Source of the DNA: a virus | Length of the DNA stretch: 64,000 nucleotides | Direction: 5' to 3' (one strand) | Virus record (IMG/VR): IMGVR_UViG_3300035181_001974 | Shown: in pieces, positions 1 through 64,000 of the stretch | How the letters are laid out: each line of letters begins with the position of its first letter | How positions within the stretch are numbered: position 1 is the first letter of the stretch | The notes under the pieces: model-generated | Seen by the model: the letters and a program-made list of their open reading frames with translations, nothing else | What the model was told of the DNA's origin: nothing | The model's database searches: none | Made by a program: the position numbers and the translations under genes

Positions 1-47
1 TTGCATGAACTGCGGAAACAGCAAATGCGGGTGAGATACTTACCTGC

Positions 48-470
48 ATGAGAATCACGCCTCGGCAGGCCGTCCGAATCAACGAGATCATTCAGGAAGA
101 AGTGCAAACGGCGCTGGAAAAGCGCCGTGAGCCCTCGTTCAAGGAAATGGTCAGTGGATTTGACACCGACACGCAGTTGGTCATCCAGGAACGTCTTTCG
201 CAGCTTGTCTTCGAAGAGGCGACCTCGGCGGTCGAGAATTTCCAAAAGAAGGCCTACGCAATCATCGCGGAGGAGACCTACCGGAAGTCTGATGGGTTGA
301 ACCGCATCACTCCTCGGACCCTCAAGGAATCGCTGGAGTACGTTGATGATCTCGAAGATCTCCGCGCAAATATTACCGTTGAGATCAGCTCGCGGTTGAA
401 CGACCTGTCAGACGGCATCTACGAGGCCGTGGCTTCTGTCATTGACCACAACGATTCAGAGGAACTGTGA
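48..470 (+). CDS. hypothetical protein (may begin upstream of window)
   Basis: 140-aa ORF in the co-directional gene array; no recognisable motifs. Confidence 0.3.
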   Translation: MRITPRQAVRINEIIQEEVQTALEKRREPSFKEMVSGFDTDTQLVIQERLSQLVFEEATSAVENFQKKAYAIIAEETYRKSDGLNRITPRTLKESLEYVDDLEDLRANITVEISSRLNDLSDGIYEAVASVIDHNDSEEL

Positions 471-826
471 TGAAGATCAAGTTGGGAACCCTACGTCGCC
501 TGATCCGCGAAAGTGTCATCTCCGAAGTCGGACTGTCGCCGGCGCTCTTTCGTGCCGGCAACACTGCCGTCAAGGATCCTCTCGAGTCGCAGAACATTTC
601 GCAGGCCTTGGGCAACCTCGAGCGCCACTTCAGTAATTCTGTGATGCATGCACTGCTGTTGGCACACGCCGACAAGTACGACGAGGGCTCACGTGAATTT
701 GACGATGCGACCTACGAGCAGTTGAAGCAGGCCGCCGAGGGCGCGACTGAGACCATGATGTCGCAGGTCGGTAGCGCGGTCAAGGGCGCCTGGGCTCGTG
801 CTCTGAAGGGCAAGTCGGAGTCCTGA
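467..826 (+). CDS. hypothetical protein with conserved N-terminal leader motif (MMKIKLGTLRRLIRES)
   Basis: 119-aa ORF; start overlaps upstream stop (ATGA); N-terminal motif shared with 826, 16120, 35035-38094(-), 50223, 52683, 42213. Confidence 0.45.
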   Translation: MMKIKLGTLRRLIRESVISEVGLSPALFRAGNTAVKDPLESQNISQALGNLERHFSNSVMHALLLAHADKYDEGSREFDDATYEQLKQAAEGATETMMSQVGSAVKGAWARALKGKSES

Positions 827-1089
827 TGAAGGTTCGTCTGGGAGATCTGAGGCAGATCATCTGCGAGGAGTTCATGCGCGGCGTCCCAGAGTTCATGGTG
901 CGTCAGGCGACGGACGACTGCACTGATCGGATCCGCCAGCACGTCAAGCGGTTCATCCAGCTTCGCGCTGAGAATCCGTCACAGGCCCGTGAGTTGATGC
1001 AGATCGCCAACAAGACACTGGCTGAGCTCGACGAGAAGATGTACGCTGTGGCTGAAGACGCCCTCTGGCAATTCATCCAGCAGACGTGA
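826..1089 (+). CDS. hypothetical protein with conserved N-terminal leader motif (MKVRLGDLRQIICEEF)
   Basis: 87-aa ORF, start overlaps previous stop; same N-terminal motif family. Confidence 0.45.
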   Translation: MKVRLGDLRQIICEEFMRGVPEFMVRQATDDCTDRIRQHVKRFIQLRAENPSQARELMQIANKTLAELDEKMYAVAEDALWQFIQQT

Positions 1090-1407
1090 GTTGAAACAGT
1101 CGACCTAACGTAGGTTATACTTCTTTCTCGTGGAGAGGGAATACTACGAGTGCCAGTGCGGTTGTGCTGAACACACGTTATGTATTGCAGTTGACACTGA
1201 AGACGGCCTCGTGACGACCGAGGTCTTTCTGTCGCACTATCATCCGTGGTATCGTTGCCTTTGGATTGCGGTGAAGTATGTTTTCGGCTTTCAGAGCAAG
1301 TCGGGCGCCTTTGGCGCCGTTCTGCTGCAGCCCGTGGATTACCCATGTCTCCACAATCTGTTCGAGTGATCTGAGGCCATCATCGATGCCAAGAAAGAGG
1401 ACACAGA

Positions 1408-2172
1408 ATGAAGCAGAAGAAATCCGCAAAAACCAGCAAAGGTTCTCAGCCCCAAGTTGAGGTGCCGACTATTTCTTCGCCTCCTCCGGAGCCCATCAAG
1501 ATCAAGGGCAAAGGCGCTGGTCCCAACACCGTCGAGCTGGTCGGCATCTACGGTGGCGATCAGAGCCATGCCATGTCAGCCTGGACCAGTACCTCGCGGG
1601 ATCTGACCGACGAGAAGCGTGCCCGACTTCCGAAGTTGTTGAAGGACCTCGCTTCTGCTGGTCACGAGACGCCTTTCGAGAAGTCGTCTCTGCACTTCCT
1701 GGTGACGACTGACATTGCCACGCACATCCACCTGATCAAGCACCGCATCGGCGTTTCTGTCAATGCAGAATCGGCTCGATATAAGGAGCTGAAGGACGAC
1801 AAGTACTACGTGCCATTCGATTGGGACGATGAAGAACGTGCTCGTTACATCGATCACATGGAACAGGCGATGGAACGCTACCATGAAACGTTGGAGCGAC
1901 TCGTGACCAAGGGAGTGCCACGCAAGCGCGCCAAGGAGACCGCGAGGTTCTATCTACCTTACGGCAATCAGATCACGGCTGACGTGATGTTCAACTTTCG
2001 AAGCTTCGTCCACTTCCTGAGGCTGCGCTACTCGAAGCACGCTCAGGTCGAAGTGCGGCACATCGCGGAAGCGATGCTGAAGCTCGCCCAGATGACCGGA
2101 CAATTTCAGGCCAGCCTCGAGGCGTTCGAGCTGGTGATGCCTGACGGCAATCTCCGCGCACTGTACGTCTGA
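1408..2172 (+). CDS. thyX: flavin-dependent thymidylate synthase ThyX
   Basis: ThyX signature RHR...S.R present (HLIKHRIGVSVNAESARY); 254 aa, typical size. Confidence 0.85.
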   Translation: MKQKKSAKTSKGSQPQVEVPTISSPPPEPIKIKGKGAGPNTVELVGIYGGDQSHAMSAWTSTSRDLTDEKRARLPKLLKDLASAGHETPFEKSSLHFLVTTDIATHIHLIKHRIGVSVNAESARYKELKDDKYYVPFDWDDEERARYIDHMEQAMERYHETLERLVTKGVPRKRAKETARFYLPYGNQITADVMFNFRSFVHFLRLRYSKHAQVEVRHIAEAMLKLAQMTGQFQASLEAFELVMPDGNLRALYV

Positions 2173-2180
2173 GGAAACAC

Positions 2181-2762
2181 ATGGCCAAGTTGATCGTCAT
2201 TGAGGGCCCTGACAAGGTGGGCAAGGAGACGCAGTCAAAGCTGTTGACTGCATATTTGAAGCACAATGGTCACCGCGCAACTCTCGTTGAAGTACCATTC
2301 AACGACAACTTTACGCACAAGGCCATCTACTGGATGTTGAGAAAAGGTATTGCCAAGTCGATGCCCAATCTCTTTCAGTGGACGCAGTACATCAACAAGC
2401 GAATCTTTCAAACCTATCAGCTGCCCGAACTCGAGGCCGACAATGACTTTGTCGTGCTCGATCGTTGGGCGCTGTCGGCCATCGTCTACGGTTGTGCAGG
2501 CGGGGCAAATCCCCAATGGACCCGTGAACTGTGTTCACGCCTCCGTAAGCCCGACCTGACAATCGTATTGCACGGTCGATCTCACATCGATCGCAAGGAT
2601 GACGTCTATGAGAAGGATGACACCCTCCAGGCTCGTGTTCGAGTCCTTTACGCAGATCACGGGAAGCATGATCCCGACACGGTGCTAGTGTCTTGTGAGG
2701 GCACTCGCGTCAATGTTCATGAGCGAGTCATTGAACAGGTCAAGAAGCACGGCCTTCTTTGA
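2181..2762 (+). CDS. tmk: thymidylate kinase-like dNMP kinase
   Basis: P-loop IVIEGPDKVGKETQ resembling Tmk IEGxxGxGKTT; DRWALSAIVYG resembles the Tmk DR..S..AYQ motif. Confidence 0.65.
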   Translation: MAKLIVIEGPDKVGKETQSKLLTAYLKHNGHRATLVEVPFNDNFTHKAIYWMLRKGIAKSMPNLFQWTQYINKRIFQTYQLPELEADNDFVVLDRWALSAIVYGCAGGANPQWTRELCSRLRKPDLTIVLHGRSHIDRKDDVYEKDDTLQARVRVLYADHGKHDPDTVLVSCEGTRVNVHERVIEQVKKHGLL

Positions 2763-2783
2763 TCACCCGTCAGATGAAGGAGT

Positions 2784-3044
2784 ATGATACGAACCATGAG
2801 CCACAAACTGAATGACACCGTTATCGCGCGTATTGCCCAGATCGTCCAGGAGGGCATGATCCTTGGCATTGACGTCGTCGATCTGATGCGCCAGATCGAG
2901 GTTGAACCTGCCGGCGATGGCGAGACGTTGACCTTGACCCCCGCCTACGTGGCATCCATCAAGCAGATGCACGAGAAGTTGCTCGCGGAAGCGCAGGAGC
3001 ATCAGCAGGCCCGTCAGGGTTCGAGCGTCATCTTCAAGAGTTGA
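2784..3044 (+). CDS. hypothetical protein
   Basis: 86-aa ORF, co-directional, no motif. Confidence 0.3.
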   Translation: MIRTMSHKLNDTVIARIAQIVQEGMILGIDVVDLMRQIEVEPAGDGETLTLTPAYVASIKQMHEKLLAEAQEHQQARQGSSVIFKS

Positions 3045-3119
3045 TCGTGGAAGAGTTGTCTTGGTGGCAGATCCTGTTCATCGGAGTGATGCTCTTCCCG
3101 TGCATGATGTTCAGAGAGG

Positions 3120-3488
3120 ATGACCTACCCGATGAGTGATCCCGAGATCATCAAGCGCCTCAACGCCGGTTCTTGGATTCAACACTTCACGGCCGGCCAA
3201 CGCTACATGCATCACAGTCAGGTCAATGATCTCTTCCGAGAGCTCAGTGACGTCCTCGACTGGATGAGTTACACTGACATCGTCCTGTTCCAGGCCGGCG
3301 CTGATCCACACATCAATGACCCGTATGGCGGGTGGATGACAACGGAACAGTTGCGACTCCGAGACGCAATGGTCTTCGATGACCTAGCCAAAAGTCGCAC
3401 TCCAGTGGCCTGGACCTCGCAGGCGGCTATCAGACTGAGAAGGATGGTAGCATCCCAAAGGTGCTCGAGATCCACGATAACACGATAA
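3120..3488 (+). CDS. hypothetical protein
   Basis: 122-aa ORF. Confidence 0.3.
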   Translation: MTYPMSDPEIIKRLNAGSWIQHFTAGQRYMHHSQVNDLFRELSDVLDWMSYTDIVLFQAGADPHINDPYGGWMTTEQLRLRDAMVFDDLAKSRTPVAWTSQAAIRLRRMVASQRCSRSTITR

Positions 3489-3503
3489 CACGATAACACG
3501 ATG
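3473..3503. repeat. direct tandem repeat (CACGATAA) x ~4
   Basis: read directly: cacgataa cacgataa cacgataa cacgatg, ending 6 nt before the ATG at 3509. Confidence 0.7.
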
Positions 3504-3508
3504 CGCGA

Positions 3509-3895
3509 ATGCGTGAGGGTGTACGGATGACCGATCGTTTGCAGATGCTTTGGGACCAACAGGAGTCGTTCATGAGGCTCCTGCAGAAGAAGCGCGGTTT
3601 CCCGGACTTCCCGACTGACATTACGTCGAAGCAAGGGCAGAAGTTCCTGAAGGACATTCGCAATCACATCATGGAGGAACTGTTTGAGGCCGGGCAGCAT
3701 CTCAAGAATGCAAAGTCACACCGGGCGACTGAACTTCCTCACGTGGACCGCGAGGAATACAAAGAAGAGCTAGTCGATGCTCTGCATCTCTACCTCGAGC
3801 TCGTCATCGCCTCAGGTATCACATTGGATGAACTGTTCGAGGCTTACCTCGAAAAGGGTCGCACCAACGTGGAGCGCATCGAAAATGGCTATTGA
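3509..3895 (+). CDS. all-alpha NTP pyrophosphatase (MazG / dimeric dUTPase / dCTPase-like)
   Basis: 128 aa, helical, acidic EE..E pattern (IMEELFEA, VDREEYKEELVDALHLYLELV) typical of the MazG/dimeric dUTPase superfamily to which T4 gp56 dCTPase belongs. Confidence 0.5.
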   Translation: MREGVRMTDRLQMLWDQQESFMRLLQKKRGFPDFPTDITSKQGQKFLKDIRNHIMEELFEAGQHLKNAKSHRATELPHVDREEYKEELVDALHLYLELVIASGITLDELFEAYLEKGRTNVERIENGY

Positions 3896-3910
3896 CTGAT
3901 ACGGTTTATC

Positions 3911-4372
3911 ATGCTCTCTCAATTTCTCGAATTTTTCAAGCGGACCTTCTGGTCACCCAAACCTCAGGCTCGAGTCATCGAAGTCAAGCCAGAGGATGAG
4001 AAGTTTCGCCCGCAGCGCAGAAATCGATGGGTCCTTGCAATCGAAGGTCTGGACACGTTCCTCGTTAAGAGCGCTCAGCTGCCGATGCTTTGGGCCGCAG
4101 CAGACCGCCAGTCATTCTTGACAGCGCAGTTTTACGAGATCGAAGGGCAATCGATCTACTCACAGTTTCAGGAGTGGTGTCAAGAGAAGAAGTCGCGCCA
4201 AGCCGTCTTCAAGTTCATCAATGCCGCCGGCAGCGCGACTGAAGTATGGACCATGACAGTCAAGCCACTGCACGCCACACCGCAGTTTCTTGACTACGGC
4301 GACCCGTCTCCCGTTATCACTGAGGTGGTGATGCAGGTCGAGAACATTCGCGTCGAAGTCACTGACGCTTGA
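3911..4372 (+). CDS. hypothetical protein
   Basis: 153-aa ORF. Confidence 0.35.
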   Translation: MLSQFLEFFKRTFWSPKPQARVIEVKPEDEKFRPQRRNRWVLAIEGLDTFLVKSAQLPMLWAAADRQSFLTAQFYEIEGQSIYSQFQEWCQEKKSRQAVFKFINAAGSATEVWTMTVKPLHATPQFLDYGDPSPVITEVVMQVENIRVEVTDA

Positions 4373-4628
4373 ACTTGATGCCCTTCATCACAAAGTAGGT
4401 TGAGATCAAGTCAAGCGCGTCAGACCAGTCGTTTTTGTCTTTGGCCTTTTCGACGGCAGTGTCGACCTCTTCCTGAGTGGCCTGCATCTTCTCGCCTGCC
4501 CATAGCAACATGTCGATGAATGCGTCGGCCTGCTTCTTGTCCTTGGGGACCTGCAGGTTGACAGGCGCCTCGCTCAGCATGATTTCGCTGATGAACTCAC
4601 GAAGTAGCGCGAGGGTGGATTTCGACAT
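4359..4628 (-). CDS. hypothetical small protein (only clear minus-strand gene in this region)
   Basis: 89-aa ORF, not overlapped by a stronger plus-strand ORF; convergent with 3911..4372. Confidence 0.35.
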   Translation of the reverse strand: MSKSTLALLREFISEIMLSEAPVNLQVPKDKKQADAFIDMLLWAGEKMQATQEEVDTAVEKAKDKNDWSDALDLISTYFVMKGIKFKRQ

Positions 4629-4720
4629 GACTATAAGTAGGCCTTTCGGGCCCGCGAGTGCCTGTGCACAATCGTTACTCGTTGGGGTAGGATGAAAGTA
4701 CCCTTACGGGAGGTGAAGAC

Positions 4721-5677
4721 ATGGACTTTGACGTCAAAAAGCGCACAATCCTCTACGTTCGGCACGGTTCTCACGCCTATGGCCTGAACGTCGCCACCTC
4801 TGACGAGGACTTCAAGGGCGTTGCCATCGCTCCCAAGGAGTACTACTTGGGCTTCATGAAGACGTTCGAGCAGGCGGAACACATGGGTTCCAAGAGCGAC
4901 GGCGTCGACTCGGTAACCTATGCCCTCAACAAGTTTGCTAGGCTCGCTGCCGACTGCAACCCGAACATCATCGAGATCCTCCACGTGGCCGACAGGCACG
5001 TGTTGAAGATCGACGAGTTCGGCGAAGAGTTGCGCAGCATCAAGGACGAGTTCTTGTCCAAGAAGGCGAAGTTCACCTTCTCGGGCTATGCCCATGCCCA
5101 GCTGCAGCGCATCAAGACGCATCGCTCGTGGTTGCTCAACCCGCCCAAGGAAGCTCCTTCGAGGAAGTCATTCGGACTTTCCGAGACGAGCAAGGTCTCG
5201 AAGTCGGAGTTGGGTGCCTACGATGCGGCAGTCGCCGACGGGATTGAGCTGGACCTGCCCAAGGACGTGCTGACCCTGTTCACGCGGGAGAAGCAGTATC
5301 AGGCTGCGAAGACGCACTACGACCAGTACGTCAACTGGCTCAAGACTCGGAACCCAGCTCGTGCCGAGCTTGAGGCCAAGTGGGGTTTTGACGTGAAACA
5401 TGGCATGCACCTGATTCGCCTCAAGACCATGGCCGTTGAAATCCTCGAAGACCATAAGGTCTACGTGGACCGTCAGGAACGTGGCGACCGCGAAGAGATC
5501 CTGGCGTATCGCCGGGGCGAGCACGACTACGATGCCCTGATTGAGCGTGCCGATGCACTGGAGAAACGTGCCAACGAGCTCTATGAGACCTCAACCCTGC
5601 GTCGAGAGCCCGACCGTAAGCTCATCGACAAATTCGTGGTGTCGATGACGGAGCGGTACCTGACGCTCCACGGCTGA
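4721..5677 (+). CDS. Pol-beta superfamily nucleotidyltransferase (RlaP-like, RNA-repair associated)
   Basis: N-terminal YVRHGSHAYGLNVATSDEDFKGV fits the nucleotidyltransferase GS...D.D fold motif; sits next to pnkp and near an RNA ligase. Confidence 0.5.
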   Translation: MDFDVKKRTILYVRHGSHAYGLNVATSDEDFKGVAIAPKEYYLGFMKTFEQAEHMGSKSDGVDSVTYALNKFARLAADCNPNIIEILHVADRHVLKIDEFGEELRSIKDEFLSKKAKFTFSGYAHAQLQRIKTHRSWLLNPPKEAPSRKSFGLSETSKVSKSELGAYDAAVADGIELDLPKDVLTLFTREKQYQAAKTHYDQYVNWLKTRNPARAELEAKWGFDVKHGMHLIRLKTMAVEILEDHKVYVDRQERGDREEILAYRRGEHDYDALIERADALEKRANELYETSTLRREPDRKLIDKFVVSMTERYLTLHG

Positions 5678-5693
5678 CAACAAACGCAGCGAA

Positions 5694-5723
5694 TCAATGC
5701 GGGTCAGAGACGGCCCGCATTGA
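5694..5723 (+). terminator. hairpin downstream of 4721..5677 (possible intrinsic terminator)
   Basis: tcaatgcggg / cccgcattga 10-bp perfect inverted repeat with a 10-nt loop, followed by tgttgtg (weak U tract). Confidence 0.35.
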
Positions 5724-5763
5724 TGTTGTGCAAAACAACCATCACAGAGAATAGAGTCAAGGT

Positions 5764-6768
5764 ATGCGTACTCTCGTGATTTTCAAGGGCCTGCCGGGTT
5801 CCGGTAAGTCGACCGAAGCCGCGGCGCTGGTGAAGCGCGAGCCCAAGCGTTGGGTGCGCATCAACCGCGATGATTTGCGCGGCATGTGCGTGGGCCCTGG
5901 CAACAACCCACACGCTCGTGACAACTCTCGTGAGGACCTTGTTCGCTCAATGAAGGAAGCGCTGATGCGTCAGGCCTTCGACGCGGGTTACGATGTCATC
6001 CTGGATGACACGCACCTGGTGCCGATGACCGTCAAGAAGCTGCACGCTGCGGCTGCGAGCTATGGCGACGTCAAGGTCATCGAGAAGGGTGTCAATGTTG
6101 ATGTCAAGACCTGCATCGCTCGCGATGCACAGCGCACCGGGTTCGCTCATGTGGGTGAGAAGATCATCCTTGACATGGCCCGTGGCGCTGGCCTCGACAA
6201 GGGGCGCAAGCTCTCCGACAAGGAGTGCTACTACGAACCGCGGCCGGACTCGTTCCGAGTCATCATCCAGGACGAGAGCCTGCCGAAGGCGATCATGTGT
6301 GACCTCGATGGGACGTTGGCCATCATCGGCAACCGCACGCCATACGATGCGTCGAACTGCGACGAGATCGACAAGCCCAATTGGCCGGTGATCCGAACAG
6401 TCCTGGCGATGCACGCTCAGGGCTACAAGATCATGTTCATGTCGGGCCGCGACCAGAAGTACCGTCCCGAGACGCAGCGCTTCATTGAGAAGTACTGCCG
6501 CGTCGCCAACCCAGCATTCACGCAGGACATGGTGGAGACATCTGCGACCATGCCTATCCCGTACGAGCTGCACATGCGTGGCGAGACTGCGCCCGATCCG
6601 GGAAAGCTCGACCAGCGCAAGGACGCCGTCATCAAGCAGGAGCTGTTCGACAAGTTCGTGGCCGGTAAGTACCACGTGGACTTCGTCCTCGATGATCGCA
6701 ATCAGGTCGTCGACTTCTGGCGCAGCATCGGCCTGACCTGTTTTCAAGTAGCCCCAGGTGCGTTCTAG
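5764..6768 (+). CDS. pnkp: polynucleotide 5'-kinase / 3'-phosphatase (T4 PseT-like)
   Basis: N-terminal Walker A FKGLPGSGKST; C-terminal HAD phosphatase motif MCDLDGTLAI; two-domain layout like T4 Pnkp. Confidence 0.8.
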   Translation: MRTLVIFKGLPGSGKSTEAAALVKREPKRWVRINRDDLRGMCVGPGNNPHARDNSREDLVRSMKEALMRQAFDAGYDVILDDTHLVPMTVKKLHAAAASYGDVKVIEKGVNVDVKTCIARDAQRTGFAHVGEKIILDMARGAGLDKGRKLSDKECYYEPRPDSFRVIIQDESLPKAIMCDLDGTLAIIGNRTPYDASNCDEIDKPNWPVIRTVLAMHAQGYKIMFMSGRDQKYRPETQRFIEKYCRVANPAFTQDMVETSATMPIPYELHMRGETAPDPGKLDQRKDAVIKQELFDKFVAGKYHVDFVLDDRNQVVDFWRSIGLTCFQVAPGAF

Positions 6769-7175
6769 GAGGATTTACGGGTCATCTTCTGGTGGCTGGG
6801 TTCACCGTACTTCGAACAGCGATGAGATTTTCGCATCTTTGCGCGAGTTTTATCGCTGTGTCGTTTTCCTAACATGGGCCGTAACTTGCTGAAAGTAATG
6901 CGTTGTTCACGTGCTTTCTGTCGATCTTCTTCGCTAAAATTGTATGTCAGACCGCGCATGCCTTTGTTCCACTGAGTCTTTCCTTTCCGACTCTCACTGA
7001 TTTTGCGGGTTTCCTCGCTACACTGACAACCTTCACGCTGATCACGAAACCGGCGCCGGTCACTGTGGATCAACTTGCACCAAATTGTTGGCGGCAAAAG
7101 TTCGAGATCTCGAAGAACGACTTGCTTCGCTTGAAGACTGGCGACATCGATGAGTCCTGAAAACTGCAAGCGCAT
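6765..7175 (-). CDS. NUMOD3-repeat DNA-binding protein (homing-endonuclease-like remnant?)
   Basis: three NUMOD3-like repeats (CSEETRKISESRKGK, FSEEDRQKAREQRITFSK, GKRHSDKTRAKMRKSH); no catalytic nuclease motif recognisable. Confidence 0.4.
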   Translation of the reverse strand: MRLQFSGLIDVASLQAKQVVLRDLELLPPTIWCKLIHSDRRRFRDQREGCQCSEETRKISESRKGKTQWNKGMRGLTYNFSEEDRQKAREQRITFSKLRPMLGKRHSDKTRAKMRKSHRCSKYGEPSHQKMTRKSS

Positions 7176-7381
7176 CCAGGAAGCCGTGAAGGAGGCGGGA
7201 GCCCACCTCGACGGGAAGCTTCCGCTTCATCCCGGACTCGCGAAGCGTAACTCTTATGCTCACCTCTGGGAACGCATCAAGTCAACGAAGGGGAAGAGCT
7301 ACAAGGACTGCGGAGACGATGAGGTCGATGAGATCCTCACCATTGTGAAGCATTACCGCGACAACCCCTGCTGAGGATGCC

Positions 7382-7711
7382 ATGCCGAAGAAGTACATGG
7401 ACGATTACAACTACCACGACTGGACGCAGTTCATGGTCGATCGTCCTGAGAAGAAGCCCAAGGGTCCGCATTTCGCTGCCGTCCTGTTCGACACCCGGAC
7501 GGAGTGGATGCCGGCCTACGATTCTCACGATAGCGATTCATCGTCGACGGTGCCTGACATTCACTACTTTGCCTTCCCTGACAAGGAAACGCTCGGTGAG
7601 TGGGTCCTACGTGCGGCCAGGGACAAGAAGAACTTTTTCTTTTTCGAGGTCAGACAGTTGGGTAATGCACAACTGCAGGTCAGCGTCGACCTGGGTCTCG
7701 GTAGCTCGTAG
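7382..7711 (+). CDS. hypothetical protein
   Basis: 109-aa ORF; overlapping 7377..7847 frame is low-complexity and likely spurious. Confidence 0.35.
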   Translation: MPKKYMDDYNYHDWTQFMVDRPEKKPKGPHFAAVLFDTRTEWMPAYDSHDSDSSSTVPDIHYFAFPDKETLGEWVLRAARDKKNFFFFEVRQLGNAQLQVSVDLGLGSS

Positions 7712-8450
7712 ACCACGTGCTACGGCAGCGGCTACGATCCCTACAAGTGAAATCGAGGATGAGGCTCTTCGCGATCTTCTGCTAGGGACAATACGTGTAG
7801 GAAGCACGCAGTTCCTGGTCGGGTGGCGGCCTCGCGTGGATGTCTGATCACAAGCGCGCTTGGCTCTATACGACAGAGCAAGAATACAAGCGTCACCTTG
7901 GAATGGCTGCGAGCACCTGTGACGACTAGGGACCCTGGCCGGAGATCCACGAGTTCGAGATCACCCACGTCCAGACGATCGACGTCTCCGAGAGGCTGGC
8001 AAAGAATCGCTTTCGCTATCGAAATGCCGAGGCGACACGCAATGCCTATCGGCAGAAGCTCCGGCAGTTTGAGGATGCTCAACGCGTGGCATTCCTCGAG
8101 GATGAACTACGTTGGGCAAAAGAGTGCGCGGGTATGTAACTTCACGATTCAGTGGAATAGAATTGTAACATGTTGAAGTGCGGTGACCAGGTCAAGATGA
8201 CCGAGGAGTTCAAGGTGATTCTTCGTGGGCAGTGCACTCCGTGAAATCACAAGGGACTTCGAGGTCCTGCCGATTCAGAGCTGCCCGACGAGGGCTGCAT
8301 TTCCTGCTCGACCTCACGCGTAGATGAGTTCGGCGAGTGTCTTGGCATCGTCGGTGACTTTACGTATGAGGATGCGAAAGACTTCGTTGACGTTCGCTTG
8401 CAATCCAGCGGCCTGCGCTACGGATACGAACAGAAACATCTGGTGAAGCT

Positions 8451-9338
8451 ATGAGCGAGATGAAAAAGTTCCCGCGCACAAGACACATTCGTGGTTCGCG
8501 GTTCCAACATGGGGACGACGACCTCGAGGCCGTCCCGTGGGAGGAGCTCGCCGGCAAACACCTCCTCATCGAGGAGAAGATCGACGGTGCTAACGTCGGC
8601 ATTTCCTTCGTCGACGGTGAGATGAAGCTACAGTCGCGTGGGCACTACCTTCATGGAGGTCCCCGTGAAAAGCAGTTCGAACTGTTGAAACAGTGGGCAG
8701 CGACACATGAGATGGGTTTGTACGAGATGCTTGGCGAACGCTACGTGATGTACGGTGAGTGGATGTTCGCCTGTCACACGATCTGGTACGACAGGCTACC
8801 ACACTACTTCATGGAGTTCGACGTCTTCGACAGGGAGACCGACACGTTCCTGTCGACACCCGCCCGTGACGAGTTGCTGAGACGCACGTCTGCACCCGTC
8901 AGGATCGTGCCTGTGCGGGTGATCGCAACTGGCCTTGTGTCGGGCGTCGAAGAGCTGAAGTCTATGATCGGCCCGTCTGCGTTTGTGAGCGAGGGAAAGT
9001 CACGTCACAACGACTCGTTGCTGTCGTGCGAGTCTTCGTGGTACGATGCTGTTGTTGTGTGTAACGTCCTGGGTAAGAGGGGACACTACGTGTTCCAGCA
9101 GGACGAGTGGATCGCCAGATGTGAAGAGCTGCGAAAGAAGTACTACGTCGGTCCCACGATGGAGGGCCTCTACGTCAAGTGGGAGAAGGACGGTATCGTG
9201 AAGGGCCGCTACAAGTTCGTGCGTGACGACTTCGTCAGCCACATCGCGGGGCAAGACGAACACTGGCACGACAGACCCATCTTGCAGAACGGCCTGATTC
9301 CAGGTGCGCTGGAGCACATGTTCAGGAGCGACACGTGA
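8451..9338 (+). CDS. rnl: ATP-dependent RNA ligase (Rnl2-like)
   Basis: ligase motif I KxDG in LLIEEKIDGANVGISF; motif IV-like YGEWM; size ~295 aa. Confidence 0.75.
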   Translation: MSEMKKFPRTRHIRGSRFQHGDDDLEAVPWEELAGKHLLIEEKIDGANVGISFVDGEMKLQSRGHYLHGGPREKQFELLKQWAATHEMGLYEMLGERYVMYGEWMFACHTIWYDRLPHYFMEFDVFDRETDTFLSTPARDELLRRTSAPVRIVPVRVIATGLVSGVEELKSMIGPSAFVSEGKSRHNDSLLSCESSWYDAVVVCNVLGKRGHYVFQQDEWIARCEELRKKYYVGPTMEGLYVKWEKDGIVKGRYKFVRDDFVSHIAGQDEHWHDRPILQNGLIPGALEHMFRSDT

Positions 9339-9880
9339 TGAAGAACAAGCAGGAACCCAACCTCAACGATGTGGCCCGGTTCATCGGAGCCGCGCTGCGG
9401 TATCCCGTGCCGCGGTGCAATGGCTCGTGGTACACTGACGGGACGCAACCGTGGACGTCGACCATTATGGTCTACCAGCACAAGGTCAAGTTCGCAGACA
9501 TTCGAATCTACTGCACGTTGGCTGATCAAGCTCTCGTCACAGAACGTTGGTTGAAGACGGGGCACACTGGCGACCCTGACCAACAATTCATCGACGAGTG
9601 TTACATGTTCGATGCGCGGCACTACCGCGATTGCTACCTGTCGATGCTTGCACTGCTCCCCGGCCCCGTCGCGCAGTACGTCTGCGAGTCGGCTGACTAT
9701 TCGCTGTTGCTCGTGGCTGACCTCGAGGAACTTGATCGGGCCATCGCCTGGAACGCGGAGAAGTGGGAGAACGGCAAGTACCCGCAGTATCTGACGCACC
9801 TGTGCAGACGTTACGGGAACGGAAAGACGTTCGACGACGTGCGACAGTACGTGGCCAATGTCTGTCGCTTCAAGCTCTGA
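9335..9880 (+). CDS. hypothetical protein
   Basis: 181-aa ORF, start overlaps rnl stop. Confidence 0.4.
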   Translation: MMKNKQEPNLNDVARFIGAALRYPVPRCNGSWYTDGTQPWTSTIMVYQHKVKFADIRIYCTLADQALVTERWLKTGHTGDPDQQFIDECYMFDARHYRDCYLSMLALLPGPVAQYVCESADYSLLLVADLEELDRAIAWNAEKWENGKYPQYLTHLCRRYGNGKTFDDVRQYVANVCRFKL

Positions 9881-9912
9881 TCCAACAACCCACTTTGAAG
9901 TAAAATAAGATC

Positions 9913-10761
9913 ATGCCGAAGCTTGCATGGGCCACTGACGTTCACCTTGATTTCATCGCTGAAAGACCGGGGGCTCTTGTGGCTTTTGGCCAGGCGCTGA
10001 TCAAGGACAATCCTGACGCCGTCCTCCTGACGGGTGACATCTCGATCGCTCGTGATCTGACGTATCACTTGTCGGCCGTGGAGAAGGTCGTCGGCCGTCC
10101 GGTTTACTACGTTTTGGGCAATCACGATTACTACGGTGGCACTACCGAGACAGTCCGCAAGGAGATGAAGGATGTCAGCAATATGTCGCAGTTTCTGCGA
10201 TACCTGCCGACCACGCCTTACGTGGCGCTCTCGCCGGCGACGGCATTGGTGGGCCACGATGGATGGTACGATGCCCTCTACGGCGATGCTCGAAACTCGC
10301 GGTTCATCATGATGGACTGGCACCGGATCGGTGACTTCGTCAGCGAGGGCGCGATGGGCGCAGCGTCGATGTACGGCGGCCGTTCACCCAACTATAGCAA
10401 GATCATCTCGGTCTCGCGGAAGTTGGCTCACGAGGGGGTGACCCACGTGATGAACGGCATCAAGGCAGCTGCTCGCTACCACACGGTCATCCTGGTGGCA
10501 ACGCACTTCCCACCTTTCGAGGAATCGCATATCTTCGAGGGGCAGAAGGGCGACGCGGCGCACCAGCCTTGGTACACGTCGAAGATGATGGGCGACATGT
10601 TGAGGCAGGCCGCGCAGGCCTACCCGAAGGTTCGCTTTGAGGTCTTCGCGGGTCACACCCACGGGAAAGCAGATCTGCAGATTACGAACAACATGTTTGT
10701 TCACGTGGGCGGCGCTGAATACTACCAACCGCAGCTTCAGACGGTCATCAACGTCCCGTGA
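9913..10761 (+). CDS. calcineurin-like metallophosphoesterase
   Basis: motifs LLTGDISIARDL (GD), VLGNHDYY (GNHD), ATHFPPF (GH-type). Confidence 0.7.
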   Translation: MPKLAWATDVHLDFIAERPGALVAFGQALIKDNPDAVLLTGDISIARDLTYHLSAVEKVVGRPVYYVLGNHDYYGGTTETVRKEMKDVSNMSQFLRYLPTTPYVALSPATALVGHDGWYDALYGDARNSRFIMMDWHRIGDFVSEGAMGAASMYGGRSPNYSKIISVSRKLAHEGVTHVMNGIKAAARYHTVILVATHFPPFEESHIFEGQKGDAAHQPWYTSKMMGDMLRQAAQAYPKVRFEVFAGHTHGKADLQITNNMFVHVGGAEYYQPQLQTVINVP

Positions 10762-11015
10762 GCTACACCTTCAGGCACAGTCACACGGCCTCGGGGAAGC
10801 AGCACGTCTTCCAAGGCCCAGGACTGAGTCAGCACGGTTCGAGCGTTCATCTGCAACAACACAACAACGAATGGGCTATCAAGTGCCTGAACGACGATAA
10901 GGATCGTCATGATCTTGCGGCGGACGTCATCTGTCACATGTTGGACCATGCTTACGAGGCCGGCCGTGAGGTGGCCCGGTTCGAGATTAGAGAGACATTG
11001 AGGATCATGAAATGA
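10758..11015 (+). CDS. hypothetical protein
   Basis: 85-aa ORF overlapping neighbours by 4 nt. Confidence 0.3.
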   Translation: MSYTFRHSHTASGKQHVFQGPGLSQHGSSVHLQQHNNEWAIKCLNDDKDRHDLAADVICHMLDHAYEAGREVARFEIRETLRIMK

Positions 11016-11803
11016 AAATCGAAAAGTTCACGGACGGCCTAGCAATTCAAGCCGACTGTACCGACCTCGTGACCGTCCTGGCGACGGTCGAGGCCACCGG
11101 GAAGGTCGGTTTGATCATTGCGGATCCGCCATACGGAAACGTGGTCCGTGAAAAGTGGGACCGCGTTCAACAATCCGATAAGGCATTTGCATCGTGGATG
11201 ATCGATTGGACGCTGCGTTGGACGACCCACGCACTTCACGATGGGGGCGCGTTCTACGTCTGGGGTGGCATTGGGCAGCCGAGCTTCAGGCCGTTCATGC
11301 GCTACCTGTGCGACGTGGAGATCAAGGACCAATTTGAGCTGGCGAACCTGATCACCTGGAAGAAGCGCCGTGCCTACGGCGTGCAGTGGAACTACCTTTT
11401 TACTCGCGAGGAGCTTGCTTACTTCGTCAAGGGTCCCATGAAGAAGCCTAGAAAGTTCCATGTGCCTCTCTTGGATGAGAAGCGTGGTTATGCGGGCTAC
11501 AATGCGAAGTATCCGGCCAAAAGCGAGTTCTATCGACGCTCCAACGTCTGGACTGACATCACAGAATTGATGCGGGGCAAGGTCCACCCGACGGAGAAGG
11601 TTCAACGCCTTCACGAGGTCATGATTGAGGTTCACACAGACCCAGGCGAGTGGATCATCGATCCCTTCGCGGGCTCAGGCGTCACGGGCTTCGCGGCGCG
11701 AAAGCTCGGTCGTAGGTTCGCGTTGGTCGAAAGTGACCCAACGATCTTTGATGACATGGTGAAACGCCTCCGTGTAAACGAGCCACCGCCCGTTGTATCC
11801 TGA
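11012..11803 (+). CDS. DNA methyltransferase, beta-class (N6-adenine or N4-cytosine)
   Basis: motif IV IIADPPYGN precedes motif I IIDPFAGSGVTGFAA (IV then I order = beta class). Confidence 0.75.
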   Translation: MKIEKFTDGLAIQADCTDLVTVLATVEATGKVGLIIADPPYGNVVREKWDRVQQSDKAFASWMIDWTLRWTTHALHDGGAFYVWGGIGQPSFRPFMRYLCDVEIKDQFELANLITWKKRRAYGVQWNYLFTREELAYFVKGPMKKPRKFHVPLLDEKRGYAGYNAKYPAKSEFYRRSNVWTDITELMRGKVHPTEKVQRLHEVMIEVHTDPGEWIIDPFAGSGVTGFAARKLGRRFALVESDPTIFDDMVKRLRVNEPPPVVS

Positions 11804-11815
11804 AGCAGAGGACAC

Positions 11816-12124
11816 ATGGATACCAAGACAGCACCCGTCACGGAAGAAGAAGTCAAGGAAATCGAAGAGAATGCTGAGCACCTCAAGAAGGTTCTCAAGA
11901 CGTTCGAGAACCAGCACGCCTACGCTGGCCCACGTCGAGCTCGATTGGAGGCGCTGATGAAGCGCAAGATCACTCGCAAGTGGAAGCCCGAGAAGACGGC
12001 GAAGATGGTCAGACGTTTGATCGCAGCTGGCCGCGATGATGAGCAGGCCGTGAACGCCATTGATCACATCAAGCACCGCCTGGAGCAGCTGGGGCGCAGT
12101 GATCGTGAAGCTGACTCGCGATGA
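11816..12124 (+). CDS. hypothetical protein
   Basis: 102-aa basic/acidic ORF. Confidence 0.35.
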   Translation: MDTKTAPVTEEEVKEIEENAEHLKKVLKTFENQHAYAGPRRARLEALMKRKITRKWKPEKTAKMVRRLIAAGRDDEQAVNAIDHIKHRLEQLGRSDREADSR

Positions 12125-12531
12125 GGTGGTCGAGGCCCACTGAGAGTGGGCCGCCAACCATCACAAGCTAGAGGTCACATGCGAAGTTGAGGTGACGGTG
12201 ATCATCAAGTCAAACCCCAACCAGGTGTACGAAGCTAAACAGATCACCGTCACCTTCCCGGAAGCCGCCGGTCAACCCTACGACCGCGAAGGCGATCAAT
12301 ATCGCTGATGCCAACGTGGATCCAATATCAACCAGGGACTTCCTCCTCGCCAAAAGAAGGATCTGCTCGAGCGACTGAAGCCATTGCGGGTCCTTGAGGC
12401 CGAACTGAAAAGGTCGACATGCTGCTCGATGCTCTCGATGGCAAAGACCAAAGTCGCTGGGGCTACGATAGAGGGTGATGCTACTCTCAATGCGACCTAT
12501 CATGGCGACGTCATCGTAGTAAGATCGGCCA

Positions 12532-13314
12532 GTGAACAGTGTTCATCTGGCCGATGCCTTTTCTGTGATCCAGTCGCTGCCCGAGGAGAGCATCGATCTG
12601 GTCTATACCGATCCACCTTTTGGAACCGGCACCGTCCAGCGGGCTCAAAGACGCGTGGGCGATCAAGTATTCCCGGAAATGGGCTATAGTGACAGGTTTG
12701 AGGATTACGTGGGTTTTCTCGTGCCTCATCTGGCGGCCCTACACAGGGTCTTGAAACCGACAGGAACTCTCTACTTGCACCTGGACCCTCGTTGGGTTCA
12801 TTATGCCAAGGTGGAGCTCGATAAGATCTTCACGCGGGATAACTTCCTGAACGAGGTCATCTGGGCCTATGATTTCGGAGGCCGCGGCAAGGATCGCTGG
12901 CCCGCTAAACATGATACGATCCTGGTCTATGCCAAGGAACGTGGCAAGCACGTCTTCAATTGGAACGACATCGATCGCATTCCGTACATGGCACCGGGGC
13001 TTCAGAAGGACCCGGCACGGGCCGCTGCTGGAAAGGTGCCGACCGACGTGTGGTGGATGTCGATCGTGGGAACCGCGTCCAAGGAACGCACGGGTTATCC
13101 AAATCAGAAACCCGTCAAGTTGATCGAGCGAGCGATTCTGGCGTCTTCACCGCCGGAAGGAACAGTCCTCGATCCTTTCTGCGGATCGGGAACAACTGCC
13201 GTGGCGAGCGCGGGTCTTGGTCGTCAGTTCGTAGTAGGTGATGCCAACCCGCAGGCAATCGCAATAACAAAGGCTCGGCTAGATGCGTTGAGTGTCCACT
13301 ATATTTGTACTTAA
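12532..13314 (+). CDS. DNA methyltransferase, beta-class (N6-adenine or N4-cytosine)
   Basis: motif IV VYTDPPFGTG then motif I VLDPFCGSGTTAVAS. Confidence 0.75.
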   Translation: MNSVHLADAFSVIQSLPEESIDLVYTDPPFGTGTVQRAQRRVGDQVFPEMGYSDRFEDYVGFLVPHLAALHRVLKPTGTLYLHLDPRWVHYAKVELDKIFTRDNFLNEVIWAYDFGGRGKDRWPAKHDTILVYAKERGKHVFNWNDIDRIPYMAPGLQKDPARAAAGKVPTDVWWMSIVGTASKERTGYPNQKPVKLIERAILASSPPEGTVLDPFCGSGTTAVASAGLGRQFVVGDANPQAIAITKARLDALSVHYICT

Positions 13315-13340
13315 AGTATAAAGCTTGGTAGTATGTAGGC

Positions 13341-14501
13341 ATGCAACACCATGCCTTGACGTTCAAAGCGCCGATCGTCGAACTGCTCTATAACGCAGGC
13401 GTTCTGAATGAACGCACGAGTTGGCTGTTGGGCAAGGTGCACGAGCACGGTGGCTTCATTGCTGGTGGATTTGCGACTAAGATCGCCTCGATGCAGCTGG
13501 TTCATGGTGGACCAGAGCACTGGTTGAAGACCAACAAAGAGTTGATCGCGGCGGGCATTAAGCGGGCCGCAGTCCACCTTGGTACAGATGATCCGTTCAG
13601 TTACCTCAAGGTCGCGGCAAGCGAGAAGTCCCTAGTGTCTTCGTGCCAATGGTACGATCGACCCATCGAGACATACGAGATGTCCGAGCGACCAGTCATC
13701 AATGAGTTGAAGCGTTACATGGGCATCGGGATGGGCTCAGCCGGGCTCGACTTCAACAACATTCACCAGACAAGGCACTTCTGGAAGAAGAACATGGGTG
13801 ACATCGATGTCTGGTTCCGGAATCGCTACTGCCTGGAGACATTCCTGTTCGAGGTCAAGCAGTCGCCGCAATACCTCGAGCCTGCACGCATCGTCAACAA
13901 CATCACCCCAGCCGGCTTTGGTGAAGAGTTCATCTGCTTTGCTCAGGGCGGATTGGATGGGCAGTTGGTGCAGACGATTACCAAGTTCCTCGGATCTCCA
14001 GAAGAGATCGTGGACGGCTTTGACATTTACAACGCCGCCTGTTACATCGTCAATGACCAACTTTTCATTCCCGAGGGGTGGGAGTGGCTCTTCCAGAACA
14101 AGATGATTCACATTCACACCTGGAAGCAAAACTACATGATGTCACGGTTGGCCAAGTGGGTCAAGAAGCACGGGTACGACAACGGCCTGACGCCCGCTAG
14201 CCTGCAGATGTTGAACGACAACATCGATCAGGTGATCCAGGATATCGAGGCCGGCGGTTATGCTCCGGTTTACCGTGAGAATGCACCGCCGCGGAAGCCA
14301 TACGATTTCATCTTCAACTACCTGCATCCGATCATGCGATGCTTCTCGTCTGAAAACCTGATGAAACTCAGCATGTACTACCCGCCTGAGGCCTACAATT
14401 ACCCGATGAAGGAATTGTACAGGCGGACCTCGGCGTCGCTGCAGCCGACAATTGAGAAGCTTACGAATCCCAAGTCACAGGTCGAGACGGATTTGAATTG
14501 A
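13341..14501 (+). CDS. hypothetical protein
   Basis: 386-aa ORF; upstream contains tacttaaagtataaag. Confidence 0.4.
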   Translation: MQHHALTFKAPIVELLYNAGVLNERTSWLLGKVHEHGGFIAGGFATKIASMQLVHGGPEHWLKTNKELIAAGIKRAAVHLGTDDPFSYLKVAASEKSLVSSCQWYDRPIETYEMSERPVINELKRYMGIGMGSAGLDFNNIHQTRHFWKKNMGDIDVWFRNRYCLETFLFEVKQSPQYLEPARIVNNITPAGFGEEFICFAQGGLDGQLVQTITKFLGSPEEIVDGFDIYNAACYIVNDQLFIPEGWEWLFQNKMIHIHTWKQNYMMSRLAKWVKKHGYDNGLTPASLQMLNDNIDQVIQDIEAGGYAPVYRENAPPRKPYDFIFNYLHPIMRCFSSENLMKLSMYYPPEAYNYPMKELYRRTSASLQPTIEKLTNPKSQVETDLN

Positions 14502-14505
14502 TGTT

Positions 14506-15477
14506 TTGACATACTTAAAGTCGATGTACCTGACGCCCCGGAAACTGCGTAGAGGCGCCAAGATCGCGCTAGTGGCTCCGGCCTCGCCGTTCAAGACGGA
14601 TGAGGTGACGGAGGGCATGGATATCATGCGTGAGATGGGACTCGTTCCTGTCTTGGGTCCCTGCGTTCGCAACCTACGCAGCGACAACATCCACGCGGGC
14701 AGTCTTGCAGATCGCGCCGCAGAGCTCAATTGGGCATTTTCGGACCCAAGCATCAACGGCGTGCTCGCCGTTTGCGGCGGCATGGGTTCAGCTGCAATCC
14801 TTCCCTATCTCGACTATCGAATGATTCGAGCCTCGAGAAAGGCCCTGTTGGGCATGTCTGACATCACGGCGTTGAATGCGGGCATCCTGGCCCGTGCCGG
14901 GCTCATCTCTATCAACGGTCAATCGCCGTCGATTCGTCTCGATAAGGGCGAGGCCATTCGCCGAGCCGATTCCGACTCGTTTCGATTGACGTTGCGCCTG
15001 ATGATGTCTGACGAGCCTTGGGGAACTCAACCCTTTGATTTTTCTGAATATTTTCCGAGGACCGTGTGCCCTGGCAAGGCCACTGGTAACGTGATTGGTG
15101 GAAACGCTGACACCTTCGTGCACCTGCTCGGGACGCCGTACATGCCTGAACTTACGGGCACGATCCTTTTCATCGAAGACGTCCACAAGAGCGGTGAGAT
15201 TCTCGGCCGCGAGTTCCTTCACATGCGTCTTTCGGGCATGTTGAACATGGTCAATGGCATCGTCATCGGAGAATTTGCCGAGGTCCCTAAGCGGACTGAG
15301 GAACGTGAACCGTCCATTGAAAACTCGATCGAGGAGTACTTTCGAAATGGTCCTCCCTGCACGTATGGTTACCCATTCTCACATGGGCCGCTGACCGGGC
15401 CGGTACCGATCGGCGCGCAGTGTGAGATTGATGCTGACGTTGGACACGTCAGCTTCGACTTTGCGATGGCGCGCTAA
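14506..15477 (+). CDS. LD-carboxypeptidase (peptidase S66, LdcA/MccF family)
   Basis: N-terminal AKIALVAPASPF, catalytic-serine motif LLGMSDITALNAG, length 323 aa. Confidence 0.7.
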   Translation: MTYLKSMYLTPRKLRRGAKIALVAPASPFKTDEVTEGMDIMREMGLVPVLGPCVRNLRSDNIHAGSLADRAAELNWAFSDPSINGVLAVCGGMGSAAILPYLDYRMIRASRKALLGMSDITALNAGILARAGLISINGQSPSIRLDKGEAIRRADSDSFRLTLRLMMSDEPWGTQPFDFSEYFPRTVCPGKATGNVIGGNADTFVHLLGTPYMPELTGTILFIEDVHKSGEILGREFLHMRLSGMLNMVNGIVIGEFAEVPKRTEEREPSIENSIEEYFRNGPPCTYGYPFSHGPLTGPVPIGAQCEIDADVGHVSFDFAMAR

Positions 15478-15530
15478 GGCCTGCGTAAATCGCTGTTGAA
15501 TCGTTCAGTGCTCAACAAAGAGCACGGACG

Positions 15531-16106
15531 ATGCAATTCTTGGTCACGACTAGTTATAGTGGTCCTACGAGGTTTCTCATGAAGAGAGCCCTTCTACTCA
15601 ACGCCGACTACTCGCCGCTCCATTTCCTATCGGACGTGGAAGCATTTATCATGGTCTACAAGGGCATCGCCGAGATCGTCGATCTCAGTGGTAAGCCTTC
15701 CATCTGGGAAGGTGAACAGCTGACGAGTCCTGGACGTACTTGGGACGTGCCTGCCACGATCCGCGTTCTTGAGCGCGTTCACAAGCGCTGGAAGGTTCCG
15801 CGTTTCCGGAAGAAGGTCCTCTTCAACCGCGACAATTGGCAGTGTCAGTACTGTCATGCGCCGCTTCACTGGAGCAATGTGACGATCGACCACGTGCAGC
15901 CCAAGTCGCGTGGCGGCGGGACGAGTTGGAAGAATTGCGTGGCTTCTTGTAAACCATGCAACAAGAAGAAGGCCAACAAGACGCCCGTCGAGGCCGGCAT
16001 GCCTTTGCGAAAGGCTCCAATGGAGCCGTCTCCATTGCACTTCTGGGACGTCGCAAAGGGCAATGATTGGCATCCCGATTGGGAGATGTTCCTTCCTCAA
16101 GGCTGA
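15531..16106 (+). CDS. HNH endonuclease
   Basis: CQYCHAPLHWSNVTIDHVQPKSRGGGTSWKNCVASCKPCNKKK = canonical HNH/zinc finger pattern. Confidence 0.75.
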   Translation: MQFLVTTSYSGPTRFLMKRALLLNADYSPLHFLSDVEAFIMVYKGIAEIVDLSGKPSIWEGEQLTSPGRTWDVPATIRVLERVHKRWKVPRFRKKVLFNRDNWQCQYCHAPLHWSNVTIDHVQPKSRGGGTSWKNCVASCKPCNKKKANKTPVEAGMPLRKAPMEPSPLHFWDVAKGNDWHPDWEMFLPQG

Positions 16107-16119
16107 ATAGTTACTCTTC

Positions 16120-16371
16120 GTGAGTAACGACAAGCGAATCTCGCGGATCACTGTCGGACAACTCCGGCGGTCGATCCGCGAGGAGTTTAAGCGGTTGTGC
16201 GAAGCACGTGACTGTTGGGGAGGCTCGCAGCCTGAGGAGACGTACGACCAGTTGCTGGTCGACGATCCTGTTTACGCCGAGCGCAGCGTATACGTGCCTG
16301 ATGATATCAAGGACGCCATCAAAAAGTGGATGGTGGCCATGGGGCTCGATGGCCGCAAACGCTCGCGTTGA
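16120..16371 (+). CDS. hypothetical protein with N-terminal leader-like motif (ITVGQLRRSIREEF)
   Basis: 83-aa ORF. Confidence 0.4.
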   Translation: MSNDKRISRITVGQLRRSIREEFKRLCEARDCWGGSQPEETYDQLLVDDPVYAERSVYVPDDIKDAIKKWMVAMGLDGRKRSR

Positions 16372-16407
16372 GATTGTGTACAATACTTAGAGCGTAGGAG
16401 TCACTTC

Positions 16408-17559
16408 ATGCGATTGAGGCTGCAAGAGCTACAGAGGGTCGTCGATCGGACCTTGGCCGAAGAAAAGGCTGTCGATGCCCTCCGTCAGGAAGTGTCCCGG
16501 GTGCTAGGTCCATCCGTTCTGACGAACGTCAAGTTGGACCAGCTGGCCGAGGGCGCCAACGATCGGATCAGCGTGCTGGAGCGAACTGGCCGTGAGTCAC
16601 AGATCAACTTCAAACCTGCTGTGATGTTGAAGTTCGCTGATAGCGCGTCAGTCGAGGCCCGCGTGCTTGCGGCCAGGACGCTGCCGGAGCGGTACGTTGC
16701 TCGGATGCGCGGTGACAAGAGCGCCGCTGTTCGTCACGCAGTCGCTCGCCGGTTGCCTGCGAGCCTGGTCAAGGAGATGCTGAAGCGCACGCCCAATGAC
16801 GATGCACTTCGTGTCATCTTCCACGACAAGAAGTTGACAGAGGCCGGCCTGGCCACTCCCGACAAGAAAGACGAACCGTTTGACATGTACGGCGAAGAAC
16901 CGTTGGGCGACACCGTCAAACAGGACGGCGCGGCCACTGACGAGGGCCTGAGCGACGCCTGGTACGAGACAACGGCACACAAGTTCATTCAGGACTATGG
17001 CGGCAATATCGAAGGACAATGGGAAGAGCCTGTCGTTCACAGGTTCTGTGCTTCGTCGAAAGCCACGTCAGGCGTGGAAATCGACGAGAAGAAGCTCTAC
17101 AAAGAGATCATGAAGCAGCTTAAGGAGAAGGACGATCGGACTCTGGAACGCTATGCGTTGAAGGAGATCGCCCAGTCACTTCGTGAAGGCCTCGAGCCTG
17201 AGCTGCCGCAGCTCTTCTCAGAAGCGGTTGACCCGTTGGAAACGCTGCTGCACTCAGACGTCTCGGCCGCAGAGTACGTCAAGCAGGCCAACAAGCTGTT
17301 CAATGTCCGCGAGTCAGTGATGCCCAAGTCGCTACGCAAGTTTCGCGTTACGGAAGGACTCTCGGGTGATATCAAGATCCCATGCTTGGCCCGAGTGCCT
17401 GGCAACGGCAACGTCTCGCGGTTGGCGGAACGTGCCCTCGACCTCTACGTCAAGAACTGGAACATGCTTCAAGCGATGAACGGCGAGCCCGTCAGGATCA
17501 ACTGGTCGACAAATCCTACTAAGGCAGGAATGATTTCGTTCAACGCTGAGTTGAGGTGA
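16408..17559 (+). CDS. hypothetical protein (helical repeats)
   Basis: 383-aa ORF, N-terminus MRLRLQELQRVVDRTLAEE weakly resembles leader motif. Confidence 0.4.
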   Translation: MRLRLQELQRVVDRTLAEEKAVDALRQEVSRVLGPSVLTNVKLDQLAEGANDRISVLERTGRESQINFKPAVMLKFADSASVEARVLAARTLPERYVARMRGDKSAAVRHAVARRLPASLVKEMLKRTPNDDALRVIFHDKKLTEAGLATPDKKDEPFDMYGEEPLGDTVKQDGAATDEGLSDAWYETTAHKFIQDYGGNIEGQWEEPVVHRFCASSKATSGVEIDEKKLYKEIMKQLKEKDDRTLERYALKEIAQSLREGLEPELPQLFSEAVDPLETLLHSDVSAAEYVKQANKLFNVRESVMPKSLRKFRVTEGLSGDIKIPCLARVPGNGNVSRLAERALDLYVKNWNMLQAMNGEPVRINWSTNPTKAGMISFNAELR

Positions 17560-17563
17560 GACG

Positions 17564-18118
17564 ATGAGGCGCCTCGCAGAAACACTTGAGGTGCAGGTGG
17601 TCGTCTCAGACCCGAACGTCTCAATCGTCCTCGACAACATGTGTTCAGAGTGGGGCGCGCTGCCCTACCCGCAGCTTTCGGTGTTGCTGGTCCACCTGAA
17701 GTTTCTAGCGATGGTTCACCAGAATCATCACTGGACCTCGAAGGGTGATTTGTTCTACGGTGATCATCTGTTGTTCGACAGGCTGTACACTGCCGTCGTT
17801 GAAGAGGTCGACTCGATCGCTGAAAAGGCAGTTGGCCTGGGCACGACGGAGAATGTCAACTTGGCGTTGCAGACGTCGCAGATCATGCGACTCGTGCAGG
17901 GTTACGGGATGTCGCAAATGATCCCACAGCCGACGGAGCTGGCCAAGCGCAGCCTACTGGCTGAAATGAACTTTCTCGTTGTCGTCAAGAATCTGGTCGA
18001 CTCCATGAAGGAGGCTGGCACCTTGACGCGTGGCCTCGACAATTTGATCGCTGGCATCGAGGACAAGCACGAGGGCCACGTTTACCTGCTGAAACAGCGA
18101 ATCGCCACCGGAGTCTAA
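17564..18118 (+). CDS. Dps / ferritin-like protein
   Basis: LSVLLVHLKFLAMVHQNHHWTSKGDLFYGDHLLFDRLY...EEVDSIAEKAVGLG mirrors the Dps pattern LYV.YVKLHNFHWNVKG.NFF.LHE.FEE.Y.E...D..AERI..LG. Confidence 0.6.
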   Translation: MRRLAETLEVQVVVSDPNVSIVLDNMCSEWGALPYPQLSVLLVHLKFLAMVHQNHHWTSKGDLFYGDHLLFDRLYTAVVEEVDSIAEKAVGLGTTENVNLALQTSQIMRLVQGYGMSQMIPQPTELAKRSLLAEMNFLVVVKNLVDSMKEAGTLTRGLDNLIAGIEDKHEGHVYLLKQRIATGV

Positions 18119-18119
18119 C

Positions 18120-18347
18120 ATGAAGAAGTTGTTGGCAGCGCTGATCCTGGCGCTCGGACTCAGCGGTTGCGTGGTGGGCCACGGTGGCTATCCAGTTGCG
18201 TACTACGATTATCCGCCCGGCGCGATTTACGTGAGTCCTGGCGTCTACTATCATATGGGCGTCTACTACACTTGGCATTCGGGTTACAGGCGCTGGTACC
18301 CGCATCCTGGGTATGGACATCCTCACAGTGGCTTCCGCCGTCACTGA
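18120..18347 (+). CDS. small lipoprotein, Tyr/Gly/Pro/His-rich
   Basis: signal peptide with lipobox LSGC; mature part low-complexity YY/PG/H rich. Confidence 0.5.
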   Translation: MKKLLAALILALGLSGCVVGHGGYPVAYYDYPPGAIYVSPGVYYHMGVYYTWHSGYRRWYPHPGYGHPHSGFRRH

Positions 18348-18400
18348 GCGGTCATTCAAAGGCCCGTAGAATATTCAAAAGAATGTCGTGGCTGTGGCCA

Positions 18401-18943
18401 TCACTTGGCCGAAGGCCATTTGCCGGTTGCCTTGTGTTGCATCCAGGCCGCGAGTCCCTCAGGATTTTTGGCGCCAGCCTTCTTCGCCTTGGTGACCTTG
18501 TCCTTGAACTTCTTGGTTCCATTGATCCAAGACTTTGCGGCCTTCTTTGATGGGCCATTGCGCTTCTTGGCCTCGTTCACATCAGGCGTATAAGTTGCGC
18601 CGCAATCGTGGCACAGCAACTCGCCCGGCACGTCGGTCTCAATTGCGTACTGACCTCCACACTCAGGACAGGTCGGGAAACCGCCGGCCTCGAGCGCCTC
18701 GTTTCTCTCGTCTGGGACGCCTGGGACTGCGGGCGCATCACCGATGGGCTCGCCGAAGCGTTCAACTAGGATTTTGAACATGCGGCGCGCTGTCTCATCG
18801 AACTGTTGCTTCTTCATTGAACTAAATATCGCTTCCTGTGTTACATTGAGGGCATGGACAAGGCGAAGAGCAAAGCAGAACTCCTCATTGAGATGGCTAC
18901 AATCCTCTACGAGGTCGATCCGATGGGTCTTCACTCTCCGCAC
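18401..18943 (-). CDS. zinc-ribbon protein, hypothetical
   Basis: CPECGGQ...CHDCG zinc ribbon; 180 aa; convergent with the lipoprotein gene. Confidence 0.45.
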   Translation of the reverse strand: MRRVKTHRIDLVEDCSHLNEEFCFALRLVHALNVTQEAIFSSMKKQQFDETARRMFKILVERFGEPIGDAPAVPGVPDERNEALEAGGFPTCPECGGQYAIETDVPGELLCHDCGATYTPDVNEAKKRNGPSKKAAKSWINGTKKFKDKVTKAKKAGAKNPEGLAAWMQHKATGKWPSAK

Positions 18944-19195
18944 GATGACGAGTACGAGAGTGAGGCGTTGTCAATCCTGGCGCGCTTCAACGAGGCGGGT
19001 TTTCAACTCGCAGATGCCGAGGAAGCAACGCCCATTGCGGTTCAAATGGTCTCCGACGTCTTTCAGTTTTGGTTCGACGAAATGTCTCGCGGAAGCGCCG
19101 GCATTGATTGGGAGCCCGTGTCAAGACGCTTGTTGATTGCGTATCTCGAAAGCTACCCGCGTAAAGGCAGTGTAGAGCACGTGACGATTGGATAG
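18854..19195 (+). CDS. hypothetical protein
   Basis: 113-aa ORF partially overlapping the minus-strand gene; uncertain. Confidence 0.25.
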   Translation: MDKAKSKAELLIEMATILYEVDPMGLHSPHDDEYESEALSILARFNEAGFQLADAEEATPIAVQMVSDVFQFWFDEMSRGSAGIDWEPVSRRLLIAYLESYPRKGSVEHVTIG

Positions 19196-19204
19196 AATGG
19201 ACGC

Positions 19205-20227
19205 ATGAAGACTGTCCTCGTCACGGGAGCCGCTGGTTTTCTGGGTTCGCACTTGATGCTACATCACTTGAGGGCGGGTGACAAGGTCCTCGGCCTCGAC
19301 AATTTCTGTTCGTCGAAGCCGGAGTCGATTCAGGTCGATGAGATCAAGAAGTTTCCGCTGGCGACGTTGATGTACTGCGATATCGCTGACGTCCATGGAG
19401 ACAGTCGCTTTAGTCGCGTGATTCACGATTACGACACCGGGTCGATGCACTCGGTACGCTTCGACATCATCTACAACTTCGCCTGCCCAGCATCGCCGCC
19501 CATCTACCAGCGCATGCCCGTGGAGACCATGATGACCTGTACGCTAGGCGTCCAGAACGTCCTGGAACTGGCGGCATCGCATGGATCGATCGTGGTCCAC
19601 GCTTCGACTTCTGAGGTCTATGGTGATCCCGAGAGTTCGCCGCAGGTCGAGTCATACCGAGGTCGCGTCAACTCCTACGGGCCCAGAGCCTGTTACGACG
19701 AGGGAAAACGTGCGGCAGAGGCCCTGTGCTATGACTACCTACATACCCACGGTGTCGACGCTCGCATGGTCCGGATCTTCAACACCTACGGTCCGCACAT
19801 GGACCCATACGATGGCCGGGTCGTCAGCAATTTCATCGTCCAGGCCTTGAAGGGCGAGAAGTTGACGATCTACGGTGACGGTCAACAGACACGTAGCTTT
19901 TGTTACGTGGACGACCTGATCAAAGGCATTGTGACCTTGGGCGATCTGGGCAACAACCCGCGGATGCCCATCAACCTCGGCAACCCGCACGAGTTCACGA
20001 TGAATCAGTTGGCGAAGGAGGTCATTCACCAAATCTACGGTGGGCGCGAGGCACCTCACCGCGATGTGGCCCGTTGGTTTGACTACAAACCGCTGCCTGT
20101 CGATGACCCGACGCAGCGTCGGCCCGACATCACCCAAGCCCAGAATCGTCTAGGGTGGGAGCCCAAGGTGCAGCTCGCAGAAGGCCTCAAACGTTCCATC
20201 GATTACTTCCGGAAGGTCATCGCCTAG
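19205..20227 (+). CDS. uxs: UDP-glucuronate decarboxylase (UDP-xylose synthase, UXS)
   Basis: Rossmann VLVTGAAGFLGSHL; UXS-diagnostic blocks ASTSEVYGDPE, GPRACYDEGKR, RIFNTYGP, DGRVVSNFIVQALKGEKLTIYGDGQQTRSFCYVDDL, INLGNPHEFT, RRPDITQAQNRLGWEP, YFRK. Confidence 0.85.
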   Translation: MKTVLVTGAAGFLGSHLMLHHLRAGDKVLGLDNFCSSKPESIQVDEIKKFPLATLMYCDIADVHGDSRFSRVIHDYDTGSMHSVRFDIIYNFACPASPPIYQRMPVETMMTCTLGVQNVLELAASHGSIVVHASTSEVYGDPESSPQVESYRGRVNSYGPRACYDEGKRAAEALCYDYLHTHGVDARMVRIFNTYGPHMDPYDGRVVSNFIVQALKGEKLTIYGDGQQTRSFCYVDDLIKGIVTLGDLGNNPRMPINLGNPHEFTMNQLAKEVIHQIYGGREAPHRDVARWFDYKPLPVDDPTQRRPDITQAQNRLGWEPKVQLAEGLKRSIDYFRKVIA

Positions 20228-20301
20228 ATGTAAAACTGATCGCTTCCGGTTTACCATGACGACATGGTTCTTGCAGACATTGCTGCCGAGGTTGCCGCTG
20301 G

Positions 20302-20622
20302 TTGCATCGTTGTTTCATAGCTCGTCACCCAGCTGAAGCCCACCTGGAACAAGCTGCCCAAGTGGCTCCGCGTGCTGATACCCATTGGTATGGCCACGTT
20401 GCCGCAGATCGCCGACATGGCCGGCTTGGTACACACCAGATTTTCGTTCACGATGAAAGCGTGTACTACGAAATTAAGGGAAGGTGGTCTGACAAGGCGT
20501 GCTATCAGCTTGCACTGATGCGAATCAAGTTTCCTGAAGTGACTATCGTGGTCATTGACGGTGTCCAGTACCGTCAATTGGGTCTACAGTACCGTGACAA
20601 GGTAAGGTGGGAAGGTAAATGA
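20302..20622 (+). CDS. small PD-(D/E)xK-like ORF upstream of dnaE (possible homing-endonuclease relic)
   Basis: IFVHDESVYYEIKGRWSDK...TIVVIDG resembles the nuclease cores of HEG at 22907 ([12 protein letters not shown]...VVVASG) and the relic at 29868 (VYVEVKGWWRDD). Confidence 0.35.
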   Translation: MHRCFIARHPAEAHLEQAAQVAPRADTHWYGHVAADRRHGRLGTHQIFVHDESVYYEIKGRWSDKACYQLALMRIKFPEVTIVVIDGVQYRQLGLQYRDKVRWEGK

Positions 20623-20676
20623 CGCAGCAAGGAAAGGAGGACGCCAAGGGAAGCTCGGTGCGAGTGCCCCGACGAT

Positions 20677-22362
20677 TTGTCGGTTTGCACAACCACACGG
20701 GCTTCTCGTAATGCGCCCTTCGATGGTTTGGGCTATCCCGATGAACACTTCAAGTGGTGCATGGAGAACGGGCTCGATGGCCATGCCATCACCGAGCACG
20801 GGAACATGAACTCCTATGCCCACGCTCAACTGTGGGTCGAGGAGTGGGCCAAGGCCAATAAGGGAAAGTCGTTCAAGTACATTCCCGGCGTCGAGGCGTA
20901 CTACCATCCCGACCTGGAGCAATGGAAGAAGGACGTCGAACTCGCAGAGCAGGCGAAGGGAGACAGGAGGGTTGCGGCCAAGCTTGCTAAGGAGCAGGAA
21001 AAGCTGCAGACCAAGATCATCGCCACCATCGATGAAAATGATGAGACTGAGGACATTGAGATGTCCAACGCCTTGACTGTCGAAAACGAGGAAGAGTCCA
21101 AATCGACCAAACACTTCAATCCCGTCAACCGACGGCATCACCTAGTCATTCTGCCCAAGAACCAGAAGGGCCTGTTGGCGATCTTCGCAGCATGTTCGAA
21201 GGGATTCTTGAAGGGCTTCTACAAGTTCCCGCGCATTGACCATGCTGTCCTCAAAGAGGCAGCCAAAGGCGGCGACATCATCGTCAGCAGCGCTTGTATC
21301 GGCGGCATGCCGGCGTACTCCATATTCCAGGAAATCCAACAGTACAAGTTTGACGAGCTCGACGCACGGTTGCTCAGTGACCCTGTGCTGCTCGAGAAAT
21401 GCGTTGTCGCGGTGGGCAATACCTACCAGCACATGGTCGATGCAGTCGGCGAAGGAAACTACTTCCTCGAGCTGCAGTTCAATCGCCTACCGGCGCAGAA
21501 CCTCGTCAACCGCGCGATCCTGGAGTTCGCTCGTCGCAATGGGCTCAACAAGCAGCTGATCGTCACCGGCGATGCTCACTACTATAATCCCGATCGTTGG
21601 AAGGACCGTGAGCTCTACAAGCGCCTGGGTTGGATGAACTACCAGGAGATCAATCCTGACGCGATTCCGAAGTCGAAGGATGAGCTGAAGTGTGAGCTCT
21701 ATCCGAAGAACGCCCAACAGATGTGGGATGAGTACCAGCGCTCCAAGGAAGGCACCGACTGGTATGACGATGAAGTCGTCTGTGACGCCATTGAGCGGAC
21801 TCACGATATCGCACACAGTGTCATCGGGGAGATTCCACCCGATCGTTCGCCCAAGTTTCCGACGAGGTTGTTGGTGCCCGAAGGCACGACCTCGTTCAAT
21901 CACCTCATCTCGCTTTGTAAGGTGGGCATGGTGAAGCGTGGTCTTCAAGACAAGCCAGAGTATATCGCGCGCCTCAAGGAGGAACTCGGCGTCATTAAGG
22001 TGATGAAAAACTCTGACTACTTCATTTCCTACCAGAAGATCATGGAGCTGGCACGCAATGTGTGCCTTACCGGCCCAGCCCGCGGTTGTTTCGTTCCTGA
22101 GACGCGGGTTCTAATGGCTGACGGCATGCATGCTCCCATTGGCACCATCAAGGTGGGCGACGTTATCAAGGATGCATATGGTGTTGATCAGATGGTGACT
22201 CAGATCTTCAGGTATCAGGTTGATGAGGAGCTGCTAGAACTCGAGTTTGATGACGGTAAGAAGATCAGGTGCACCAAGGAGCATAAGTTTCTGACGAAGA
22301 ATCGTGGGTGGATTGAAGCACAACACTTGACTGAAGATGATGACCTAATCGAGGTTGAATGA
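20677..22362 (+). CDS. dnaE: DnaE N-terminal extein (PHP + palm start) fused to N-intein 1; true start at 20618 in another frame (frameshift)
   Basis: frame A 20618..20710 encodes MTQQGKEDAKGSSVRVPRRFVGLHNHTGFS* (PHP motif), frame of ORF continues NAPFDGLGYPDEH...; N-intein 1 = 22087..22359 (CFVPETRVLMADG...LIEVE). Confidence 0.8.
   Translation: MSVCTTTRASRNAPFDGLGYPDEHFKWCMENGLDGHAITEHGNMNSYAHAQLWVEEWAKANKGKSFKYIPGVEAYYHPDLEQWKKDVELAEQAKGDRRVAAKLAKEQEKLQTKIIATIDENDETEDIEMSNALTVENEEESKSTKHFNPVNRRHHLVILPKNQKGLLAIFAACSKGFLKGFYKFPRIDHAVLKEAAKGGDIIVSSACIGGMPAYSIFQEIQQYKFDELDARLLSDPVLLEKCVVAVGNTYQHMVDAVGEGNYFLELQFNRLPAQNLVNRAILEFARRNGLNKQLIVTGDAHYYNPDRWKDRELYKRLGWMNYQEINPDAIPKSKDELKCELYPKNAQQMWDEYQRSKEGTDWYDDEVVCDAIERTHDIAHSVIGEIPPDRSPKFPTRLLVPEGTTSFNHLISLCKVGMVKRGLQDKPEYIARLKEELGVIKVMKNSDYFISYQKIMELARNVCLTGPARGCFVPETRVLMADGMHAPIGTIKVGDVIKDAYGVDQMVTQIFRYQVDEELLELEFDDGKKIRCTKEHKFLTKNRGWIEAQHLTEDDDLIEVE
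22087..22359 (+). other. N-intein 1 (91 aa), followed by stop
   Basis: C1 after GPARG; block A CFVPETRVLMADG..GTIKVGDVI; block B TKEHKFLT. Confidence 0.8.
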
Positions 22363-22446
22363 AACTCAACTAAGTTTACCTGATCCTCGTCAAATGTCTA
22401 TTAGACAGGGATCTCAAGGCTTACATGAAGAGAGCGAACGCATATC

Positions 22447-22944
22447 ATGAAGCTCAGAAGTAAGACTGTCGTACCGTATAAGGGTGAGGTCGTAGACCTG
22501 TGTGTGGAAAACAGCCACACTTACAACGTGGAAGGTATTGCAGTCCACAATTCGGGCGGTGGCTCTCTGGTCGCCTACGTCCTATACATCACCGACTTGG
22601 ACCCGTTGTTCTGGGACCTGCCTTTCGCGCGATTCCTTAGCGTTCACAGGTGTCTGTCGCCAGACACAAAGGTATTGATGTCAGATGGTTCGTCGTCCGC
22701 GCTTCGAGACGTGAAAGTCGGTGACAGCGTTGTCTCACAGGATGGCTCACACCGTAAAGTTACGTTCACCATGACCACAAAACATGAGAAGACGTACCGC
22801 GTGAAGGTGAATGGTACTACGTTCACGTGTTCTGAAAATCATGTGTGGTTGACAGTGGGTCCTGATGGACAACCTGTGAAGAAGTATACATCTGAGCTGT
22901 CGACGAGTGACGAGCTGTACACGTACCACTATGAGCATCATTGA
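22447..22944 (+). CDS. dnaE: C-intein 1 (22447..22551) + extein 2 (22552..22650) + N-intein 2 (22651..22941)
   Basis: [35 protein letters not shown]|[33 protein letters not shown]|[13 protein letters not shown]... Confidence 0.8.
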
Positions 22945-23872
22945 GAAACAGTGTAAACACTGTGGTATTATGTTTCAGTTCAACTATGAGCCCAACTGCA
23001 AGGGTTCTGGTAGTAGGCTCCATCGCCCGTACTGCACTGATGAGTGTGCCGTCGCTCACAGGAAGCTGATGTCACACGCTCCCATGCCCTCGAGGCTTGT
23101 GAAGACGTGCGTCGAGTACGGCGATGAGTTCTACGTTCCAAAGTGTCACAACAACAGAAAACTATGTTCGAATGCGTGCAGGCACAAGTACACTGCGAAA
23201 GCGCTGACAAAGAATGAGCTCCGTACACTGACATGTGTACAGTGTCTAGGCACTTTCTCAACGAAGAACGTCAATCGCAGGTTCTGTTCACCCAAATGTT
23301 TCGCTGCATCGAGGTTTGACCGCCACACGTTGGTATGCGAAGTTTGTAGCGAACCGATCGTCACCAAGAAGAGCTACGTGCCGCGGTTCTGTTCCAAACG
23401 GTGCACCCGCGAGGCACAGTCACGTGATATGGTTGCTTCACATGTGAACGGACGCTCGTGTTTTCGTTCCGACATCCTAAACAGCCCGTACTTCAAGAGC
23501 TCGTTCGAAGCCGACTACTACAGATATTGCTTGCACCTCGGTAAGATGCCATTCTATGAACATAGGTCTTTCCATGTTGTCATCGATGGCAAAGAGAAGT
23601 GTTACACTCCAGACTTTTGGTTCAGTGATGAGGACCGATACGTGGAGTTGAAAGGTGTGCGAGAAGGCAAATCGCGTTTCTCAAAGTTGCTTAACTCAAA
23701 CGCACGTTCACGGGAAGTCGTTGTGGCGTCTGGTCAGCGCATCGACGTCGTGTACATGAATGACTTCTATGGTGAACTTCGTCGACAAGGTTTGTACCAT
23801 ACGATTGCCAATCTAGAGCACAGGGACTATGCAGGAACCCAACATCTCATCAGCAAGCACGGCCAAAATTGA
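22907..23872 (+). CDS. free-standing homing endonuclease (multi CxxC zinc-ribbon + PD-(D/E)xK core) between halves of intein 2
   Basis: six or more CxxC pairs; C-terminal [17 protein letters not shown] = PD..(D/E)xK motif; nested between N- and C-intein 2. Confidence 0.65.
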
Positions 23873-24566
23873 AGCTATCGAGGTTGTCGATGAAAGTGTA
23901 GAACTCATCGACATCGAGGTCGAAGGCCAGCATACGTTTTGGGTGTCCAACAACGATAGCGATTGGGTGCTGACACATAACTCTGGTGCTCCTGATATCG
24001 ACTGCGTCCACGAGGACCATCTTGTCGTCATGACAGACGGCACTCATAAGCGAGCTGTTGACATCATTGTCGGCGACGTCGTCCTGGGAGGCGATGGAAT
24101 GCCACACGCAGTAACTGCGACCTATGCTAGAAATTTGCGGCCATTCGAGGACGCTGTCTGGGTCAGAGTTAGGGCCAATGATGGTACGTTGGGCCACATT
24201 TTGGTGGTGCCCGGTCACAAATTTGTCAGAGCTGACGGCGTCATCGTGTACTGCCGCGACCTTAAGGTCGGAGATGAATTGATGGCATCATGCGGCAGCG
24301 TTGAGGTCGTATCGATCGAGCACGGTGGTTGGGGCTCTTCCAACGCTAGATACGTCGACCTGACTGTTGAAGACGATCACAGATTCCACGTGGTACCGTT
24401 CAATACGTCCATTCTAAGTGGAGGTGATCCATCACATGACGTCGGTTATTGCATGGGCGTCATTCCTGGCACGTTCCTTGCGTGTGGCGAAGGAGACAAT
24501 TTTTGCAGCGATTGGTGCGCGTCTAAGAGAAGAACAGACCACAGCGAGCGCAACTATGAAATTTGA
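23829..24566 (+). CDS. dnaE: C-intein 2 (to 23981) + extein 3 SGAPDID (23982..24002) + N-part of intein 3 (24003..24563)
   Basis: ...VELIDIEVEGQHTFWVSNNDSDWVLTHN|SGAPDID|CVHEDHLVVMTDGTHKRAVDIIVGDVV...PGHKFV...RYVDLTVEDDHRFHVV then a non-extein-like tail. Confidence 0.7.
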   Translation: MQEPNISSASTAKIEAIEVVDESVELIDIEVEGQHTFWVSNNDSDWVLTHNSGAPDIDCVHEDHLVVMTDGTHKRAVDIIVGDVVLGGDGMPHAVTATYARNLRPFEDAVWVRVRANDGTLGHILVVPGHKFVRADGVIVYCRDLKVGDELMASCGSVEVVSIEHGGWGSSNARYVDLTVEDDHRFHVVPFNTSILSGGDPSHDVGYCMGVIPGTFLACGEGDNFCSDWCASKRRTDHSERNYEI

Positions 24567-24868
24567 GCTGGAGTTGGGACCGTGTCCGAGCAACGTTGAT
24601 GCGGTGCAGCTTACAGACAACGGCGATTCTGCCGAGCAGATGATGTGATAGTGTCTGGCCTGGAAAGAATAGCTCAGACGAGAGCTGCAGAAAATCCTGA
24701 ATTTCAAGATTGTCAGGTCAAACTGCGCGTTAAAGGGTTTGAGCACGATTTGGCCCCCATACTATGGGGCTACGTCGTGCGATGACGCCGACGCCGACGA
24801 GCGCACAATTGACGCCATCTTCTGGCTCAAAGAAAATGCGTCCTCAAAGTTTGACGATGACATTAGCG

Positions 24869-26602
24869 TCACGCTGTGACGTCTAAGACGTAGCGAGAGT
24901 TGCTACAGCCATAGATGCGATAAACGCCGGCAGCCTCCGCTACCTGTTTTTCTGTTAGACCTTGCTTCTTGTTGGCTCGGTACTTGAACCTGTCGTAACG
25001 ATGCATGAAGTCAGTCCACCAGAAGCGAGCGACTGTGGTACCGTTGAACTTCATGCCTGAGGTGGCATAACCGTTTCCTCCCAAGCGATTGTCTGAGTAA
25101 GACATCAACCTCGCTGCATTGTTTTCTCTTGCTATAGCTTTTGCCTTTGATAGCAATTTTGACACCCCGCCTCGTACATGTGTGCCAAGCTTGAAGCACA
25201 GGCGAGCGATCTCAATCGTCGTTCTGTCTGCCCCATTTCGTGCCCACCTAAGGCTGCAGGCGCCTACGATTTCGCCCGATGAGGTTACCAATCGCACGGC
25301 AAATTGGGCCCTCACGTGACCGTCGAGGTGGCACTGATTGATGAATTCTCGAACTTCTTCGGGCTCGCAGCGTTCTGCTTTCAACTTACGCGCATCGACT
25401 TTGGTAGAAAACCCAAGGCGATGGCGCAACATGCTTTCGATTATCGGTCGTTTGTCGCGCCACTCATCCTCAAATAACGTGAAAAGCGATACGCCGGCTT
25501 TGAGGGACAGCAATCTCTTCTTTTCCGCGTGATCGTGCTCAAATCTATTGGCGGCCTCGCTGTGCCAGTATAGGCCATTGCACTCGATGGCAAACATGCG
25601 CGATGGAATGAGTATGTCGAGCTCCATTCCGCCGAGCGTCTTACGATCGCTAAGGACTGCGTCAGGTGCCAGCGTCTGGATAAATGCGTAGACGTCCTGT
25701 TGCCACCTGCTCGTTTTGTCTGACCAAGGCGGAAAGCAGGTGGGACACTTGGCCTCGTTGTTGAACACTGCGCCAACGCAACGCTCAAATATTGTTGAAC
25801 ATATCGTGCATTCGATGCGCGCTTTGGTGACAGTATCGACATATTCGTCAATGAGTTTAAGCTGCTTTTCTTTGAGGCGTTTTTGTACCTCGTCGTGCGT
25901 CAGCAACTTTGCCTTGCGCATTTTTTCAAGCGTTACGTCGCTAAAGAATCGTCCTTTCAACGAAGCGCTGATCTTCTTACTGCGAGATTCAATGATGCTA
26001 GACGTATCCTTTGTCAGGCCAAGTGACCAGCCGCTGTGCGTTGCATAATACCTCCGCAGGCTGTCGCTGATTTTTGCCGCCTTTTGTTTAAGGCTTTCGT
26101 TGTTTTCCTTTGTCTTGTCGGAGTTGTGGTGACCGTGTTCCTTGTAGTGAGCTCGCATGTTTGCAGCACTGGCTGACATGCGTTCGTCATTGTCTTTCGT
26201 CAGGCCTTTGTTCCATGACGAGGTGCCCTTGGACGCGTATGCGTGTTTTCGGCTACAACGTGGACACCGTTCGGGGTATCCTTTTTCTTGATCGATGAAC
26301 CTGACCCAGTCGCAACAATCGATGCACGTCTTCCTGCACCCTGGGTACCTTGTTTCATACACAACGACGGGTGATTTTTGGTGCGTTTTTGTGCAGTGCA
26401 ATGTCAACTTACGCCCGCTGTCATATGACGCCTCACACCACGGACACGCGTAAGTTGACACCTGTTTGGGAGGCCTGGCGTCTTCTCGCCTGTGTCGTGC
26501 CTCGTGGATCTTCAATGCTCGTAGCGTTTCGTGGTTTCGACCACAACGAGCGCATGTAAATTCAACTGTAGTTGAGTTAGGATTCATGTGATGGTCGTTC
26601 AT
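24869..26602 (-). CDS. homing endonuclease: C2H2 zinc fingers + NUMOD3 + Vsr-like (DUF559/EDxHD-type) nuclease + C-terminal GNAT-like domain; inserted antisense inside intein 3
   Basis: FTCARCGRNHETLRALKIHEARH and YACPWCEASY..HCTKTH fingers; NUMOD3-like GHHNSDKTKENNESLKQKAAKIS; nuclease core ELDILIPSRMFAIECNGLYWHSE...D; C-terminal RGGVSKLL...RFWWTD shared with 27288..29087. Confidence 0.7.
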   Translation of the reverse strand: MNDHHMNPNSTTVEFTCARCGRNHETLRALKIHEARHRREDARPPKQVSTYACPWCEASYDSGRKLTLHCTKTHQKSPVVVYETRYPGCRKTCIDCCDWVRFIDQEKGYPERCPRCSRKHAYASKGTSSWNKGLTKDNDERMSASAANMRAHYKEHGHHNSDKTKENNESLKQKAAKISDSLRRYYATHSGWSLGLTKDTSSIIESRSKKISASLKGRFFSDVTLEKMRKAKLLTHDEVQKRLKEKQLKLIDEYVDTVTKARIECTICSTIFERCVGAVFNNEAKCPTCFPPWSDKTSRWQQDVYAFIQTLAPDAVLSDRKTLGGMELDILIPSRMFAIECNGLYWHSEAANRFEHDHAEKKRLLSLKAGVSLFTLFEDEWRDKRPIIESMLRHRLGFSTKVDARKLKAERCEPEEVREFINQCHLDGHVRAQFAVRLVTSSGEIVGACSLRWARNGADRTTIEIARLCFKLGTHVRGGVSKLLSKAKAIARENNAARLMSYSDNRLGGNGYATSGMKFNGTTVARFWWTDFMHRYDRFKYRANKKQGLTEKQVAEAAGVYRIYGCSNSRYVLDVTA

Positions 26603-27445
26603 TCATTTTTGGCGTCCAACAAGAGCGTCGTTGTTCACAACACCGATCTTGCCAGGCGAGATGAGGTTCTTGATGAACTTCGAAACTTTTTTGGGTGGGA
26701 AAACGTCGTTCCCATCAGCAATTATAACTGTTTCAAACTAAAAACGCTTGTAAAGGATATCGGCAAGTTCTACGGCATCCCATTCGAGGAGACCAACGCT
26801 GCCACGCGGACCGTCGAGGACGAGGTCCGTAAGGCGACGATGAAGGAAGGCGACGACAAGAATCTGTTCGTCTTGACCTACGATGAGGCCATGGCCTTCC
26901 ACTGCAGGGCTCCTAAGGGCCCGGAGTCGAAGTCCATCTGCCAGGGCTGTAGCCCAGAGTGTAAGCAGCCGGTCAGCCCGTCGTTTCGCGGCTTCATTGA
27001 GAAGTACCCGGTCGTCGCCGAGTCGATCAAGATCCTCTTCAAGCAGAATCGTAGTCTCGGTCGTCACGCGGGTGGTGTGCTGATTGCAGACGATTTGCCC
27101 AACAAGATGCCTTTGGTGACGTCCAAAGGCAAGGCCGGCGTCCGCGAGCCACAGTCACCTTGGGTCGAGGGCGTAAATTATAAACACCTTGAGAAGATCG
27201 GAGAGTTCATCAAGTACGACCTCCTAGGTCTAGAAACGATGCGGCTCATCGAGCGCGCCATCGAGCTCATCATCAAAAAGGAACGACATGAAAGAGGGTG
27301 GTTTGAGATCCAACTCGACGATGGAACGACACGAGGCGTCTACGGCGACCAACGAATCGTCACCAGCAACAGGGGCACCATCCTTGCGAGGGAGCTCGGG
27401 CCCGGCGATGACATCGTGTCCTTCGAGGTGCCCACAGTGCAATGA
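26588..27445 (+). CDS. dnaE: very short C-part of intein 3 (at most 22 codons, ..HSFLASNKSVVVHN) + extein 4 (DnaE palm/fingers segment)
   Basis: VVVHN|TDLARRDEVLDELRNFFGWENVVPISNY..KTLVKDIGKFYGIPFEE aligns to E. coli [48 protein letters not shown]; later RHAGGVLIA, KYDLLGLETMRLIERAIELI; in-frame stop 3 codons upstream of the first listed start. Confidence 0.75.
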   Translation: MMVVHSFLASNKSVVVHNTDLARRDEVLDELRNFFGWENVVPISNYNCFKLKTLVKDIGKFYGIPFEETNAATRTVEDEVRKATMKEGDDKNLFVLTYDEAMAFHCRAPKGPESKSICQGCSPECKQPVSPSFRGFIEKYPVVAESIKILFKQNRSLGRHAGGVLIADDLPNKMPLVTSKGKAGVREPQSPWVEGVNYKHLEKIGEFIKYDLLGLETMRLIERAIELIIKKERHERGWFEIQLDDGTTRGVYGDQRIVTSNRGTILARELGPGDDIVSFEVPTVQ

Positions 27446-29087
27446 TCCATTGCGAAAAGCTAGCCTAAATTCGCTCCGCGCACATCTCCTTAAAAAGCAC
27501 GGGCTCAATGCGGAGGCTGCGTACCTTCTTTTTCGAGAGCACCCTGGACCGTGCGTTCAGTGTTCAGGGCCGGTCAAGTTCATGACCTTTCAAACGGGAT
27601 ATGAACGTCTCTGTGGAGTTTGTAGCAAGAAGAACTCTCAAGTAAGAGGTGCGCTTAGCCGGAAATCAAAATCATTGCCTGCATGGAACAAGGGGCTGTC
27701 AGAAACAACGTCTGAATCGGTTCGAAGGGCCGCACAAGGTTGTCGTGATTTCATCAAAAAACACGGGCACTGGAGAACAGGACAAACTAAAGAAAATAAT
27801 GAATCTATCACAAGAGCTGCGCATAACATCTCTCGAGCATTGACTGAAAAATGGCAAGTAGAAAAACACTGGACGCAGCACGGTCAGACGTCAGAAACTG
27901 ACGATAGGATCAAACGGCGATCAGAACGGATCGGCGAAGGCGTTCGCTTGAATCATTGGTCTCGGAACGCTAATTCTGAAGATATCAAACGTTCGATCAT
28001 CGAGACTAGAAAACGCCTTATCGAGAACGGCACTAACTCTCCTTTTCGGTTGTCTCTCGAAGAGGTCGAACGGCGAGTTGATGCACTGCGGTCGAGGTGG
28101 AACATCGAAAAATTTGAGTTTGCTGGATACTCAACACCGGTGCATGTGACATGCGTCAGTTGTAACGTACCTGATATTGTTCCCTTTAACGTCCTTTACA
28201 AGGGAAAGGTGTGTTCAACGTGCTACCCGGCTAATTTCTCTCGCTGGCATCGTGAGGTGTTCGATTTCTTCGTCAAGCTCGATTCGAACGCCATCGCCAA
28301 CGACAGACAGTCAATCGCGCCTTATGAGCTGGACATCGTGTCAGGTAACGGAAGGATTGCCATCGAGTGCAACGGTGTCTATTGGCACAGTGAGGCGACC
28401 GGTACTCCACCATCGTATCACCAAGACAAGTCGACTCGCGCTCTTGAGCGTGGTGTGTCGTTGCTACATATCTTCGACGATGAATGGCACCATGATGTAA
28501 AGAAAAACATCATCAAAAGCATGATCAGGGTAAAGCTTGGTCTTGCTACTCGCGTGATGGCACGAAAGCTACATCTTCGCAGCGGTCGTCCAGCCATCAC
28601 CGCTCAGTTCATGGCGAACAATCACCTCGATGGAAACACTCCTTCGTCGCATTCGTTCTGGCTAGAGGACATTGCTGGAAACATTATTTGTGCATTGACA
28701 TTGCGAAAACCGCACCAGCAGACTAAGTGGGGATCTAAGACAATTGAATTGGCGCGGGTTTCAACGGCCCGCGATACCATCGTCGTTGGAGGCATGTCGC
28801 GGTTGATCAACGCTGCCAGGGATTGGTCACGTGAGCATGGTTACCAAAAAATGATCACATACCGTGACATGAGGTTGGGTGGCACTGGCCGGGCGTATGA
28901 ACTATCTGGTTTTAGATTTGATCACATGACGCAGCCTAGGTTTTGGTGGACGGACGGACAAAATCGTATCGATAGATTTGCTGTCAGGGCGATTCCGGGG
29001 ATCGCATCACAAGAAGAGATGGCGATGGAACACAGGCTTTTTAAGATCTTTGGTTGCTCCAACGCGGTGTACGTTATGGACCTGTGA
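27411..29087 (+). CDS. homing endonuclease (paralog of 24869..26602) inserted directly in the dnaE extein; ORF track start 27288 is probably an overlap artefact
   Basis: Zn-finger/NUMOD3-like N-terminus, Vsr-like core ELDIVSGNGRIAIECNGVYWHSE, C-terminal GGMSRLI...RFWWTD...FGCSNAVYVMDL domain. Confidence 0.65.
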   Translation, partial: TSCPSRCPQCNDPLRKASLNSLRAHLLKKHGLNAEAAYLLFREHPGPCVQCSGPVKFMTFQTGYERLCGVCSKKNSQVRGALSRKSKSLPAWNKGLSETTSESVRRAAQGCRDFIKKHGHWRTGQTKENNESITRAAHNISRALTEKWQVEKHWTQHGQTSETDDRIKRRSERIGEGVRLNHWSRNANSEDIKRSIIETRKRLIENGTNSPFRLSLEEVERRVDALRSRWNIEKFEFAGYSTPVHVTCVSCNVPDIVPFNVLYKGKVCSTCYPANFSRWHREVFDFFVKLDSNAIANDRQSIAPYELDIVSGNGRIAIECNGVYWHSEATGTPPSYHQDKSTRALERGVSLLHIFDDEWHHDVKKNIIKSMIRVKLGLATRVMARKLHLRSGRPAITAQFMANNHLDGNTPSSHSFWLEDIAGNIICALTLRKPHQQTKWGSKTIELARVSTARDTIVVGGMSRLINAARDWSREHGYQKMITYRDMRLGGTGRAYELSGFRFDHMTQPRFWWTDGQNRIDRFAVRAIPGIASQEEMAMEHRLFKIFGCSNAVYVMDL

Positions 29088-29105
29088 AAGTACCTTTACA
29101 AAGAC

Positions 29106-29582
29106 ATGGCAAAAGTCGTTGCTAACGTTGACGCACATACAAATGCGGTATCATTCAATGACATCAAGACCTGGTTCGAGCAGCACATGCACCCGGCCGT
29201 CATTGATTTCACCGATCCCAAACCTTACGAGGTCTACGAGAAAGGCAAGTGGGCAGGCATCTTCCAGTGCGTCGACCAGGACACGGCAGTGCTGATGGGC
29301 GATGACTCGTACAAGTTGATCAAGGACGTCCATGTCGGTGACGAGGTGACGGTCTTCGATGAAGTCAAGCAGCAGTTCACCACATCAGTCGTCGACGTCG
29401 TTTACGACCAAGGACCCAAGGAGTGCATCGAGCTCGTGTTCGACGACGGCAAGAAGCTTGTCTGCACCGCTGATCATCCCATCTTGACGAAGAATCGCGG
29501 GTGGGTTGAGGCACAGCACCTAACCGAAGACGACGAGTTGATTGGGTCTAGCAGTGGTTACGAAGCTCGTGGATTGACGTGA
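29106..29582 (+). CDS. dnaE: extein 5 (29106..29267) + N-intein 4 (29268..29579)
   Basis: AVIDFTDPKPYEVYEKGKWAGIFQ|CVDQDTAVLMGDDSYKLIKDVHVGDEV...; N-intein 4 tail (LVFDDGKKLVCTADHPILTKNRGWVEAQHLTEDDELI) is paralogous to the N-intein 1 tail. Confidence 0.75.
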   Translation: MAKVVANVDAHTNAVSFNDIKTWFEQHMHPAVIDFTDPKPYEVYEKGKWAGIFQCVDQDTAVLMGDDSYKLIKDVHVGDEVTVFDEVKQQFTTSVVDVVYDQGPKECIELVFDDGKKLVCTADHPILTKNRGWVEAQHLTEDDELIGSSSGYEARGLT

Positions 29583-29666
29583 GGCGGGCGTTTTGGTCGC
29601 AGGTTTCGCCGCGACCGTGGCCATGTCGCCTTACAGAGACGCAACAGGCCCACGACTCCGCAACAT

Positions 29667-30056
29667 GTGATTGTACGGACGCGCTCCGCTCATCGTAGCG
29701 CCCCTTTGTACTTTCTGCACTCAGCGGGCAACGGGAACGGAAAGAATGGCGTCGTCGACCTGTATGACAACTGGCGTCATTGCATGGACGAGGGCTTCAG
29801 CGAGGAGGAGATCAGGATCCAGCTCACAAGAGAGGCGTACATGATCTTCCATCGTCAATGACCGACGTTGGAGCTCTTTAAGCGGGTGTACGTGGAAGTC
29901 AAGGGCTGGTGGCGTGATGATGCTAGGGAGAAGTTTGACGCATTCGTAACGTTGCATCCGACGCTCAAGTGTGCACTTGTCAGTGGATATGACCTACAGT
30001 TGCTAGAAAAGAAGGAGACGACGCTTGAAGCTTGTGTCATCACGCAGCGTGGGTAA
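29667..30056 (+). pseudogene. decayed homing-endonuclease relic (PD-(D/E)xK core) between halves of intein 4, with in-frame TGA at 29859..29861
   Basis: ...MIFHRQ*PTLELFKRVYVEVKGWWRDDAREKFDAF resembles [15 protein letters not shown] of HEG 22907; far too short for a functional HE. Confidence 0.5.
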
Positions 30057-30624
30057 GCGCCACGTCTACGACATCGAGGTGCGAAATCATCATAATTTCG
30101 TCGCTAACGACGTCGTTGTTCACAATTGCACGGGCCAGGGCGCTCAGCGACTCTTTGTCAAAGGCAAGCCCAAGAGCATCATCGACATCGCGACGCTGAC
30201 CAGCATCTATCGCCCGGGTCCCTTGGCCGCCAAAGTCGATCGACTGTACTTGGAGGCGAAGAATGACGGCAAGGAGTTGGAGTGGGGCGATCACCGCGTC
30301 AACGACATCCTGAAGAAGACATACTCGTGTTTGACGGGTGACACACATATCCTTACTGAGCAAGGTGAGGTTCCCATTAGACAAATCGTTGAACAAGGAA
30401 TGGTGGGAACTAAGCTTCCGTCATACAATGAAATGACGAAGACCGTCGAGATGGACGAAGTTGTCGCTGTCGCCTCAAACGGCGTACGTGACATCATCGA
30501 GGTTGAGCTGGAGGGTGGAGAAACTTTGTCTTTGACTGAAGATCACCTTGTCATGACGCCTCGTGGTTGGGTGCAAGCAGGTGAACTGACGTCTGAAGAC
30601 GAGATTTTGGGAATGAAGTACTGA
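30025..30624 (+). CDS. dnaE: C-intein 4 (30025..30126) + extein 6 (30127..30327) + N-intein 5 (30328..30621)
   Basis: MKLVSSRSVGKRHVYDIEVRNHHNFVANDVVVHN|CTGQG..IATLTSIYRPGPLAAKVDRLY...KKTYS|CLTGDTHILTEQGEVP...; IYRPGPL matches DnaE ALFRPGPL. Confidence 0.8.
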   Translation: MKLVSSRSVGKRHVYDIEVRNHHNFVANDVVVHNCTGQGAQRLFVKGKPKSIIDIATLTSIYRPGPLAAKVDRLYLEAKNDGKELEWGDHRVNDILKKTYSCLTGDTHILTEQGEVPIRQIVEQGMVGTKLPSYNEMTKTVEMDEVVAVASNGVRDIIEVELEGGETLSLTEDHLVMTPRGWVQAGELTSEDEILGMKY

Positions 30625-30630
30625 AACCAG

Positions 30631-30830
30631 GCTACTTCGTCGTGCCATCACTCAACCTCATCATCGAGTACGACGGCGACTATTGGCACAGTAACCCAGC
30701 GAAGCATGAACTAACACCTGCGATGAAGAAGCAATTTAGGCTTGATCAATTATGGACGCTTGCCACAAGAACTTGAGGCTTCACGGTGTACCGCGTCTGG
30801 GAGTCTGATGCCTTGAACTATCACCTCAAA
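30631..30830 (+). pseudogene. Vsr-like (DUF559/EDxHD-type) nuclease-core relic with in-frame stop, between halves of intein 5
   Basis: YFVVPSLNLIIEYDGDYWHSNPAKHE...RLDQLWTLATRT*GFTVYRVWESD matches only the catalytic core of HEGs 24869/27411/31990; no DNA-binding region. Confidence 0.5.
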
Positions 30831-30847
30831 TTGAGGACAATTTAGAC

Positions 30848-31093
30848 ATGAAGATTGATGATTTTGAAGAGGAGTTGCTTACGTCGTTCAAGAACTTTAT
30901 CAACACGATGAAGTCACATACGGCATTTGGAAAGCGTGATGATCTCACGTATGCCGACTGGTTCGACACATTTCGAGCTTATGAAGAGGTCGGAAATGAT
31001 ATGGAGCTCGAATACCATGGTCAACGTGTTTTGAGTGTTGATGGACCAGTGTGCCAACTCTGCGCATCATCATTGAACATGAAAGAAAAATGA
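30848..31093 (+). CDS. hypothetical small protein inside intein 5 gap
   Basis: 81-aa ORF. Confidence 0.35.
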   Translation: MKIDDFEEELLTSFKNFINTMKSHTAFGKRDDLTYADWFDTFRAYEEVGNDMELEYHGQRVLSVDGPVCQLCASSLNMKEK

Positions 31094-31094
31094 T

Positions 31095-31412
31095 ATGAGC
31101 GCAGATCTTTACACTAGCGAGATCGATGACGATGTTTATGGATCTCTAACGCTAGAGATGAACGTTCATGGGAATTTGCGAATCATTGCATATGATCCTG
31201 GGACTAGAGATTTGGTAGGTTGCTGTCAGTTTCCACCCTCGCATGAGGGTTTCAACGAAGCCCAACGATTGATCAACGCTTTGCAAGAATGGATGCGTCA
31301 TGTGGGGGAAAATCTCAACCCTTGCCGAGTCGTTCTAGGCAGTGATGCTTTGTCGCGCTCAATGTCATTACACATTGTTTGTCAGACTCATCGTGAAACG
31401 GAGCGTAAGTGA
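31095..31412 (+). CDS. hypothetical small protein inside intein 5 gap
   Basis: 105-aa ORF, start 1 nt after previous stop. Confidence 0.35.
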   Translation: MSADLYTSEIDDDVYGSLTLEMNVHGNLRIIAYDPGTRDLVGCCQFPPSHEGFNEAQRLINALQEWMRHVGENLNPCRVVLGSDALSRSMSLHIVCQTHRETERK

Positions 31413-32110
31413 TGCCTGACGTAGTTCCCGTCAAGATCCGTGCGATCAAGCGTGTTCCTGCACAGCCTGTGTACGACATCCAGGTCAAGAAGAACAACAA
31501 CTTCTTCGCAAATGGCCTTCTCGTGCATAACTGCATAATTTTTCAGGAACAGGTGATGGAACTCGCCGAGAAGGCTGCCGGCTTCCCGAAGGACAAGTGT
31601 GACGAGGTCCGTCGCGCAATCATGAAGCGCAGCATCTCGGGCGGTGAGGCGGCAAAGAAGGCAGCCCAAGAGACCCGTGACGGGTTCGTCAAGGGTTGCA
31701 TCGCCAACGGTTATACCGAGAAGGTGGCCAACAACCTCTACGACAAGATTCTGTACTTCGCGGGCTACGGCTTCAATAAAAGTTTGTACTTTTCGGAACC
31801 AGTAAATACCTTTTTTTCAGACGGCACGTTCAAAGAGACAAAGCAGCTTCAACACATCGAACCCGGCGACCTGGTCATGTCTCGTGATGAGAATTCAGGT
31901 AAAAACATCCTCGTCCCTGTTGTTGCAAAACACGACCACGGTGAGCTAGACTTGGTAGAAGTGGAGTTGGTGACCGGAGAGAAGGTAAAGTGCACGTGGG
32001 ATCACAAGTTCAGGACGAAGGAGACAAACGAGATGTTGCCCCTGTGGATGATTGCCGAACGGGGCCTCAGCATCGTTGTGACCGATGTAGCAGGCTCTTC
32101 GTCTACCTGA
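31409..32110 (+). CDS. dnaE: C-intein 5 (31409..31531) + extein 7 (31532..31780) + N-intein 6 (31781..32107, Ser1)
   Basis: ...PVYDIQVKKNNNFFANGLLVHN|CIIFQEQVMELAEK...KILYFAGYGFNK|SLYFSEPVNTFFSDGTFKE...TWDHKF; extein matches E. coli GIILYQEQVMQIAQ...VEKFAGYGFNKS. Confidence 0.8.
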   Translation: MMPDVVPVKIRAIKRVPAQPVYDIQVKKNNNFFANGLLVHNCIIFQEQVMELAEKAAGFPKDKCDEVRRAIMKRSISGGEAAKKAAQETRDGFVKGCIANGYTEKVANNLYDKILYFAGYGFNKSLYFSEPVNTFFSDGTFKETKQLQHIEPGDLVMSRDENSGKNILVPVVAKHDHGELDLVEVELVTGEKVKCTWDHKFRTKETNEMLPLWMIAERGLSIVVTDVAGSSST

Positions 32111-33039
32111 AGGCCTACGAAAAACACCAAGCTAGGTGCCAAGGATTCATACTCGGTGACAGTGAGAGTGTCACATGCCAAGTCTGTGGCTTCACGGGTA
32201 AGGCACTGGCAAAGCACTTGTCGGGGACGCATGGTATGAGCAAAGAAGAATACCTGAAAGCGTACCCGACTGCCGCAATCACATCGAAAGTCTCGACAGC
32301 GCGTTTCAAGCATCGTGGGCAGAATTTCGCCTGGCTCAAACGAGCGAAGGCACGCGGTGATGATTTGACTGCCTACAAGGAAAAGATGGGCCGTGCGGTC
32401 AGTGAGGCCATCACGAGCAATCCGGGCGAGAGGAAACGTCGCTCTGAACTAATGGGAGAACTTAATCGACGACCTGAAGCCCGTAAACGTTCATCAGACG
32501 TTGCAAGACTAACGTCAACCCGGCCTGAGATACTCAAGGCACGTGCTGAGCGCCTGGCCCGTTGGCGTGAGTTGAACCCCGATGAGTTCTACGAAAAGTG
32601 CACAAAAGCTGCACATGCTATTTGGCATAGCATTCCGGAATTAGCGTTGTTTGATTTGTTGAAAAACGTTGAAGGTTATGATTTTGTTCATAATCAGGTC
32701 GTCAAGTCAGTTGCTTTTCCAAACAAATCTAAAAGAAAGCAAGTTGACATTGCCGATCGATCAAGACACATTTATGTTGAATTTGATGGAATCATCCATT
32801 TTAATGCACGTATTAAAGGCGAGGATAATTTTGAACGAGTGAAGTGCATGGATGCAATGCTTGATGATTACATCACTAAACATGATTGGACACTCATTCG
32901 AATTTCTTACGATCAGTTCTCATACAAGGATGGCGGTCGCTTCGAACCTGATTGCTTGAAAAAGCTTTTTGAGATCCTGAAAGATCCTCGACCTGGCGTT
33001 CATCGGATAGGAAAAGCGTATGAAAAGACCGCCGTTTGA
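31990..33039 (+). CDS. free-standing homing endonuclease (Zn finger + basic NUMOD-like linker + Vsr-like core) between halves of intein 6
   Basis: CDRCSRL..HQARCQ and CQVCGF..H finger; core HIYVEFDGIIHFNARIKGEDN...LIRISYDQF (DUF559/Vsr pattern). Confidence 0.65.
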   Translation: MHVGSQVQDEGDKRDVAPVDDCRTGPQHRCDRCSRLFVYLKAYEKHQARCQGFILGDSESVTCQVCGFTGKALAKHLSGTHGMSKEEYLKAYPTAAITSKVSTARFKHRGQNFAWLKRAKARGDDLTAYKEKMGRAVSEAITSNPGERKRRSELMGELNRRPEARKRSSDVARLTSTRPEILKARAERLARWRELNPDEFYEKCTKAAHAIWHSIPELALFDLLKNVEGYDFVHNQVVKSVAFPNKSKRKQVDIADRSRHIYVEFDGIIHFNARIKGEDNFERVKCMDAMLDDYITKHDWTLIRISYDQFSYKDGGRFEPDCLKKLFEILKDPRPGVHRIGKAYEKTAV

Positions 33040-33244
33040 AATCGCACTGAATGACATTGCCCAACGCATGGGTCTGAGTCCGATCGAACTGTTACGGGCC
33101 GCGGCACGTTACCGACGCAAAAGCGAAACGAAGGTTGAACTCCAGCCGACTGACGAGTACATTGAAGAAGAGTATGCTAAAGCAATGCTTGATGAACCGA
33201 ACGCAGGAGCGATCGAAGACCTGTTGAAGGACCTGCTCACATGA
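33020..33244 (+). CDS. hypothetical small protein
   Basis: 74-aa ORF between HEG6 and C-intein 6. Confidence 0.3.
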   Translation: MKRPPFEIALNDIAQRMGLSPIELLRAAARYRRKSETKVELQPTDEYIEEEYAKAMLDEPNAGAIEDLLKDLLT

Positions 33245-34371
33245 GTAACATCAAGTCTATCACACCCGTGGGTCGACACCAGACCTATGACCTCGAAGTC
33301 GATCACCCGGATCACCAGTTCTATCTCGCTAACGGGATACTGACGTCTAACAGCCATGCAGTGGCATACGCCATTGACAGCTTCTGGTGCGCCTGGCTGA
33401 TGACATATCACGAGGAGGAATGGCTGTGTGCCTATCTCGAAAGCATGTCGCACACTCCTGCTCAACGTGCTAAGGCGTTCAGCGAGGTAAAGGCCTTGGG
33501 CTATCAGATCGTCCCGATCGACATCAACCTGGCGGGGCTCGGGTGGACCGCGCTGCCCGGCAAGAAGTTGATGCCGTCGATGACGTCCTGCAAGGGTGTC
33601 GGCGACTCGGCGGTCGAAGAGATCATGGCCAACCGTCCCTACAACACTATCGAGGAGTTGCTGTGGGATGACAACTTCGAGTGGAAACACAGCAAGTTCA
33701 ACAAGAAGGCGATGGAGGCCCTGGTCAAGATCGGTGCCTTCGGCAGTATGGACATCGTGGGCGAAGGCAAGGTCTTCAACAACTATCATCACATGCACGA
33801 GGTCCTCTTCGGTTCTCACGTGGAGACCGTGACCAAGAAGCGCAAGGGCGTCGAGGTCACCGAAGAGGTCGACATCGATCACGGGGCGTTGATCAAGCGA
33901 CACCCGAAGTCTGACCCGCACGAGGGCCTTAAGAACTTCTACCAGTTGGTCAGGGACTACGCTGACATCGAGGACTGGTCGTCTTCTGAACGTGCTCAAA
34001 ATATGGTCGACGTCTTCGGTGCTTTGGACGTCACCGCCATGATTGACATCGAAATCTTGGCTGCCTTGGAGAAGAAGGGCGTCAATAGCATTGACGACCT
34101 GGAGCACGGTGACACGGCGGTCGTCTGGTTTGTCACGGCCCCTGTTGCTGCAAAGAAGGGTGGCAAGCCGGTGACGGGCATCAAGAAGAAGACCCGCAAT
34201 GGCAAGGAATATGTGCAAATCTTTGCGGTTGGACCCACTGGCAAGGCCACGAAGATTTCTGTCTGGGGCGGCAAGGAGCTTCCTGACCCCTTCATCCTGT
34301 GTTGTGCCGAGGTCAAGAGGGACGACTTTGGCGCGTCGACGACGGTCTGGAAGTTGAGGGAAATCACGTAA
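33241..34371 (+). CDS. dnaE: C-intein 6 (33241..33351, ends TSN) + extein 8 = DnaE C-terminal region (fingers end, OB domain)
   Basis: MSNIKSITPVGRHQTYDLEVDHPDHQFYLANGILTSN|SHAVAYAIDSFWCAWLMTYH..; LGYQIVPIDINLAG matches E. coli GLKILPPDINSG; KGVGDSAVEEIMANR matches KGVGEGPIEAIIEAR. Confidence 0.8.
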   Translation: MSNIKSITPVGRHQTYDLEVDHPDHQFYLANGILTSNSHAVAYAIDSFWCAWLMTYHEEEWLCAYLESMSHTPAQRAKAFSEVKALGYQIVPIDINLAGLGWTALPGKKLMPSMTSCKGVGDSAVEEIMANRPYNTIEELLWDDNFEWKHSKFNKKAMEALVKIGAFGSMDIVGEGKVFNNYHHMHEVLFGSHVETVTKKRKGVEVTEEVDIDHGALIKRHPKSDPHEGLKNFYQLVRDYADIEDWSSSERAQNMVDVFGALDVTAMIDIEILAALEKKGVNSIDDLEHGDTAVVWFVTAPVAAKKGGKPVTGIKKKTRNGKEYVQIFAVGPTGKATKISVWGGKELPDPFILCCAEVKRDDFGASTTVWKLREIT

Positions 34372-34564
34372 ACATAAAACCCATGTACACCTACGAACAG
34401 TTGATCGAGAAGATAGTCCGTGCCAAGGTCTCGCTGGCAACCACCGCGGGCACTCGGACTCGTGCCCAGCTGAATGCGATCACGAGGGCTACGCTCCGTG
34501 CAACTGTGGGGCCACGGCACACAACAGTCATATCTCTGCGTCTTTGGAGGACCTGAAGCTATGA

Positions 34565-35038
34565 ATGACGAGGGCGTGCCCAACGCGGACGCACTCCGAC
34601 AGTGGGCCGAGGCTTGGGAAGCCGCTGAACAACAGTGGGAAGAGACGATGGAGAGGACGGAGCGCGACAACAGGTGCCTCGAGGAAGAAAGGATCGCAGA
34701 TGAGTCGACGCGGCATCGTGATAACGCTACAGGTCTCTCTCCCAACTTGGGATAAAGAAAAGAACCAGTGGATGTTGCCTCCTCCCAGCGTTAAGCTGGC
34801 GCGGAAGCTACGCATGGCCCTCAGCAATGACATGACAGAAGCCTCGGAGGAAGAGATCGAGGCGTATGCCGTCCAGCTAGCTGAGGACTTCAAGAAAGAA
34901 GTCACGCTTGATGAGTGGAGTGGATTTTTCCGCGGGATCATCGAGCGAGTTCGTGACTATGATCGCGAGGGTCACGAGCGACGTGCTAGATTTAGCAACA
35001 TCTCCCCGGGCATCGGCAACCGCAAGGACGACGTTTAG
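34565..35038 (+). CDS. hypothetical protein
   Basis: 157-aa ORF; overlapping alternative frames make the start uncertain. Confidence 0.3.
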   Translation: MTRACPTRTHSDSGPRLGKPLNNSGKRRWRGRSATTGASRKKGSQMSRRGIVITLQVSLPTWDKEKNQWMLPPPSVKLARKLRMALSNDMTEASEEEIEAYAVQLAEDFKKEVTLDEWSGFFRGIIERVRDYDREGHERRARFSNISPGIGNRKDDV

Positions 35039-38000
35039 CCGTCAATCGGCTCCCAGATCTGGCTGTGATCCGAGTCAGCCTTCTTGACCTTGAGCTTGCC
35101 GTCGTCCGTCTTGGAAATGACTGCCTGCTCACCGGCCGAGAACTGCGTGTCTTGTCCGGCCACGTAGGCTTGACCTTTCAATCGCGTCGCGGCCGGGTGA
35201 CCTTTGAATCGGCCGTAGATTTTGTAGGTCGTCTTCGGACCCTTGGCTGCCGTGGGCTCAATCGCTGCAGCTGCGGCGGGCGCGGCAGCTGTTGCCTTCG
35301 ACGGCGGCGACTTCTTAATCGGCGGCGCCACGTTTTCTGGTGCATTTTCCTCACGGGCGCCCGAGGCCGTCGTCATCAACGGGAATGCGGTCAACAGGTA
35401 CCTGTCGCCATACTTGACCATCGCCATGTTGTACGGGTGACCACCGCTACCCGGAGCATGGACAGCCTTGACGTATGTGACCTCGGCACCGCGCTTCAAG
35501 GCAACCTGAGGTAGGTTCTTGGTGTACGTCTCACGGCCATTCGGGCTCGTGAACTTCCAGTAGACCGCGCCCTTGGTGCGCATCCTGGACGCACGGCTGC
35601 GATTCGGTGACAACTTCGTGTACTTGCCACCGCGGATGACGGGCTCGGAAGAGTAACGATTGACCTCGATCTCTTCACTTTCGATCTCGTCATTTTCGCG
35701 GCCGGTGATGTCAAAAGCCGAGACATCATTGCTGATGTAGTACGTCCTGCCCGGGCGTGCGCCGGCCGAGCCGACCTCAGAGCGCCTTGGCTCAACGCTG
35801 CCACGAACCTTGTTCAGGGCATGCATGGCAGCAGCCGCGCCCGCGGGCGTCAGCTGGAACAGCGCGCCCTTGTCGATACCCGGCGGTGCCCAGTACCAAG
35901 CTGAGCCGCTGGCATTGATGCCTCGCACGGGTTCCTTGCCGTGTTGAGTGCTCTTCCACAAATCGTGGCGTCGAACCAGGCGACCCATCCAGTCAAACCA
36001 TGCTGACTCGATTTCTTCGCGGGTGGCGTGGCCGTTGTTCTGCAGCAAGAAGATGACAATGAACTCGTCAGACTTGAGAGACTTTGTCGAGATGTCGCGC
36101 CAGGAGGGATTCATGATGTCCTGGTTCTCGTTTTCGTCGCTGAGCTCTTCCAACAAGATCCTACGCATGCCCATCGCAGCCTTGACATAGGCCTCAGCGA
36201 CCTTTAGGGACTTCAGAGTCTTGCGAGCGACCCTCCTGACGAAGTTGTCGCTGTCTTTGGTCAAGGCCTGCAGGACATCGTTGCCGACAGCGGCATTTGA
36301 CGCGGCAGCCGCGCGGATGGCGACGGCCTCATCGCGGGATAGCTGTTTCAGAACATTAACGGGCGTGTTGGGGTTAGCAGCCACCGCGGCCCGCGTAGAA
36401 GTCGACTCATCACCTGCGAGGACAGCTAGGTCCTCCTTGGGCGTGACCGGATTGTGGGCCACCGCAAAGCGGTAGGCGTGATTCTTGCTGAGGGCGAACT
36501 TGCTGGCATTTGACGCTCCGATCGACGGGTTCTGCAATAGCGCCGTCCTGATGTCGGGCGTGACCGACTTCCACAACAACTCGACAGTGTCAGAGTCGAT
36601 GTTCGACTGCTTCAACAACTTGATCAAGAACTGCGTCGACAACTTGTCACGGAGCTTAACGATCAAGGCACCTAGGTGAGCCGGTGGCAGGTTGGGTGCC
36701 TTCATGATGTTCTTCAGGTCGTATTCGTCAGTGACGGGGATCAACATGAGCTGCTCGGGCGTCAAGTTCAGTTCGTCAATGTGTCTCAACACCTGACCTG
36801 CGACGACGTGGTAATGTGAAGCAGAGCTGCTTTCCACGGCTTCCTTGAACTGCTCAAGCGTGTAGCGCCCGCTTTTGATCAAGGCCCACCATGCATCGTG
36901 TTTTGCCATGTCATTCTTGAAGTTCGGAATGACCTTAACGATCTCGTCCTTCAATGCGTCAGGAGCGCGTGGATTCTCCATGATGGCCGCGATGACGGCC
37001 TCGTTGCCGCTCTTCACCAACTGCGTGAAGTTCTCTTCTGTCAGGTTGGCATGTTCGATGGCCCGCTTGATGTAGTAGCTGTTGCCGCCATCGCCGATCT
37101 TCTGAATGAAGAACATCGCCGCATCGGGCGTCAAGTTGCCGATGTTGTCGCTGAGCGCATACATCAAGAATGAAAGCATGTACTTGTCTTCTCCGGTCTC
37201 GACCTTCTTCGCCGCGAGATCATAGACCTTCTGCACCACCCGCAACGTCATCTTGGCACTCTTGGCGATTTTTTGTAGCGCCTGCGAAGACACGTCTTTG
37301 CCCGCCATCAGGTCATTGACATGCTCCTCAACCGCGCGTTGTTCGTCCTCAACCTCACGGGTCAGTGGGACCTTCTTGACGTGAGCCTCAATCTTTGACC
37401 AGATTGCCGGCCACTCGACGCCCACGTGTTTAGCAACTGTCGATACCGGGACTCGTTTGTCAGAGGCATCGTAGGCCTCATTATTGCGGCCCGCCTCGTC
37501 ACGAATGACGATGGCGTACTTGGAACTCGGAGGCGGGGGTGTGGTCTGCAACTGCGTCTTGTCAATGACGAAGTAGAACTTGTTGTTGCTGGTTGAATAC
37601 GTCGAGAAGTAGTTGTGGCTCGTGGTCGCTGCAATGCACCACTTGGTTCCGATGCCGTACTTGCAGGAGGCTCCCATGGTGTGAGGACGGATGACCAACC
37701 AGTGATCATCATTGTAGATCACGTCAGAATCAGCCTTGGCCTGCTTGGACTCCTGGCTCTTCGACTTGCCACCCAAGGCCTGGACAGCGGTCTCGATGGC
37801 GCTGGGATCTTCATACTGGTTGATGTCCTTCTTCTCGAGTCGCTGCTTGTTGCCGTCGAACAATCGCATGTTCTGGACGACGACGTTGACTGAAAAGCCA
37901 TCGTCGACCTGCTTGGCACACCACATCAGGTACTTGTTGTTGGACCCTTGCGGCTGATTCTCGACTAGGTCATCGAAGTCCTCGTCGGAAATGTCAGGGT

Positions 38001-38094
38001 ACCGTTCACGGGCGTCTTCTATGCGGCCTTCGACGAGAATCTCAACGTAGCTTTCTAGGATTGACTCGCGCAATGTGCCCAGGGTGACCTTCAT
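35035..38094 (-). CDS. large (1019 aa) protein: N-terminal leader motif, central HEAT/ARM-like repeats, C-terminal domain shared with 52683..54134
   Basis: starts MKVTLGTLRESILESYVE; repeats such as VRAAVAANPNTPVNVLKQLSRDEAVAIRAAAASNAAV; C-terminal TYKIYGRFKG...DGKLKVKKADSDHSQIWEPI. Confidence 0.6.
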   Translation of the reverse strand: MKVTLGTLRESILESYVEILVEGRIEDARERYPDISDEDFDDLVENQPQGSNNKYLMWCAKQVDDGFSVNVVVQNMRLFDGNKQRLEKKDINQYEDPSAIETAVQALGGKSKSQESKQAKADSDVIYNDDHWLVIRPHTMGASCKYGIGTKWCIAATTSHNYFSTYSTSNNKFYFVIDKTQLQTTPPPPSSKYAIVIRDEAGRNNEAYDASDKRVPVSTVAKHVGVEWPAIWSKIEAHVKKVPLTREVEDEQRAVEEHVNDLMAGKDVSSQALQKIAKSAKMTLRVVQKVYDLAAKKVETGEDKYMLSFLMYALSDNIGNLTPDAAMFFIQKIGDGGNSYYIKRAIEHANLTEENFTQLVKSGNEAVIAAIMENPRAPDALKDEIVKVIPNFKNDMAKHDAWWALIKSGRYTLEQFKEAVESSSASHYHVVAGQVLRHIDELNLTPEQLMLIPVTDEYDLKNIMKAPNLPPAHLGALIVKLRDKLSTQFLIKLLKQSNIDSDTVELLWKSVTPDIRTALLQNPSIGASNASKFALSKNHAYRFAVAHNPVTPKEDLAVLAGDESTSTRAAVAANPNTPVNVLKQLSRDEAVAIRAAAASNAAVGNDVLQALTKDSDNFVRRVARKTLKSLKVAEAYVKAAMGMRRILLEELSDENENQDIMNPSWRDISTKSLKSDEFIVIFLLQNNGHATREEIESAWFDWMGRLVRRHDLWKSTQHGKEPVRGINASGSAWYWAPPGIDKGALFQLTPAGAAAAMHALNKVRGSVEPRRSEVGSAGARPGRTYYISNDVSAFDITGRENDEIESEEIEVNRYSSEPVIRGGKYTKLSPNRSRASRMRTKGAVYWKFTSPNGRETYTKNLPQVALKRGAEVTYVKAVHAPGSGGHPYNMAMVKYGDRYLLTAFPLMTTASGAREENAPENVAPPIKKSPPSKATAAAPAAAAAIEPTAAKGPKTTYKIYGRFKGHPAATRLKGQAYVAGQDTQFSAGEQAVISKTDDGKLKVKKADSDHSQIWEPIDG

Positions 38095-38359
38095 GCATGG
38101 TAATTATTCCCTCCATCGTGCGGGTGCACGCCTAAGTGTAAACCGAGGGCGTACTAAAGTACTTTCATGTCATGTCGTCGAATGATGATATTGTCAAGGT
38201 CACCTGTCCTGAGTGCGGGGCACCTCACTGGGCGTTCGACCCACAAAAGTGGCACACCAATCGTGGGTTGCTGTGCAGTCCGTGTTGGGTCCGAATTCGA
38301 CCAGGAATCATCCAAACGATCACAAACTCCCTACAGGAACTCTACGACAGTAGCAAACC

Positions 38360-38929
38360 ATGAAGCAGCAGGTCCTCTTCGGCTGCGGTTGGCCGCCTCG
38401 CCCGAATCGCACGGATCCCGAGGTGCTCGAGCGCCTGCTCGATGCCCTGATGCCACGCGTCATTCAGTGGATGAAGTCCGCGGGCGATGACACCGACAAG
38501 TTTGAGAAATCCTACCTGAAGGAGATCCATGATGACCTGAGAAGTGCCGTCAGGTTCGACGACGATGCGTACGACATTGCCAAGATGTTGGACAACATTC
38601 ACTACTGGGAGGTTGATCACGAGCTCCTCCACCTCTTGGAGGATGTAGCTTACATGCGAATCAAGGCTCACAATTCTCTGATCGCGGAATGGGTAAACCA
38701 CCATGGGGTTACTCCCAAATATTCTGTGGGCCAACGTGTGACCTTTAAGCACCGTGGCAAGGACCAGGTGGGTGAGGTGTCGAAGGTTGAGGAACAGCTG
38801 GCGCAGTACGTGGTCTTCTGCGAGTCCCTGGGACACGTGCGCAAGGGCGTGGGCAGTCACGGGCTCTACGTGAACTATGAAAACGTGCAAGATGCGCCCG
38901 AGCTGAACACGCCGATTCCCACGGTTTAA
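38360..38929 (+). CDS. hypothetical protein
   Basis: 189-aa ORF. Confidence 0.4.
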   Translation: MKQQVLFGCGWPPRPNRTDPEVLERLLDALMPRVIQWMKSAGDDTDKFEKSYLKEIHDDLRSAVRFDDDAYDIAKMLDNIHYWEVDHELLHLLEDVAYMRIKAHNSLIAEWVNHHGVTPKYSVGQRVTFKHRGKDQVGEVSKVEEQLAQYVVFCESLGHVRKGVGSHGLYVNYENVQDAPELNTPIPTV

Positions 38930-39044
38930 GATAATCGGCATGGCGTAACGCGGGATAGAGTTTCGTGTAGTAACAGATGTTGATTTCCCAAGATTGTATT
39001 TGATCTTGCCCGTCAAGATCCAGACGTAATCTGGAAGGAAGTAA

Positions 39045-39584
39045 ATGAAACAATCACTAACGTTTTTTGTCGGACCAGATCGTTGTGGTAAGACCGAGAT
39101 GGCCCGCGAGCTTTCGCGGGTAACTGGCATTCCGTATTTCAAGGCGACCTCAGAATACACCTCATTTCTAAGCTCGCGGGTCACCAAGAACGACAAATTC
39201 TTGAATCAACTGCGTTTCGCAGATCCCCGTGTATATGACCTGTTGAAGCAAACGGGCTACAGTGTCATCTTCGACCGAGGCTTTCCGTGTGAGTATGCAT
39301 ATGCAAAGGTATTTGGCCGTGAGACCGACTTGATGATGCTGCGACACATGGACGAGGCATGGGCATCATTGGGCGCTCGCGTGATCTTTGCGCAACGCTC
39401 CAATTACGCGGGTATCAAGGACGACCTCGACCCTAGCATTGGAGAAGAGCTGCTGACCAGCCTTCACAGCGCCTATGAGGAATTTGCAAGTTGGTCGAAG
39501 TGCAGGATCTTGAGGTTGAACGTTGACGACGAGAACCTCGCCCGCGAGACCGAGGAAATCATCGACTTCCTTAACAAGGACTGA
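39045..39584 (+). CDS. P-loop nucleoside/nucleotide kinase (dNK / dNMP-kinase family)
   Basis: Walker A FFVGPDRCGKTEMAREL; later DRGFPCEYAYAKVFG resembles dNK/Tmk DR...S..AY; candidate kinase for hm-dCMP. Confidence 0.45.
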   Translation: MKQSLTFFVGPDRCGKTEMARELSRVTGIPYFKATSEYTSFLSSRVTKNDKFLNQLRFADPRVYDLLKQTGYSVIFDRGFPCEYAYAKVFGRETDLMMLRHMDEAWASLGARVIFAQRSNYAGIKDDLDPSIGEELLTSLHSAYEEFASWSKCRILRLNVDDENLARETEEIIDFLNKD

Positions 39585-39585
39585 C

Positions 39586-40269
39586 ATGGCAAAACCCATC
39601 AATTACGACAGTGGCTTCTTTGACGATGGTCGGCAGTATTTCGCTCACGGGCTACCGGCGTGGAAGGATTTCGTTTTGAATGTTCTGAAGGCTGAGTCGA
39701 TTGCCGACTTCGGCTGCGGTCAAGGTGATTGGTTGGAGCCGCTCGAGGGCAGCATCCCGGTCTGGGGCTGCGATGGCTTCGCTGACGTCAATCAGCTGAG
39801 GATCGATGTCAAGAACTTCCAAAAGATCGACATTGGGACTGTGTCGCCTCAGAACCTGACGGTGGGCTCACGCGATGTCTGCATGTCGCTCGAGGCGATG
39901 GAACACGTGACTCATGACAAAGAGTCGAACTTTTTGGACTGCCTGTTGTCGCCGGATCCGAGGCTCGTAGTCTTCGGCGTGGCCTCGGGCTGGGGTACCT
40001 ATGATGCCAACTTGACGTTGAAGGTCAATCGGTTGGGCGAGCGCCTGCCGGGAGGGCCAGATTGGCACCCACAGTGGGGGCGTCACCATGTCAACTGCCA
40101 ACCGGTCGACGAGGTCATCAAGAAGATGGCGACCCGCGGGTACGTGGTCGATCCCGCGTTGTCAGCTGCATTTGCCAACCTCAAGGTGCCAGGTAAGGGC
40201 AATCGCCTGAAGTGTGCCTTTGCGAGCTTCTACCGCAAGAACACTCGTGTCTACAAGAAGGCGACCTGA
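39586..40269 (+). CDS. class I SAM-dependent methyltransferase
   Basis: motif I IADFGCGQGDWLEPL; start taken at MAKPINYD (ORF-track start 39523 overlaps upstream gene in another frame). Confidence 0.5.
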   Translation: MAKPINYDSGFFDDGRQYFAHGLPAWKDFVLNVLKAESIADFGCGQGDWLEPLEGSIPVWGCDGFADVNQLRIDVKNFQKIDIGTVSPQNLTVGSRDVCMSLEAMEHVTHDKESNFLDCLLSPDPRLVVFGVASGWGTYDANLTLKVNRLGERLPGGPDWHPQWGRHHVNCQPVDEVIKKMATRGYVVDPALSAAFANLKVPGKGNRLKCAFASFYRKNTRVYKKAT

Positions 40270-40547
40270 TGCACCCCTGTTGCTACTATGGGAAAGACAC
40301 TTCTGACTACAAGAACCACTATGGTATGGAGTGTCTTCTCATGGAAGCAAAAAGTGTGGAGGCAAGATTATTGCACCCAATGTGTTGCCTATAGTCTGTG
40401 TTCGAGACATGTCTTTTTTCTAGAGCTTCAGGTGCTTGCATAGCATTTGACGCCATAGCGATTGATCGACGTTTGTCGCTTGGCCTGATCGCTTGCCTTT
40501 TCCTTCAACCCAATACAACTTGATAAACAAGTAGTAGATACTGCTTC

Positions 40548-41885
40548 ATGGAACACAAGAGGCTCTTGATCGAGACACAGTTGAGCAATTACAATACCTA
40601 CGGTAAGTTTCTGCTCGAATGTGACTCAGGATGGCAGATGGTGATGGGCCGCGTCCGTGAAATGCTGAAGCTCAATCCTGACCTTCACATTGACGTGATG
40701 TGCCCCAAGACGGGTGATCCCGCTGGTCGTCAGGTTATCACAGATCCCCGGGATGTCAATGCTGACCTGTGGGCCAAGTACGGTGAGGATGGCGAGCGCC
40801 GTCTGAATTTCATCGAGCACGAGATCATCGCCAACGCGTTGGTGACACGGTACGACTTCAACTGGTCGGCACTCGCCAGTGCCCTTGATCTCGGAATGCA
40901 GAAGATCGGCAAAAAGCCCAAGTGGGACGCGGTCTACATCAACGACCCAATGCACCTTCGCAACTTCAAGGCGTTGTTCCACGTGACTGGTGGTTATAGG
41001 CCCAGGTTTTACGTGCACAGTCACTTCGTCGACGTACCTTCTTGTCCCAAGTTTCCGGAAGAGGCCTCGCTCTGGTTCGGCCAGCTTGAGGCAGCCATAA
41101 AGGCTGACTGGAACTTCTGGCAGTGTCCCTCGGCCTTGAAGGAGTTCGAGCGCGAGGCTGACAATGTCCTGAAGCGGGACATTGTCAATGACATCTTGAT
41201 GAAGTCGGATCCCTGGGACGATGGTTACTCAGCCGAGGAGATCAACTCTAAGCCCGACATGAGCAACGTCAGGTTTGATCCCGACCTGTTGAATCGCTGG
41301 CACGCCGAAGGCAAGGTCATCCTCTTCGTCCCGAACCGTGTCGGCGGGCGCGGTCGTTCGTCGGACTACACCAACTGTGGCAAGTTCATGTTTGACATCT
41401 TGCCGAAACTCCGTGAACTGCGCCAGGACTTCGTTGTGCTAGCGGGCAACCCCAGCCAGAAGTTCTTCAACCACGAGCTCGAGAAGGAGTGCGGGCCTAA
41501 TGGCTACGTTTCATTGGTCCCGGATGCCTTTAACCGCGACGAGTTCAAGGTCATCTGTCGTCAGGCTGACATCGCTGTCAGCCTCTATGATCAGGACACC
41601 TATGGGGGCACCGCCGCTCGAGAATGCATTGAGCTCGGGTGTATGCCTCTGTGGATCGATAACTTCGAATATTCGAGCATCGCTCAGGAGGCCAGTAAGT
41701 GGCCCTTCTTGGCGTCGCCGGACTTCAAGGATCTGCATCACATTGCTTCAGCTTTGATTCATAACATCAAGGAACGACCTGCGTACATGAAGGACTGGCT
41801 CGATCGTCTGCGGACGGTCGTCCGAGCTCGATGTTCGTACGAGGCCACGACGCCGATGGCGATGAAGCGCATGGACCTGCTGTGA
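40548..41885 (+). CDS. putative GT-B fold glycosyltransferase
   Basis: C-terminal half KVILFVPNRVGGRGRSSDY...ADIAVSLYDQDTYGGTAARECIELGCMPLW resembles the GT4-like nucleotide-sugar binding domain; weak. Confidence 0.4.
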   Translation: MEHKRLLIETQLSNYNTYGKFLLECDSGWQMVMGRVREMLKLNPDLHIDVMCPKTGDPAGRQVITDPRDVNADLWAKYGEDGERRLNFIEHEIIANALVTRYDFNWSALASALDLGMQKIGKKPKWDAVYINDPMHLRNFKALFHVTGGYRPRFYVHSHFVDVPSCPKFPEEASLWFGQLEAAIKADWNFWQCPSALKEFEREADNVLKRDIVNDILMKSDPWDDGYSAEEINSKPDMSNVRFDPDLLNRWHAEGKVILFVPNRVGGRGRSSDYTNCGKFMFDILPKLRELRQDFVVLAGNPSQKFFNHELEKECGPNGYVSLVPDAFNRDEFKVICRQADIAVSLYDQDTYGGTAARECIELGCMPLWIDNFEYSSIAQEASKWPFLASPDFKDLHHIASALIHNIKERPAYMKDWLDRLRTVVRARCSYEATTPMAMKRMDLL

Positions 41886-42212
41886 AGAACGATAAAGATC
41901 CCGATCACATGGATCAATTCATTTTCGCGAGGTGGCTCGACAGTCTACCTGCAAATAAAGAGAAAAGCGCTTCAAAGAGGTTGCTGAGGCTGCCCGTGAG
42001 AAAGAAAAGAAGCGCATCGAAGAGCTAAAGAAAGTGCCCGTCAGACCCACGGATTCTTGCGTATTCTGTGGGGGACTCGTTAGTGCTGAGTTCAAAAACA
42101 TCAATTTCGGTGGTCGTCTGGCAATTTCAAGGGCACTCTTGCGAGAAGTGTAGGCCTAGTTATAGGCCCCCTCCGCCTAAGGTAATAATTACCTGCCAGG
42201 GAGACTCCGCCG

Positions 42213-43007
42213 ATGAAGAAGTCAGAGCTTGTTCAAATGATCCGTGAAGAGGTACTCGCCGTCGTAGCCAACCTCATGGAGGCCGCTGCAGCGCCTCCGA
42301 AGTCATTTTCCGAGTTTCGCAAGGCATTTGCCATGGCGCTCGAACAGGCCGGTGCGCCGGATGATCTCGTCGACGAGGCCCTCGATGAGGATTACGAAGG
42401 TGGGCCCATCTTCGGCGCGATTTACGAGGCGTGGACCAATATCGAGGCCGAGATGTCTGGCATCCGTGATCCTGCAGAACGCCATGATACGTGGCTCGAT
42501 ATGGTCGAGTTCTACGTTCACGATGCAGTTCTTGACATGGCGGACAGTTACTTCAACGCCATGAACTATGCCCCAGGTCACAGGCCCGCAAAGTTCGATC
42601 CGAAGGCACTGGCAACGGCCGTCGTTTCCGTGATGTCGGGTTCGAAGACAACTGCTCTCATCAAGAAGGCTCCGAAGACGCTGACTGAGGTCGTCAATGC
42701 TGTGCGTGAGGCCATACGCCTCAAGGGGACGAAGGTCACCTGTTCGCCCATGCCGGATGCAAAGACGTTGAAGACGAAGTGCAGTATGATGGTTCCGCCC
42801 GAGCAGTGCATGAAAGTGTCAATATATCTTGATGAGGTCATGATAAAGCTTGGATTTGAGTCCTCGATCGAGGATCCTGCTGCGATCCTAGCAGACACTT
42901 CCGATGAGGGTTTGTTTGCCGACTACACCAGCCCGTCAATTCGTGGTGTCTTGGATGCTGACCCTGTCCGGGGTACCATCTTTTTGTCGCTAAACACGAC
43001 CCGTTGA
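42213..43007 (+). CDS. hypothetical protein with N-terminal leader-like motif (MKKSELVQMIREEVL)
   Basis: 264-aa ORF; upstream GGTAATAATTACC. Confidence 0.4.
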   Translation: MKKSELVQMIREEVLAVVANLMEAAAAPPKSFSEFRKAFAMALEQAGAPDDLVDEALDEDYEGGPIFGAIYEAWTNIEAEMSGIRDPAERHDTWLDMVEFYVHDAVLDMADSYFNAMNYAPGHRPAKFDPKALATAVVSVMSGSKTTALIKKAPKTLTEVVNAVREAIRLKGTKVTCSPMPDAKTLKTKCSMMVPPEQCMKVSIYLDEVMIKLGFESSIEDPAAILADTSDEGLFADYTSPSIRGVLDADPVRGTIFLSLNTTR

Positions 43008-43039
43008 ACTAAGGACTCTGTGAGGCATATAATGACCTC

Positions 43040-43999
43040 ATGAGAGTTTTGATTACGGGTGCCGCGGGTTTTATAGGTTCGAACCTGACGAAGGCGTGTC
43101 TAGATGCTGGGTGGCACGTCACCTGCGTCGATGACCTGAGCAACGGTCACCGCGAATTCTTGCCATCGCCCATCGCAGTGCGCTTTCAACCCAACGACTT
43201 TGCGAACTCCACGGTCCTCGATCGGATCAGGCGTCAGGAGTTTGACACGGTCATTCACCTGGCGGCGGTCCCGCGGGTCTCTTACTCAGTCCTCTATCCC
43301 TTGAGAACGCATGAGGTCAACGTCGACAAGACATTGCTCCTCCTGGAGGCTTGCAAGGGCAATGTCAATCACGTCGTCTTCGCCTCCAGCTCATCTGTGT
43401 ACGGAGGCGCTGATGTGCTGCCGACCCCTGAGACTTTTCCACGGAATCCCAAGTCGCCTTATGCTCTGCAGAAGGCGATCATTGAGGACTATCTGCGGTT
43501 GTACAGCGAGCTTTACGGTCTCGACTCAGCCTGCATGCGGTTCTTCAACGTCTTCGGACCCAATCAACTCGGCGATTCACCGTACGCTACTGCGGTTTCT
43601 GCGTGGTTGACGGCGATCAAGAAAGGCGTGCCTATGCGCTCCGACGGTGACGGCTCACAGTCCCGTGACATGTGTTACGTGGACAACGTGGTGTCAGCCT
43701 GCATGAAGGCAGCCACGTATTCTGGAAAGCTTGGAGCCGAAACATTCAACGTGGCGTGCGGTGATCGAACGACGAACAAAGAGATCCTTGAGGAGCTCAA
43801 GCGTCGTTATCCGGGCGCTTCCTATGTCGATGCCCCTTGGCGCCCGGGTGATGTGATGCACACGCAGGCCGACGTTTCGAAAGCTGAGCGTGTACTCGGG
43901 TACATCCCCGTGGTACGATTCTGGGACGGCTTGGACCGCACCATCAAGTGGTACGAGGACAACTGGTCGTGGACCAAGGTATTGAAGCTGCACACATGA
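43040..43999 (+). CDS. UDP-sugar 4-epimerase (extended SDR; candidate UDP-xylose 4-epimerase)
   Basis: VLITGAAGFIGSNL; SSSSVYGG; catalytic SPYALQK (YxxxK); RFFNVFGPNQ. Confidence 0.7.
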   Translation: MRVLITGAAGFIGSNLTKACLDAGWHVTCVDDLSNGHREFLPSPIAVRFQPNDFANSTVLDRIRRQEFDTVIHLAAVPRVSYSVLYPLRTHEVNVDKTLLLLEACKGNVNHVVFASSSSVYGGADVLPTPETFPRNPKSPYALQKAIIEDYLRLYSELYGLDSACMRFFNVFGPNQLGDSPYATAVSAWLTAIKKGVPMRSDGDGSQSRDMCYVDNVVSACMKAATYSGKLGAETFNVACGDRTTNKEILEELKRRYPGASYVDAPWRPGDVMHTQADVSKAERVLGYIPVVRFWDGLDRTIKWYEDNWSWTKVLKLHT

Positions 44000-44184
44000 A
44001 AATCATCGAAACAACACACGCTGTTACAAGCAGTAATGATCTACGCACTGCTCTAAGAGAACATGTCGACACTGCGAAGTTTGCTGGGTTTCTACCTTCC
44101 CAACAAGAACCGGTGCTCTTGGAGCTTGTGAGTCTAAAGAATGGATCGCTGGTAATCAAAACATCGAGAAGCGTGGAGGAATAG

Positions 44185-44844
44185 TTGATTCAAATTCAAT
44201 ACAAGGTTGCCGATGTTCGCTCCTTGTTTAAGGACCTCAAGGAACGCCAGGAACACGTTACTGACAAGTCTGGTTGCAAGATGATCGAGGTCGTCGGTGC
44301 TACGTTCATCGCTAACGAAACATCGATCTTCGGAACGGTCAATCAGGACTACGTGGCTCGTGAGATTGAATGGTATCGCTCCATGTCACGGAACGTCAAT
44401 GACATCCCCGGTGGAGCACCAGCGGTCTGGAAGGCTTGTTCATCGAAGAGAGGCGAGATCAACTCCAATTATGGTTACCTCATCTGGAGCGAGGACAACT
44501 ACAAGCAATATGACCACGTGCTAGCAGAGCTGAAGCGTGCTCCGGAGAGCCGGCGTGCCGAGATGATCTATACGCGGCCCTCAATCTGGAAGGAATATAA
44601 CCGCGATGGGATGAGTGATTTCATCTGCACGGACTCAGTTCAGTATTTCATTCGCAACGGTCAAGTCATTGCTGACGTTCGCATGAGGTCGAACGACGTC
44701 GTCTTTGGATACAAGAACGACAAAGCCTGGCAGGATTATGTTCACCAGCAGTTGGCGGCAGATTTGGGTCTACCCGTGGGTCCAATGATCTGGCACGCTG
44801 GGTCACTTCATGTCTATGAACGACATTGGAATCTCATTGATTGA
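44185..44844 (+). CDS. deoxycytidylate 5-hydroxymethyltransferase (T4 gp42-like, ThyA fold)
   Basis: long collinear matches to T4 gp42: KGEINSNYGYLIWSEDNYKQYD, PESRRAEMIYTRPS, DGMSDFICTDSVQYFIRNG, VRMRSNDVVFGYKNDKAWQDYV, AGSLHVYERH; TTG start. Confidence 0.85.
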   Translation: MIQIQYKVADVRSLFKDLKERQEHVTDKSGCKMIEVVGATFIANETSIFGTVNQDYVAREIEWYRSMSRNVNDIPGGAPAVWKACSSKRGEINSNYGYLIWSEDNYKQYDHVLAELKRAPESRRAEMIYTRPSIWKEYNRDGMSDFICTDSVQYFIRNGQVIADVRMRSNDVVFGYKNDKAWQDYVHQQLAADLGLPVGPMIWHAGSLHVYERHWNLID

Positions 44845-45124
44845 TCACGATCGATTAGTACGATACGTCTTGCCTTCAAGCGATAATCATCGCTTGGCAG
44901 CCATTTATTGAATCTATGATGACTTGTGCATGCATCAGGGTGACGATGGTTACGTCGGCATTGCATACAAGCATCGTTTCGCTTCAAGAATCATCGTACA
45001 CGATGTGCACATAACATTGTATGTCCACATTGCTCATTAACGTGAAGAGGACCTACGATGTTGCGATACCACTTGATAAATTGCAAAAGTACCGTGAACT
45101 CTACCAGGATTCTACATACGGCAA

Positions 45125-45303
45125 ATGAAGCGCAAGCCCGTACCTAACATTGAGGACCTCTTCGTGGCGGCGATTCAATCGTCGCTTGAGGCAGCGCACC
45201 TCCTCAAGTTGTCGCACGACCAGTTCATGGCCCTTGTGGAAGGTGCTTGGCAGGTCGATGCGGAACGTATGTCGAAAGAAACCCAAGAAGGCAAGGAGAA
45301 ATA
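45125..45303 (+). CDS. hypothetical small protein (59 aa, below ORF-track cutoff)
   Basis: ATG at 45125, ends ...EGKEK* just before 45307; located in an otherwise AT-richer intergenic region. Confidence 0.3.
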
Positions 45304-45306
45304 GCA

Positions 45307-45852
45307 ATGACCTGTATCATTGGTTTGGTGGACGGTAAGAACGTGTGGCTCGGCGGCGATCGTGCCGCGACGGGCGGCAATCTAGGTCGCACCCTCATCA
45401 AGCATCCCAAGATCTTCACGAAGAGCGGTATTGGCATCGGCGTCAGCGGCTCGTCCAAGGTCATGGATGCCATCCAACACGCCATCGAGTTCCCGAAGCA
45501 CGAGGAAGGCGTGGCGACTAAGACGTTCCTCGTTAATGATCTGATCCCGGCCTTCCGCGAGGGTCTGAAGAAGCTCGACTGCCTCGTTGAACACCACGGG
45601 CAGTGGTATTTTCACGGTGCCTTGTTGATCGGGTACAGAGGCGAACTGCACATGGTCGAGGGCAACTTCCAGCTCATTGAGAGTGCACGGGAGTTTGACG
45701 CGATCGGCAGCGGCGCCGAGCCAGCACTGGGTAGCCTCCGTGCCACGCGAAATGAGGGGCCGAAGAAGAGGATCCTCGAGGCGCTCAAGGTTTCTGCAGA
45801 AAACAATGCCGGCGTCGCACCACCGTTTGACACCCTGATGGTGAAAGGTTGA
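45307..45852 (+). CDS. HslV / proteasome-beta-like Ntn-hydrolase, paralog 1
   Basis: MTCIIGLVDGKNVWLGGDRAATGG.. compare HslV [24 protein letters not shown]; C-terminal DAIGSGAEPALGSLRA matches HslV AIGSGGPYAQAAARAL. Confidence 0.6.
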   Translation: MTCIIGLVDGKNVWLGGDRAATGGNLGRTLIKHPKIFTKSGIGIGVSGSSKVMDAIQHAIEFPKHEEGVATKTFLVNDLIPAFREGLKKLDCLVEHHGQWYFHGALLIGYRGELHMVEGNFQLIESAREFDAIGSGAEPALGSLRATRNEGPKKRILEALKVSAENNAGVAPPFDTLMVKG

Positions 45853-45855
45853 ACC

Positions 45856-46401
45856 ATGACCTGCATTGTCGCACTGGAACACGAGGGTACTGTCTGGGTC
45901 GGTGGTGACTCTGCAGGCATCGATGGTTTGAGCATCTGCAACCGGGCCGATGAGAAGGTCTTTATCAACGAGAACCTCATCATGGGGTTCTGCGGGTCCT
46001 TCCGCATCGGTCAGTTGCTACGCTACTCGCTCGAGGTCCCCGAGCAATCGGTGAAGCAGACCGACGACATGGAGTACCTGGTCAATGACTTTGTTGATGC
46101 TGTCAGAGAACTCCTGAATGAGAAGGGCGCGGCGAAGAAGGAGAACGAGCTGGAAGAGCATGAGTCGTCCTTCATCGTTGGCTTCAAGGGTAAGATTTAC
46201 GTGGTTGAAGAGGACTACCAGGTGGGTCGACCCCGTGAGAACTACGCGGCCGTGGGCTGCGGCGCCCAGATCGCTCTGGGCGCCCTGTACGCTACGAGGA
46301 ACAGCAACATGCAACCCCAAGATCGTCTCCGCGTGGCCCTCGAGGCCGCAGCAGAGTACAGCGCGGGCGTTCGAGGACCCTTCGCCTTTTTGAGCCTCTG
46401 A
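45856..46401 (+). CDS. HslV / proteasome-beta-like Ntn-hydrolase, paralog 2
   Basis: MTCIVALEHEGTVWVGGDSAGIDG..; AAVGCGAQIALGALYA. Confidence 0.6.
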   Translation: MTCIVALEHEGTVWVGGDSAGIDGLSICNRADEKVFINENLIMGFCGSFRIGQLLRYSLEVPEQSVKQTDDMEYLVNDFVDAVRELLNEKGAAKKENELEEHESSFIVGFKGKIYVVEEDYQVGRPRENYAAVGCGAQIALGALYATRNSNMQPQDRLRVALEAAAEYSAGVRGPFAFLSL

Positions 46402-46413
46402 CACAGGAGAGAG

Positions 46414-46989
46414 ATGCAGAACCCTTCCTTCACCGTTTTCTGCGGTCCGATGTTCTCGTCAAAAACATCGCGACTGTTGATGGAACTGGAGCGTTGCAAG
46501 TTCCAGCACAAGTCCGTCGCGGTCTTCAAGCCGCAGATCGACACTCGTTATGCAGTCGGTGACATTGTCAGTCACAGCGGCTGGCGAGCGCAGGCTGTGA
46601 CGGTGAAGGAAGGCGCCGACCTGTTGCAGCACATCCTCGACAGCGACACCGACTACAAGGTCATCGCTGTCGACGAGGCCTTCATGATTCACGGGATCGC
46701 TGAAGTGCTAATTTTCTTGTATCGCTCGGGTTTCTCGATCATCGTCTCCACGTTGGACATGGCCGCCAATGGGAAGCCATTCCCGGAAGTCACCCAACTG
46801 TTGCCTTGGGCGACCGAGGTCATCAAGTGTACCGCTGTCTGCACTGTTTGCGGCCGTGATGCTCATTATACGCATAAGAAGGTCACGGGCGGTGATGAAC
46901 ACACCGTCGAGGTGGGCGGCGACGAGCTCTACGAGCCGCGGTGTTGGGAGCACCACTTGCTGATCAACAACAAGCACAAGATGCCTTGA
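46414..46989 (+). CDS. tdk: thymidine kinase
   Basis: P-loop VFCGPMFSSKTS; zinc motif CTAVCTVCG...C..H; size 191 aa. Confidence 0.85.
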   Translation: MQNPSFTVFCGPMFSSKTSRLLMELERCKFQHKSVAVFKPQIDTRYAVGDIVSHSGWRAQAVTVKEGADLLQHILDSDTDYKVIAVDEAFMIHGIAEVLIFLYRSGFSIIVSTLDMAANGKPFPEVTQLLPWATEVIKCTAVCTVCGRDAHYTHKKVTGGDEHTVEVGGDELYEPRCWEHHLLINNKHKMP

Positions 46990-47004
46990 CAAATACATCA
47001 TCAG

Positions 47005-47457
47005 ATGACGCTAAAATCACTCATTACCGAGGCGGTACGGGCGCACCTGTTTGAACAGGTCCGCAAGAAGTTCAACATGCACCTGCCCGATGATCTCAGG
47101 CAGTTGGCGACCCTCTTCAAGAGCGCTGGACACCAGCTCTACGTTGTCGGCGGTTCAGTCCGCGATGCTTTGCTGGGCAAGGAGCCCAAGGATTACGACG
47201 TTGCGACTGAGGCGACTCCTGACCAGGTTATTTCGCTCCTGGAGACTGATCCCGGCCTCAAGATCCTGCCCATCGGCAAGTCATTCGGCGTCGTCAAGGT
47301 GATCACTCCCGAGGGCGGTGAATATGAGATCGCCACCTTCCGCAAGGAGACGTATGCTTCTAATACTAGGGATGACTTTGTGAAGTTTATCCGCGCAAAG
47401 GGACCAGAGTATGAGAAAAGGCTTCGTCTGTTCATTGATCGATCCGATCACGCCTAA
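47005..47457 (+). CDS. cca: CCA-adding tRNA nucleotidyltransferase, N-terminal piece (head domain) - gene interrupted
   Basis: LYVVGGSVRDALLGKEPKDYDVATEATPDQV...GEYEIATFRKETY is the class II CCA/polyA polymerase head; the continuation motif (RRDLTINA) is found only in the downstream ORF 47654..48529. Confidence 0.75.
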   Translation: MTLKSLITEAVRAHLFEQVRKKFNMHLPDDLRQLATLFKSAGHQLYVVGGSVRDALLGKEPKDYDVATEATPDQVISLLETDPGLKILPIGKSFGVVKVITPEGGEYEIATFRKETYASNTRDDFVKFIRAKGPEYEKRLRLFIDRSDHA

Positions 47458-47614
47458 AATTCGTTACGTTGGTATAACTGTAGGACCGTGGAATAAAGGT
47501 GTTCTGGCAACTCAAGAACACAAACGTAAATTGGGTGTTCCCAAGCCCCTAGAACAAAAGAACATTCAGAACGTATTGCTCAATCAAAACGTGAAATGTG
47601 GGCAAAAGGATTGA
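47411..47614 (+). pseudogene. GIY-YIG homing-endonuclease-like relic inside the CCA gene interruption
   Basis: KGFVCSLIDPITPKIRYVGIT mirrors I-TevI GIYQIKNTLNNKVYVGSA (GIY...YIG spacing); ORF only 67 aa. Confidence 0.4.
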
Positions 47615-47653
47615 CCGGTCGACTTACTACAACTTCTAAGAAAGACGTAACAG

Positions 47654-48529
47654 ATGACGTGGCAAAAGATAGCAAAGGAAATATTTCCTGAAGAATTCAA
47701 GCAATTTGAAAGACTTAATGGTCGTCGGCCCGACGCGGTCGAGTTCACTGACATTGCTTCGGACGTGCAGCGCCGCGATCTGACGATCAACGCCTTGTTC
47801 TACGACATCGACAAAGGGGAGATCGTCGACTTCGTCGGCGGAATCGACGACATCCAGAACGGGATCGTCAAGGCAGTTGGAGACCCAGGTGCGCGATTTG
47901 CAGAAGACAGGTTGCGCATCCTGCGGGCCCTGCGATTTGCGACACGCATGGGGTCACAACTTGACCCTGCGACGGCTCAGGCCATCAAAAATGACAATAA
48001 GTTGAGCGGGGTTTCCCCTGAACGAATTAGAGACGAGTTTTTGAAGGGCATTCTAGCGACCCGATCTGTGCCGTCGTTCCTTGACATGATGGAGGAGTAC
48101 GACCTCTGGCCACAGGTGTTCCCGGGTCTTAACGTTGCGCGGGTTCCGATCGACACGAAGAACGTGCCGGTGGTTCTCGCCCGATTGTTGTGGGGTAACG
48201 CTCCCGATCTTGTGGCAAAGCGCCTTAATGCGTTGAAGTACTCTGCCGACGAGGTAGCGCAGGTGACGTTTCTCCTGCGATTCAAGGACTTGACTCCCGA
48301 GAATGCCTTCAGGCTACGCAAGGCTTACCTGATCAGCAAGCTGTCGGACAAGGACTTGATTGAGTTCGCTGCAATGAAGAGCACGCCTGAACCGCGCTTG
48401 GTTCGAGCCTTCCTGAAGTACAGGCCCACCATCACAGGTGATGAGCTAATGGCACAAGGATTCACGGGCGCTCAGTTGGGCAAGGAGATGGAGCGCCGTG
48501 AGACGGAGCTCTTCAAGGAGTTACTGTGA
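47654..48529 (+). CDS. cca: CCA-adding tRNA nucleotidyltransferase, C-terminal piece
   Basis: GRRPDAVEFTDIASDVQRRDLTINALFYDIDKGEIVDFVGGIDDIQNGIV...AVGDPGARFAEDRLRILRALRFATRMG = canonical continuation of the head plus neck. Confidence 0.75.
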   Translation: MTWQKIAKEIFPEEFKQFERLNGRRPDAVEFTDIASDVQRRDLTINALFYDIDKGEIVDFVGGIDDIQNGIVKAVGDPGARFAEDRLRILRALRFATRMGSQLDPATAQAIKNDNKLSGVSPERIRDEFLKGILATRSVPSFLDMMEEYDLWPQVFPGLNVARVPIDTKNVPVVLARLLWGNAPDLVAKRLNALKYSADEVAQVTFLLRFKDLTPENAFRLRKAYLISKLSDKDLIEFAAMKSTPEPRLVRAFLKYRPTITGDELMAQGFTGAQLGKEMERRETELFKELL

Positions 48530-48984
48530 TGACCCACAATAGCGAAGAACTGCGGCCCACCTGGCCTTCGATCTGGATGGCAGTCGCCAAGACGATTGCC
48601 TTGCGTTCTTACGATCCCAGGCTAAAGGTGGGCGCCATCGTCGTCTCATACGACAATACCCAGATGTTGTCGATCGGGTACAACGGCAACTACAAAGGCG
48701 GGCCACACGAGCACGAGTCGAAGGAACCTGGCAAGTCAGGCTTTATTCACGCCGAGGTCAATGCGCTGGTCAAGTGTGACTTCAACTTTCCCAAGAAGAA
48801 ACACCTGTACGTGACTCACAGCCCGTGCAAGGACTGCGCCAAGTTGATCATCAATGCTGAGATTGCCCGAGTTGTTTATGAGATTCCCTACCGCGATCCG
48901 GCAGGGCTAAATCTCCTGCGGTCCGTCGGTATTGAAGTGCTATCGCTAGAGGATGCGATTATCAACTCAAGATTGGCCCGTTGA
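48526..48984 (+). CDS. dCMP deaminase
   Basis: zinc-binding HAEVNAL and PCKDCAKLI motifs; 152 aa. Confidence 0.85.
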   Translation: MMTHNSEELRPTWPSIWMAVAKTIALRSYDPRLKVGAIVVSYDNTQMLSIGYNGNYKGGPHEHESKEPGKSGFIHAEVNALVKCDFNFPKKKHLYVTHSPCKDCAKLIINAEIARVVYEIPYRDPAGLNLLRSVGIEVLSLEDAIINSRLAR

Positions 48985-49244
48985 CTTTTACGTCAAAAGC
49001 ATCAATACGTACATTCAGTACGACAGCGAATATTGGCACGGTCTTGACCGCTCCATCGACGTCATGATGGCATCACAAATCCACGTGACAAAGGAATCTA
49101 TCGCAACTGGCTTTCAGATCGTGCAAAGGATGAGTGGTTTACCGCTCAAAACATGACTCTATCGATAGTTGTACATGGAAGAACGAAAGCCAATCGTGAT
49201 GACCTGCGTCTCAAGCTGGAGAGAATACTTACCGCCAGGGCCCG

Positions 49245-49529
49245 ATGAAGACACTGACTGAGGCTGATGTCCTTCGCATTATGCGTGAGGAATGGGATAA
49301 CAAGGTCAATCAACTCGCTGAGACCATCGACGTCGCACTGACGGCGAAACTGGGCAAAGGTGATGAGAAGATCGTCATCTCTCCCGAGCTAAAGGTACTG
49401 CACAAGAAGAGCGGCATCCGCTACACGGTTGACTCCGTCGGGCCCCGCGATTGCATTCTCCGAACGCCGGAAGGTGAGACCTTCCTTGTTGACGCTACAA
49501 CCTTGGAGCAAGAATATGAGCTTGACTGA
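49245..49529 (+). CDS. hypothetical protein
   Basis: 94-aa ORF. Confidence 0.35.
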   Translation: MKTLTEADVLRIMREEWDNKVNQLAETIDVALTAKLGKGDEKIVISPELKVLHKKSGIRYTVDSVGPRDCILRTPEGETFLVDATTLEQEYELD

Positions 49530-50226
49530 CAAAGACACGGGCCTCGACGTCGACGGCCTTCTAAGGAAGTCCGTGAAGGAGACGATGGGCGCGGCACGCG
49601 AGCCTCTCAAGGAAGCGTACGTGGCCGAGCAGAAGCCCTTCAAACAGGTCTCCGAGCTCATCTCACAGAAGACCAAGGACGCTCACACCGCCCTCTACAA
49701 GGACTACATTGAGCAAGTGAATCAGGTCTCGTCGGAGCTCGACACCGCAGATCGTTCGGGTGCCAATTCGAAGCACAGCGACTTCAGATCGTTGAAGCTA
49801 GACGAGGCATACAACCTCAATGCCGTCTGGCTGCACGAGTTGTACTTTGCCAACTGTTTCGATCCTCACAGCGAGATCGTGATGGATTCGATCTCGTACC
49901 TGAAGCTACAGCGTGACTTCGGGACCTTCGAGGACTGGCAACGTGACTTCATTGCCTGCGGCATGGCGGCGGGCAACGGTTGGGTGGTGTGCGGTTATCA
50001 CGCCTTCTTGAAGCGCTATGTCAATGTCATCATCAGCAATCACAGCCAGGACGTCATGGTTGGGTTGTACCCTATCATCGTGGTCGACATGCATGAACAT
50101 GCCTACTACCGCGACTACCTGTCCGACAAGAAAAGCTATCTCATCTCGCAGATGCGCGAGTTCAACTGGACCGTGATCGAAGACCGCTTCAAGCGCGGTG
50201 AGGCGATTGCAGTGGCGGTGAAGTGA
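49516..50226 (+). CDS. Fe/Mn superoxide dismutase-like protein
   Basis: C-terminal NGWVVCGYH...PIIVVDMHEHAYYRDY matches SOD G.GWAWL...P.LG.DVWEHAYY; N-terminal His ligands only partly conserved; start taken at MSLTDKD. Confidence 0.55.
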   Translation: MSLTDKDTGLDVDGLLRKSVKETMGAAREPLKEAYVAEQKPFKQVSELISQKTKDAHTALYKDYIEQVNQVSSELDTADRSGANSKHSDFRSLKLDEAYNLNAVWLHELYFANCFDPHSEIVMDSISYLKLQRDFGTFEDWQRDFIACGMAAGNGWVVCGYHAFLKRYVNVIISNHSQDVMVGLYPIIVVDMHEHAYYRDYLSDKKSYLISQMREFNWTVIEDRFKRGEAIAVAVK

Positions 50227-50822
50227 TGGACAGAAAGATCAGGATCAAGGTCGGCGATCTGAAGCGAATCCTCCGCGAGGAATTTCTACGTGAGGCCGGC
50301 GGCAATGATCCCACGGCCGGTAAGGAACCTGAGCGTGAGGACGGCGAGGACTCTGTCGACGCGCAGATCGATCGTTACCTCGGAGAATACGAGAGCGAAG
50401 CCAAGTCCGCCAAGACCGAAGGCAAGGACTGGCGTCGCGCGGTCCGGCGCATTGTCGAGGCCGGCGATGACGAGGGTGACAATGAAGGTGGCGATGATGA
50501 GTTCGGCCTCGGCGACGAAGGCAGCGACGCGCCCTCGAAGCCCGGCGTCGATTCCATCGACATGGACTCTTATGCCAATTCTGTGATGCGCCTGATCGAC
50601 AACGCCGCGTCACTGTTGGAGTTGCGCAACACATTGCTCCGTCGAGCGGCCAACTTCCTGGGCAAGAACTATGCCCCAGAAGTCGTAGAGGCGTTCAAGG
50701 AGAACCTGCGTTCTGAGCACGGCATCGAGATCGGTAAGTCGCCTGAAGAGGCAGCCGACGATGAGTTCCCGGCTCCCGCCGCCGCCCGAGCTGGGGGTGG
50801 TGCCGGAGGCGCTCCCGCATGA
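50223..50822 (+). CDS. acidic protein with N-terminal leader motif (RIKVGDLKRILREEFLRE)
   Basis: 199 aa, Asp/Glu-rich middle, Gly/Ala-rich tail. Confidence 0.45.
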   Translation: MMDRKIRIKVGDLKRILREEFLREAGGNDPTAGKEPEREDGEDSVDAQIDRYLGEYESEAKSAKTEGKDWRRAVRRIVEAGDDEGDNEGGDDEFGLGDEGSDAPSKPGVDSIDMDSYANSVMRLIDNAASLLELRNTLLRRAANFLGKNYAPEVVEAFKENLRSEHGIEIGKSPEEAADDEFPAPAAARAGGGAGGAPA

Positions 50823-51160
50823 GACATGACATCTTCCAGTCACGAAAATGCATCCACGTCAAGCTGACGAAGGAAGTTCACGCAGCCCTGCGGGCGCGGC
50901 TCTTCCAACACGGCATTTCGATGCAGGATGTCTTTGACGAGTTTGCTCGTCAAGTGGCGGAAGGCTCGCCTCGGGCAATTGCCATCGTCGACGGCCTCGT
51001 CAATCGCAAGTTGCGTGAGGTGATCGACGGCAAGCCCAAAAAGCGTCGCATCGAAGGTTTCGGTGAACTGGACTCAGAGGCGTTGTACAGTTTGATCAAC
51101 AGGGACGAACAAGATGGAACTCAAGATGGAAAGCCCGACGCCAAAGAAGAGCTTGCTTAA
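50819..51160 (+). CDS. hypothetical protein
   Basis: 113-aa ORF. Confidence 0.35.
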   Translation: MRHDIFQSRKCIHVKLTKEVHAALRARLFQHGISMQDVFDEFARQVAEGSPRAIAIVDGLVNRKLREVIDGKPKKRRIEGFGELDSEALYSLINRDEQDGTQDGKPDAKEELA

Positions 51161-51416
51161 CAAGCTAATCGACAAGGCCATTGATACTTCAGCGAAGGTC
51201 ATGGACTTGAAGAACGACATCCTTGACCTGGCACACAACGTCAACATATTGACCAAGTCAGTCGTCGGAGTCGCGCAGGCGGTTCAGTCGCATCATCAGG
51301 CGATTTCGGAGCTGTACGCCATCCAGGCGCAGATTCTTAAGGTCATGAATGGCAACTCTCTTGATTCCAAGCTCTCCGAAGGCAAGAAGAAGGAGGGGCG
51401 TGACAAGCCTAACTGA
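51114..51416 (+). CDS. hypothetical coiled-coil protein
   Basis: 100-aa ORF. Confidence 0.3.
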   Translation: MELKMESPTPKKSLLNKLIDKAIDTSAKVMDLKNDILDLAHNVNILTKSVVGVAQAVQSHHQAISELYAIQAQILKVMNGNSLDSKLSEGKKKEGRDKPN

Positions 51417-51418
51417 AT

Positions 51419-51811
51419 ATGACGTGGTTGCTAACAACTTGGGCATTCGTCAAGAAGTACTGGCAGATCGGCCTCCTAGTCCTTGGAGTCATCGTCGGAT
51501 TCATCCTGTTTCGCGGGCAGGGTAGTGACTACGCTAAGCGCCTGAAGGAGATTCAGGACGCTCACGATGATGAAATCAAGCAAATCAACGCCGCTCGCGC
51601 TGAAGAAGAGCGCCAACATGATCTCGATGTCAAGCGCCTGCAGGATGCTCTGAGCGCAGTTCAGGCACAGTATGATGCTGCCAAGAAGGACCTCGACGAC
51701 AAGAAGAAGAAGGAGATCGAGGACATCGTCAAGCAGTACGGTTCGAATCCTAACGAGCTCGCCAAGCAGTTGAGCGCGGCGACTGGCTTTCAGATCGTCC
51801 TACCTGCGTGA
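51419..51811 (+). CDS. membrane protein, N-terminal TM helix + coiled coil
   Basis: WLLTTWAFVKKYWQIGLLVLGVIVGFILF hydrophobic segment then heptad-rich region. Confidence 0.4.
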   Translation: MTWLLTTWAFVKKYWQIGLLVLGVIVGFILFRGQGSDYAKRLKEIQDAHDDEIKQINAARAEEERQHDLDVKRLQDALSAVQAQYDAAKKDLDDKKKKEIEDIVKQYGSNPNELAKQLSAATGFQIVLPA

Positions 51812-51825
51812 TGTAGTATGAGGGC

Positions 51826-52341
51826 ATGTGGAAAAGACTCTTCTCCCTTATCCTCTGTTTCACATTGATCTTTAGCTATGTTCGCCCGGCGTTGGCCGAC
51901 GACAACGGCGTGACGTTGCCTGACATCACCGTCCCTGACGGTGAAAAAGACCTAGGCGCAGTCATTTCGCCGATGAAGAAGGGCGACAAGGCGCCCTTCA
52001 CTGGCATCCTCCTGTCCCCTAAGGCTGTGGCGACGGTGATCGCTCAGCTACACGCTGCCAACGATCAGATCAAGATCGAGGTAGATCGCGCGAGGGGCGA
52101 GGACAAGGCCCAGTGCGATTTCAAGCTTTTTGAAGCCAAAGCGAAGTCAGACGCAGACCAGAAGGTGTTGCAGGCTCAGATTGACGCCAAGCAGAAGGAG
52201 CTCAATGCGGCCGAAGAGCAACTCAAGAAGGCGCAGTCGTCAAACTCTTGGATGCCCGTCTACGTGGGTCTGGGCGCCGCAGGCGGGATTGGCCTCACGT
52301 TGTTGACTGTCTACACGGTGTCGAAGGTGACCAGCAAATAA
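51826..52341 (+). CDS. secreted/membrane coiled-coil protein (signal peptide, C-terminal TM)
   Basis: MWKRLFSLILCFTLIFSYVRPALA|DD signal; C-terminal VYVGLGAAGGIGLTLLTVYTV. Confidence 0.4.
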   Translation: MWKRLFSLILCFTLIFSYVRPALADDNGVTLPDITVPDGEKDLGAVISPMKKGDKAPFTGILLSPKAVATVIAQLHAANDQIKIEVDRARGEDKAQCDFKLFEAKAKSDADQKVLQAQIDAKQKELNAAEEQLKKAQSSNSWMPVYVGLGAAGGIGLTLLTVYTVSKVTSK

Positions 52342-52362
52342 CGCGAGCGTCCTATTTAGACC

Positions 52363-52680
52363 GTGCCGGACACTTCGGAGGCTCCCATGGCAGACGATAA
52401 CACAACTCCTGACCCGACTGAGGTCAAACCAGCGTGGTACTGGATCAAGGACACAAAAGGCTATGGCTCTGTCACTGTGACGATGGTTTTCGTCGCCTTT
52501 TGGGTGACGACCTTGGCCTACATTGTCTCGTTGGTCGAGAAGATCGGCGGCGTGACGATCAGACCGTTTGACGTGGCAGCATGCTCTGCTTACTTTATTC
52601 CGATCTTGACGCTGTACTTTGGCCGCAAGTTCACTGACGCCAAGTTCGGAACTGCCTCGACACCCGGTCCCAAGGACTGA
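52363..52680 (+). CDS. small membrane protein (2 TM)
   Basis: two hydrophobic stretches. Confidence 0.35.
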   Translation: MPDTSEAPMADDNTTPDPTEVKPAWYWIKDTKGYGSVTVTMVFVAFWVTTLAYIVSLVEKIGGVTIRPFDVAACSAYFIPILTLYFGRKFTDAKFGTASTPGPKD

Positions 52681-52682
52681 GC

Positions 52683-54134
52683 ATGAGCAAGGTCACAGTC
52701 ACCGAGGAGGCCATCCGTGAGATGGTCCGCGAGGTCCTTGACAACAAGGACCTTGGCCGCGTTCTGGTGCCTGAGGGCACCGGCAAAACCGATGAACCAA
52801 TCAAGGTCAATGACGTGGTCGATCCTTCGGCCGCCGTGACCAATCCCGGCAACCCAGATTTTCGGCCACACAGCCGAGCAGAGCTCAAGGTTGCTGTCGA
52901 TGCGCTTAGCGCAGATCTGCCCGATGAAAAGGTGCCCGATGTCTACGAGAAGTTGGTCGGTGCCCTTGAGGTTTCACAAGAAAAGGATGATGGGGACAAG
53001 ATGAAGAAGGACACGAAGACCGAGGCTGTGATCCGTGCTGCGGTCAGGCAGCATCTGCGTGATAACCTCGACCTGACCGAGGCCTTTCCGAAGAAACAGA
53101 AGGAGTTTGGTCCAGTCGTCGGACCTCTGCCCCCTGTCACGAAGGTCCCGACGGGCGTTCACGGTGCTGAGTACATGCGCAAGGCCGAGAAGTACCGCAA
53201 GGACCTCAGGTCGGCACTGAAGGGTCCTTTGGAGGAACCAGAAGCTGACGAGGTCGAGGCGATGGCTGACGATGACGCTCGCAAGTTCAAAACTGTCTCT
53301 GACGTGGGCGGCGCCTCCTTCCAGGACATCGCTGCCGAGCTTGGCTTTTCAGTTGCGGGCGCCAAGCAGGCCGTCGACAAGGCGATGGCGAAGGCCCAAT
53401 GGTTGGGTCAGCTCGAGGAGGAATCTCCCGAGGAACTCGAAATCCTCGTTCTGTCAGCCATAAATGACTACATCAAGCTGTTGACCAAGTCGGGCGAACT
53501 GACGGCTGCCGACGTGCAGCTGATGAAGGATCATCCAGACATCGTCCGCGAGCTCGACGGCTTCCGCGAGTTCCTCGACAAGTCGATTCGCAAGGCCCGC
53601 AAGACTAATCAGGCTATCATCAATCCTATCAGCGACGAGGGCGGCGAGGCTCCCAAAGTCACCGCCTCCGCGGCCGCATCTGCAGCGCCACCCGCGACGG
53701 CTCCCGCTGCCAAGGCCGGTAAGGACACGTACAAGGTCTACAAGGGTGGACCGAAGTACGGTGGCGCCTCCGTGGTGACGCGGTACAAGGGTAAGGTCTA
53801 CGGCAAGTCGGGCGCCTCGGAGTTCAAACCGGGTGAGACAGGTCGGGTCTCGATGGATGGCGACAAGCTAAAGGTCAAGAAGACGGGCTCTGATCACACT
53901 CAAATTTGGGATCCGGTCGGCGAGTCGAAGGTCATCAAGAAGGTGATCAAGAAGGGCAACGTCACCATCGTCCTCGAGGCCGGTGCCCGCATGGTCGGCA
54001 CCGGCGACCAGGTGACTTGCAAGTTCTGTGGGCAGCCAGTTGAGGTGATGATCGCAATTCCGGGTGGCGAGAAGTACCTCGACGACCACGGCCCGTGTCA
54101 CGGGTCAAAATCGCGAGTCGCAGCAGCTACCTGA
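52683..54134 (+). CDS. 483-aa protein with N-terminal leader-like motif and C-terminal domain shared with 35035..38094
   Basis: MSKVTVTEEAIREMVREVL; C-terminal DTYKVYKGGPKYGG...DGDKLKVKKTGSDHTQIWDPV. Confidence 0.5.
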   Translation: MSKVTVTEEAIREMVREVLDNKDLGRVLVPEGTGKTDEPIKVNDVVDPSAAVTNPGNPDFRPHSRAELKVAVDALSADLPDEKVPDVYEKLVGALEVSQEKDDGDKMKKDTKTEAVIRAAVRQHLRDNLDLTEAFPKKQKEFGPVVGPLPPVTKVPTGVHGAEYMRKAEKYRKDLRSALKGPLEEPEADEVEAMADDDARKFKTVSDVGGASFQDIAAELGFSVAGAKQAVDKAMAKAQWLGQLEEESPEELEILVLSAINDYIKLLTKSGELTAADVQLMKDHPDIVRELDGFREFLDKSIRKARKTNQAIINPISDEGGEAPKVTASAAASAAPPATAPAAKAGKDTYKVYKGGPKYGGASVVTRYKGKVYGKSGASEFKPGETGRVSMDGDKLKVKKTGSDHTQIWDPVGESKVIKKVIKKGNVTIVLEAGARMVGTGDQVTCKFCGQPVEVMIAIPGGEKYLDDHGPCHGSKSRVAAAT

Positions 54135-54142
54135 GGTGATGC

Positions 54143-54910
54143 ATGGACTTCGGGCAACCTAACGCAGTAATTGTTGCAGCAGTTCAGTTCGAGCCTAAGC
54201 TGTTCGACGTGAGGCAGAACCTCGCGACAGCGCAGCAGTTGGCCTTCGAGGCTGCTGCAAAGGGCGCTCGCGTGATCGTGTTGCCCGAGCTCTGCACCTC
54301 CGGCTATGTCTTCCGCAATCCCCGCGAGGCGATGGAGTGCGCTCAGACCCGTGATGGGTACCAAACAGAAGCGTTCCTGCCGATCGCTCGACGGTTCAAC
54401 TGTCACATCGTCTTCGGTTATCCAGAGCTCCGCGAAGGCATGCTGTACAACTCAGCGGCTACCGTGGGCCCTGGAGGCCTCGTAGGAAATTCGCAGAAAC
54501 ACAACCTATGGGGCAATGACAATCTTTGGGCGCAGCCTTCAGATGTTCAACATGAGGTCCTGGTAACTCCGGTCGGTCGCCTGGGTGTGCTGATCTGTCG
54601 GGATGCCATGAACAAGTACCGGGAATCGTACCAGTTCTTCAAGCCCGGTCACAAGTTCTATCCCAAAGGCTCAGTCGACACCATTGCACTGTTGACCAAC
54701 TGGGGCGCTGCCTTCGGTTATCCTGACTCGGCCTGGGTCGAGCTGGTCGAGGACACTCGAGCCAACTTGATCGTCAGCAACCGCGTGGGTGAAGAACGTG
54801 ACCTGAAGTGGAAGGGCGGTTCCTGCATCATTGACCGCGATCGTCGGATCTGGACCAATGGCTCTTCCTTCACAGAGTCGGCCGTCGTCGGTGGAGTGGT
54901 GTTGCTGTGA
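54143..54910 (+). CDS. carbon-nitrogen hydrolase (nitrilase superfamily)
   Basis: VAAVQFEP...RVIVLPELCTSGY (catalytic Glu), LICRDAMN (catalytic Cys). Confidence 0.65.
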   Translation: MDFGQPNAVIVAAVQFEPKLFDVRQNLATAQQLAFEAAAKGARVIVLPELCTSGYVFRNPREAMECAQTRDGYQTEAFLPIARRFNCHIVFGYPELREGMLYNSAATVGPGGLVGNSQKHNLWGNDNLWAQPSDVQHEVLVTPVGRLGVLICRDAMNKYRESYQFFKPGHKFYPKGSVDTIALLTNWGAAFGYPDSAWVELVEDTRANLIVSNRVGEERDLKWKGGSCIIDRDRRIWTNGSSFTESAVVGGVVLL

Positions 54911-55278
54911 AGTTGACGGACCTACACGAGGAGTTCATCAACGTGGCGCGAAGACCGATGCAATTCGGTCGCCTGCCCGTCAATACCCGTAGGGTTGAAC
55001 TGCCCGTGGTGCCGATGGATCGTTGGGTCAAGGAAGGCTCGCCAGCCCATCTGACGAAGACGTATAAGTTTCGCAGGCAGTCTGATCGCAATCCCTTTGT
55101 GTTGGCCTTGATGGAATACGAGGAACAGGTTGGACACCACGCGCGGTTGACCCTAGATGAGGATACCGTGAAGGTGGAGCTGCTGACGAGGGACATCGAG
55201 CAGGTCACAGAACTCGACAAGGAATTTGCTAAGTACGCTGACGACGTCTACAAGGACCTCGCCATGCGGCCCGATTGA
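54907..55278 (+). CDS. hypothetical protein
   Basis: 123-aa ORF. Confidence 0.35.
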   Translation: MKLTDLHEEFINVARRPMQFGRLPVNTRRVELPVVPMDRWVKEGSPAHLTKTYKFRRQSDRNPFVLALMEYEEQVGHHARLTLDEDTVKVELLTRDIEQVTELDKEFAKYADDVYKDLAMRPD

Positions 55279-55292
55279 TGTAAGATTGGGAG

Positions 55293-55691
55293 ATGGAAGC
55301 AAAGGCTGACACTAGCAGAGTCCTGATGAGCGAGATCCTCGAGGGTCACCTCGATGATGCGGAAAAGTCACAGCAACCCCTAGGCTTCATTATTGCCGTT
55401 ATCGGAGTCCAGGTGGGCGCTGGCATCGAGACCGTCGTCGGCTCGGTCAAATCGTATCGTGCTGAAAAGGCCGTGGTCGAGGTTCACGATCTCGAGGCAA
55501 GAGTGACGATCGAGGATGGTTACGGCCTAGTTCAAGCCGGGACTTCATTGAAGATTGCGGGCTTTGAGCTACACTTTGGCGAGGAAATCCACCGCGTCGA
55601 GGGGCCGATGATCATTCAAGGCCTCGGTCTGCAGGATCTCGATCCACAAAGAGGGATGTGCACTGTGTCCATGCAGCTGCGCCGCGAGTGA
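55293..55691 (+). CDS. hypothetical protein
   Basis: 132-aa ORF. Confidence 0.35.
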   Translation: MEAKADTSRVLMSEILEGHLDDAEKSQQPLGFIIAVIGVQVGAGIETVVGSVKSYRAEKAVVEVHDLEARVTIEDGYGLVQAGTSLKIAGFELHFGEEIHRVEGPMIIQGLGLQDLDPQRGMCTVSMQLRRE

Positions 55692-56128
55692 CCTATTTAC
55701 GACCTGAGGACGTTCTTGCCATGAAAAGCCATTGTTGCAGCTATGATTCGGGATGCTACGCTCCTAGCGCCGACTACAACTATGAAGACGTGGATTGTGA
55801 CTGCAGTTGCGAGCGCTGCGCCGAGAGCGAGCTCTACCGTGAGCCACTGGCACCGGAAGGCGCTCCTCCGTGCGGTGAATGTGGAGCGCTAGAAAACGAG
55901 CCACACGCCCCAGGCTGCCCCGCCGAGCCCGCCACGGGCCTCGCTGAATCAGCCCGTCGTCGATCGACGAGCGATCAGATCATCGGTTCGTTCGACAAGT
56001 TCATGGACGCCACCTTGATCAAGGAGGCCGCATCGCGCACCGTCGTGGCCAAGGACACGCCACAGCGCATCTACAACAAGAAGTACCGCGAGACGCCTGC
56101 AAACCGCACCCGCGTCGGAGGCAAGTGA
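55658..56128 (+). CDS. Cys-rich hypothetical protein
   Basis: CCSYDSGCY, CDCSCERC, CGECG clusters. Confidence 0.35.
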   Translation: MHCVHAAAPRVTYLRPEDVLAMKSHCCSYDSGCYAPSADYNYEDVDCDCSCERCAESELYREPLAPEGAPPCGECGALENEPHAPGCPAEPATGLAESARRRSTSDQIIGSFDKFMDATLIKEAASRTVVAKDTPQRIYNKKYRETPANRTRVGGK

Positions 56129-56721
56129 TGACACAGAAACTGAAGACAGGTAAGAGCCTCGGCGTCTTCTTCGACACGCTCGTTGAGGAGGCAGTGAAGC
56201 AGGCGCTGTACCAGCGTTCGCTGCAGGAAAAAGAAAAGCAGGATTCGTTGTCATCGTCAATGACGTCGACAGACCCTGATGAGGCGCCCGACAAGGCTCC
56301 TGACGTTGATCACTCGTCAAAGACAGGTGATGACGATGAGGAGGCGATGGAATCGGGCAAGGTCAGTGCTGACGATGTCATCGAAAAGCTCAACGCGATT
56401 CGTTCAGGCCACTCCTTCCGCGACGAGAAGGTCAAAGGCAACATGCAGCAGTACGTGGAGTCCCTGTCAGACGCAGAGAAGACCGCGCTGTTGGCCTTCC
56501 TGAAGGGCATCTCGCAGATTGTGACAGGCGAGATTGCGGCGCAGCAGGCCTCTGACCCGAGCGAGAAGCCCGCAGACGTCAAGATGAAAAAGGGCCCGGA
56601 GCCAGCGCAGGTCAAGCACATCAAGCCCAACGTCATCAAGTCGCAGCAGCCCAAGACGAGCAAGAAGCCGGGCGCTGAGGACACCTCAGGACCGGTCCCG
56701 ATCACTCCCAAGAAGAAGTGA
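56125..56721 (+). CDS. hypothetical acidic/disordered protein
   Basis: 198-aa ORF. Confidence 0.35.
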   Translation: MMTQKLKTGKSLGVFFDTLVEEAVKQALYQRSLQEKEKQDSLSSSMTSTDPDEAPDKAPDVDHSSKTGDDDEEAMESGKVSADDVIEKLNAIRSGHSFRDEKVKGNMQQYVESLSDAEKTALLAFLKGISQIVTGEIAAQQASDPSEKPADVKMKKGPEPAQVKHIKPNVIKSQQPKTSKKPGAEDTSGPVPITPKKK

Positions 56722-56753
56722 TCAATCTGACAATCTCAGTTTAGGGTACACGC

Positions 56754-56963
56754 ATGCAACCAATCATTGAAACAAGGGTGATCTCTCTGCCAAGGGGCGG
56801 CGAACTCGAGGTCGGAATGACCCAAGGGCTGATCGACAGGATCAGGTATCAGTTCGGCCTGTCACCTGACCAGAAGATCGAAGACGATCACGTGAGGATG
56901 TTCGTCTGGGGTTCAGTCAATTCGGCCGTCGACAAGGCTGAACTGGAGATGGCACATGGCTGA
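56754..56963 (+). CDS. hypothetical small protein
   Basis: 69 aa. Confidence 0.3.
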   Translation: MQPIIETRVISLPRGGELEVGMTQGLIDRIRYQFGLSPDQKIEDDHVRMFVWGSVNSAVDKAELEMAHG

Positions 56964-57225
56964 GAAGGAAACGTTGGTCGAGTACATCCAGTTGGTGGCT
57001 GAGGCCCGGATGCGTGAGGCCGACGTTTCCGATGGCACGAGGGTTCCACACGGATCAACGAAGCACATCAAGGACCTCGAGGCCCGCATTGCTGATCTGA
57101 CGCGGTGGCGTGACAAGCAACGTAAAGGTTCTGAGGCACGAGCCAACTATGCCCGCGTGGTCGCTCGCCTGAAGGCAGAGTTGAAGTCAGCGAGGCGCGC
57201 CGCAGAAAAGGCGAAGAAGAAATGA
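56956..57225 (+). CDS. hypothetical small basic protein
   Basis: 89 aa. Confidence 0.3.
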   Translation: MAEKETLVEYIQLVAEARMREADVSDGTRVPHGSTKHIKDLEARIADLTRWRDKQRKGSEARANYARVVARLKAELKSARRAAEKAKKK

Positions 57226-59342
57226 TCCTGAATGAAGGCGGTGCTGCAGGTCACCTGCAACACCTGTACGAAAATCTGGAGCTAACCTTTGGCGAGATCA
57301 AAGAGGTCATCACCAATGCCTCGGAGGGCAAACTGGAGAAGGCTTCTGAGAAGCTCGATGGCATGAACCTCGTCTTCACCTACGACGTGTCGGAGGGTCG
57401 CCTGAAGGTCGCCCGCACCGGCAGTGACATCAAGGGAGGAGGCATGGACGCGGCGGGCCTGGCGAAGAAGTTCTTCGGACGCGGAAATGTGGAGGTCGCC
57501 TTCAATTCGGCCTTTAAGGTCCTAAATGATGCCCTAGGATCGCTCGGCAAGCAGGACGCAATCAAGGTCTTTGGCGAGACGGGCACGCGGTGGTACTCAA
57601 TGGAGATCATCTACTCCCCAGAGCCCAATACCATCATCTACGATTCCAACAGCATCATTTTTCACGGGTGGCCTATCTTTCAGGTCAACAAGGACGGCAG
57701 CGTCGACCAGACCGACGATGACACCGGTGTTGAGCTGCTTTCAAGGCGCGTTGACCAGATGCAGAAGGCGATCTCGCTCCGCGACTGGCGAGTCCGCGGG
57801 CCCTCTCTGCTCAACTTGAAGCGATTGTCGGATGGCAGCGTGGCAGCCAAGGCCATCTCGCGGATTGATGCGGCAATGGCCACTGCGGGCGTCGATGATT
57901 CCAACACGGTCTATGACTACCTGCGTGTCCTGATGTCGCAGGAGGTCGCAGAGCTCGGGCTGCCCAAGTCTGCCGCCGCCGCCGTTGTTGAGAGGTCGAT
58001 CACGGCGCCCGGAGCTCCAGGCGTGCCGGAGATCAAGAAGATGCTGCCTAAGGAACAGCAAGCTGTCGCTGCTGACTTCGTCAAGCGTTCCGAAGACCTT
58101 CTGAAGCGTATGGTCCAGCCCATCGAACAGGCGATCACGGATTTTGCAATTGAGGTGCTCCGTGGTGTTGACTCGACGTTGATCTCCAAGTCTGACGAGG
58201 AGGTCGCCCGTCTCCGTGCGCAGTTGCAGAAGGCGATCAGGGCAATCGAGGCCTCAGGTAACGCAGCAGCGATGGACGTCCTGCAGAAGGAAATGTCTCG
58301 CCTGGGCCGCGTTGAAAATATCAGTGCGGCGATGGAAGGCATGGTCTTCTTCTACAAGGGCAAGGCCTACAAGTTTACGGGCGCATTTGCGCCAGCTCAC
58401 CAGATCTTGTCATTGTTCAAGTACGGACGCAAGGGCATCCCGAAAATGGACATTGGCGAGGCACGTCTACGCGCCGCTATTAGCCGCCTCCTCCGTGAGG
58501 GCGGCCATGCCTTTGACAACGTGGGCCCAATCTCACTGCAGGACTTTCGTTCTGTTTGGCCTCAGTTGAAGGCCGACCTGATGGCACTGGGCTGCACCAA
58601 GGTCGAATTTATTGGCACCACGGGCAAGAAGCAGCTGATGGGCGACATCGACCTGGCGGCAGAATATCCTGGGACCCGCGATGAACTCTACGCTGCCGCC
58701 GTCGACATGTTTGGCAAGTCTTCAGTCGAGAAGATCGGATCGAACATCGTCTCTATCAGCTATCTGGTTCCCTCGTCTGGGACTCACGTGCAGGTTGACG
58801 TGATGATGGGCAAGGTCGGCTACATGACCTGGTCCCGCTTCGGAACCTCACCTGATCCGGGCCACGTGGACTACTCGCCCGTCAAGGGCGTCGGTCGCAA
58901 TGTGTTGCTCAACGTCATCAATAGGTTCGCGGCGGCTCAGCAGTTCCCAGGCCAGCAGACCGACCTTGATCGCACGCGTTACAGTGTTGACTTCGACAAA
59001 GGCCTGTTCAAGGTCGTCCAGACCAAGCGTAACAAAACGCCCGGCAAGCCACCACTCAAGGACTGGCGCACGGTGGAGCGTGAGCTGGTCAGCGACGATC
59101 CCAACAAGATTGCCTCTGTGATGTTCGGCAAGGGCGTCAAGGCTGACGATCTCCGCCGCATCGAAGACGTGGCCGCAGCGCTCAGGCGCTCGCCGCTGCT
59201 CAATAGGCTCGCACCTGAGATTCTTGCCACGTTTGCTCAGGAAATGAGGGAGTTGGTGGCTAAGACGCCCCACATGCTGGGAGATGACCCTGATAGTGCA
59301 CTCCGCTATATCGATATGATAGCTAGTGGCAAGGAGACTTAG
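57222..59342 (+). CDS. hypothetical large protein (706 aa)
   Basis: long uninterrupted ORF, no motif recognised. Confidence 0.45.
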   Translation: MILNEGGAAGHLQHLYENLELTFGEIKEVITNASEGKLEKASEKLDGMNLVFTYDVSEGRLKVARTGSDIKGGGMDAAGLAKKFFGRGNVEVAFNSAFKVLNDALGSLGKQDAIKVFGETGTRWYSMEIIYSPEPNTIIYDSNSIIFHGWPIFQVNKDGSVDQTDDDTGVELLSRRVDQMQKAISLRDWRVRGPSLLNLKRLSDGSVAAKAISRIDAAMATAGVDDSNTVYDYLRVLMSQEVAELGLPKSAAAAVVERSITAPGAPGVPEIKKMLPKEQQAVAADFVKRSEDLLKRMVQPIEQAITDFAIEVLRGVDSTLISKSDEEVARLRAQLQKAIRAIEASGNAAAMDVLQKEMSRLGRVENISAAMEGMVFFYKGKAYKFTGAFAPAHQILSLFKYGRKGIPKMDIGEARLRAAISRLLREGGHAFDNVGPISLQDFRSVWPQLKADLMALGCTKVEFIGTTGKKQLMGDIDLAAEYPGTRDELYAAAVDMFGKSSVEKIGSNIVSISYLVPSSGTHVQVDVMMGKVGYMTWSRFGTSPDPGHVDYSPVKGVGRNVLLNVINRFAAAQQFPGQQTDLDRTRYSVDFDKGLFKVVQTKRNKTPGKPPLKDWRTVERELVSDDPNKIASVMFGKGVKADDLRRIEDVAAALRRSPLLNRLAPEILATFAQEMRELVAKTPHMLGDDPDSALRYIDMIASGKET

Positions 59343-59345
59343 ACT

Positions 59346-60731
59346 ATGCCGACGATCATCCAGAAGAAGATTCCTGAGGTGCTGCGGCACATTATTCGAC
59401 AGATGCTGGTCGAGAAGCTCATCGTTGAGGCTGACGATGAGTCACAGTCCTTGCCCACCTCAACGTTCAAGGCCGGCGAGGAATTTGACGCCCTCGAGAA
59501 GGCTGCCAAGGAGCGCTACGAGGCCGCGCAGGCTGAGCTCAAGGCCTGGGATGAAAACGAAAAGCGACGCGTCAACTTTCCGGCCGCTGTCGATGCCCTT
59601 AGGGCCTCCAAGAAGATCAGCAAGGACAATGCGCGCAAGGAGTTGATGAGCAACCCCGCGACGCGGTACGATGTCAAGCTGGCGCAGACCAAACGGCCGA
59701 CGCTTGAGAAGCAGCTCGCCAAGGCCGAGACGGAATACGCTGAGTACAATCCTGAACTTCGCGGTTACGTCCGGGCTCGGTCCGGCGGTGCCAAAACTGC
59801 GGCCGATAAGGTGATGCCCCCGAATGGGAAGGCAGTCCGCCTGTCAATCGACAGCGTCAAGCCACTGAGGTGGTACGCCTGGCCCCCGATAGGATCGTCA
59901 AAGTTGATCTACCATGATGCCAATGACAAGAACGTGGGCCCAGGCGAGCAGTGGCTGGCCTGGCTGTTTGGCGGCCAGGTCCAGGGCGGCGGCGTTCCAT
60001 TCGACGTTGTCACTCCTGACGGTCGCATTTGGGAGGTCAAGGAGCTCAAGAAATCCTCAGACACCATTCGCCCGGGCACTGAAGGTCGCAAGGCATTCAA
60101 GCGCGCCAAGAAGCGCCTCGAGGGCATCGTCCAGCAACTGCGTAACTTTTCGATCCTGGCCCGGCGCTCGGGGTTCCTGCAACCCGGCGAGCTAGATGAG
60201 ACTGACAAGCGGATCGTCGACTACGTCAACGTCTTCGTGGAAGACGACTATGAGATGATCGTCGGCAAGGGTGAGATCTCGCGGGACAGATTCATTGCCC
60301 TCCGCGGCGTGCTCAAGGCACTGCAGCAGTTCCGTCAGAAGCACGGCAACCAAACGTCAATGGAGGACCAACCTGACACGCGGGTTGCCTTGAACGACAA
60401 GGAAGTCAAGGTCGACAAGCCAACGTTCATCGACGTGGCCAAAAAGGTAGAGAAGTCCACCGGCACCAAGAACATCCTGGCCGACTTTGAGAAGATTGAT
60501 CTGCTACTGTCGACGCTAAAGGACCCTGCCTTCGAGAACCCAGCTGAGTTCTTCAATGAGTGGTTCCTTTCGGTCGACGTCAACGAGGTCTTCTCGGAGA
60601 CCGACGGCGTCATCGTTGTCAACCCACGTGGGTTCATGATGATACCCAAGTCGATGTTGAAGAAGGCCCTGCGGTTCGACAAGGTCACGCAGATGCAGCC
60701 CAGGTTTGCCCTAACGCTGCCTCACAACTGA
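59346..60731 (+). CDS. hypothetical protein (461 aa)
   Basis: long ORF. Confidence 0.45.
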   Translation: MPTIIQKKIPEVLRHIIRQMLVEKLIVEADDESQSLPTSTFKAGEEFDALEKAAKERYEAAQAELKAWDENEKRRVNFPAAVDALRASKKISKDNARKELMSNPATRYDVKLAQTKRPTLEKQLAKAETEYAEYNPELRGYVRARSGGAKTAADKVMPPNGKAVRLSIDSVKPLRWYAWPPIGSSKLIYHDANDKNVGPGEQWLAWLFGGQVQGGGVPFDVVTPDGRIWEVKELKKSSDTIRPGTEGRKAFKRAKKRLEGIVQQLRNFSILARRSGFLQPGELDETDKRIVDYVNVFVEDDYEMIVGKGEISRDRFIALRGVLKALQQFRQKHGNQTSMEDQPDTRVALNDKEVKVDKPTFIDVAKKVEKSTGTKNILADFEKIDLLLSTLKDPAFENPAEFFNEWFLSVDVNEVFSETDGVIVVNPRGFMMIPKSMLKKALRFDKVTQMQPRFALTLPHN

Positions 60732-60733
60732 CG

Positions 60734-61384
60734 TCAGCCTTTTAGGTACCGAGACACGAAGTCGCGGATCAAGGCCTCGCCCCTGACCTTTTTGCTTGTG
60801 AGCTTCTTCGCTGCAGGCTTTTTGGCAGGGGCTGCCGGGGCCTTGGGCGCCGACAAGATGTTCCAGACGGCCTCGCGGTCGATTTCTTTTGGCAGGTTGG
60901 CAATGAAGCCCTTCTTGTCTCCCGTGGACAGGAACTGTCGCATCTTGGTGCCGCTAACGTTAACCGTCTGGGTCCTCTCGATCGGCTTCAGAATAATCTG
61001 CCCATTGTGGAATAGGTTTCCAGCATACTTGTCGAGCGATTTTTCCGGGAAGTTTTGTGCAAGGTCCTCGGGATCAGCGTAGATGGTGAAGATGTCCTCG
61101 GTGTCGCCGGCCTCATTGGCCTCGCCAATGTCTTCATAGACGTTTCGGACAGGCGAACCGCCGTACGTCACGCGGACGTTGCCTGGCAGCGAGGGCTCAA
61201 TGAACCTCTTCCAGATCTGCTCCATGTCGGAGCCAAGGATGGGCAGCTCACCAGGCCGCATGCGATCGCTGAGGCTTACGTATAGGTGGACTTCATCATT
61301 TTCCTTGGCTGCCCACCGCACCAGGCCATCGTGACCTGCGTGAAATGGTTTCGCCGACATCGCGATCAGACCGATAGTTGCCAT
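60734..61384 (-). CDS. cytidylyltransferase-like nucleotidyltransferase (candidate NMN adenylyltransferase)
   Basis: N-terminal GLIAMSAKPFHAGHDGLV = (T/H)xGH nucleotidyltransferase motif. Confidence 0.5.
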   Translation of the reverse strand: MATIGLIAMSAKPFHAGHDGLVRWAAKENDEVHLYVSLSDRMRPGELPILGSDMEQIWKRFIEPSLPGNVRVTYGGSPVRNVYEDIGEANEAGDTEDIFTIYADPEDLAQNFPEKSLDKYAGNLFHNGQIILKPIERTQTVNVSGTKMRQFLSTGDKKGFIANLPKEIDREAVWNILSAPKAPAAPAKKPAAKKLTSKKVRGEALIRDFVSRYLKG

Positions 61385-61419
61385 GTCAAAATCTCCGGAT
61401 CCAGTGTAGGATAACTAGC

Positions 61420-61884
61420 ATGGGAGCAAAGAACAAGGAGCACAAGGAGCGCCGAAAGACCATCTCTTGTGGCACGCTGGTGTACAGGTTTGGAGAAACC
61501 TGGGATGACACGTGTATTTTGCTGGTGAAGCAGTTCGCTCACAAGGACTCGTGGGGCATTCCCAAGGGTCACATGCACGAAGGCGAGACACCGGAACAGT
61601 GCGCGACCCGTGAGACCCGTGAAGAAGCAGGAATTGACGTCATCCTAGAGGATCGTCTGCCTGACGCGTATGCCGGCTACAAGCATGAAGACAAGACCGT
61701 GGTCTCGTACCTGGCACAGCAATCGTGCTCACGGGTGCCTGATGCCAGCGATCCAGATTCTGAGGTCGCCGACGCGCGTTGGTTCAGGGTCGGCGAGCTG
61801 CCGATCATTCACGCCTACCAACGTGCGTTGATTGCAGAGGCCGTCAATCGCCTGCATGAGGCCTTTCATAAGGAGGAAGGGTGA
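61420..61884 (+). CDS. NUDIX hydrolase
   Basis: Nudix box GHMHEGETPEQCATRETREEAGI; start taken at MGAKNKEH. Confidence 0.75.
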   Translation: MGAKNKEHKERRKTISCGTLVYRFGETWDDTCILLVKQFAHKDSWGIPKGHMHEGETPEQCATRETREEAGIDVILEDRLPDAYAGYKHEDKTVVSYLAQQSCSRVPDASDPDSEVADARWFRVGELPIIHAYQRALIAEAVNRLHEAFHKEEG

Positions 61885-62227
61885 AGGCCAATCCACCGTC
61901 AGTCGATGAGGATTTCTATATCGAAATCAAGTACCCAGTGTCGGGTAGTGTTGACCAAGTGCAGGACGCCGCAGACATTGAGTTCCTTCGACAGAACCTG
62001 TATCGAGCTCTCAAGATCCTGTCGGAGTTGCTGAATGGACCCGAAAATAGTCGAGGCCCTTGCTGATGTCTTTACGTATGCCGCTCACGTGGATGAGTGG
62101 AAGGTCATCAATCGTGAATTGTTGAAGACGTTGCCGGCACCCCTGCGCAAGGAAGTCAACATCAACCGTTACGAACTAGCGCGACGTTGGTCTGAAATGT
62201 CGGGGCGCCCGGTGGTATTTAGTCGAG

Positions 62228-63346
62228 ATGAAGCGCCTCAAGGAACATCAGGTCCTACGTGAGTACGTCAGAACAGTCCTGAAAGAGGGGGACGACGTTG
62301 CCTCTGTGATGAGTGCTGCCTACGCGATGACGCCGTATGGCGTTCACTACACGTCGGGCGATATGCTCTACAAGGCGTTTGTTAAGCCTTTCGTTGACGT
62401 GGTCGACGTCGCCGTTGGCAAGACCAAGGAGATGAGCCAGCGCGTTCAGACCCTGGCCAAGGTCGGCTTTGAGGCAGTGGCGACGAGCCTGCTGCCTTTC
62501 TTGACGTCTGATTACAAGGAGATCTTCGACAAGGAAAAGGAAGAGCTCGACAAGATCCGCAACGAGTACAGTGAGGTCTATGCAGCGACCTGGGACGCCT
62601 TCAAGCAGACCGATGTGGCGCTGACGGCGTTCTTCTGTTATCCTGGTGCCGTCCTGACGGGCGTCATGGCCAAGAAGGCCCCTGATGTTGCGCTAAGAAT
62701 GTTGGGCATCCTGTCGGGCGGCACGCTGGACTCGTGGATCGAAAAGGTCCGTAAGGCAATCGGCGGGGGCTTTGGTACTGGCAAAAGCAGCAAGGATCAC
62801 TTCGAATCACCAGCGGGCGGCTATGGAGGTGGCGGCACGATGGGCATGGACTATATGTACGGATTCGATTATGGCGGGGGCGGAGGTTACGGTGGCACTC
62901 ACGAGAGCGTCATCCGTGAGGACGATCAAAAGAAAAACAAGAAGCAGAAGGTGGTCGACCTGATCACCTCTGAAAAAGTCGTCAAGAAGGCGCTCAGTTC
63001 GCCGGAGGCTCAGCGTATGCAGAAGAAAGCGCGGGCGGCAGTGCACAATACCTTGAAGACAGTGTTGGAACATGCTCAGGCCGTCTGCACCGCCAAGTCG
63101 GTGGAAGAGCTACAGAAGAAGATCGGCAAGCCGTTGAAGGGACTCGATAAACTACAGCAAGCCAAGCCCGAGGAACGCCAGGCTGCAGAGCAGCAGATGC
63201 TAGCAACGGTCAAGAAATCCATGAAGGAGTTCTATGTGAAGTCGTTGGAAGGCAACGTCAAGCAGGTCCTCGAGGCCGGCATTCCCAAGAACAGCGGCTA
63301 TGTTCGAGACTACGAGAGCGTTATTCAGAAGATCAAAAGCTTCTGA
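62228..63346 (+). CDS. hypothetical protein with Gly/Tyr-rich segment
   Basis: 372 aa; GGYGGGGTMGMDYMYGFDYGGGGGYGG. Confidence 0.4.
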   Translation: MKRLKEHQVLREYVRTVLKEGDDVASVMSAAYAMTPYGVHYTSGDMLYKAFVKPFVDVVDVAVGKTKEMSQRVQTLAKVGFEAVATSLLPFLTSDYKEIFDKEKEELDKIRNEYSEVYAATWDAFKQTDVALTAFFCYPGAVLTGVMAKKAPDVALRMLGILSGGTLDSWIEKVRKAIGGGFGTGKSSKDHFESPAGGYGGGGTMGMDYMYGFDYGGGGGYGGTHESVIREDDQKKNKKQKVVDLITSEKVVKKALSSPEAQRMQKKARAAVHNTLKTVLEHAQAVCTAKSVEELQKKIGKPLKGLDKLQQAKPEERQAAEQQMLATVKKSMKEFYVKSLEGNVKQVLEAGIPKNSGYVRDYESVIQKIKSF

Positions 63347-63378
63347 ACACTGAGTTCACGTGTAGTATCTTTCAGAAC

Positions 63379-63672
63379 ATGGCAAAGCGAAGCAAGGGTC
63401 CTGAGAAACAGTATAACATCGGCGAGATGATGCCGGATGAGGTTAACGCCCTACGCGCCCTCGTCAAGGAGTTCATCGGCAAGATCAACAATGTCGACAA
63501 CGAGATCGACCTCCTCAAGGAGGACCGCAAGGAAATCATCGAGGAGTACGCAGAAAAGCTCGACATGAAGACGCTGACGGCTGCCCTCCGTGTCGTCCAG
63601 ATTCAGCGTGGCGTGGCGCACAAAGATACGTTCGACTTGTTCATCGAGGCATTGACTGATCCTGCTCAGTGA
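63379..63672 (+). CDS. hypothetical protein
   Basis: 97 aa. Confidence 0.35.
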   Translation: MAKRSKGPEKQYNIGEMMPDEVNALRALVKEFIGKINNVDNEIDLLKEDRKEIIEEYAEKLDMKTLTAALRVVQIQRGVAHKDTFDLFIEALTDPAQ

Positions 63673-63686
63673 TGTAGGATTGTTAC

Positions 63687-63986
63687 ATGGACGATCGAGC
63701 GTTTGCTGATGAAGTGATCGAGCGTCTCAATGACATTGTCGTTGACCCTGACGTTGCCCAGGATGTTGGACGTCTCATCCTGTACGGAAAGACGCCTATC
63801 TCCTCGAAGGCCACGCTAAATCACAAATCAATCCAGTGCCCAACTGGTCTTTTGGGATTTCTTGGCCAGTTGAATGGTATCGTGGGAACAATCGATTCTG
63901 GCCCTCGTGAGAGTTGGGGCTTCATTGTTGCAAGATTTGAAGGCAATCGTCTGATCAAGTTCGAGAGAACCAAGGAGCAGCCGTGA
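63687..63986 (+). CDS. hypothetical protein
   Basis: 99 aa. Confidence 0.35.
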   Translation: MDDRAFADEVIERLNDIVVDPDVAQDVGRLILYGKTPISSKATLNHKSIQCPTGLLGFLGQLNGIVGTIDSGPRESWGFIVARFEGNRLIKFERTKEQP

Positions 63987-64000
63987 CTGACAAACCTGAG

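Follow-up and report, generated by a model that had tools for sequence, protein, structure and literature searches.

A decayed mobile cassette in dnaE of uncultivated large phages carries a short insert that ribosomes most likely hop over

For bacteria and phages, a single homologous family with efficient translational bypassing is known, that of gene 60 of phage T4. There, a gap of 50 nt interrupts the Toprim domain of a topoisomerase, and a free-standing homing endonuclease gene, mobA, lies just upstream of the interrupted reading frame (bioRxiv 10.1101/2022.08.31.505936; 10.1101/2024.12.09.627546). According to a survey of the gene 60 family in 2022, a similar case had not been reported in other phages (bioRxiv 10.1101/2022.08.31.505936). 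Synthetic stop-hops in E. coli, in which matched codons flank a stop codon and 9 nt are read as one amino acid, have been engineered and are of low efficiency; according to a review from 2016, a natural in-frame stop-hop was unknown (PMC5009743). Byp elements, inserts of 27 to 55 nt in essential genes of Magnusiomyces capitatus mitochondria, are tolerated through hopping. Phage dnaE genes, repeatedly invaded by homing endonucleases, are also known from metagenomes as fractured genes that are repaired at the protein level by trans-splicing; the paper describing them mentioned bypassing, across gaps hundreds of bases long, and judged it unlikely (Dassa et al. 2009, PMC2677866).

Here we analysed a dnaE gene of the same kind in a stretch of 64,000 nt of viral DNA (IMG/VR record IMGVR_UViG_3300035181_001974; the window). 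The rest of this gene shows the exact arrangement of PMC2677866, with split inteins and free-standing endonucleases; the interruption at its 5' end, unlike that of a fractured gene, contains no intein. Re-reading and translation of the sequence confirmed the frame break. Translation from ATG 20619 to the end of TCG at 20708 gives MTQQGKEDAKGSSVRVPRRFVGLHNHTGFS, with TAA directly 3', and reading resumes at CCC 20716 in the next frame (PFDGLGYPDEHF...ITEHGNM). The preliminary description of this DNA was therefore right to place the PHP start and the remaining dnaE in different frames. The product of the downstream part was 100% identical to P0001, the start of which gene callers set at MENGLDG. 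The Pfam PHP match covers residues 23–286 of the joined protein, on both sides of the break; hence the PHP domain spans it. The coordinates are collected in Table 1.

Table 1. Features at the 5' end of dnaE in the window
Feature	Position	Strand	Remarks
Homing endonuclease gene relic (T7 endonuclease I-like PD-(D/E)xK domain), free-standing	20430..20622	+	tblastn with five intact homologues
dnaE first coding segment	20619..20711	+	30 codons (N-terminal extension followed by RFVGLHNHTGFS from PHP motif I), closed by TAA
Internal Shine-Dalgarno-like AAGGAGG	20634..20640	+	72 nt 5' of take-off codon, 7 nt 5' of helix
Long-range RNA helix, 5' arm GGGAAGCUCGGUG	20648..20660	+	RNAalifold, covariation
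Long-range RNA helix, 3' arm CACACGGGCUUCUC, A20697 bulged	20694..20707	+	Ends at second base of take-off codon
Putative take-off codon TCG (Ser30)	20706..20708	+	TCN then stop in 23/23 variants
7-nt insert TAATGCG	20709..20715	+	Stop TAA 20709-20711, U, putative landing codon GCG 20713-20715
dnaE first segment, remainder (PHP and polymerase core start)	20716..22362	+	Runs into N-half of first split intein

The insert sits between the Ser and Pro codons of a motif that is gapless in the alignment of about 94 full-length homologues (...RFVGLHNHTGFS-PFDGLG..., that is, HxHTGFS-PF-DGLG), and it is absent from these proteins and from 51 intact loci. The distance from the second His codon to the Asp codon is 18 nt, with a single exception among the 51 intact loci examined. 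On both sides of the insert the peptide is conserved while the codons vary synonymously, and homologues align collinearly once the insert is left out. The 5' truncation of dnaE that had been suggested is not what is seen. A sequencing or assembly artefact would account for a bare change of frame and nothing more. A Logan assembly of SRR11727985 has the window junction with 1 mismatch over 7240 nt, and JGI 3300036715 has it without any over 3258 nt, so the insert is not a random sequencing error, which disposes of that earlier proposal. The same sequence has been assembled from at least three samples, in contigs of up to 309 kb, and 22 other variants with conserved logic come from many samples. 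We regard the probability of an artefact as negligible.

Eight of the ten N-truncated gene calls that we checked among the top 120 homologues proved to be interruptions, and the upstream motif was kept in 8/8. The interruption therefore explains the truncation of dnaE by gene callers (at least eight of the top 120 homologues), a point that matters for the annotation of large-phage genomes. In total, we obtained 23 distinct take-off/insert variants from diverged uncultivated phages, with inserts of 5–16 nt that occupy all three frames (12, 6 and 5 variants). A TCN (Ser) codon is followed immediately by a stop in 23/23 variants; about two-thirds of the variants were collected via DNA patterns requiring TCN and a stop, so that both features are partly built into the sample. 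They also hold in all eight cases found without this requirement. The landing codon, the composition of the gap, the helix and the Shine-Dalgarno-like motif lay outside the requirements of the collection pattern. All interrupted relatives keep the RFVGLHNHTGFS-type peptide motif and differ in it by synonymous changes, which also holds for eight found without requiring the motif. A search of viral contigs for variants with an AGY Ser codon and a stop gave none, and bacterial and archaeal genomes gave zero matches to the interruption pattern. The variants are phylogenetically related, and the p-values obtained from them are optimistic.

The distribution over three frames bears on a programmed +1 ribosomal frameshift at UCG-UAA-U, which would yield ...GFS-NA-PFDG... 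with two extra residues. The length of the window insert fits such an event (7 = 6 + 1), and among the classical +1 stimulators is an A-site stop codon. We nevertheless consider it very unlikely: tRNA-Ser would be unable to re-pair at +1 (UCG to CGU), and the frame 0 inserts (with one or two stops) and +2 inserts of the relatives are beyond rescue by a +1 shift. The two residues would, moreover, be added between the metal-binding HxH and the D, where spacing is constant in all but one intact locus, and a Shine-Dalgarno-like element is missing at the prfB-type distance. Re-pairing at +1 and a constant +1 relation, as in prfB, were both lacking. The simple +1 frameshift put forward in the preliminary description is not the right reading, the 7-nt insert being one of a family of 5–16 nt in all three frames.

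The last triplet of the insert, just 5' of the resume codon, was NCN in 23/23 variants and TCN in 17/23; a purine-first NCN landing triplet was present in 6/23 variant types. The third bases of the two codons also correspond. A TCY take-off codon was paired with an NCY landing triplet in 11/11 cases, and a TCR take-off codon with NCG, NCA or NCT in 12/12 and never with NCC (Fisher p = 3e-4). This pattern matches the usual wobble ranges of the bacterial tRNA-Ser species GGA and cmo5UGA. The gap itself is depleted in C (4/86 nt versus 24% expected; p = 1.5e-6). One variant, L112, reads TCG TGA TCG, the arrangement of the textbook synthetic stop-hop (PMC5009743), and the 9-nt inserts differ from that layout only by a second stop. 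The codon–stop–codon logic is thus that of the engineered sites, from which the dnaE sites differ in being natural, conserved and provided with a dedicated helix.

The base 3' of the stop is mostly U or G, whereas recoding sites typically offer a weak context for termination. The stops, single or double and strong, fit real termination, and the gene could be in pieces: a 30-aa peptide would be released at TAA 20709 and the polymerase started separately downstream, with no hop. The polymerase would then either function in the absence of PHP strand 1 and of HxH, or bind the peptide non-covalently. Precedents exist for genes that homing endonucleases have split and whose pieces reassemble (nrdA/MobE, gene 39/60), and an in-frame ATG or TTG lies within the gap of three of the 23 variants (L125, L136 and L087), too few for internal initiation inside the gap, which we rejected. 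The other 20 lack an in-frame start at the junction or close to it, six variants (L006, L138, L026, L102, L008 and L018) have a dnaE-frame stop directly before the last insert triplet, and the next in-frame Met varies by lineage (MENGLD..., MSSYAH...). Separate translation of two pieces would also leave unexplained the Ser-like NCN end of the insert, its wobble-matched third base and the C-poor gap. We consider it unlikely in either version.

An N-terminal extension is present in interrupted genes only. RNAalifold detected de novo a helix of 12 bp, the 5' arm of which lies in the extension and the 3' arm of which terminates within the Ser codon. The helix was found in 24/24 interrupted genes and was absent from 53 intact genes (median dG −17.1 versus −6.7 kcal/mol, p = 3e-12). 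Covariation was evident: 91.7% of cells were paired, versus 82% in shuffled and 29–57% in slid controls, and double changes in 7/12 pairs were reached by 0/500 shuffles. The covarying changes fall at synonymous sites, and the presence of G-U pairs implies sense-strand RNA. For 21 sequences the best-fitting register in a range of 16 nt was chosen, and for two the register was fixed at −57; it was −57, natural for the main clade without gaps, in 18 and −60, −63 or −66 in five. In a shifted register the window helix has 13 bp and a bulge (dG −18.7 kcal/mol); in the standard register it forms 9/12 pairs. Among the variants there was no consistent take-off hairpin across the gap of the gene 60 type. 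The stop after a Ser codon, the Ser-like codon before the resume codon, the dedicated covarying helix and the use of all three frames together argue for hopping, and ribosomes probably pass over the insert in this way.

In 15/23 variants the take-off codon is preceded, at 69 or 72 nt, by the Shine-Dalgarno-like motif AAGGAGG(T); one further variant has AAGGAG at 69 nt, and three of another clade have AGGAG or AAGGAG at 75–79 nt. It is maintained despite a different encoded peptide (KEV versus KRS). If the gene were in pieces, the reading that we consider unlikely above, the helix and this motif would form a split ribosome-binding site for restart, and the helix would place the motif near the sequence just 3' of the gap. 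Pairing of the motif with the landing region as a splint was rejected: it occurs in the minimum-energy fold of the window and in a few variants and is not family-wide (median z −0.5). Likewise rejected was a role as ribosome-binding site of a conserved GTG, at a spacing of 13–17 nt; the GTG is accounted for by the helix, because GTG/GTA covaries with CAC/CAT. The hop model leaves the role of the motif unexplained.

Directly upstream of dnaE, an ORF at 20302..20622 had been described as a possible endonuclease relic resembling the intein-associated endonucleases. A PD-(D/E)xK nuclease relic is indeed present, a relative of the endonuclease that the second split intein contains; only the C-terminal part of the ORF, however, is real. 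By tblastn, 20431-20619 corresponds to residues 201–263 of intact endonucleases of 217–263 aa (E 1e-19 to 1e-22), with no match to these upstream of 20430. The window retains the last ~64 endonuclease codons (residues ~199–263), frameshifted: YTPDF at 20430-20444 is in frame 0 and VHDESVYYEIKGRW...RWEGK at 20446-20619 is in frame 1. With YTPDF (PD) and YYEIKG (ExK) in different frames, this mini-ORF lacks the complete one-frame PD...(D/E)xK domain of its intact relatives. It is a relic and not a gene. Its stop codon (TGA, 20620-20622) shares bases with the ATG that opens the 5' segment of dnaE. A second upstream frameshift (frame-2 piece KPTWNKLPKW...) had no support from tblastn and was rejected. 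The intact endonucleases combine a zinc-ribbon/NUMOD-like N-terminus with a T7-endonuclease-I-like nuclease and match PDB 1M0D (E 9.5e-5), Pfam PF05367 (E 1e-7 to 1e-6) and PHROG 9019/945; intact genes lie, for example, at L087:1054-1845 and L138:686-1339.

Of the 22 interrupted loci with enough upstream sequence, 13 are immediately preceded by a homing endonuclease gene of the T7-endonuclease-I-like type, versus 2/51 intact loci. Two insert-free loci bearing the endonuclease use AGC as the Ser codon. On the DnaE tree the interrupted state is scattered, with at least 15 changes among 77 taxa. Loci L138 and L005 are ~95% identical downstream, yet differ across the endonuclease gene, the extension and the insert, a pattern that indicates cassette exchange. 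L102 and L114 share an identical junction, one with the endonuclease gene and the other without it. Between the window and relatives, nucleotide identity around the cassette showed only a small increase, too little to decide the matter. The relic and the interruption are not separate oddities; they belong together in a single mobile cassette.

The comparison suggests to us, with fair confidence, a natural evolved family of very short (5–16 nt) programmed stop-hops, driven by a helix re-forming at the mRNA exit of the ribosome and spread between phage dnaE genes by a PD-(D/E)xK homing endonuclease as its own immunity device. An intact cassette would comprise the free-standing endonuclease gene directly upstream, with its stop overlapping the dnaE ATG; the N-terminal extension; the Shine-Dalgarno-like motif within it; the 12-bp helix, with a 3' arm of 12 nt ending in the Ser codon; and the short non-coding insert in the most conserved PHP motif, at the Ser/Pro of HxHTGFS|PFDG. 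In the window, the ribosome would pause with TCG 20706-20708 in the P site and TAA in the A site. By then the 5' arm would have left the ribosome and could re-pair with the 3' arm emerging at the mRNA exit, which would pull the mRNA forward and help peptidyl-tRNA-Ser off its codon. Held in the P site, the tRNA would re-pair at the first downstream NCN triplet, GCG 20713-20715, and decoding would restart at CCC to give the normal ...HNHTGFSPFDGLG... protein. The predicted hop junction is ...HNHTGFSPFDGLGYPDEHFK and the predicted tryptic peptide FVGLHNHTGFSPFDGLGYPDEHFK; FSNAPFDG would be the product of a +1 frameshift. By analogy with T4 mobA/gene 60, the insert would break the endonuclease recognition site in conserved DNA and make carriers immune. 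The insert could persist after decay of the endonuclease gene, as in the window, because carriers would be immune to cleavage. The co-occurrence of endonuclease gene and interruption, the cassette exchange and the two insert-free loci with an AGC codon fit such immunity indirectly.

Both systems have a free-standing homing endonuclease gene just upstream, pseudogenised or lost in some lineages that retain the insert, and a scattered distribution. In both, the ORF after the endonuclease gene is interrupted, some tens of codons from its start, by a non-coding insert in a metal-binding motif of a replication enzyme, with a stop after the take-off codon, a matched landing codon beside the resume codon, a cassette-supplied N-terminal extension, RNA structure 5' of the site and a Shine-Dalgarno-like element. 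The dnaE sites thus combine the features of bypassing: conservation on both sides, a landing codon matched at the family level, an A-site stop and a cis-acting RNA structure. They lack the marks of the T4 cassette (MobA-type endonuclease, topoisomerase host, 50-nt insert) and have no sequence homology to mobA/gene 60. The host gene, dnaE (PHP), is left undivided by the endonuclease gene, unlike that of the gene 60 system; the endonuclease is T7-endo-I-like PD-(D/E)xK and not MobA; the gap is 5–16 nt instead of 50 nt; and take-off occurs at Ser (TCN) instead of GGA codons. One long-range helix, with the take-off codon ending its 3' arm, replaces the take-off hairpin of gene 60, and the Shine-Dalgarno-like element lies far upstream and not inside the gap. 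It therefore seems to us rather likely that the cassette is an independent second invention of the gene 60 solution, analogous and not homologous. Byp elements are more distant: their A-site codon is an unused sense codon and not a stop, and they spread as GC-cluster-like elements, depend on mitochondrial ribosomes and have neither an endonuclease nor an upstream helix.

If this is true, the dnaE sites would be the second natural system of its kind after gene 60, unrelated to it, and the short-distance counterpart long expected by the recoding field and never found. The 23 natural variants, differing in gap length, codon pair and helix within ~100 nt, would provide a compact comparative system for take-off, slide and landing and a direct test of mRNA refolding behind the ribosome as a forward drive. 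Bypass as endonuclease immunity would then be a recurrent evolutionary solution and not a one-off.

The window copy itself might be defective, its landing codon mutated from TCG to GCG and dnaE a pseudogene or poorly expressed here. Its endonuclease gene is clearly decayed, its helix is more irregular than in most relatives, and its landing triplet matches the take-off codon in 2 of 3 positions, with a fully cognate, out-of-frame TCG 5 nt further on (20720-20722). Downstream, however, the frame stays intact over 549 codons and reaches into the split intein; the identical sequence recurs in the samples and contigs mentioned above; purine-first landing is recurrent in the family; and the window helix energy is better than the family median. 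A defective copy is accordingly quite unlikely in our estimate. Byp take-off/landing pairs, too, are sometimes matched in 2 of 3 positions. With its two candidate landing sites, the window copy could hop poorly or mis-land. A search of cultured phages found no close relative, and a PHROG scan of ten large ORFs of the window gave zero phage hallmark genes; the viral assignment rests on relatives in IMG/VR contigs of up to 369 kb.

The frame of 30 codons that opens dnaE in the window (MTQQGKEDAKGSSVRVPRRFVGLHNHTGFS) is closed by a TAA, and the coding sequence continues in the next frame (PFDGLGYPDEHFKWCMENGLDGHAITEHGNM...), leading into an ORF of 561 codons. In the conceptually joined protein, the Pfam PHP match begins at residue 23, and the domain therefore crosses the break. 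Searching 5.8 billion proteins yielded 468 relatives. The PHP start H-x-H...DG was present in 94 of the best 120 of these, nearly all reading ...RFVGLH-x-HTGFS-(P/A/T)-(F/Y)-DGLGYP without a gap. Because the motif is gapless in the homologues, the surplus in the window is seven bases (TAATGCG, separating the Ser and Pro codons) and not one. The best match, P0001, is the window's own product according to the gene callers (start at MENGLDG) and is recorded from five to six contigs, the largest being 309 kb. Two of them, from the Logan assembly of SRR11727985 (1 mismatch to the window in 7240 nt) and from JGI 3300036715, show no difference from the window across the interruption. This excludes a random sequencing error, which the preliminary description had considered beside a +1 frameshift and a 5' truncation. 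Thus, the interruption at the start of dnaE is real.

The same interruption was found in diverged relatives. The motif was missing from the first 70 residues in 26 of the best 120 homologues. We examined the DNA of ten of these: eight (P0001, P0025, P0031, P0052, P0053, P0059, P0079 and P0111) are interrupted at exactly the same place, and the other two are intact genes with a mis-called start. With the further variants that pattern scans of IMG/VR and JGI metagenome DNA supplied, Ser codon and insert occur in 23 distinct combinations in total, with inserts of 5 to 16 nt (12 in frame, 6 in +1 and 5 in +2). The second His codon and the Asp codon are a constant 18 nt apart in 51 distinct intact loci and 21 nt apart in one additional intact locus (L081). 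Among 185,579 bacterial and archaeal genomes, none matched the pattern of the interruption. A +1 frameshift at the window junction cannot serve this family, and no single frameshift or readthrough event can serve inserts that lie in all three frames and contain TAA, TAG and TGA. Both the frameshift and the truncation give way to a 7-nt insert over which the ribosome would hop.

Ser codon, insert and next codon in the window and in related loci of uncultivated phages (L-numbers)
Locus	Ser codon	Insert	Next codon
Window	TCG	TAATGCG	CCC
L090	TCG	TAGGTCG	CCT
L112	TCG	TGATCG	GCC
L018	TCC	TAGTGATCC	CCA
L089	TCG	TAGTGAAACG	CCA
L106	TCG	TAATAATATCA	GTA
L087	TCC	TAGTTGAGATCT	CCT
L006	TCG	TAGGGGATTTAATCA	CCC
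L026	TCG	TGAAGACACTTAATCT	CCT

The inserts obey codon rules. In all 23 variants, the Ser codon is TCN with a stop directly 3' of it (TAG 11, TAA 6, TGA 6), although approximately two thirds came from DNA patterns that demanded TCN plus stop and no other feature. A second stop is frequent. The last triplet of the insert, 5' of the resume codon, is NCN in 23/23 (TCN 17, ACN 4, GCN 2) and is the first NCN past the Ser codon in 21. The third base of this putative landing triplet depends on the Ser codon: TCY was paired with NCY (11/11), and TCR with NCG (5), NCA (4) or NCT (3) but never NCC (Fisher p = 3e-4; the variants are mutually related, which makes this and the other p-values optimistic). 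By established wobble rules, this third-base pattern corresponds to the decoding ranges of tRNA-Ser(GGA) and tRNA-Ser(cmo5UGA). From first stop to landing triplet, C is depleted (4 in 86 nt versus 24% in the flanks; p = 1.5e-6). Intact genes commonly use AGY for this Ser; viral contigs yielded no variant with an AGY Ser codon ahead of a stop. These rules appear to be the signatures of a peptidyl-tRNA that quits one codon and re-pairs at another. Under hopping, the consensus protein is identical in every variant. Synthesis of DnaE as two pieces is disfavoured, since 20 of the 23 variants have no in-frame start codon and the landing-codon rules would be left unexplained. In the window, the copy itself may be less than optimal, since the landing GCG is a 2-of-3 match and a cognate TCG lies out of frame; against this, purine-first landing triplets recur in 6 of the 23 variant types.

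Interrupted genes have 24 to 32 codons from the ATG to the second His, compared with typically 12 to 14 in intact genes; L112 is the exception, with 16. RNAalifold, run on the 84 nt that precede the Ser codon, predicted a long-range helix of 12 bp. Its 5' arm begins 57 nt ahead of the Ser codon and consists of the E-N-S-V codons of the extension (consensus GAGAACUCNGUG); the 3' arm, CAC-NGG-GUU-CUC, is made up of the His-Thr-Gly-Phe codons and positions 1 and 2 of the Ser codon. A strong upstream partner for the 14 nt that end in this codon was present in 24/24 interrupted genes (median -17.1 kcal/mol, z -3.8 versus shuffles), whereas the median in 53 intact genes was -6.7 kcal/mol (z +0.2; Mann-Whitney p = 3e-12). 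For 21 sequences, the register was the best fit among positions spanning 16 nt, and for two it was set to -57; 18/23 have -57, which is the gapless register natural to the main clade, and the other five have -60, -63 or -66. In this in-register alignment, 91.7% of the helix cells were paired, compared with 82% when shuffled and 29-57% when slid. Both-sided changes were seen at 7 of the 12 pairs (31 cells), a level reached by 0/500 shuffles. The compensations fall at synonymous sites (Phe TTC/TTT, Gly GGG/GGC, Thr ACN, and His CAC/CAT with Val GTG/GTA), and in L137, where the protein motif deviates (HDGSS), the upstream arm is altered to match (GACGACCCGUC). G-U pairs are frequent, which points to sense-strand RNA.

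In 15/23 variants, a Shine-Dalgarno (SD)-like AAGGAGG(T) precedes the Ser codon by 69 or 72 nt, and one further variant has AAGGAG at 69 nt; three variants from a distant clade have AGGAG/AAGGAG at 75-79 nt, and L018 has GGAGG inside SEG at ~64 nt. The AAGGAGG-type motif is retained despite differing peptides (KEV versus KRS). When 20619-20740 is folded to minimum energy, the SD-like GGAGG plus CGC (20634-20643) pairs with the landing GCG plus CCUUC (20713-20721), which would bridge both sides of the insert. A few relatives share this pairing (landing region TCT CCT TTY), and it was not significant family-wide.

Most likely, these elements form a new, independently evolved cassette of translational bypass and homing endonuclease, a reading that we consider probable. 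With the Ser codon in the P site, the stop would be in the A site, the 3' arm within the ribosome and the 5' arm already out. Re-forming at the mRNA exit, the helix would draw the mRNA forward, as translocation does. It would also compete for positions 1 and 2 of the Ser codon and prevent sliding in reverse. At the first compatible NCN triplet, the peptidyl-tRNA would then re-pair, and decoding would resume. At 5-16 nt, the hops are similar in size to the 12-14 nt that would be exposed if the helix zippered fully.

The same pulling role has been proposed for the 5' stem-loop of T4 gene 60 (10.1101/2022.08.31.505936; 10.1101/2024.12.09.627546), but dnaE would merge structure and take-off codon in a single helix. 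The cassettes would work alike without being homologous; that of dnaE differs in host gene, endonuclease fold, gap length, codons and RNA architecture. A 2022 survey found gene 60 homologues confined to topoisomerase genes with MobA and stated that nothing similar had been reported from other phages (bioRxiv 10.1101/2022.08.31.505936). According to a 2016 review, shorter-distance counterparts were 'long presumed', and a natural in-frame stop-hop was not known (PMC5009743). Full-text searches gave no report of bypassing in dnaE. L112 (Ga0181523_10139729, junction near 1180-1215), the shortest in-frame variant, has the textbook arrangement of the synthetic 'stop-hop', TCG TGA TCG. It has no endonuclease gene upstream and has acquired an ATG 7 nt past its AAGGAGGT motif, which could be an ordinary ribosome-binding site; the nascent chain at the hop would be 20 residues only.

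Many interrupted genes are immediately preceded by an ORF of 217-263 aa, whose stop overlaps the dnaE ATG (ATGA). Over its C-terminal domain, the product matches T7 endonuclease I (PDB 1M0D, E 9.5e-5), Pfam PF05367 (E 1e-7 to 1e-6) and PHROG endonuclease/resolvase families; the N-terminal half has Cys clusters and matches homing-endonuclease PHROGs. The gene was present at 13 of 22 interrupted loci with sufficient upstream sequence versus 2 of 51 intact loci. These two (L005/L012 and L025) lack insert, N-terminal extension and helix, and their Ser codon is AGC; such recoding of the target may be another route to avoid self-cleavage. By analogy with T4 MobA, the insert would shield its carrier from the endonuclease. 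The endonuclease relic suggested earlier at the 5' end of dnaE is confirmed and tied to the insert: the window retains the last ~64 codons only, with PD and ExK in separate frames. The gene is likewise decayed in L090. L114 lacks it and has the same junction as L102, which carries the gene. The interrupted state required at least 15 changes among 77 taxa (neighbour-joining tree, downstream DnaE). L138 and L005 are ~95% identical from ~100 nt beyond the junction, but 60-75% identical or unalignable over endonuclease gene, extension and insert. Scatter, mosaic and gene loss fit the pattern expected of homing with co-conversion followed by endonuclease decay.

The endonuclease C-terminus ...WEGK* is retained in alleles otherwise ~35-55% identical. 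Within its codons (TGG GAA GGN AAA TGA) lie a ribosome-binding site of the GGAAGG type and the ATGA at which the dnaE 5' segment starts in overlap, so what is conserved may be the nucleotide sequence. A UDP-sugar epimerase/decarboxylase-like gene lies upstream of dnaE in the window and in several diverged relatives, L018, L087, L088, L090, L120, L124 and L136, and provides the cassette's insertion site with a fixed left boundary.

Coordinates of features in and around dnaE of the window
Feature	Position	Details
Epimerase/decarboxylase-like gene	19205-20227	Pfam GDP_Man_Dehyd, E 4e-47
Endonuclease C-terminus WEGK*	20608-20622
Start of 30-codon frame	ATG 20619
SD-like AAGGAGG	20634-20640	7 nt 5' of helix
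Predicted helix	20648-20660 with 20694-20707	13 bp, A20697 bulged; dG -18.7 kcal/mol; inner hairpin enclosed
Stop of 30-codon frame	TAA 20709-20711
Insert TAATGCG	20709-20715
Cognate TCG	20720-20722	out of frame
First split intein	N-half ends 22362; C-half starts ATG 22447	no endonuclease gene between
Second split intein	N-half ends 22944; C-half starts 23829	endonuclease ORF 22907-23872
Third split intein	N-half ends 24566	then 577-aa ORF 24869-26602, minus strand
599-aa endonuclease ORF	27288-29087	PHROG 3339, E 1e-59; among further intein halves

The window (1-64000) contains no tRNA genes, and most of the large ORFs scanned had no PHROG match; the only known sources of the lineage appear to be viral contigs from metagenomes, up to ~370 kb in length. 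The remaining dnaE (22100-34400) is broken many times in 'fractured gene' style, with polymerase pieces extending to ~34.4 kb. Between the halves of the second split intein, the endonuclease ORF has the same nuclease domain as the family found upstream of dnaE (tblastn 40%/78 aa at 23423-23656; PHROG 945), which suggests one endonuclease family with intein-based and hop-based lifestyles within the same gene.

Follow-up and report, generated by a model that had tools for sequence, protein, structure and literature searches.

The window, a 64,000-nucleotide stretch of virus DNA (IMG/VR record IMGVR_UViG_3300035181_001974), carries a phage-type dnaE gene (Pol III alpha) that is divided among about 8 ORFs, and every dnaE extein piece is open. 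All features described here lie on the + strand. Extein 1 (20619..22086) comprises the PHP domain and the start of the Pol III alpha core (Pfam PHP, 1.2e-17; DNA_pol3_alpha, 1.1e-5) and is read in two frames, 20619..20707 and then 20715..22086, past a 7-nt insert that begins with a stop codon. Homologues of extein 1 cross position 20708 in one uninterrupted frame, and in 9 lineages a coding gap of 4-13 nt that starts with a stop sits at an identical codon boundary, with conserved codons and a conserved motif upstream of it; judged from its sequence, this gap resembles translational bypassing. Extein 2 (22552..22650; Pfam DNA_pol3_alpha, 1.7e-10) consists of 33 codons ending in SVHR, its Ser+1 being encoded at 22552-22554, and N-intein 2 begins at 22651. 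The first insertion site was fixed by a scan of IMG/VR with the whole 561-aa piece, which gave intein-free alleles only (L001-L006). In these, GPxRG runs straight into SGGGS, and because the two are joined without a gap, intein 1 occupies exactly 22087..22551. The site, GxxRG|SGGGS, is conserved. Searches of cultured-phage genomes (blastn and tblastn) recovered only distant DnaE proteins (about 25% amino acid identity) and no intein match.

The upstream ORF (20677..22362) ends in GPARG|CFVPETRV...LIEVE and a stop. N-intein 1 (22087..22362) therein consists of 91 codons (22087..22359) followed by TGA 22360-22362; it opens with Cys1 (codon 22087-22089), contains block B as T63-x-x-H66 (T63-K-E-H66, within CTKEHKF) and closes with the acidic tail TEDDDLIEVE. 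A spacer of exactly 84 nt (22363..22446) separates it from C-intein 1 (22447..22551), which has 35 codons from ATG 22447, a basic N-terminus (MKLRSK) and AVHN as block G. At 22543-22554 the sequence reads AVHN|S, such that C-intein 1 ends in HN and the +1 residue is Ser. The halves share one reading frame, which is interrupted by the TGA of N-intein 1 and by three more stops inside the spacer. A preliminary description of this DNA had proposed a split intein with adjacent halves and neither an endonuclease gene nor any ORF between them. All of its coordinates were confirmed, and the spacer held nothing longer than 31 codons, the sole spanning ORF being a trivial one that starts at TTG (22355..22450). 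The stop after a ~90-aa N-half was conserved in dozens of relatives at 45-76% identity, and in over 60 diverged variants the N-half terminates at one and the same point.

Pfam intein/Hint matches were obtained on both pieces, with scores below the gathering cut-offs because each holds only half a domain. Joined, the halves aligned over their full length to the NrdJ-1 (E 7e-10) and gp41-1 (E 1.6e-5) inteins, residues 6-126 corresponding in the sequence alignment to residues 9-128 of gp41-1 (PDB 6qaz). C1, T63 and H66 were invariant across 20 aligned orthologues, and all variants found at this site (86/86) had Cys1 and TxxH as well as HN followed by Ser (86/86). By these alignments the joined halves make up a complete predicted HINT fold, and intein 1 is classified as a naturally split class-1 intein for which trans-splicing is predicted. 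It had been described as a split intein in cis, which holds for the DNA and probably for the mRNA but not for the proteins; these are separate, and splicing must therefore occur in trans.

The same intein was found in a relative, L008, with 94.5% amino acid identity in the N-half and 100% in the C-half. At the DNA level, identity to L008 was 93.5% in the N-half, 94% in the spacer and 97.1% in the C-half, whereas the flanking exteins were only 68.8% and 70.7% identical, and the switch in identity coincided exactly with the intein ends. Intein DNA at 93-97% identity between exteins at about 69-71% indicates that the cassette moved horizontally and is of recent origin at this locus. The sister cassette (L008/L014, 94-100% identical) holds a 341-aa endonuclease ORF between the halves. 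Across both halves, 16 synonymous and 4 non-synonymous differences separate the window from L008 (dN/dS 0.058, a value that covers both branches and not the time since the deletion alone), and the C-half protein is identical despite 3 silent changes. These substitution patterns indicate purifying selection on both halves.

The same observations bear on whether the locus is a decaying relic, in which, lacking an endonuclease, the intein halves or the whole dnaE have become non-functional. The stop and frameshift at 20708 in the same ORF, the lack of a strong ribosome-binding site ahead of the C-half, and the degraded endonuclease remnants that two other intein gaps of this dnaE hold would all fit such decay. 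We nevertheless consider it unlikely, given that the catalytic residues are all intact, that dN/dS is low, that the C-half has accumulated silent changes only, and that all extein pieces are open; the stop and frame change at 20708 itself argues against decay of dnaE, since it is recurrent in 9 lineages and the codons upstream of it are conserved.

Every near relative (68-95% identity in the N-half) has an orthologous ORF of 319-341 aa between the halves. A YYPDF...VEVKG motif was present in the endonuclease ORFs of L008, L009 and L011, a match to Phage_endo_I reached 24.9 bits (cut-off 29.1), and TnsA_N exceeded its cut-off in L021 only (31.4 vs 26.5 bits), being otherwise sub-threshold. From these similarities, the product of the gene lost from the window looks like a putative PD-(D/E)XK-type endonuclease akin to T7 endonuclease I or the TnsA N-terminal domain. 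In L008 this ORF (7749..8774) runs 35 nt into the C-half, whose ATG lies at 8740; sister loci share such an overlap of the endonuclease gene's 3' end with the beginning of the C-half, and the window has kept the segment concerned.

Alignment of the window to L008 with blastn gave two blocks, 22301-22407 to L008 7640-7746 (91%) and 22399-22559 to L008 8692-8852 (96%), which overlap on the 9 nt TATTAGACA (22399..22407). This sequence marks the deletion junction; it occurs once in the window and twice in L008 (7738-7746 and 8692-8700), the copies there being 954 nt apart. By homology, the 5' part of the spacer (22363..22407, 45 nt) matches the lost endonuclease gene's 5'UTR, and the 3' part (22399..22446, ~48 nt) that gene's 3' coding end. 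The remnant of the endonuclease ORF (22399..22481) overlaps the start of C-intein 1 and has acquired a new in-frame TAA (22461-22463). Its 29 codons correspond to residues 313-341 of the L008 endonuclease (tblastn, 83% identity, E 5e-14), with further matches from the endonucleases of L009, L016, L017, L018, L095 and L011. The proposal that intein 1 represents an end state after endonuclease loss was thus borne out by the sister ORF, the junction at the 9-nt repeat and the remnant. We conclude from this comparison that a 954-bp deletion between 9-bp direct repeats took out the endonuclease gene in this lineage, with end-points that we infer, because L008 is a sister and not an ancestor.

Read in the opposite direction, the short spacer would be ancestral and the endonuclease gene would have inserted in L008 and the other relatives, TATTAGACA being a target-site duplication. 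The extra DNA in L008 is indeed flanked by direct repeats, and the model of Dassa, London, Stoddard and Pietrokovski (2009; PMC2677866) begins with invasion of an intein by an endonuclease. However, the downstream copy of the repeat falls within the endonuclease ORF, 83 nt ahead of the stop codon, so that 29 codons for the endonuclease C-terminus persist in the window, and orthologues as distant as 42% identity conserve them. In addition, all of the nearest relatives have the ORF, and it diverges in step with the intein. Insertion is therefore very improbable, and a deletion in the window lineage is the reading that we adopt.

Loss of the endonuclease was not confined to the window. The 86 distinct variants at this dnaE site comprised 62 with an endonuclease-sized gap, 2 intermediates, 11 with a short spacer (<300 nt) and 11 that are contiguous, and most relatives have a gap of about 1 kb with a gene in it. 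Each of the 11 short-spacer variants has endonuclease-bearing variants as its nearest; L031 differs from L029 by a clean 1015-nt deletion, and L176 carries an independent deletion that fused the N-half to the endonuclease tail. Endonuclease loss at this site is, on these comparisons, recurrent across lineages. The contiguous forms (e.g. L036, L098 and L106) resemble intein 1 in insertion site and blocks, their halves being 45-60% identical to it, but they are continuous mini-inteins encoded by a single ORF, in which a linker of 5-20 aa takes the place of the stop, spacer and start seen in the window.

An alignment of 7 relatives covered the 60 nt ahead of the C-half ATG, and in each short-spacer lineage examined, 26 nt or more from the 3' end of the former endonuclease gene remain in front of this codon. 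It is conceivable, though we hold it doubtful, that the split arrangement and the retained spacer were kept by selection after endonuclease loss and are not a frozen accident, the endonuclease 3' segment having been taken over as the translation-initiation region of the C-half. Were this so, regulation could act through the stoichiometry of the halves, or through their timing, in the assembly of a polymerase made from about 8 polypeptides through about 6 mutually specific trans-splicing reactions, and the site would offer a natural series (continuous, endonuclease-bearing, decaying and endonuclease-less) in which to test the route by which split inteins reach fixation.

There was no clear Shine-Dalgarno sequence before ATG 22447, as is also the case for many other genes of the window, and two substitutions relative to L008 fall within the purine-rich tract upstream of this ATG. 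The spacer RNA showed no significant structure (z -0.94), and the spacer contained no terminator and no convincing promoter, the single promoter-like match being weak (9/12). No Rfam family was detected anywhere in the window. Ribosomes that bypass or read through the 84 nt would produce a single chain splicing in cis, as the position of the stop immediately after the last N-half codon and the candidate short bypass site upstream in the same ORF (20708) might suggest. This is, however, most improbable and was rejected from the reading frames, since landing on a GAA codon would never bring ribosomes into the C-intein frame, any GAA within the spacer or beyond it being followed by a stop at most 8 codons later; the spacer also lacks a stable structure, and the gene-holding gap of ~1 kb in most relatives implies that trans-splicing is the mechanism of the family. 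Least credible of all is that TGA 22360 is a sequencing or assembly error within a continuous, cis-splicing mini-intein, for even though the halves share a frame and continuous forms of 122-144 aa occupy the same site in 11 other variants, the three extra in-frame stops mean that one base error cannot yield a continuous intein, the spacer is homologous to endonuclease-gene flanks and not to the short linkers of continuous forms, and two independent assemblies from other samples, L174 (Logan SRR11727985) and L175 (JGI 3300036715), carry the identical sequence (99.98-100%, spacer included), which rules out such an error and refutes this reading as far as sequence data allow.

Overall, we consider it very likely that intein 1 is a naturally split class-1 intein in a phage dnaE "fractured gene", which came as a mobile cassette and then, recently, lost its endonuclease by the 954-bp deletion. 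The cassette would have arrived as an N-half, a free-standing gene for a PD-(D/E)XK-type homing endonuclease and a C-half. Deletion between the 9-bp repeats then left the 45 nt of 5'UTR and the last ~48 nt of the endonuclease gene upstream of the C-half start codon. The halves are presumably made as separate polypeptides from one transcript, through the stop at TGA 22360 and a restart at ATG 22447, after which the acidic tail of the N-half would pair with the basic head of the C-half and complete the HINT fold. Trans-splicing of extein 1 to extein 2 would follow by an N-S shift at Cys1, attack by Ser+1, cyclisation of Asn35 and an O-N shift. Without its endonuclease, the cassette would no longer be able to home actively.

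In the "fractured genes" model, loss of the endonuclease is step III, and one such locus, gp41-7, was seen (PMC2677866). With only 84 nt and no ORF of more than 31 codons between the halves, where step II has a free-standing endonuclease gene, the window locus fits step III and not step II. It shares with those loci a phage replication gene broken by a split intein with the halves as adjacent ORFs, an endonuclease 3' end that overlaps the C-half start in endonuclease-bearing relatives, and the existence of an endonuclease-less allele (PMC2677866). The host gene differs, being gp41 for gp41-7 and dnaE here; Dassa et al. list three DnaE sites, and their endonucleases are GIY-YIG or Vsr-like (PMC2677866), unlike the one lost here, which looks PD-(D/E)XK. 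Beyond that work, the deletion junction, a near-identical sister that bears the endonuclease and a frequency of loss (11/86 variants) are documented here.

Among solved structures, the best matches were NrdJ-1 (PDB 8ubs) and gp41-1 (PDB 6qaz), natural phage split inteins from fractured genes. Both resemble intein 1 in the split point (~90 + ~35-40 aa) and the terminal HN, and NrdJ-1 also in its TKNRG..A..LT.DDEL tail, but they are distant in sequence and interrupt other host proteins, and the +1 residue here is Ser. The split DnaE intein of cyanobacteria lies at a site that we take to be just before CFNKSH, near the sixth intein of this dnaE and not the first. That intein (Ssp/Npu; PDB 1zd7 and 4kl5) shares the host protein family and the lack of an endonuclease gene between the halves, but its similarity to intein 1 is weak (E about 1e-5 to 1e-4) and its halves are at distant loci (step IV of the Dassa model), whereas those of intein 1 are 84 nt apart. 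Intein 1 thus has neither the site nor the separate loci of the cyanobacterial family.

This case leaves the understanding of inteins unchanged and provides a clean, datable example of a stage predicted by the fractured-gene model. The junction, a microhomology of 9 bp, is directly readable, the endonuclease gene persists in a sister cassette of 94-100% identity, the cassette was newly transferred between polymerase genes differing by 30%, and the same loss occurred many times at this one site. The members of the family, which number in the dozens and are relatives of NrdJ-1 and gp41-1, are short natural split inteins (about 90 + 35 aa) with Ser at +1 and thereby candidate tools for protein ligation, and the up to six split inteins predicted in one polypeptide series would be a natural test set for mutual specificity.

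N-inteins 1 and 4 are the most similar N-halves in this dnaE (50% amino acid identity; 44/88 residues in all, rising to 76% in the final 38 aa). The preliminary description had taken them for paralogues and had suggested duplication or ectopic homing within the gene, which is partly supported; the similarity is real, and a recent duplication or gene conversion was rejected. Their DNA matches at 73% of positions across 119 nt, the majority of synonymous sites differ, the C-halves of inteins 1 and 4 are not specially alike (9/24), the two families form separate orthologue groups, each at its own site in distant relatives, and the TKNRGxVxAxxLTxDDEL motif of both N-halves also occurs in the NrdJ-1 intein. 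Any duplication, ectopic homing or gene conversion must therefore be ancient; an old conversion of the N-intein 4 tail, shared with P0032, may have occurred.

The phage-type DNA polymerase III alpha subunit gene (dnaE) occupied 20619..34371 on the + strand of the window, with its PHP, DNA_pol3_alpha and finger domains (Pfam) split among seven or more separate ORFs. Of these, the first large one (20677..22362, +) encoded extein 1 and, after ...GPARG, a 91-codon N-intein (CFVPETRV...LIEVE) ending at TGA 22360-22362. An 84-nt spacer separated this stop from ATG 22447, which opened a 165-codon ORF on the same strand comprising a 35-aa C-intein (...GIAVHN), 33 aa of extein 2 from SGGGS and the N-half of the next intein. 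Both halves of intein 1 shared one frame, in which the N-intein stop was followed by three further stops within the spacer. Since intein-free alleles from related metagenomic loci (L001-L006) joined ...GPxRG straight to SGGGS..., the element was exactly 22087..22551. The coordinates in the preliminary description were all correct, as was its account of a split intein with adjacent halves and no endonuclease gene. A sequencing error at stop 22360 was refuted by two independent assemblies from samples other than the window's (L174, Logan SRR11727985; L175, JGI 3300036715), which had the same sequence, with 99.98-100% identity over stop, spacer and start. A search of 5.8 billion proteins returned dozens of relatives (45-76% identical, ~560-570 aa) that ended at the same N-intein point, with ...DD[DE]hVEV and then a stop. 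When joined, the halves aligned end to end with natural split inteins of solved structure: NrdJ-1 (8ubs, E 7e-10) and gp41-1 (6qaz), the latter pairing residues 6-126 with 9-128. Cys1, TxxH (T63, H66) and HN/Ser+1 were found in the window and in 86 of 86 distinct variants collected.

In most relatives the N-half stop was followed by a 250-350-aa ORF whose 3' end overlapped the C-half ATG. This endonuclease ORF carried a YYPDF...VEVKG (PD-(D/E)XK) motif and had sub-threshold matches to the T7 endonuclease I and TnsA-N families, and we infer that the lost ORF was a PD-(D/E)XK-class nuclease. The closest relative, the sister locus L008 (also L014), showed 94.5% (N-half) and 100% (C-half) protein identity to the window, and its 1038-nt gap held a 341-aa ORF (L008 7749..8774). 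Two blastn blocks (window 22301-22407 to L008 7640-7746, 91%; window 22399-22559 to L008 8692-8852, 96%) shared nine bases, TATTAGACA (window 22399-22407). L008 had two copies of this 9-mer at a distance of 954 nt, the first ending two bases ahead of the ORF's start codon and the second lying within the ORF's 3' end. Because the blocks overlapped on a repeat that is double in L008, the spacer is the 45-nt 5'UTR of the endonuclease gene joined to the gene's final ~48 nt ahead of the C-half start codon, the product of a 954-bp deletion between 9-bp direct repeats. The window retained an endonuclease-frame remnant that shared 83% identity with the C-terminus encoded in L008 (E 5e-14) and also matched orthologues in six other relatives (L009, L016, L017, L018, L095 and L011); its new stop, TAA 22461-22463, came from an AGC to AGT change that was silent in the C-intein. 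The earlier proposal of an end state after endonuclease loss was borne out by the ORF-bearing sister, the deletion at the repeat and the surviving coding remnant. The reverse scenario, in which the short spacer was ancestral and the endonuclease gene inserted into it, is very improbable, because the window still holds part of the endonuclease's own conserved coding sequence and near relatives (68-95% N-half identity) all carry orthologous ORFs diverging in step with the intein.

Just before the endonuclease start, L017, L095, L018, L011 and L008 had the motif ATACCTA(C/T)(T/G)A in the 5'UTR, and the N-intein 1 stop lay 20-47 nt from the endonuclease ATG in these loci. Window 22390-22407 was a mutated copy of this motif (ATGTCTATTAGACA), forming a small palindrome. 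In sequence the motif is similar to an anti-Shine-Dalgarno and, like the hairpins that Dassa et al. 2009 (PMC2677866) describe, may serve in translational control.

Scanning twice with an N-intein profile yielded 160 loci, 134 of which had both halves at intein 1's dnaE site, representing 86 distinct variants. In 62 variants the gap was endonuclease-sized (750 nt or longer), and in 2 it was intermediate and held ORF fragments; 11 variants had an ORF-free spacer of 23-244 nt and 11 a continuous mini-intein of 122-144 aa. Every short-spacer lineage was nearest to endonuclease-bearing lineages. Comparison of L031 with L029 (96% identical) revealed a further clean deletion of 1015 nt, and in L176 (JGI 3300010379, Ga0136449_100068606; 3534-5803) the N-intein 1 ORF continued into 13 endonuclease codons (...LVEVK-GQRWIDASPLTW, then a stop). 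The L176 junction is a third, independent deletion that joined two VEVK-coding stretches (...LVEVK to ...VEVKGQRW...). In all short-spacer lineages that were compared, 26 nt or more from the 3' end of the lost endonuclease gene still preceded the C-half ATG, which would fit a need to preserve the C-half translation start region. On the L176 piece the PHP domain was itself interrupted by an additional continuous intein (SAC/LHPQS...LVHN/CIGG).

Once the 954 nt were excluded, the window and L008 were identical at the DNA level by 68.8% in extein 1, 93.5% in the N-intein, 94% in the spacer, 97.1% in the C-intein and 70.7% in extein 2, rising at the Cys1 codon and falling right after the Asn codon. 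This sharp switch at the intein ends shows that the cassette moved recently between two polymerase genes ~30% different, essentially without flanking co-conversion; in the window's lineage the endonuclease was lost after that transfer. Since the L008 split the halves had acquired 16 synonymous and 4 non-synonymous differences, and the dN/dS of 0.058, which spans both branches, indicates continued selection for the function of both halves.

Because the spacer contained neither a terminator nor a stable RNA structure, nor any convincing promoter, and Rfam gave no family match anywhere in the window, the halves are probably translated as separate products of one mRNA. With its acidic tail (TEDDDLIEVE), the N-half would suit charge pairing of the kind known from split inteins (PMC2677866) with the basic head of the C-half (MKLRSK..K). 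Association of the halves would complete the HINT fold, and standard four-step splicing chemistry would then ligate ...GPARG to SGGGS.... That ribosomes bypass the 84-nt spacer is scarcely credible, as the frames offer no productive landing codon.

Compared with homologues reading ...HNHTGFS-P-FDGLGYP... in one frame, the window had seven extra bases at 20708-20714 (TCG [TAATGCG] CCC), placing a stop immediately behind the Ser codon and shifting the frame; L174 and L175 also carried them, making three assemblies in all. Among 34 distinct 5' ends, 22 were uninterrupted, and nine insert types (in the window, L001, L006, L018, L030, L095, L112, L133/L136 and L151 lineages) all lay exactly at the GFS/P codon boundary of the PHP domain. 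A stop codon came first in 9/9; the gaps, not counting the putative landing codon, measured 3-13 nt and represented all three frames. Seven inserts ended in a TCN (Ser) codon matching the pre-stop Ser codon (for example, TCG TAG TCG ACT and TCT TGAAGTGGG TCT CCA), the remaining two in NCG. The 12 upstream codons (RFVGLHNHTGFS) differed between the window and L001 at six synonymous positions only, and the upstream 30-codon ORF was conserved. The succession from take-off codon through a stop and a short gap to a matching landing codon suggests short-range programmed translational bypassing at 20708; a literature search returned no account of it.

The preliminary description had also treated N-inteins 1 and 4 as paralogues, pointing to duplication or ectopic homing within the gene. 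Their similarity held, as they were the gene's most similar N-halves (identical at 44/88 residues, and at 76% across the final 38 aa). A recent event was rejected: at the DNA level the two were 73% identical across 119 nt and differed at most synonymous positions, the C-halves showed no special similarity (9/24), and N1 and N4 orthologues each occupied their own site in distant relatives, with identities of 41-96% within N1, 40-82% within N4 and 27-56% between groups. The shared tail motif was present in the NrdJ-1 intein too. The N1/N4 relationship thus appears old, and a past conversion of the N4 tail, common to the related protein P0032, is conceivable.

The intein 1 locus is organised like the 'fractured genes' of Dassa et al. 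2009, who described 26 phage-like loci combining a split intein with a free-standing endonuclease, the endonuclease 3' end overlapping the downstream start, and one locus without an endonuclease, gp41-7 (PMC2677866). Step III of their model is endonuclease loss, toward dispersed halves as in cyanobacterial DnaE (PMC2677866). Having no endonuclease gene, the locus falls outside their step-II definition but fits step III. Novel in this case are the host site and the probable endonuclease class, as well as a deletion junction that can be read against an intact, near-identical sister, evidence that the cassette was transferred horizontally very recently, and a tally of recurrent losses.

The other gaps of this dnaE belong to the same decay series. 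Intact large ORFs lay at 22907..23872, at 24869..26602 (- strand; 577 aa, endonuclease-like; PHROG homing-endonuclease family, 1e-59) and at 27288..29087 (599 aa, homing-endonuclease-like; PHROG 3339, 1e-59). The gaps of inteins 4 (29583..30024, 442 nt) and 5 (30625..31408, 784 nt) held short ORFs only, with weak matches of VYVEVKGWW to the PD-(D/E)XK type (E 0.07) and of IEYDGDYWHS to the 577-aa ORF (E 0.002), respectively; these are probably decaying endonuclease genes, between the intact ORFs and the 84-nt spacer.

Extein 3, between inteins 2 and 3, was only 7 aa (SGAPDID). Intein 3 (23990-26641) had its N-half in ORF 23829..24566 and its C-half at 26588..26641; the 187-aa N-piece alone covered most of the HINT profile (PT-HINT positions 13-123 of 137) and had a Cys-rich tail, the C-piece was only 18 aa, and the 577-aa ORF lay between them on the opposite strand. 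The gene was also broken at 27285-29145, between ...LIERAIELIIKKE and ...VSFNDIK, a stretch continuous in relatives and here made up of the end of ORF 26588..27445, ORF 27288..29087 and the start of ORF 29106..29582. The upstream tail (53 aa, RHERGWFEIQ...TVQ, then a stop) had no Cys/Ser1 or TxxH and the downstream tail was 13 aa (MAKVVANVDAHTN); flanking the 599-aa ORF, the two made no canonical intein, and the break may be a non-covalent split or an atypical intein. The last intein (31829-33351), with an N-half from ~31829 in ORF 31409..32110 and a C-half at 33241..33351, began with Ser (GYGFNK/SLYFSEP...) and ended at ...ILTSN/SHAVAYA, a site that we take to be 3-4 residues from that of the cyanobacterial split DnaE intein. 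Its gap held a 349-aa ORF (31990..33039; ROS/MucR zinc-finger match, 3e-6) beside a 74-aa ORF.

Follow-up and report, generated by a model that had tools for sequence, protein, structure and literature searches.

The question raised by this locus is whether an intein whose two halves are separated by a gene on the opposite strand, and whose second half is unusually short, can still be functional. The locus lies in a viral record of IMG/VR (IMGVR_UViG_3300035181_001974), of which a window of 64 000 nucleotides was analysed, and the host gene encodes a DnaE-type DNA polymerase, interrupted here by the third of its inteins (intein 3). A preliminary description of the sequence had left the choice between an atypically split intein and a dead one. 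Protein ligation and labelling rely heavily on split inteins, and short fragments are especially valued, since peptide synthesis can supply them.

Organization of intein 3 and its insertion site

The ORF at 23829-24566 reads ...WVLTHN/SGAPDID/CVHEDH... (slashes mark junctions), so that the C-part of intein 2 (terminal HN at 23976-23981) is followed by a seven-residue extein and by Cys1 of intein 3 at position 24003 (Table 1). The Cys directly after GAPDID is kept in all relatives. The ORF then leaves the intein for non-extein sequence and ends at the stop codon 24564-24566; the main lines of the preliminary description, namely an N-part starting with Cys and running into a stop, an antisense gene for a 577-residue endonuclease, and a C-part immediately before TDLARR, were thus borne out.

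The insertion point is confirmed by the uninterrupted orthologue L001 (8459-12250), which reads ...GAPDID/TDLADRDKVL and shares 86% identity with the C-extein. The PDIDTD of L001 aligns to PDFDVD of the E. coli Pol III alpha subunit (2HNH), and through this alignment the extein SGAPDID contains the equivalents of the catalytic residues D401 and D403 of E. coli DnaE. As judged from the aligned sequences, the phage polymerase is interrupted by intein 3 directly behind its second catalytic aspartate. Five other split inteins are found in the same gene, and their C-parts are 34-51 residues long. A megablast search of the region 20600-30000 against GenBank phages returned no match.

The C-part of intein 3 is much more confined. 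Its frame contains a TGA (26573-26575), a GTG (26588) and an ATG (26591) ahead of the terminal His-Asn (26636-26641) and of Thr+1 (26642). The TGA limits the C-part to 22 codons at most, as had been proposed; it would count 18 codons from the GTG and 17 from the ATG, and the latter is most likely the putative start. The AGGA listed in Table 1 might act as a ribosome-binding site, but no comparable motif is conserved in the relatives, and it therefore counts for little. The endonuclease gene does overlap the C-part, its ATG (26602-26600) being the reverse complement of a His codon there. It should be noted that the C-piece lies downstream of a 1.7-kb antisense gene, and that its expression is left unexplained by a promoter and terminator scan of 24300-27000, in which nothing rose above background.

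Table 1. Features of the intein 3 locus (positions in the 64 000-nucleotide window).
Feature	Position	Strand	Remarks
Extein SGAPDID, 7 residues	23982..24002	+	Between intein 2 and intein 3; read from the sequence
N-fragment core, Cys1 to Tyr149	24003..24449	+	Blocks A, B and F; Pfam PT-HINT, 1.2e-8
Block F (motif C2) and next strand, YVDLTVEDDHRFHVVPF	24351..24401	+	Most constrained stretch of intein 3
Cys-rich tail, C-x10-C-x6-C-x3-C, 38 aa, and stop codon	24450..24566	+	In part of the relatives only
Decayed small cargo gene	24557..24855	+	Homologous to a 103-aa ORF of L023 (6681-6992); three in-frame stops
Free-standing homing-endonuclease gene, 577 aa	24869..26602	-	PHROG 3339 'homing endonuclease', E 3.5e-59
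AGGA, possible ribosome-binding site	26579..26582	+	8 nt ahead of the ATG of the C-fragment
C-fragment MVVHSFLASNKSVVVHN, 17 aa	26591..26641	+	Leader and last strand with His-Asn (block G/motif C1)
C-extein (DnaE piece 4), TDLARRDEVL.., Thr+1	26642..27283	+	Pfam DNA_pol3_alpha, positions 110-260

The N-fragment

In the N-part, block B reads VVPGHKF and block F reads YVDLTVEDDHRF; the core continues with the strand HRFHVVPF and with a family-specific hairpin, NTSIL..SHDVGY. The profile-profile match of the N-part to canonical inteins extends through block F (probability 97.3%, E 1.7e-11) and places the canonical block F inside the N-part; in a PDB profile match, the same stretch aligns to block F of 2LWY, a bacterial intein-like domain. 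Because block F (motif C2) is contained in the N-fragment, the break falls after C2 and not at the canonical N4/C2 site of endonuclease insertion.

The core residues C1, H72, D119, H126, F128, P132, F133 and Y149 are invariant in the close family defined below. They include the block-B histidine (H72) and the Asp and His of block F (D119 and H126), while the Thr position of the block-B motif T-x-x-H is occupied by Val (V-P-x-H) across the whole close family. The strongest constraint is found in block F and the following HRFHVVPF, with a pooled pN/pS of 0.11 at a pS of 0.89.

In an alignment-based AlphaFold model the core is predicted at pLDDT 70-95; it is on this model that the fold rests, a prediction from the single sequence being unusable (pLDDT 36). 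All the top Foldseek matches of the model are inteins or BIL domains (TM 0.74-0.79 for the Msm DnaB and gp41-1 inteins), including the gp41-1 intein (TM 0.79 at 2.2 A) and the Msm DnaB intein (E 1.7e-7). According to the model, then, the N-part has a HINT fold. The Cys-rich tail is a low-confidence region of the model and is less constrained (pN/pS 0.49); it is conserved in P0002-P0004 and L028 and absent in P0005-P0014. In an AlphaFold chimera of the N- and C-parts, the C-part reached a pLDDT of 36-57 and its placement was not confident, which is due to the lack of alignment rows for it.

Conservation of the break in related loci

The same break was found in nine loci of a close family (the present locus, L021, L022, L023, L025, L026, L027, L028 and L030) and in one distant locus, L032. 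Across these loci the N-parts are 148-189 and the C-parts 16-18 residues long, the latter reaching at most 22-23 in close-family loci where they are bounded by a stop codon; such a stop lies in frame directly upstream of the C-part in six of the nine. The short C-fragment is kept in every locus in which both halves are readable. Its close-family consensus is M-x-x-HSFLxxxxSVVVHN/T, block G and the junction reading VVVHN/T in all nine loci, THN/C in L032 and SHN/S in the contiguous relatives described below.

Although the close-family sequences are only 47-71% identical overall, Cys1, H72, D119, H126, the terminal His-Asn and Thr+1 are all invariant. When the two contiguous relatives are added, C1, H72, D119 and the His-Asn still hold, while H126 and the +1 residue (Ser in these relatives) vary. 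The pooled pN/pS is 0.27 for the C-part and 0.20 for the flanking extein, with synonymous sites saturated; by this measure, purifying selection acts on the C-part about as strongly as on the polymerase itself.

An exhaustive profile search extended the family to 50 distinct DnaE pieces, a count that takes in the close family, in which the N-part ends after F-x-[VI]-[VI]-P-F and a tail. In the distant tier the block-F His is often absent, so that some members of the wider family may function in another way or be inactive. The only contiguous relatives in this family are P0089 and P0112, which are located at the same DnaE site and are collinear with the N-core plus the C-part, with the junction at GY/MV; in both, F-x-V-x-P-F is followed on a single chain by x-[CL]-L-x..-VVSHN. 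Viral contigs scanned with the N-part as a single-protein query yielded nothing, and alignment-based scans of viral contigs found L028 and L029-L031 only. No relative of intein 3 was found in 185 579 cellular genomes, and a homologue search aimed at proteins bearing the C-part gave no match.

The DNA between the halves

Unlike the halves themselves, the DNA between them is variable. In the family loci it measures 1.6 to 5.6 kb and contains the antisense endonuclease gene, intact, truncated or broken, or unrelated genes, which are found on either strand. The PHROG match in Table 1 agrees with the homing-endonuclease identity assigned to the minus-strand ORF in the preliminary description. The protein may be related to the Vsr-like/EDxHD homing endonucleases (I-Bth0305I family). 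It scored 17.8 bits against Pfam MTES_1575 (cut-off 38.2), and a PDB sequence search gave insignificant matches only, among them 3R3P at E 0.8. Orthologues with 47-59% identity, some of them truncated or broken, are present in L021, L022, L023 and L026, and a paralogue (32% identical) lies at 27288-29087 of the window. Both in the present locus and in these four the gene runs antisense, on the minus strand; only in the distant L032 is it in the sense direction. The small cargo gene next to it matches the ORF of L023 with 36% identity over 99 residues (tblastn, E 2e-17).

The antisense copy had been regarded as what defines the split. This is not supported, because the same break occurs with a truncated or broken endonuclease, with one on the sense strand (L032), and in L025 and L027 with unrelated cargo and no endonuclease. 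From the comparison of these sequences, the DNA between the intein halves is a cargo slot: its content changes from locus to locus, and the halves on either side of it are conserved.

A probable natural split intein broken between C2 and C1

Taken together, the data make it probable that intein 3 is functional and belongs to class 1 (Cys1, Thr+1), as a naturally split intein broken between motifs C2 and C1. The break lies in a family-specific loop that leads from motif C2 (block F) to motif C1 (block G). The N-fragment, with its 149-residue core and 38-residue Cys-rich tail, is predicted to form a nearly complete HINT domain lacking the last strand. The C-fragment of about 17 residues, with which the following polymerase piece begins, would add this missing strand, including the terminal His-Asn, behind a short leader (HSFL..). 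Entering the pre-formed N-fragment as a strand, the C-fragment could complete the active site, and standard trans-splicing, which we infer for the two halves, would then link ...GAPDID to TDLARR.... Such a mechanism is feasible, since engineered C-fragments of 15-16 residues (PMC2664965) and of 6 residues (S11 splits; PMC3620165, PMC11766414) trans-splice.

It appears unlikely that intein 3 no longer splices, and that its halves serve as non-covalent association domains of a polymerase working as separate chains. Splicing is, admittedly, deduced from sequence, and a degenerate site is present in the same gene: site 4 (27284-27442 and 29106-29150) has an N-intein remnant without Cys1 and block A, and Ala at +1, so that a polymerase made of several chains may be tolerated by this phage. 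At site 4, however, the catalytic residues have drifted, which is what decay looks like. This is not the case in intein 3, where Cys1, the block-B His, the block-F Asp and His, the His-Asn and Thr+1 have been retained throughout the close family despite the overall divergence, and where selection has constrained the C-part as much as the extein. In addition, given the insertion after the D403 equivalent, an unspliced product would have both catalytic aspartates on a seven-residue extein between two intein parts, in a chain of 245 residues consisting mostly of intein. Of the two initial options, therefore, the atypical split is favoured by the conserved C-fragment under purifying selection, while a dead intein is at odds with the invariant catalytic residues.

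The preliminary description also held that the F/G region is present twice, which would be explained if the antisense endonuclease had inserted into a contiguous mini-intein and duplicated this region, leaving a dead or redundant copy (HRFHVVPFN/T) in the N-part and a live one in the C-part stub. Both stretches do have H-x-F followed by hydrophobic residues, and 'FN/T' superficially resembles 'HN/T'. Nevertheless, this origin is very improbable. In local alignments, the two stretches were no more alike than shuffled sequences (for DNA a score of 13, with shuffles averaging 13.3; for protein 18, with shuffles at 17.4), and no insertion footprint was seen. The Asn of 'PFN/T' is not conserved, being N, T, S or D in the relatives, and is separated from 'HRF' by 6 residues compared with 10-11 in canonical inteins. 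Moreover, no other segment of the intein is as constrained as HRFHxVPF, which is hence no relic, and the break is also found without this endonuclease. Because P0089 and P0112 carry the two elements in tandem on one chain, these are best seen as successive native parts of this intein family.

Hardly credible is a joining of the halves before or during translation, for instance through a group I or II intron that harbours the endonuclease or through bypassing by the ribosome (translational bypass), with the short C-part as an artefact of ORF reading: although endonuclease genes are often carried in group I introns, and ...DDHRF joined to LASNKSVVVHN would make a canonical-looking mini-intein, no Rfam family matched in 20000-35000 even at E<=1, the flanking residues (HVVPF...GY and M..HS) are conserved at the amino-acid level with synonymous change, and the intervening DNA varies in length, gene content and gene orientation.

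Comparison with known split inteins

The closest parallel to this arrangement is offered by the fractured genes of Dassa et al. (2009; PMC2677866), in which a free-standing homing-endonuclease gene lies between the halves of a split intein (gp41-1, NrdJ-1, IMPDH-1 and three DnaE loci). As in those genes, the split intein interrupts an enzyme essential to phage replication, sits at a conserved position of the active site, and has a free-standing, possibly Vsr/EDxHD-like endonuclease gene between its halves. In the fractured genes, however, all three genes are on one strand, while the endonuclease is antisense here, and the present break lies between C2 and C1, with a C-part of 16-18 residues.

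The cyanobacterial Ssp and Npu DnaE inteins are likewise split, located in the Pol III alpha subunit, and of class-1 chemistry with Cys1, but they occupy another insertion site, are broken at the canonical position (IntN 102-123 and IntC 36 residues), have halves distant from each other, and have Cys+1 instead of Thr+1. More generally, canonical split inteins of the Ssp/Npu DnaE and gp41-1 type have a C-fragment of about 30-54 residues with both blocks F and G, a description that does not fit intein 3. The IntC of natural split inteins is given as about 35-40 residues, with short-fragment exceptions only on the N side (PMC10189870, PMC11766414; 2023 and 2025). These exceptions, GOS-TerL, AceL-TerL, VidaL and PolB16 OarG, resemble intein 3 in being natural, non-canonical splits in which a very short fragment is paired with an almost complete HINT fragment; their short fragment is, however, the N-terminal one (15-37 residues), and in intein 3 the polarity is reversed.

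The best structural counterparts are engineered. In the Npu DnaE construct IntN123/IntC15 (Aranko et al., 2009; PMC2664965) a near-complete N-fragment is likewise combined with a C-fragment consisting of the last strand(s), and intein 3 would be the natural counterpart of this construct and of the S11 splits of Ssp GyrB, Ssp DnaX and Ter DnaE3, which have a 6-residue IntC (PMC3620165, PMC11766414). Those constructs are laboratory cuts of contiguous or canonically split inteins, whereas intein 3 is natural and conserved across many phage lineages, and a family-specific hairpin and a leader flank its break. In the literature examined, natural split inteins either have a C-fragment of about 30-54 residues or are atypical on the N side, and such a short C-piece was previously known only from laboratory constructs; from the DnaE loci of Dassa et al. 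(2009) intein 3 is set apart as far as their published description goes.

There is about an even chance that intein 3 represents the first natural split-intein family broken between C2 and C1 with an evolved C-fragment of 16-18 residues, and that it also has a putative clamp or placeholder for the last strand, made of the hairpin and the Cys4 tail. Of these two elements, the extra hairpin of the N-fragment is conserved, while the Cys4 tail occurs in some lineages only. In that case, a second breaking site in the HINT fold could be opened by the insertion of a mobile gene.

Splits that arose in nature tend to perform better than those made by engineering (PMC10189870, PMC2664965). At 16-18 residues, the C-fragment is within reach of chemical synthesis, and if our reading is correct, C-terminal semisynthesis would gain a ready-made candidate in a natural, conserved family whose C-fragment counts 17 residues. 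The HINT fold would, moreover, prove to be breakable in nature at a second position. The related loci provide an evolutionary series of gene fracture, from the empty site through cis inteins and splits with an intact endonuclease to splits with a decaying endonuclease and, finally, with foreign cargo.

Results and discussion

Intein 3, the third intein of the window's DnaE gene, is best explained as a member of a live, naturally split intein family in which the break lies between blocks F (motif C2) and G (motif C1), leaving a C-fragment of 16-18 residues; trans-splicing is what we infer from the evidence presented here. The gene itself, a phage-type DnaE (Pol III alpha), is cut by split inteins into eight ORF pieces, with endonuclease genes between the halves at several of them. 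As a ruler for all junctions, we used an uninterrupted 1263-aa orthologue (8459-12250 of locus L001, on a 127-kb IMG/VR contig). Split inteins that look catalytically plausible occupy six junctions, and a dead remnant another; the five besides intein 3 have C-parts of ordinary size (34-51 aa). A search of deposited phages with 20600-30000 of the window gave no near match, and a scan of 185,579 cellular genomes found no relative. A protein identical to that of the piece-3 ORF is present on a 309-kb contig, and viral contigs bearing relatives reach 369 kb.

Features of the interrupted DnaE region (window coordinates)
Feature	Coordinates	Strand
DnaE gene, whole	20677-34371	+
DnaE piece 1 ORF	20677-22362	+
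DnaE piece 2 ORF	22447-22944	+
DnaE piece 3 ORF	23829-24566	+
Extein between inteins 2 and 3	23982-24002	
Intein 3 Cys1	24003	
Cys-rich N-fragment tail	24450-24563	
Intein 3 N-part stop	24564-66	
Homologue of 103-aa ORF	24557-24855	
577-aa endonuclease	24869-26602	-
Mom-like region of endonuclease	24869-25400	
TGA upstream of C-part	26573-75	
AGGA	26579-82	
DnaE piece 4 ORF	26588-27445	+
Intein 3 C-part ATG	26591	
C-part His codon	26600-02	
Thr+1	26642	
Site 4, N side	27284-27442	
599-aa endonuclease	27288-29087	+
Site 4, C side	29106-29150	
DnaE piece 5 ORF	29106-29582	+
DnaE piece 6 ORF	30025-30624	+
DnaE piece 7 ORF	31409-32110	+
DnaE piece 8 ORF	33241-34371	+

The piece-3 ORF encodes, in order, the intein-2 C-part (...WVLTHN), the extein SGAPDID and the intein 3 N-part (CVHEDH...), which contains blocks A, B and F and then reaches a stop. 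In the frame of the C-part, a TGA and an AGGA precede the ATG, from which the C-part reads MVVHSFLASNKSVVVHN up to Thr+1; the start codon of the antisense endonuclease is the complement of the C-part His codon. In L001 the same site is empty, GAPDID being joined directly to TDLADRDKVL, and so it is in 14 IMG/VR relatives. The preliminary description was thus largely correct in its observation, since the N-part ORF, the antisense 577-aa endonuclease, the start overlap and the short C-part all agree with the window sequence.

Conservation of the split

Homologue searches returned 14 close-family N-part proteins, and the genomic context was read for most of them. Both halves were seen at nine distinct loci (the window, L021, L022, L023/24, L025, L026, L027, L028 and L030/31), where the N-part ORF measures 148-189 aa from Cys1 and ends in ...DDHRFHxVPF, 13-16 residues and GY, to which some add a Cys-rich tail. 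The DnaE piece that follows, 1.6-5.6 kb downstream, begins M-x(1-3)-HSFLxxxxSVVVHN followed by TD, giving a C-part of 16-18 aa; six of these loci have an in-frame stop only a few codons before its start.

Synonymous sites were almost saturated (pS 0.72-0.89), and the pooled Nei-Gojobori pN/pS values were 0.27 for the C-part (14 codons), 0.20 for the flanking extein, 0.11 for the N-part block F stretch YVDLTVEDDHRFHVVPF, 0.44 for N-part residues 1-117, 0.70 for the hairpin 134-149 and 0.49 for the Cys-rich tail. The close family shows no variation at Cys1, His72 (block B), Asp119, His126 (both block F), the terminal His-Asn or Thr+1; once the two cis relatives (P0089 and P0112, contiguous at the intein 3 site) are included, differences appear at His126 and at +1, and the remaining catalytic positions are still invariant.

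The tail of the window N-fragment has a C-x10-C-x6-C-x3-C pattern (GYCMGVIPGTFLACGEGDNFCSDWC), kept in P0002-P0004 and L028 and absent from the other close relatives; it may be a zinc knuckle.

Position of the break

In a PDB profile search, the N-part segment DDHRFHivPFNV aligned with DDFHTYHVGDNEV of the 2LWY intein-like domain. Profile-profile comparison with a canonical intein profile (four window inteins plus Npu DnaE and gp41-1) matched N-part residues 1-129 to columns 1-128 of 136, block F included (probability 97.3%, E 1.7e-11). The canonical alignment extends through block F, and therefore motif C2 is inside the N-fragment, which lacks no more than the last strand. An AlphaFold model from the 14-row N-part alignment (N-part pLDDT 70-95; C-part and Cys-rich tail of low confidence) predicted an extra hairpin, FNTSI/PSH, in the N-part. 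Its top Foldseek matches were inteins and BIL domains only, including gp41-1 (TM 0.79 at 2.2 A) and 2LWY (TM 0.76).

A profile search run exhaustively over 1.84 billion representatives gave 721 matches. Fifty proteins, close family included, are DnaE pieces in which PD[IV]DC precedes an N-part of 141-202 aa, and all 50 end past F-x-[VI]-[VI]-P-F with a tail. Of the cis relatives, P0089 reads ...SFNIAPFDVAENITSPHHYMVCGLNSCLQNNLTIVSHN before SDCADRE, and P0112 ...TFQVLPFNINSKNLLNKDPIRVVSHN before SDVSDRE. P0089 is collinear with the fused N-core and C-part of split members, with the break falling between GY and MV; therefore, in the native order of the family a loop or hairpin comes after the F-x-V-x-P-F strand, and a short x-[CFL]-L segment leads into the last strand. 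The split arose in the loop between the F-x-V-x-P-F strand and the x-[CFL]-L segment.

The distant tier of N-parts (P0021-P0065) often lacks the block-F His (e.g. SSSFRVLPF) and has tails that are longer and conserved and bear a Y-x-[IV]-D-x-D motif, many finishing R-x-I-x-[LI]; such tails could serve as a built-in replacement of the last strand. In L032, the sole distant-tier locus read, the endonuclease belongs to PHROG 3339 like that of the window, but lies on the sense strand; the C-part has no more than 29 aa (21 if it starts at GTG, 11 if at ATG), ending ...SSFMKEDRWIGTHN before Cys.

In the fractured genes described by Dassa et al. (2009; PMC2677866), all genes share a strand, the breaks lie between N4 and C2, and the C-parts measure 33-54 aa; in their one atypical case it is the N side that is short. 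Natural split inteins are described with an IntC of about 35-40 aa, the atypical ones having a short IntN (Pasch et al., 2023; PMC10189870), and S11-type short-C splits are given as synthetic only (2025 review; PMC11766414); engineered IntC15 and IntC16 splits are functional (Aranko et al., 2009; PMC2664965). Our full-text literature searches, of incomplete coverage, found no natural short-C split intein, and an earlier description is possible.

Alternative readings of intein 3

A possible role of the two halves in association without splicing fits poorly with the invariance of the catalytic set, and with a break directly after the equivalents of D401 and D403, the catalytic aspartates of E. 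coli DnaE. PDIDTD aligns with PDFDVD of the E. coli structure 2HNH, and SGAPDID holds both equivalents; therefore, the catalytic dyad is carried on a 245-aa chain made almost wholly of intein parts. These 7 residues make up the whole extein that separates inteins 2 and 3, and the dyad lies on an intein-dominated chain likewise in several relatives (P0006, P0008, P0011, P0014 and P0017).

Joining of the halves at the RNA level is unlikely, given that 20000-35000 has no Rfam match at E<=1, that selection acts at the protein level on both sides of the gap, and that the cargo is variable and multigenic.

The suggestion that intein 3 is dead found no support, its catalytic set being invariant in the close family, unlike the drifted site 4. 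On its N side, this degenerate remnant matches an N-intein in the second half alone (intein-5 N-part, 31% over 42 aa, E 1e-6), lacks Cys1 and block A, and has Y..Q in place of T..H; its C side reads MAKVVANVDAHTN before Ala at +1. Site 4 shows the appearance of a dead intein in this DnaE, in contrast to intein 3, and there the polymerase is probably left as two separate chains. The L021 relative is unbroken at site 4.

Nor did the proposed duplication of block F/G hold: local alignment of the two stretches was no better than shuffles, either as DNA (N-part 24360-24450 against C-part region 26576-26660, score 13, shuffle mean 13.3) or as protein (18 against 17.4). The Asn of PFN varies among relatives (N, T, S or D), and HRFHxVPF is the most constrained stretch of the intein, so it is not a relic.

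Cargo between the intein halves

Returning to intein 3, the antisense ORF between its halves is a homing endonuclease (PHROG 3339, E 3.5e-59), intact in the window and L021, N-terminally truncated in L022 and L026, and split into two ORFs in L023. The start-codon overlap of the window is not conserved, a 19-nt spacer being found in L021. Two loci are without endonuclease: L025 (6625-12240) has about 17 small plus-strand ORFs over 5.6 kb between the halves, and L027 (6669-8412) a DnaJ-family chaperone gene and one more gene. The intein 3 break serves as a general insertion slot.

A 103-aa ORF directly follows the N-part in L023 (6681-6992). Three in-frame stops break up its same-frame homologue in the window (tblastn E 2e-17), which is thus a cargo gene in decay.

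The 599-aa endonuclease and the antisense one are paralogues with 32% identity, so that two copies of the same family occupy adjacent breaks of the window DnaE in opposite orientations. The C-terminal third of the antisense enzyme (about 170 residues) matches the 'Mom-like DNA modification protein' family phrog_1384 (E 1e-10) and, weakly, the GNAT acetyltransferase fold; homing endonucleases do not usually have an accessory domain of this kind.
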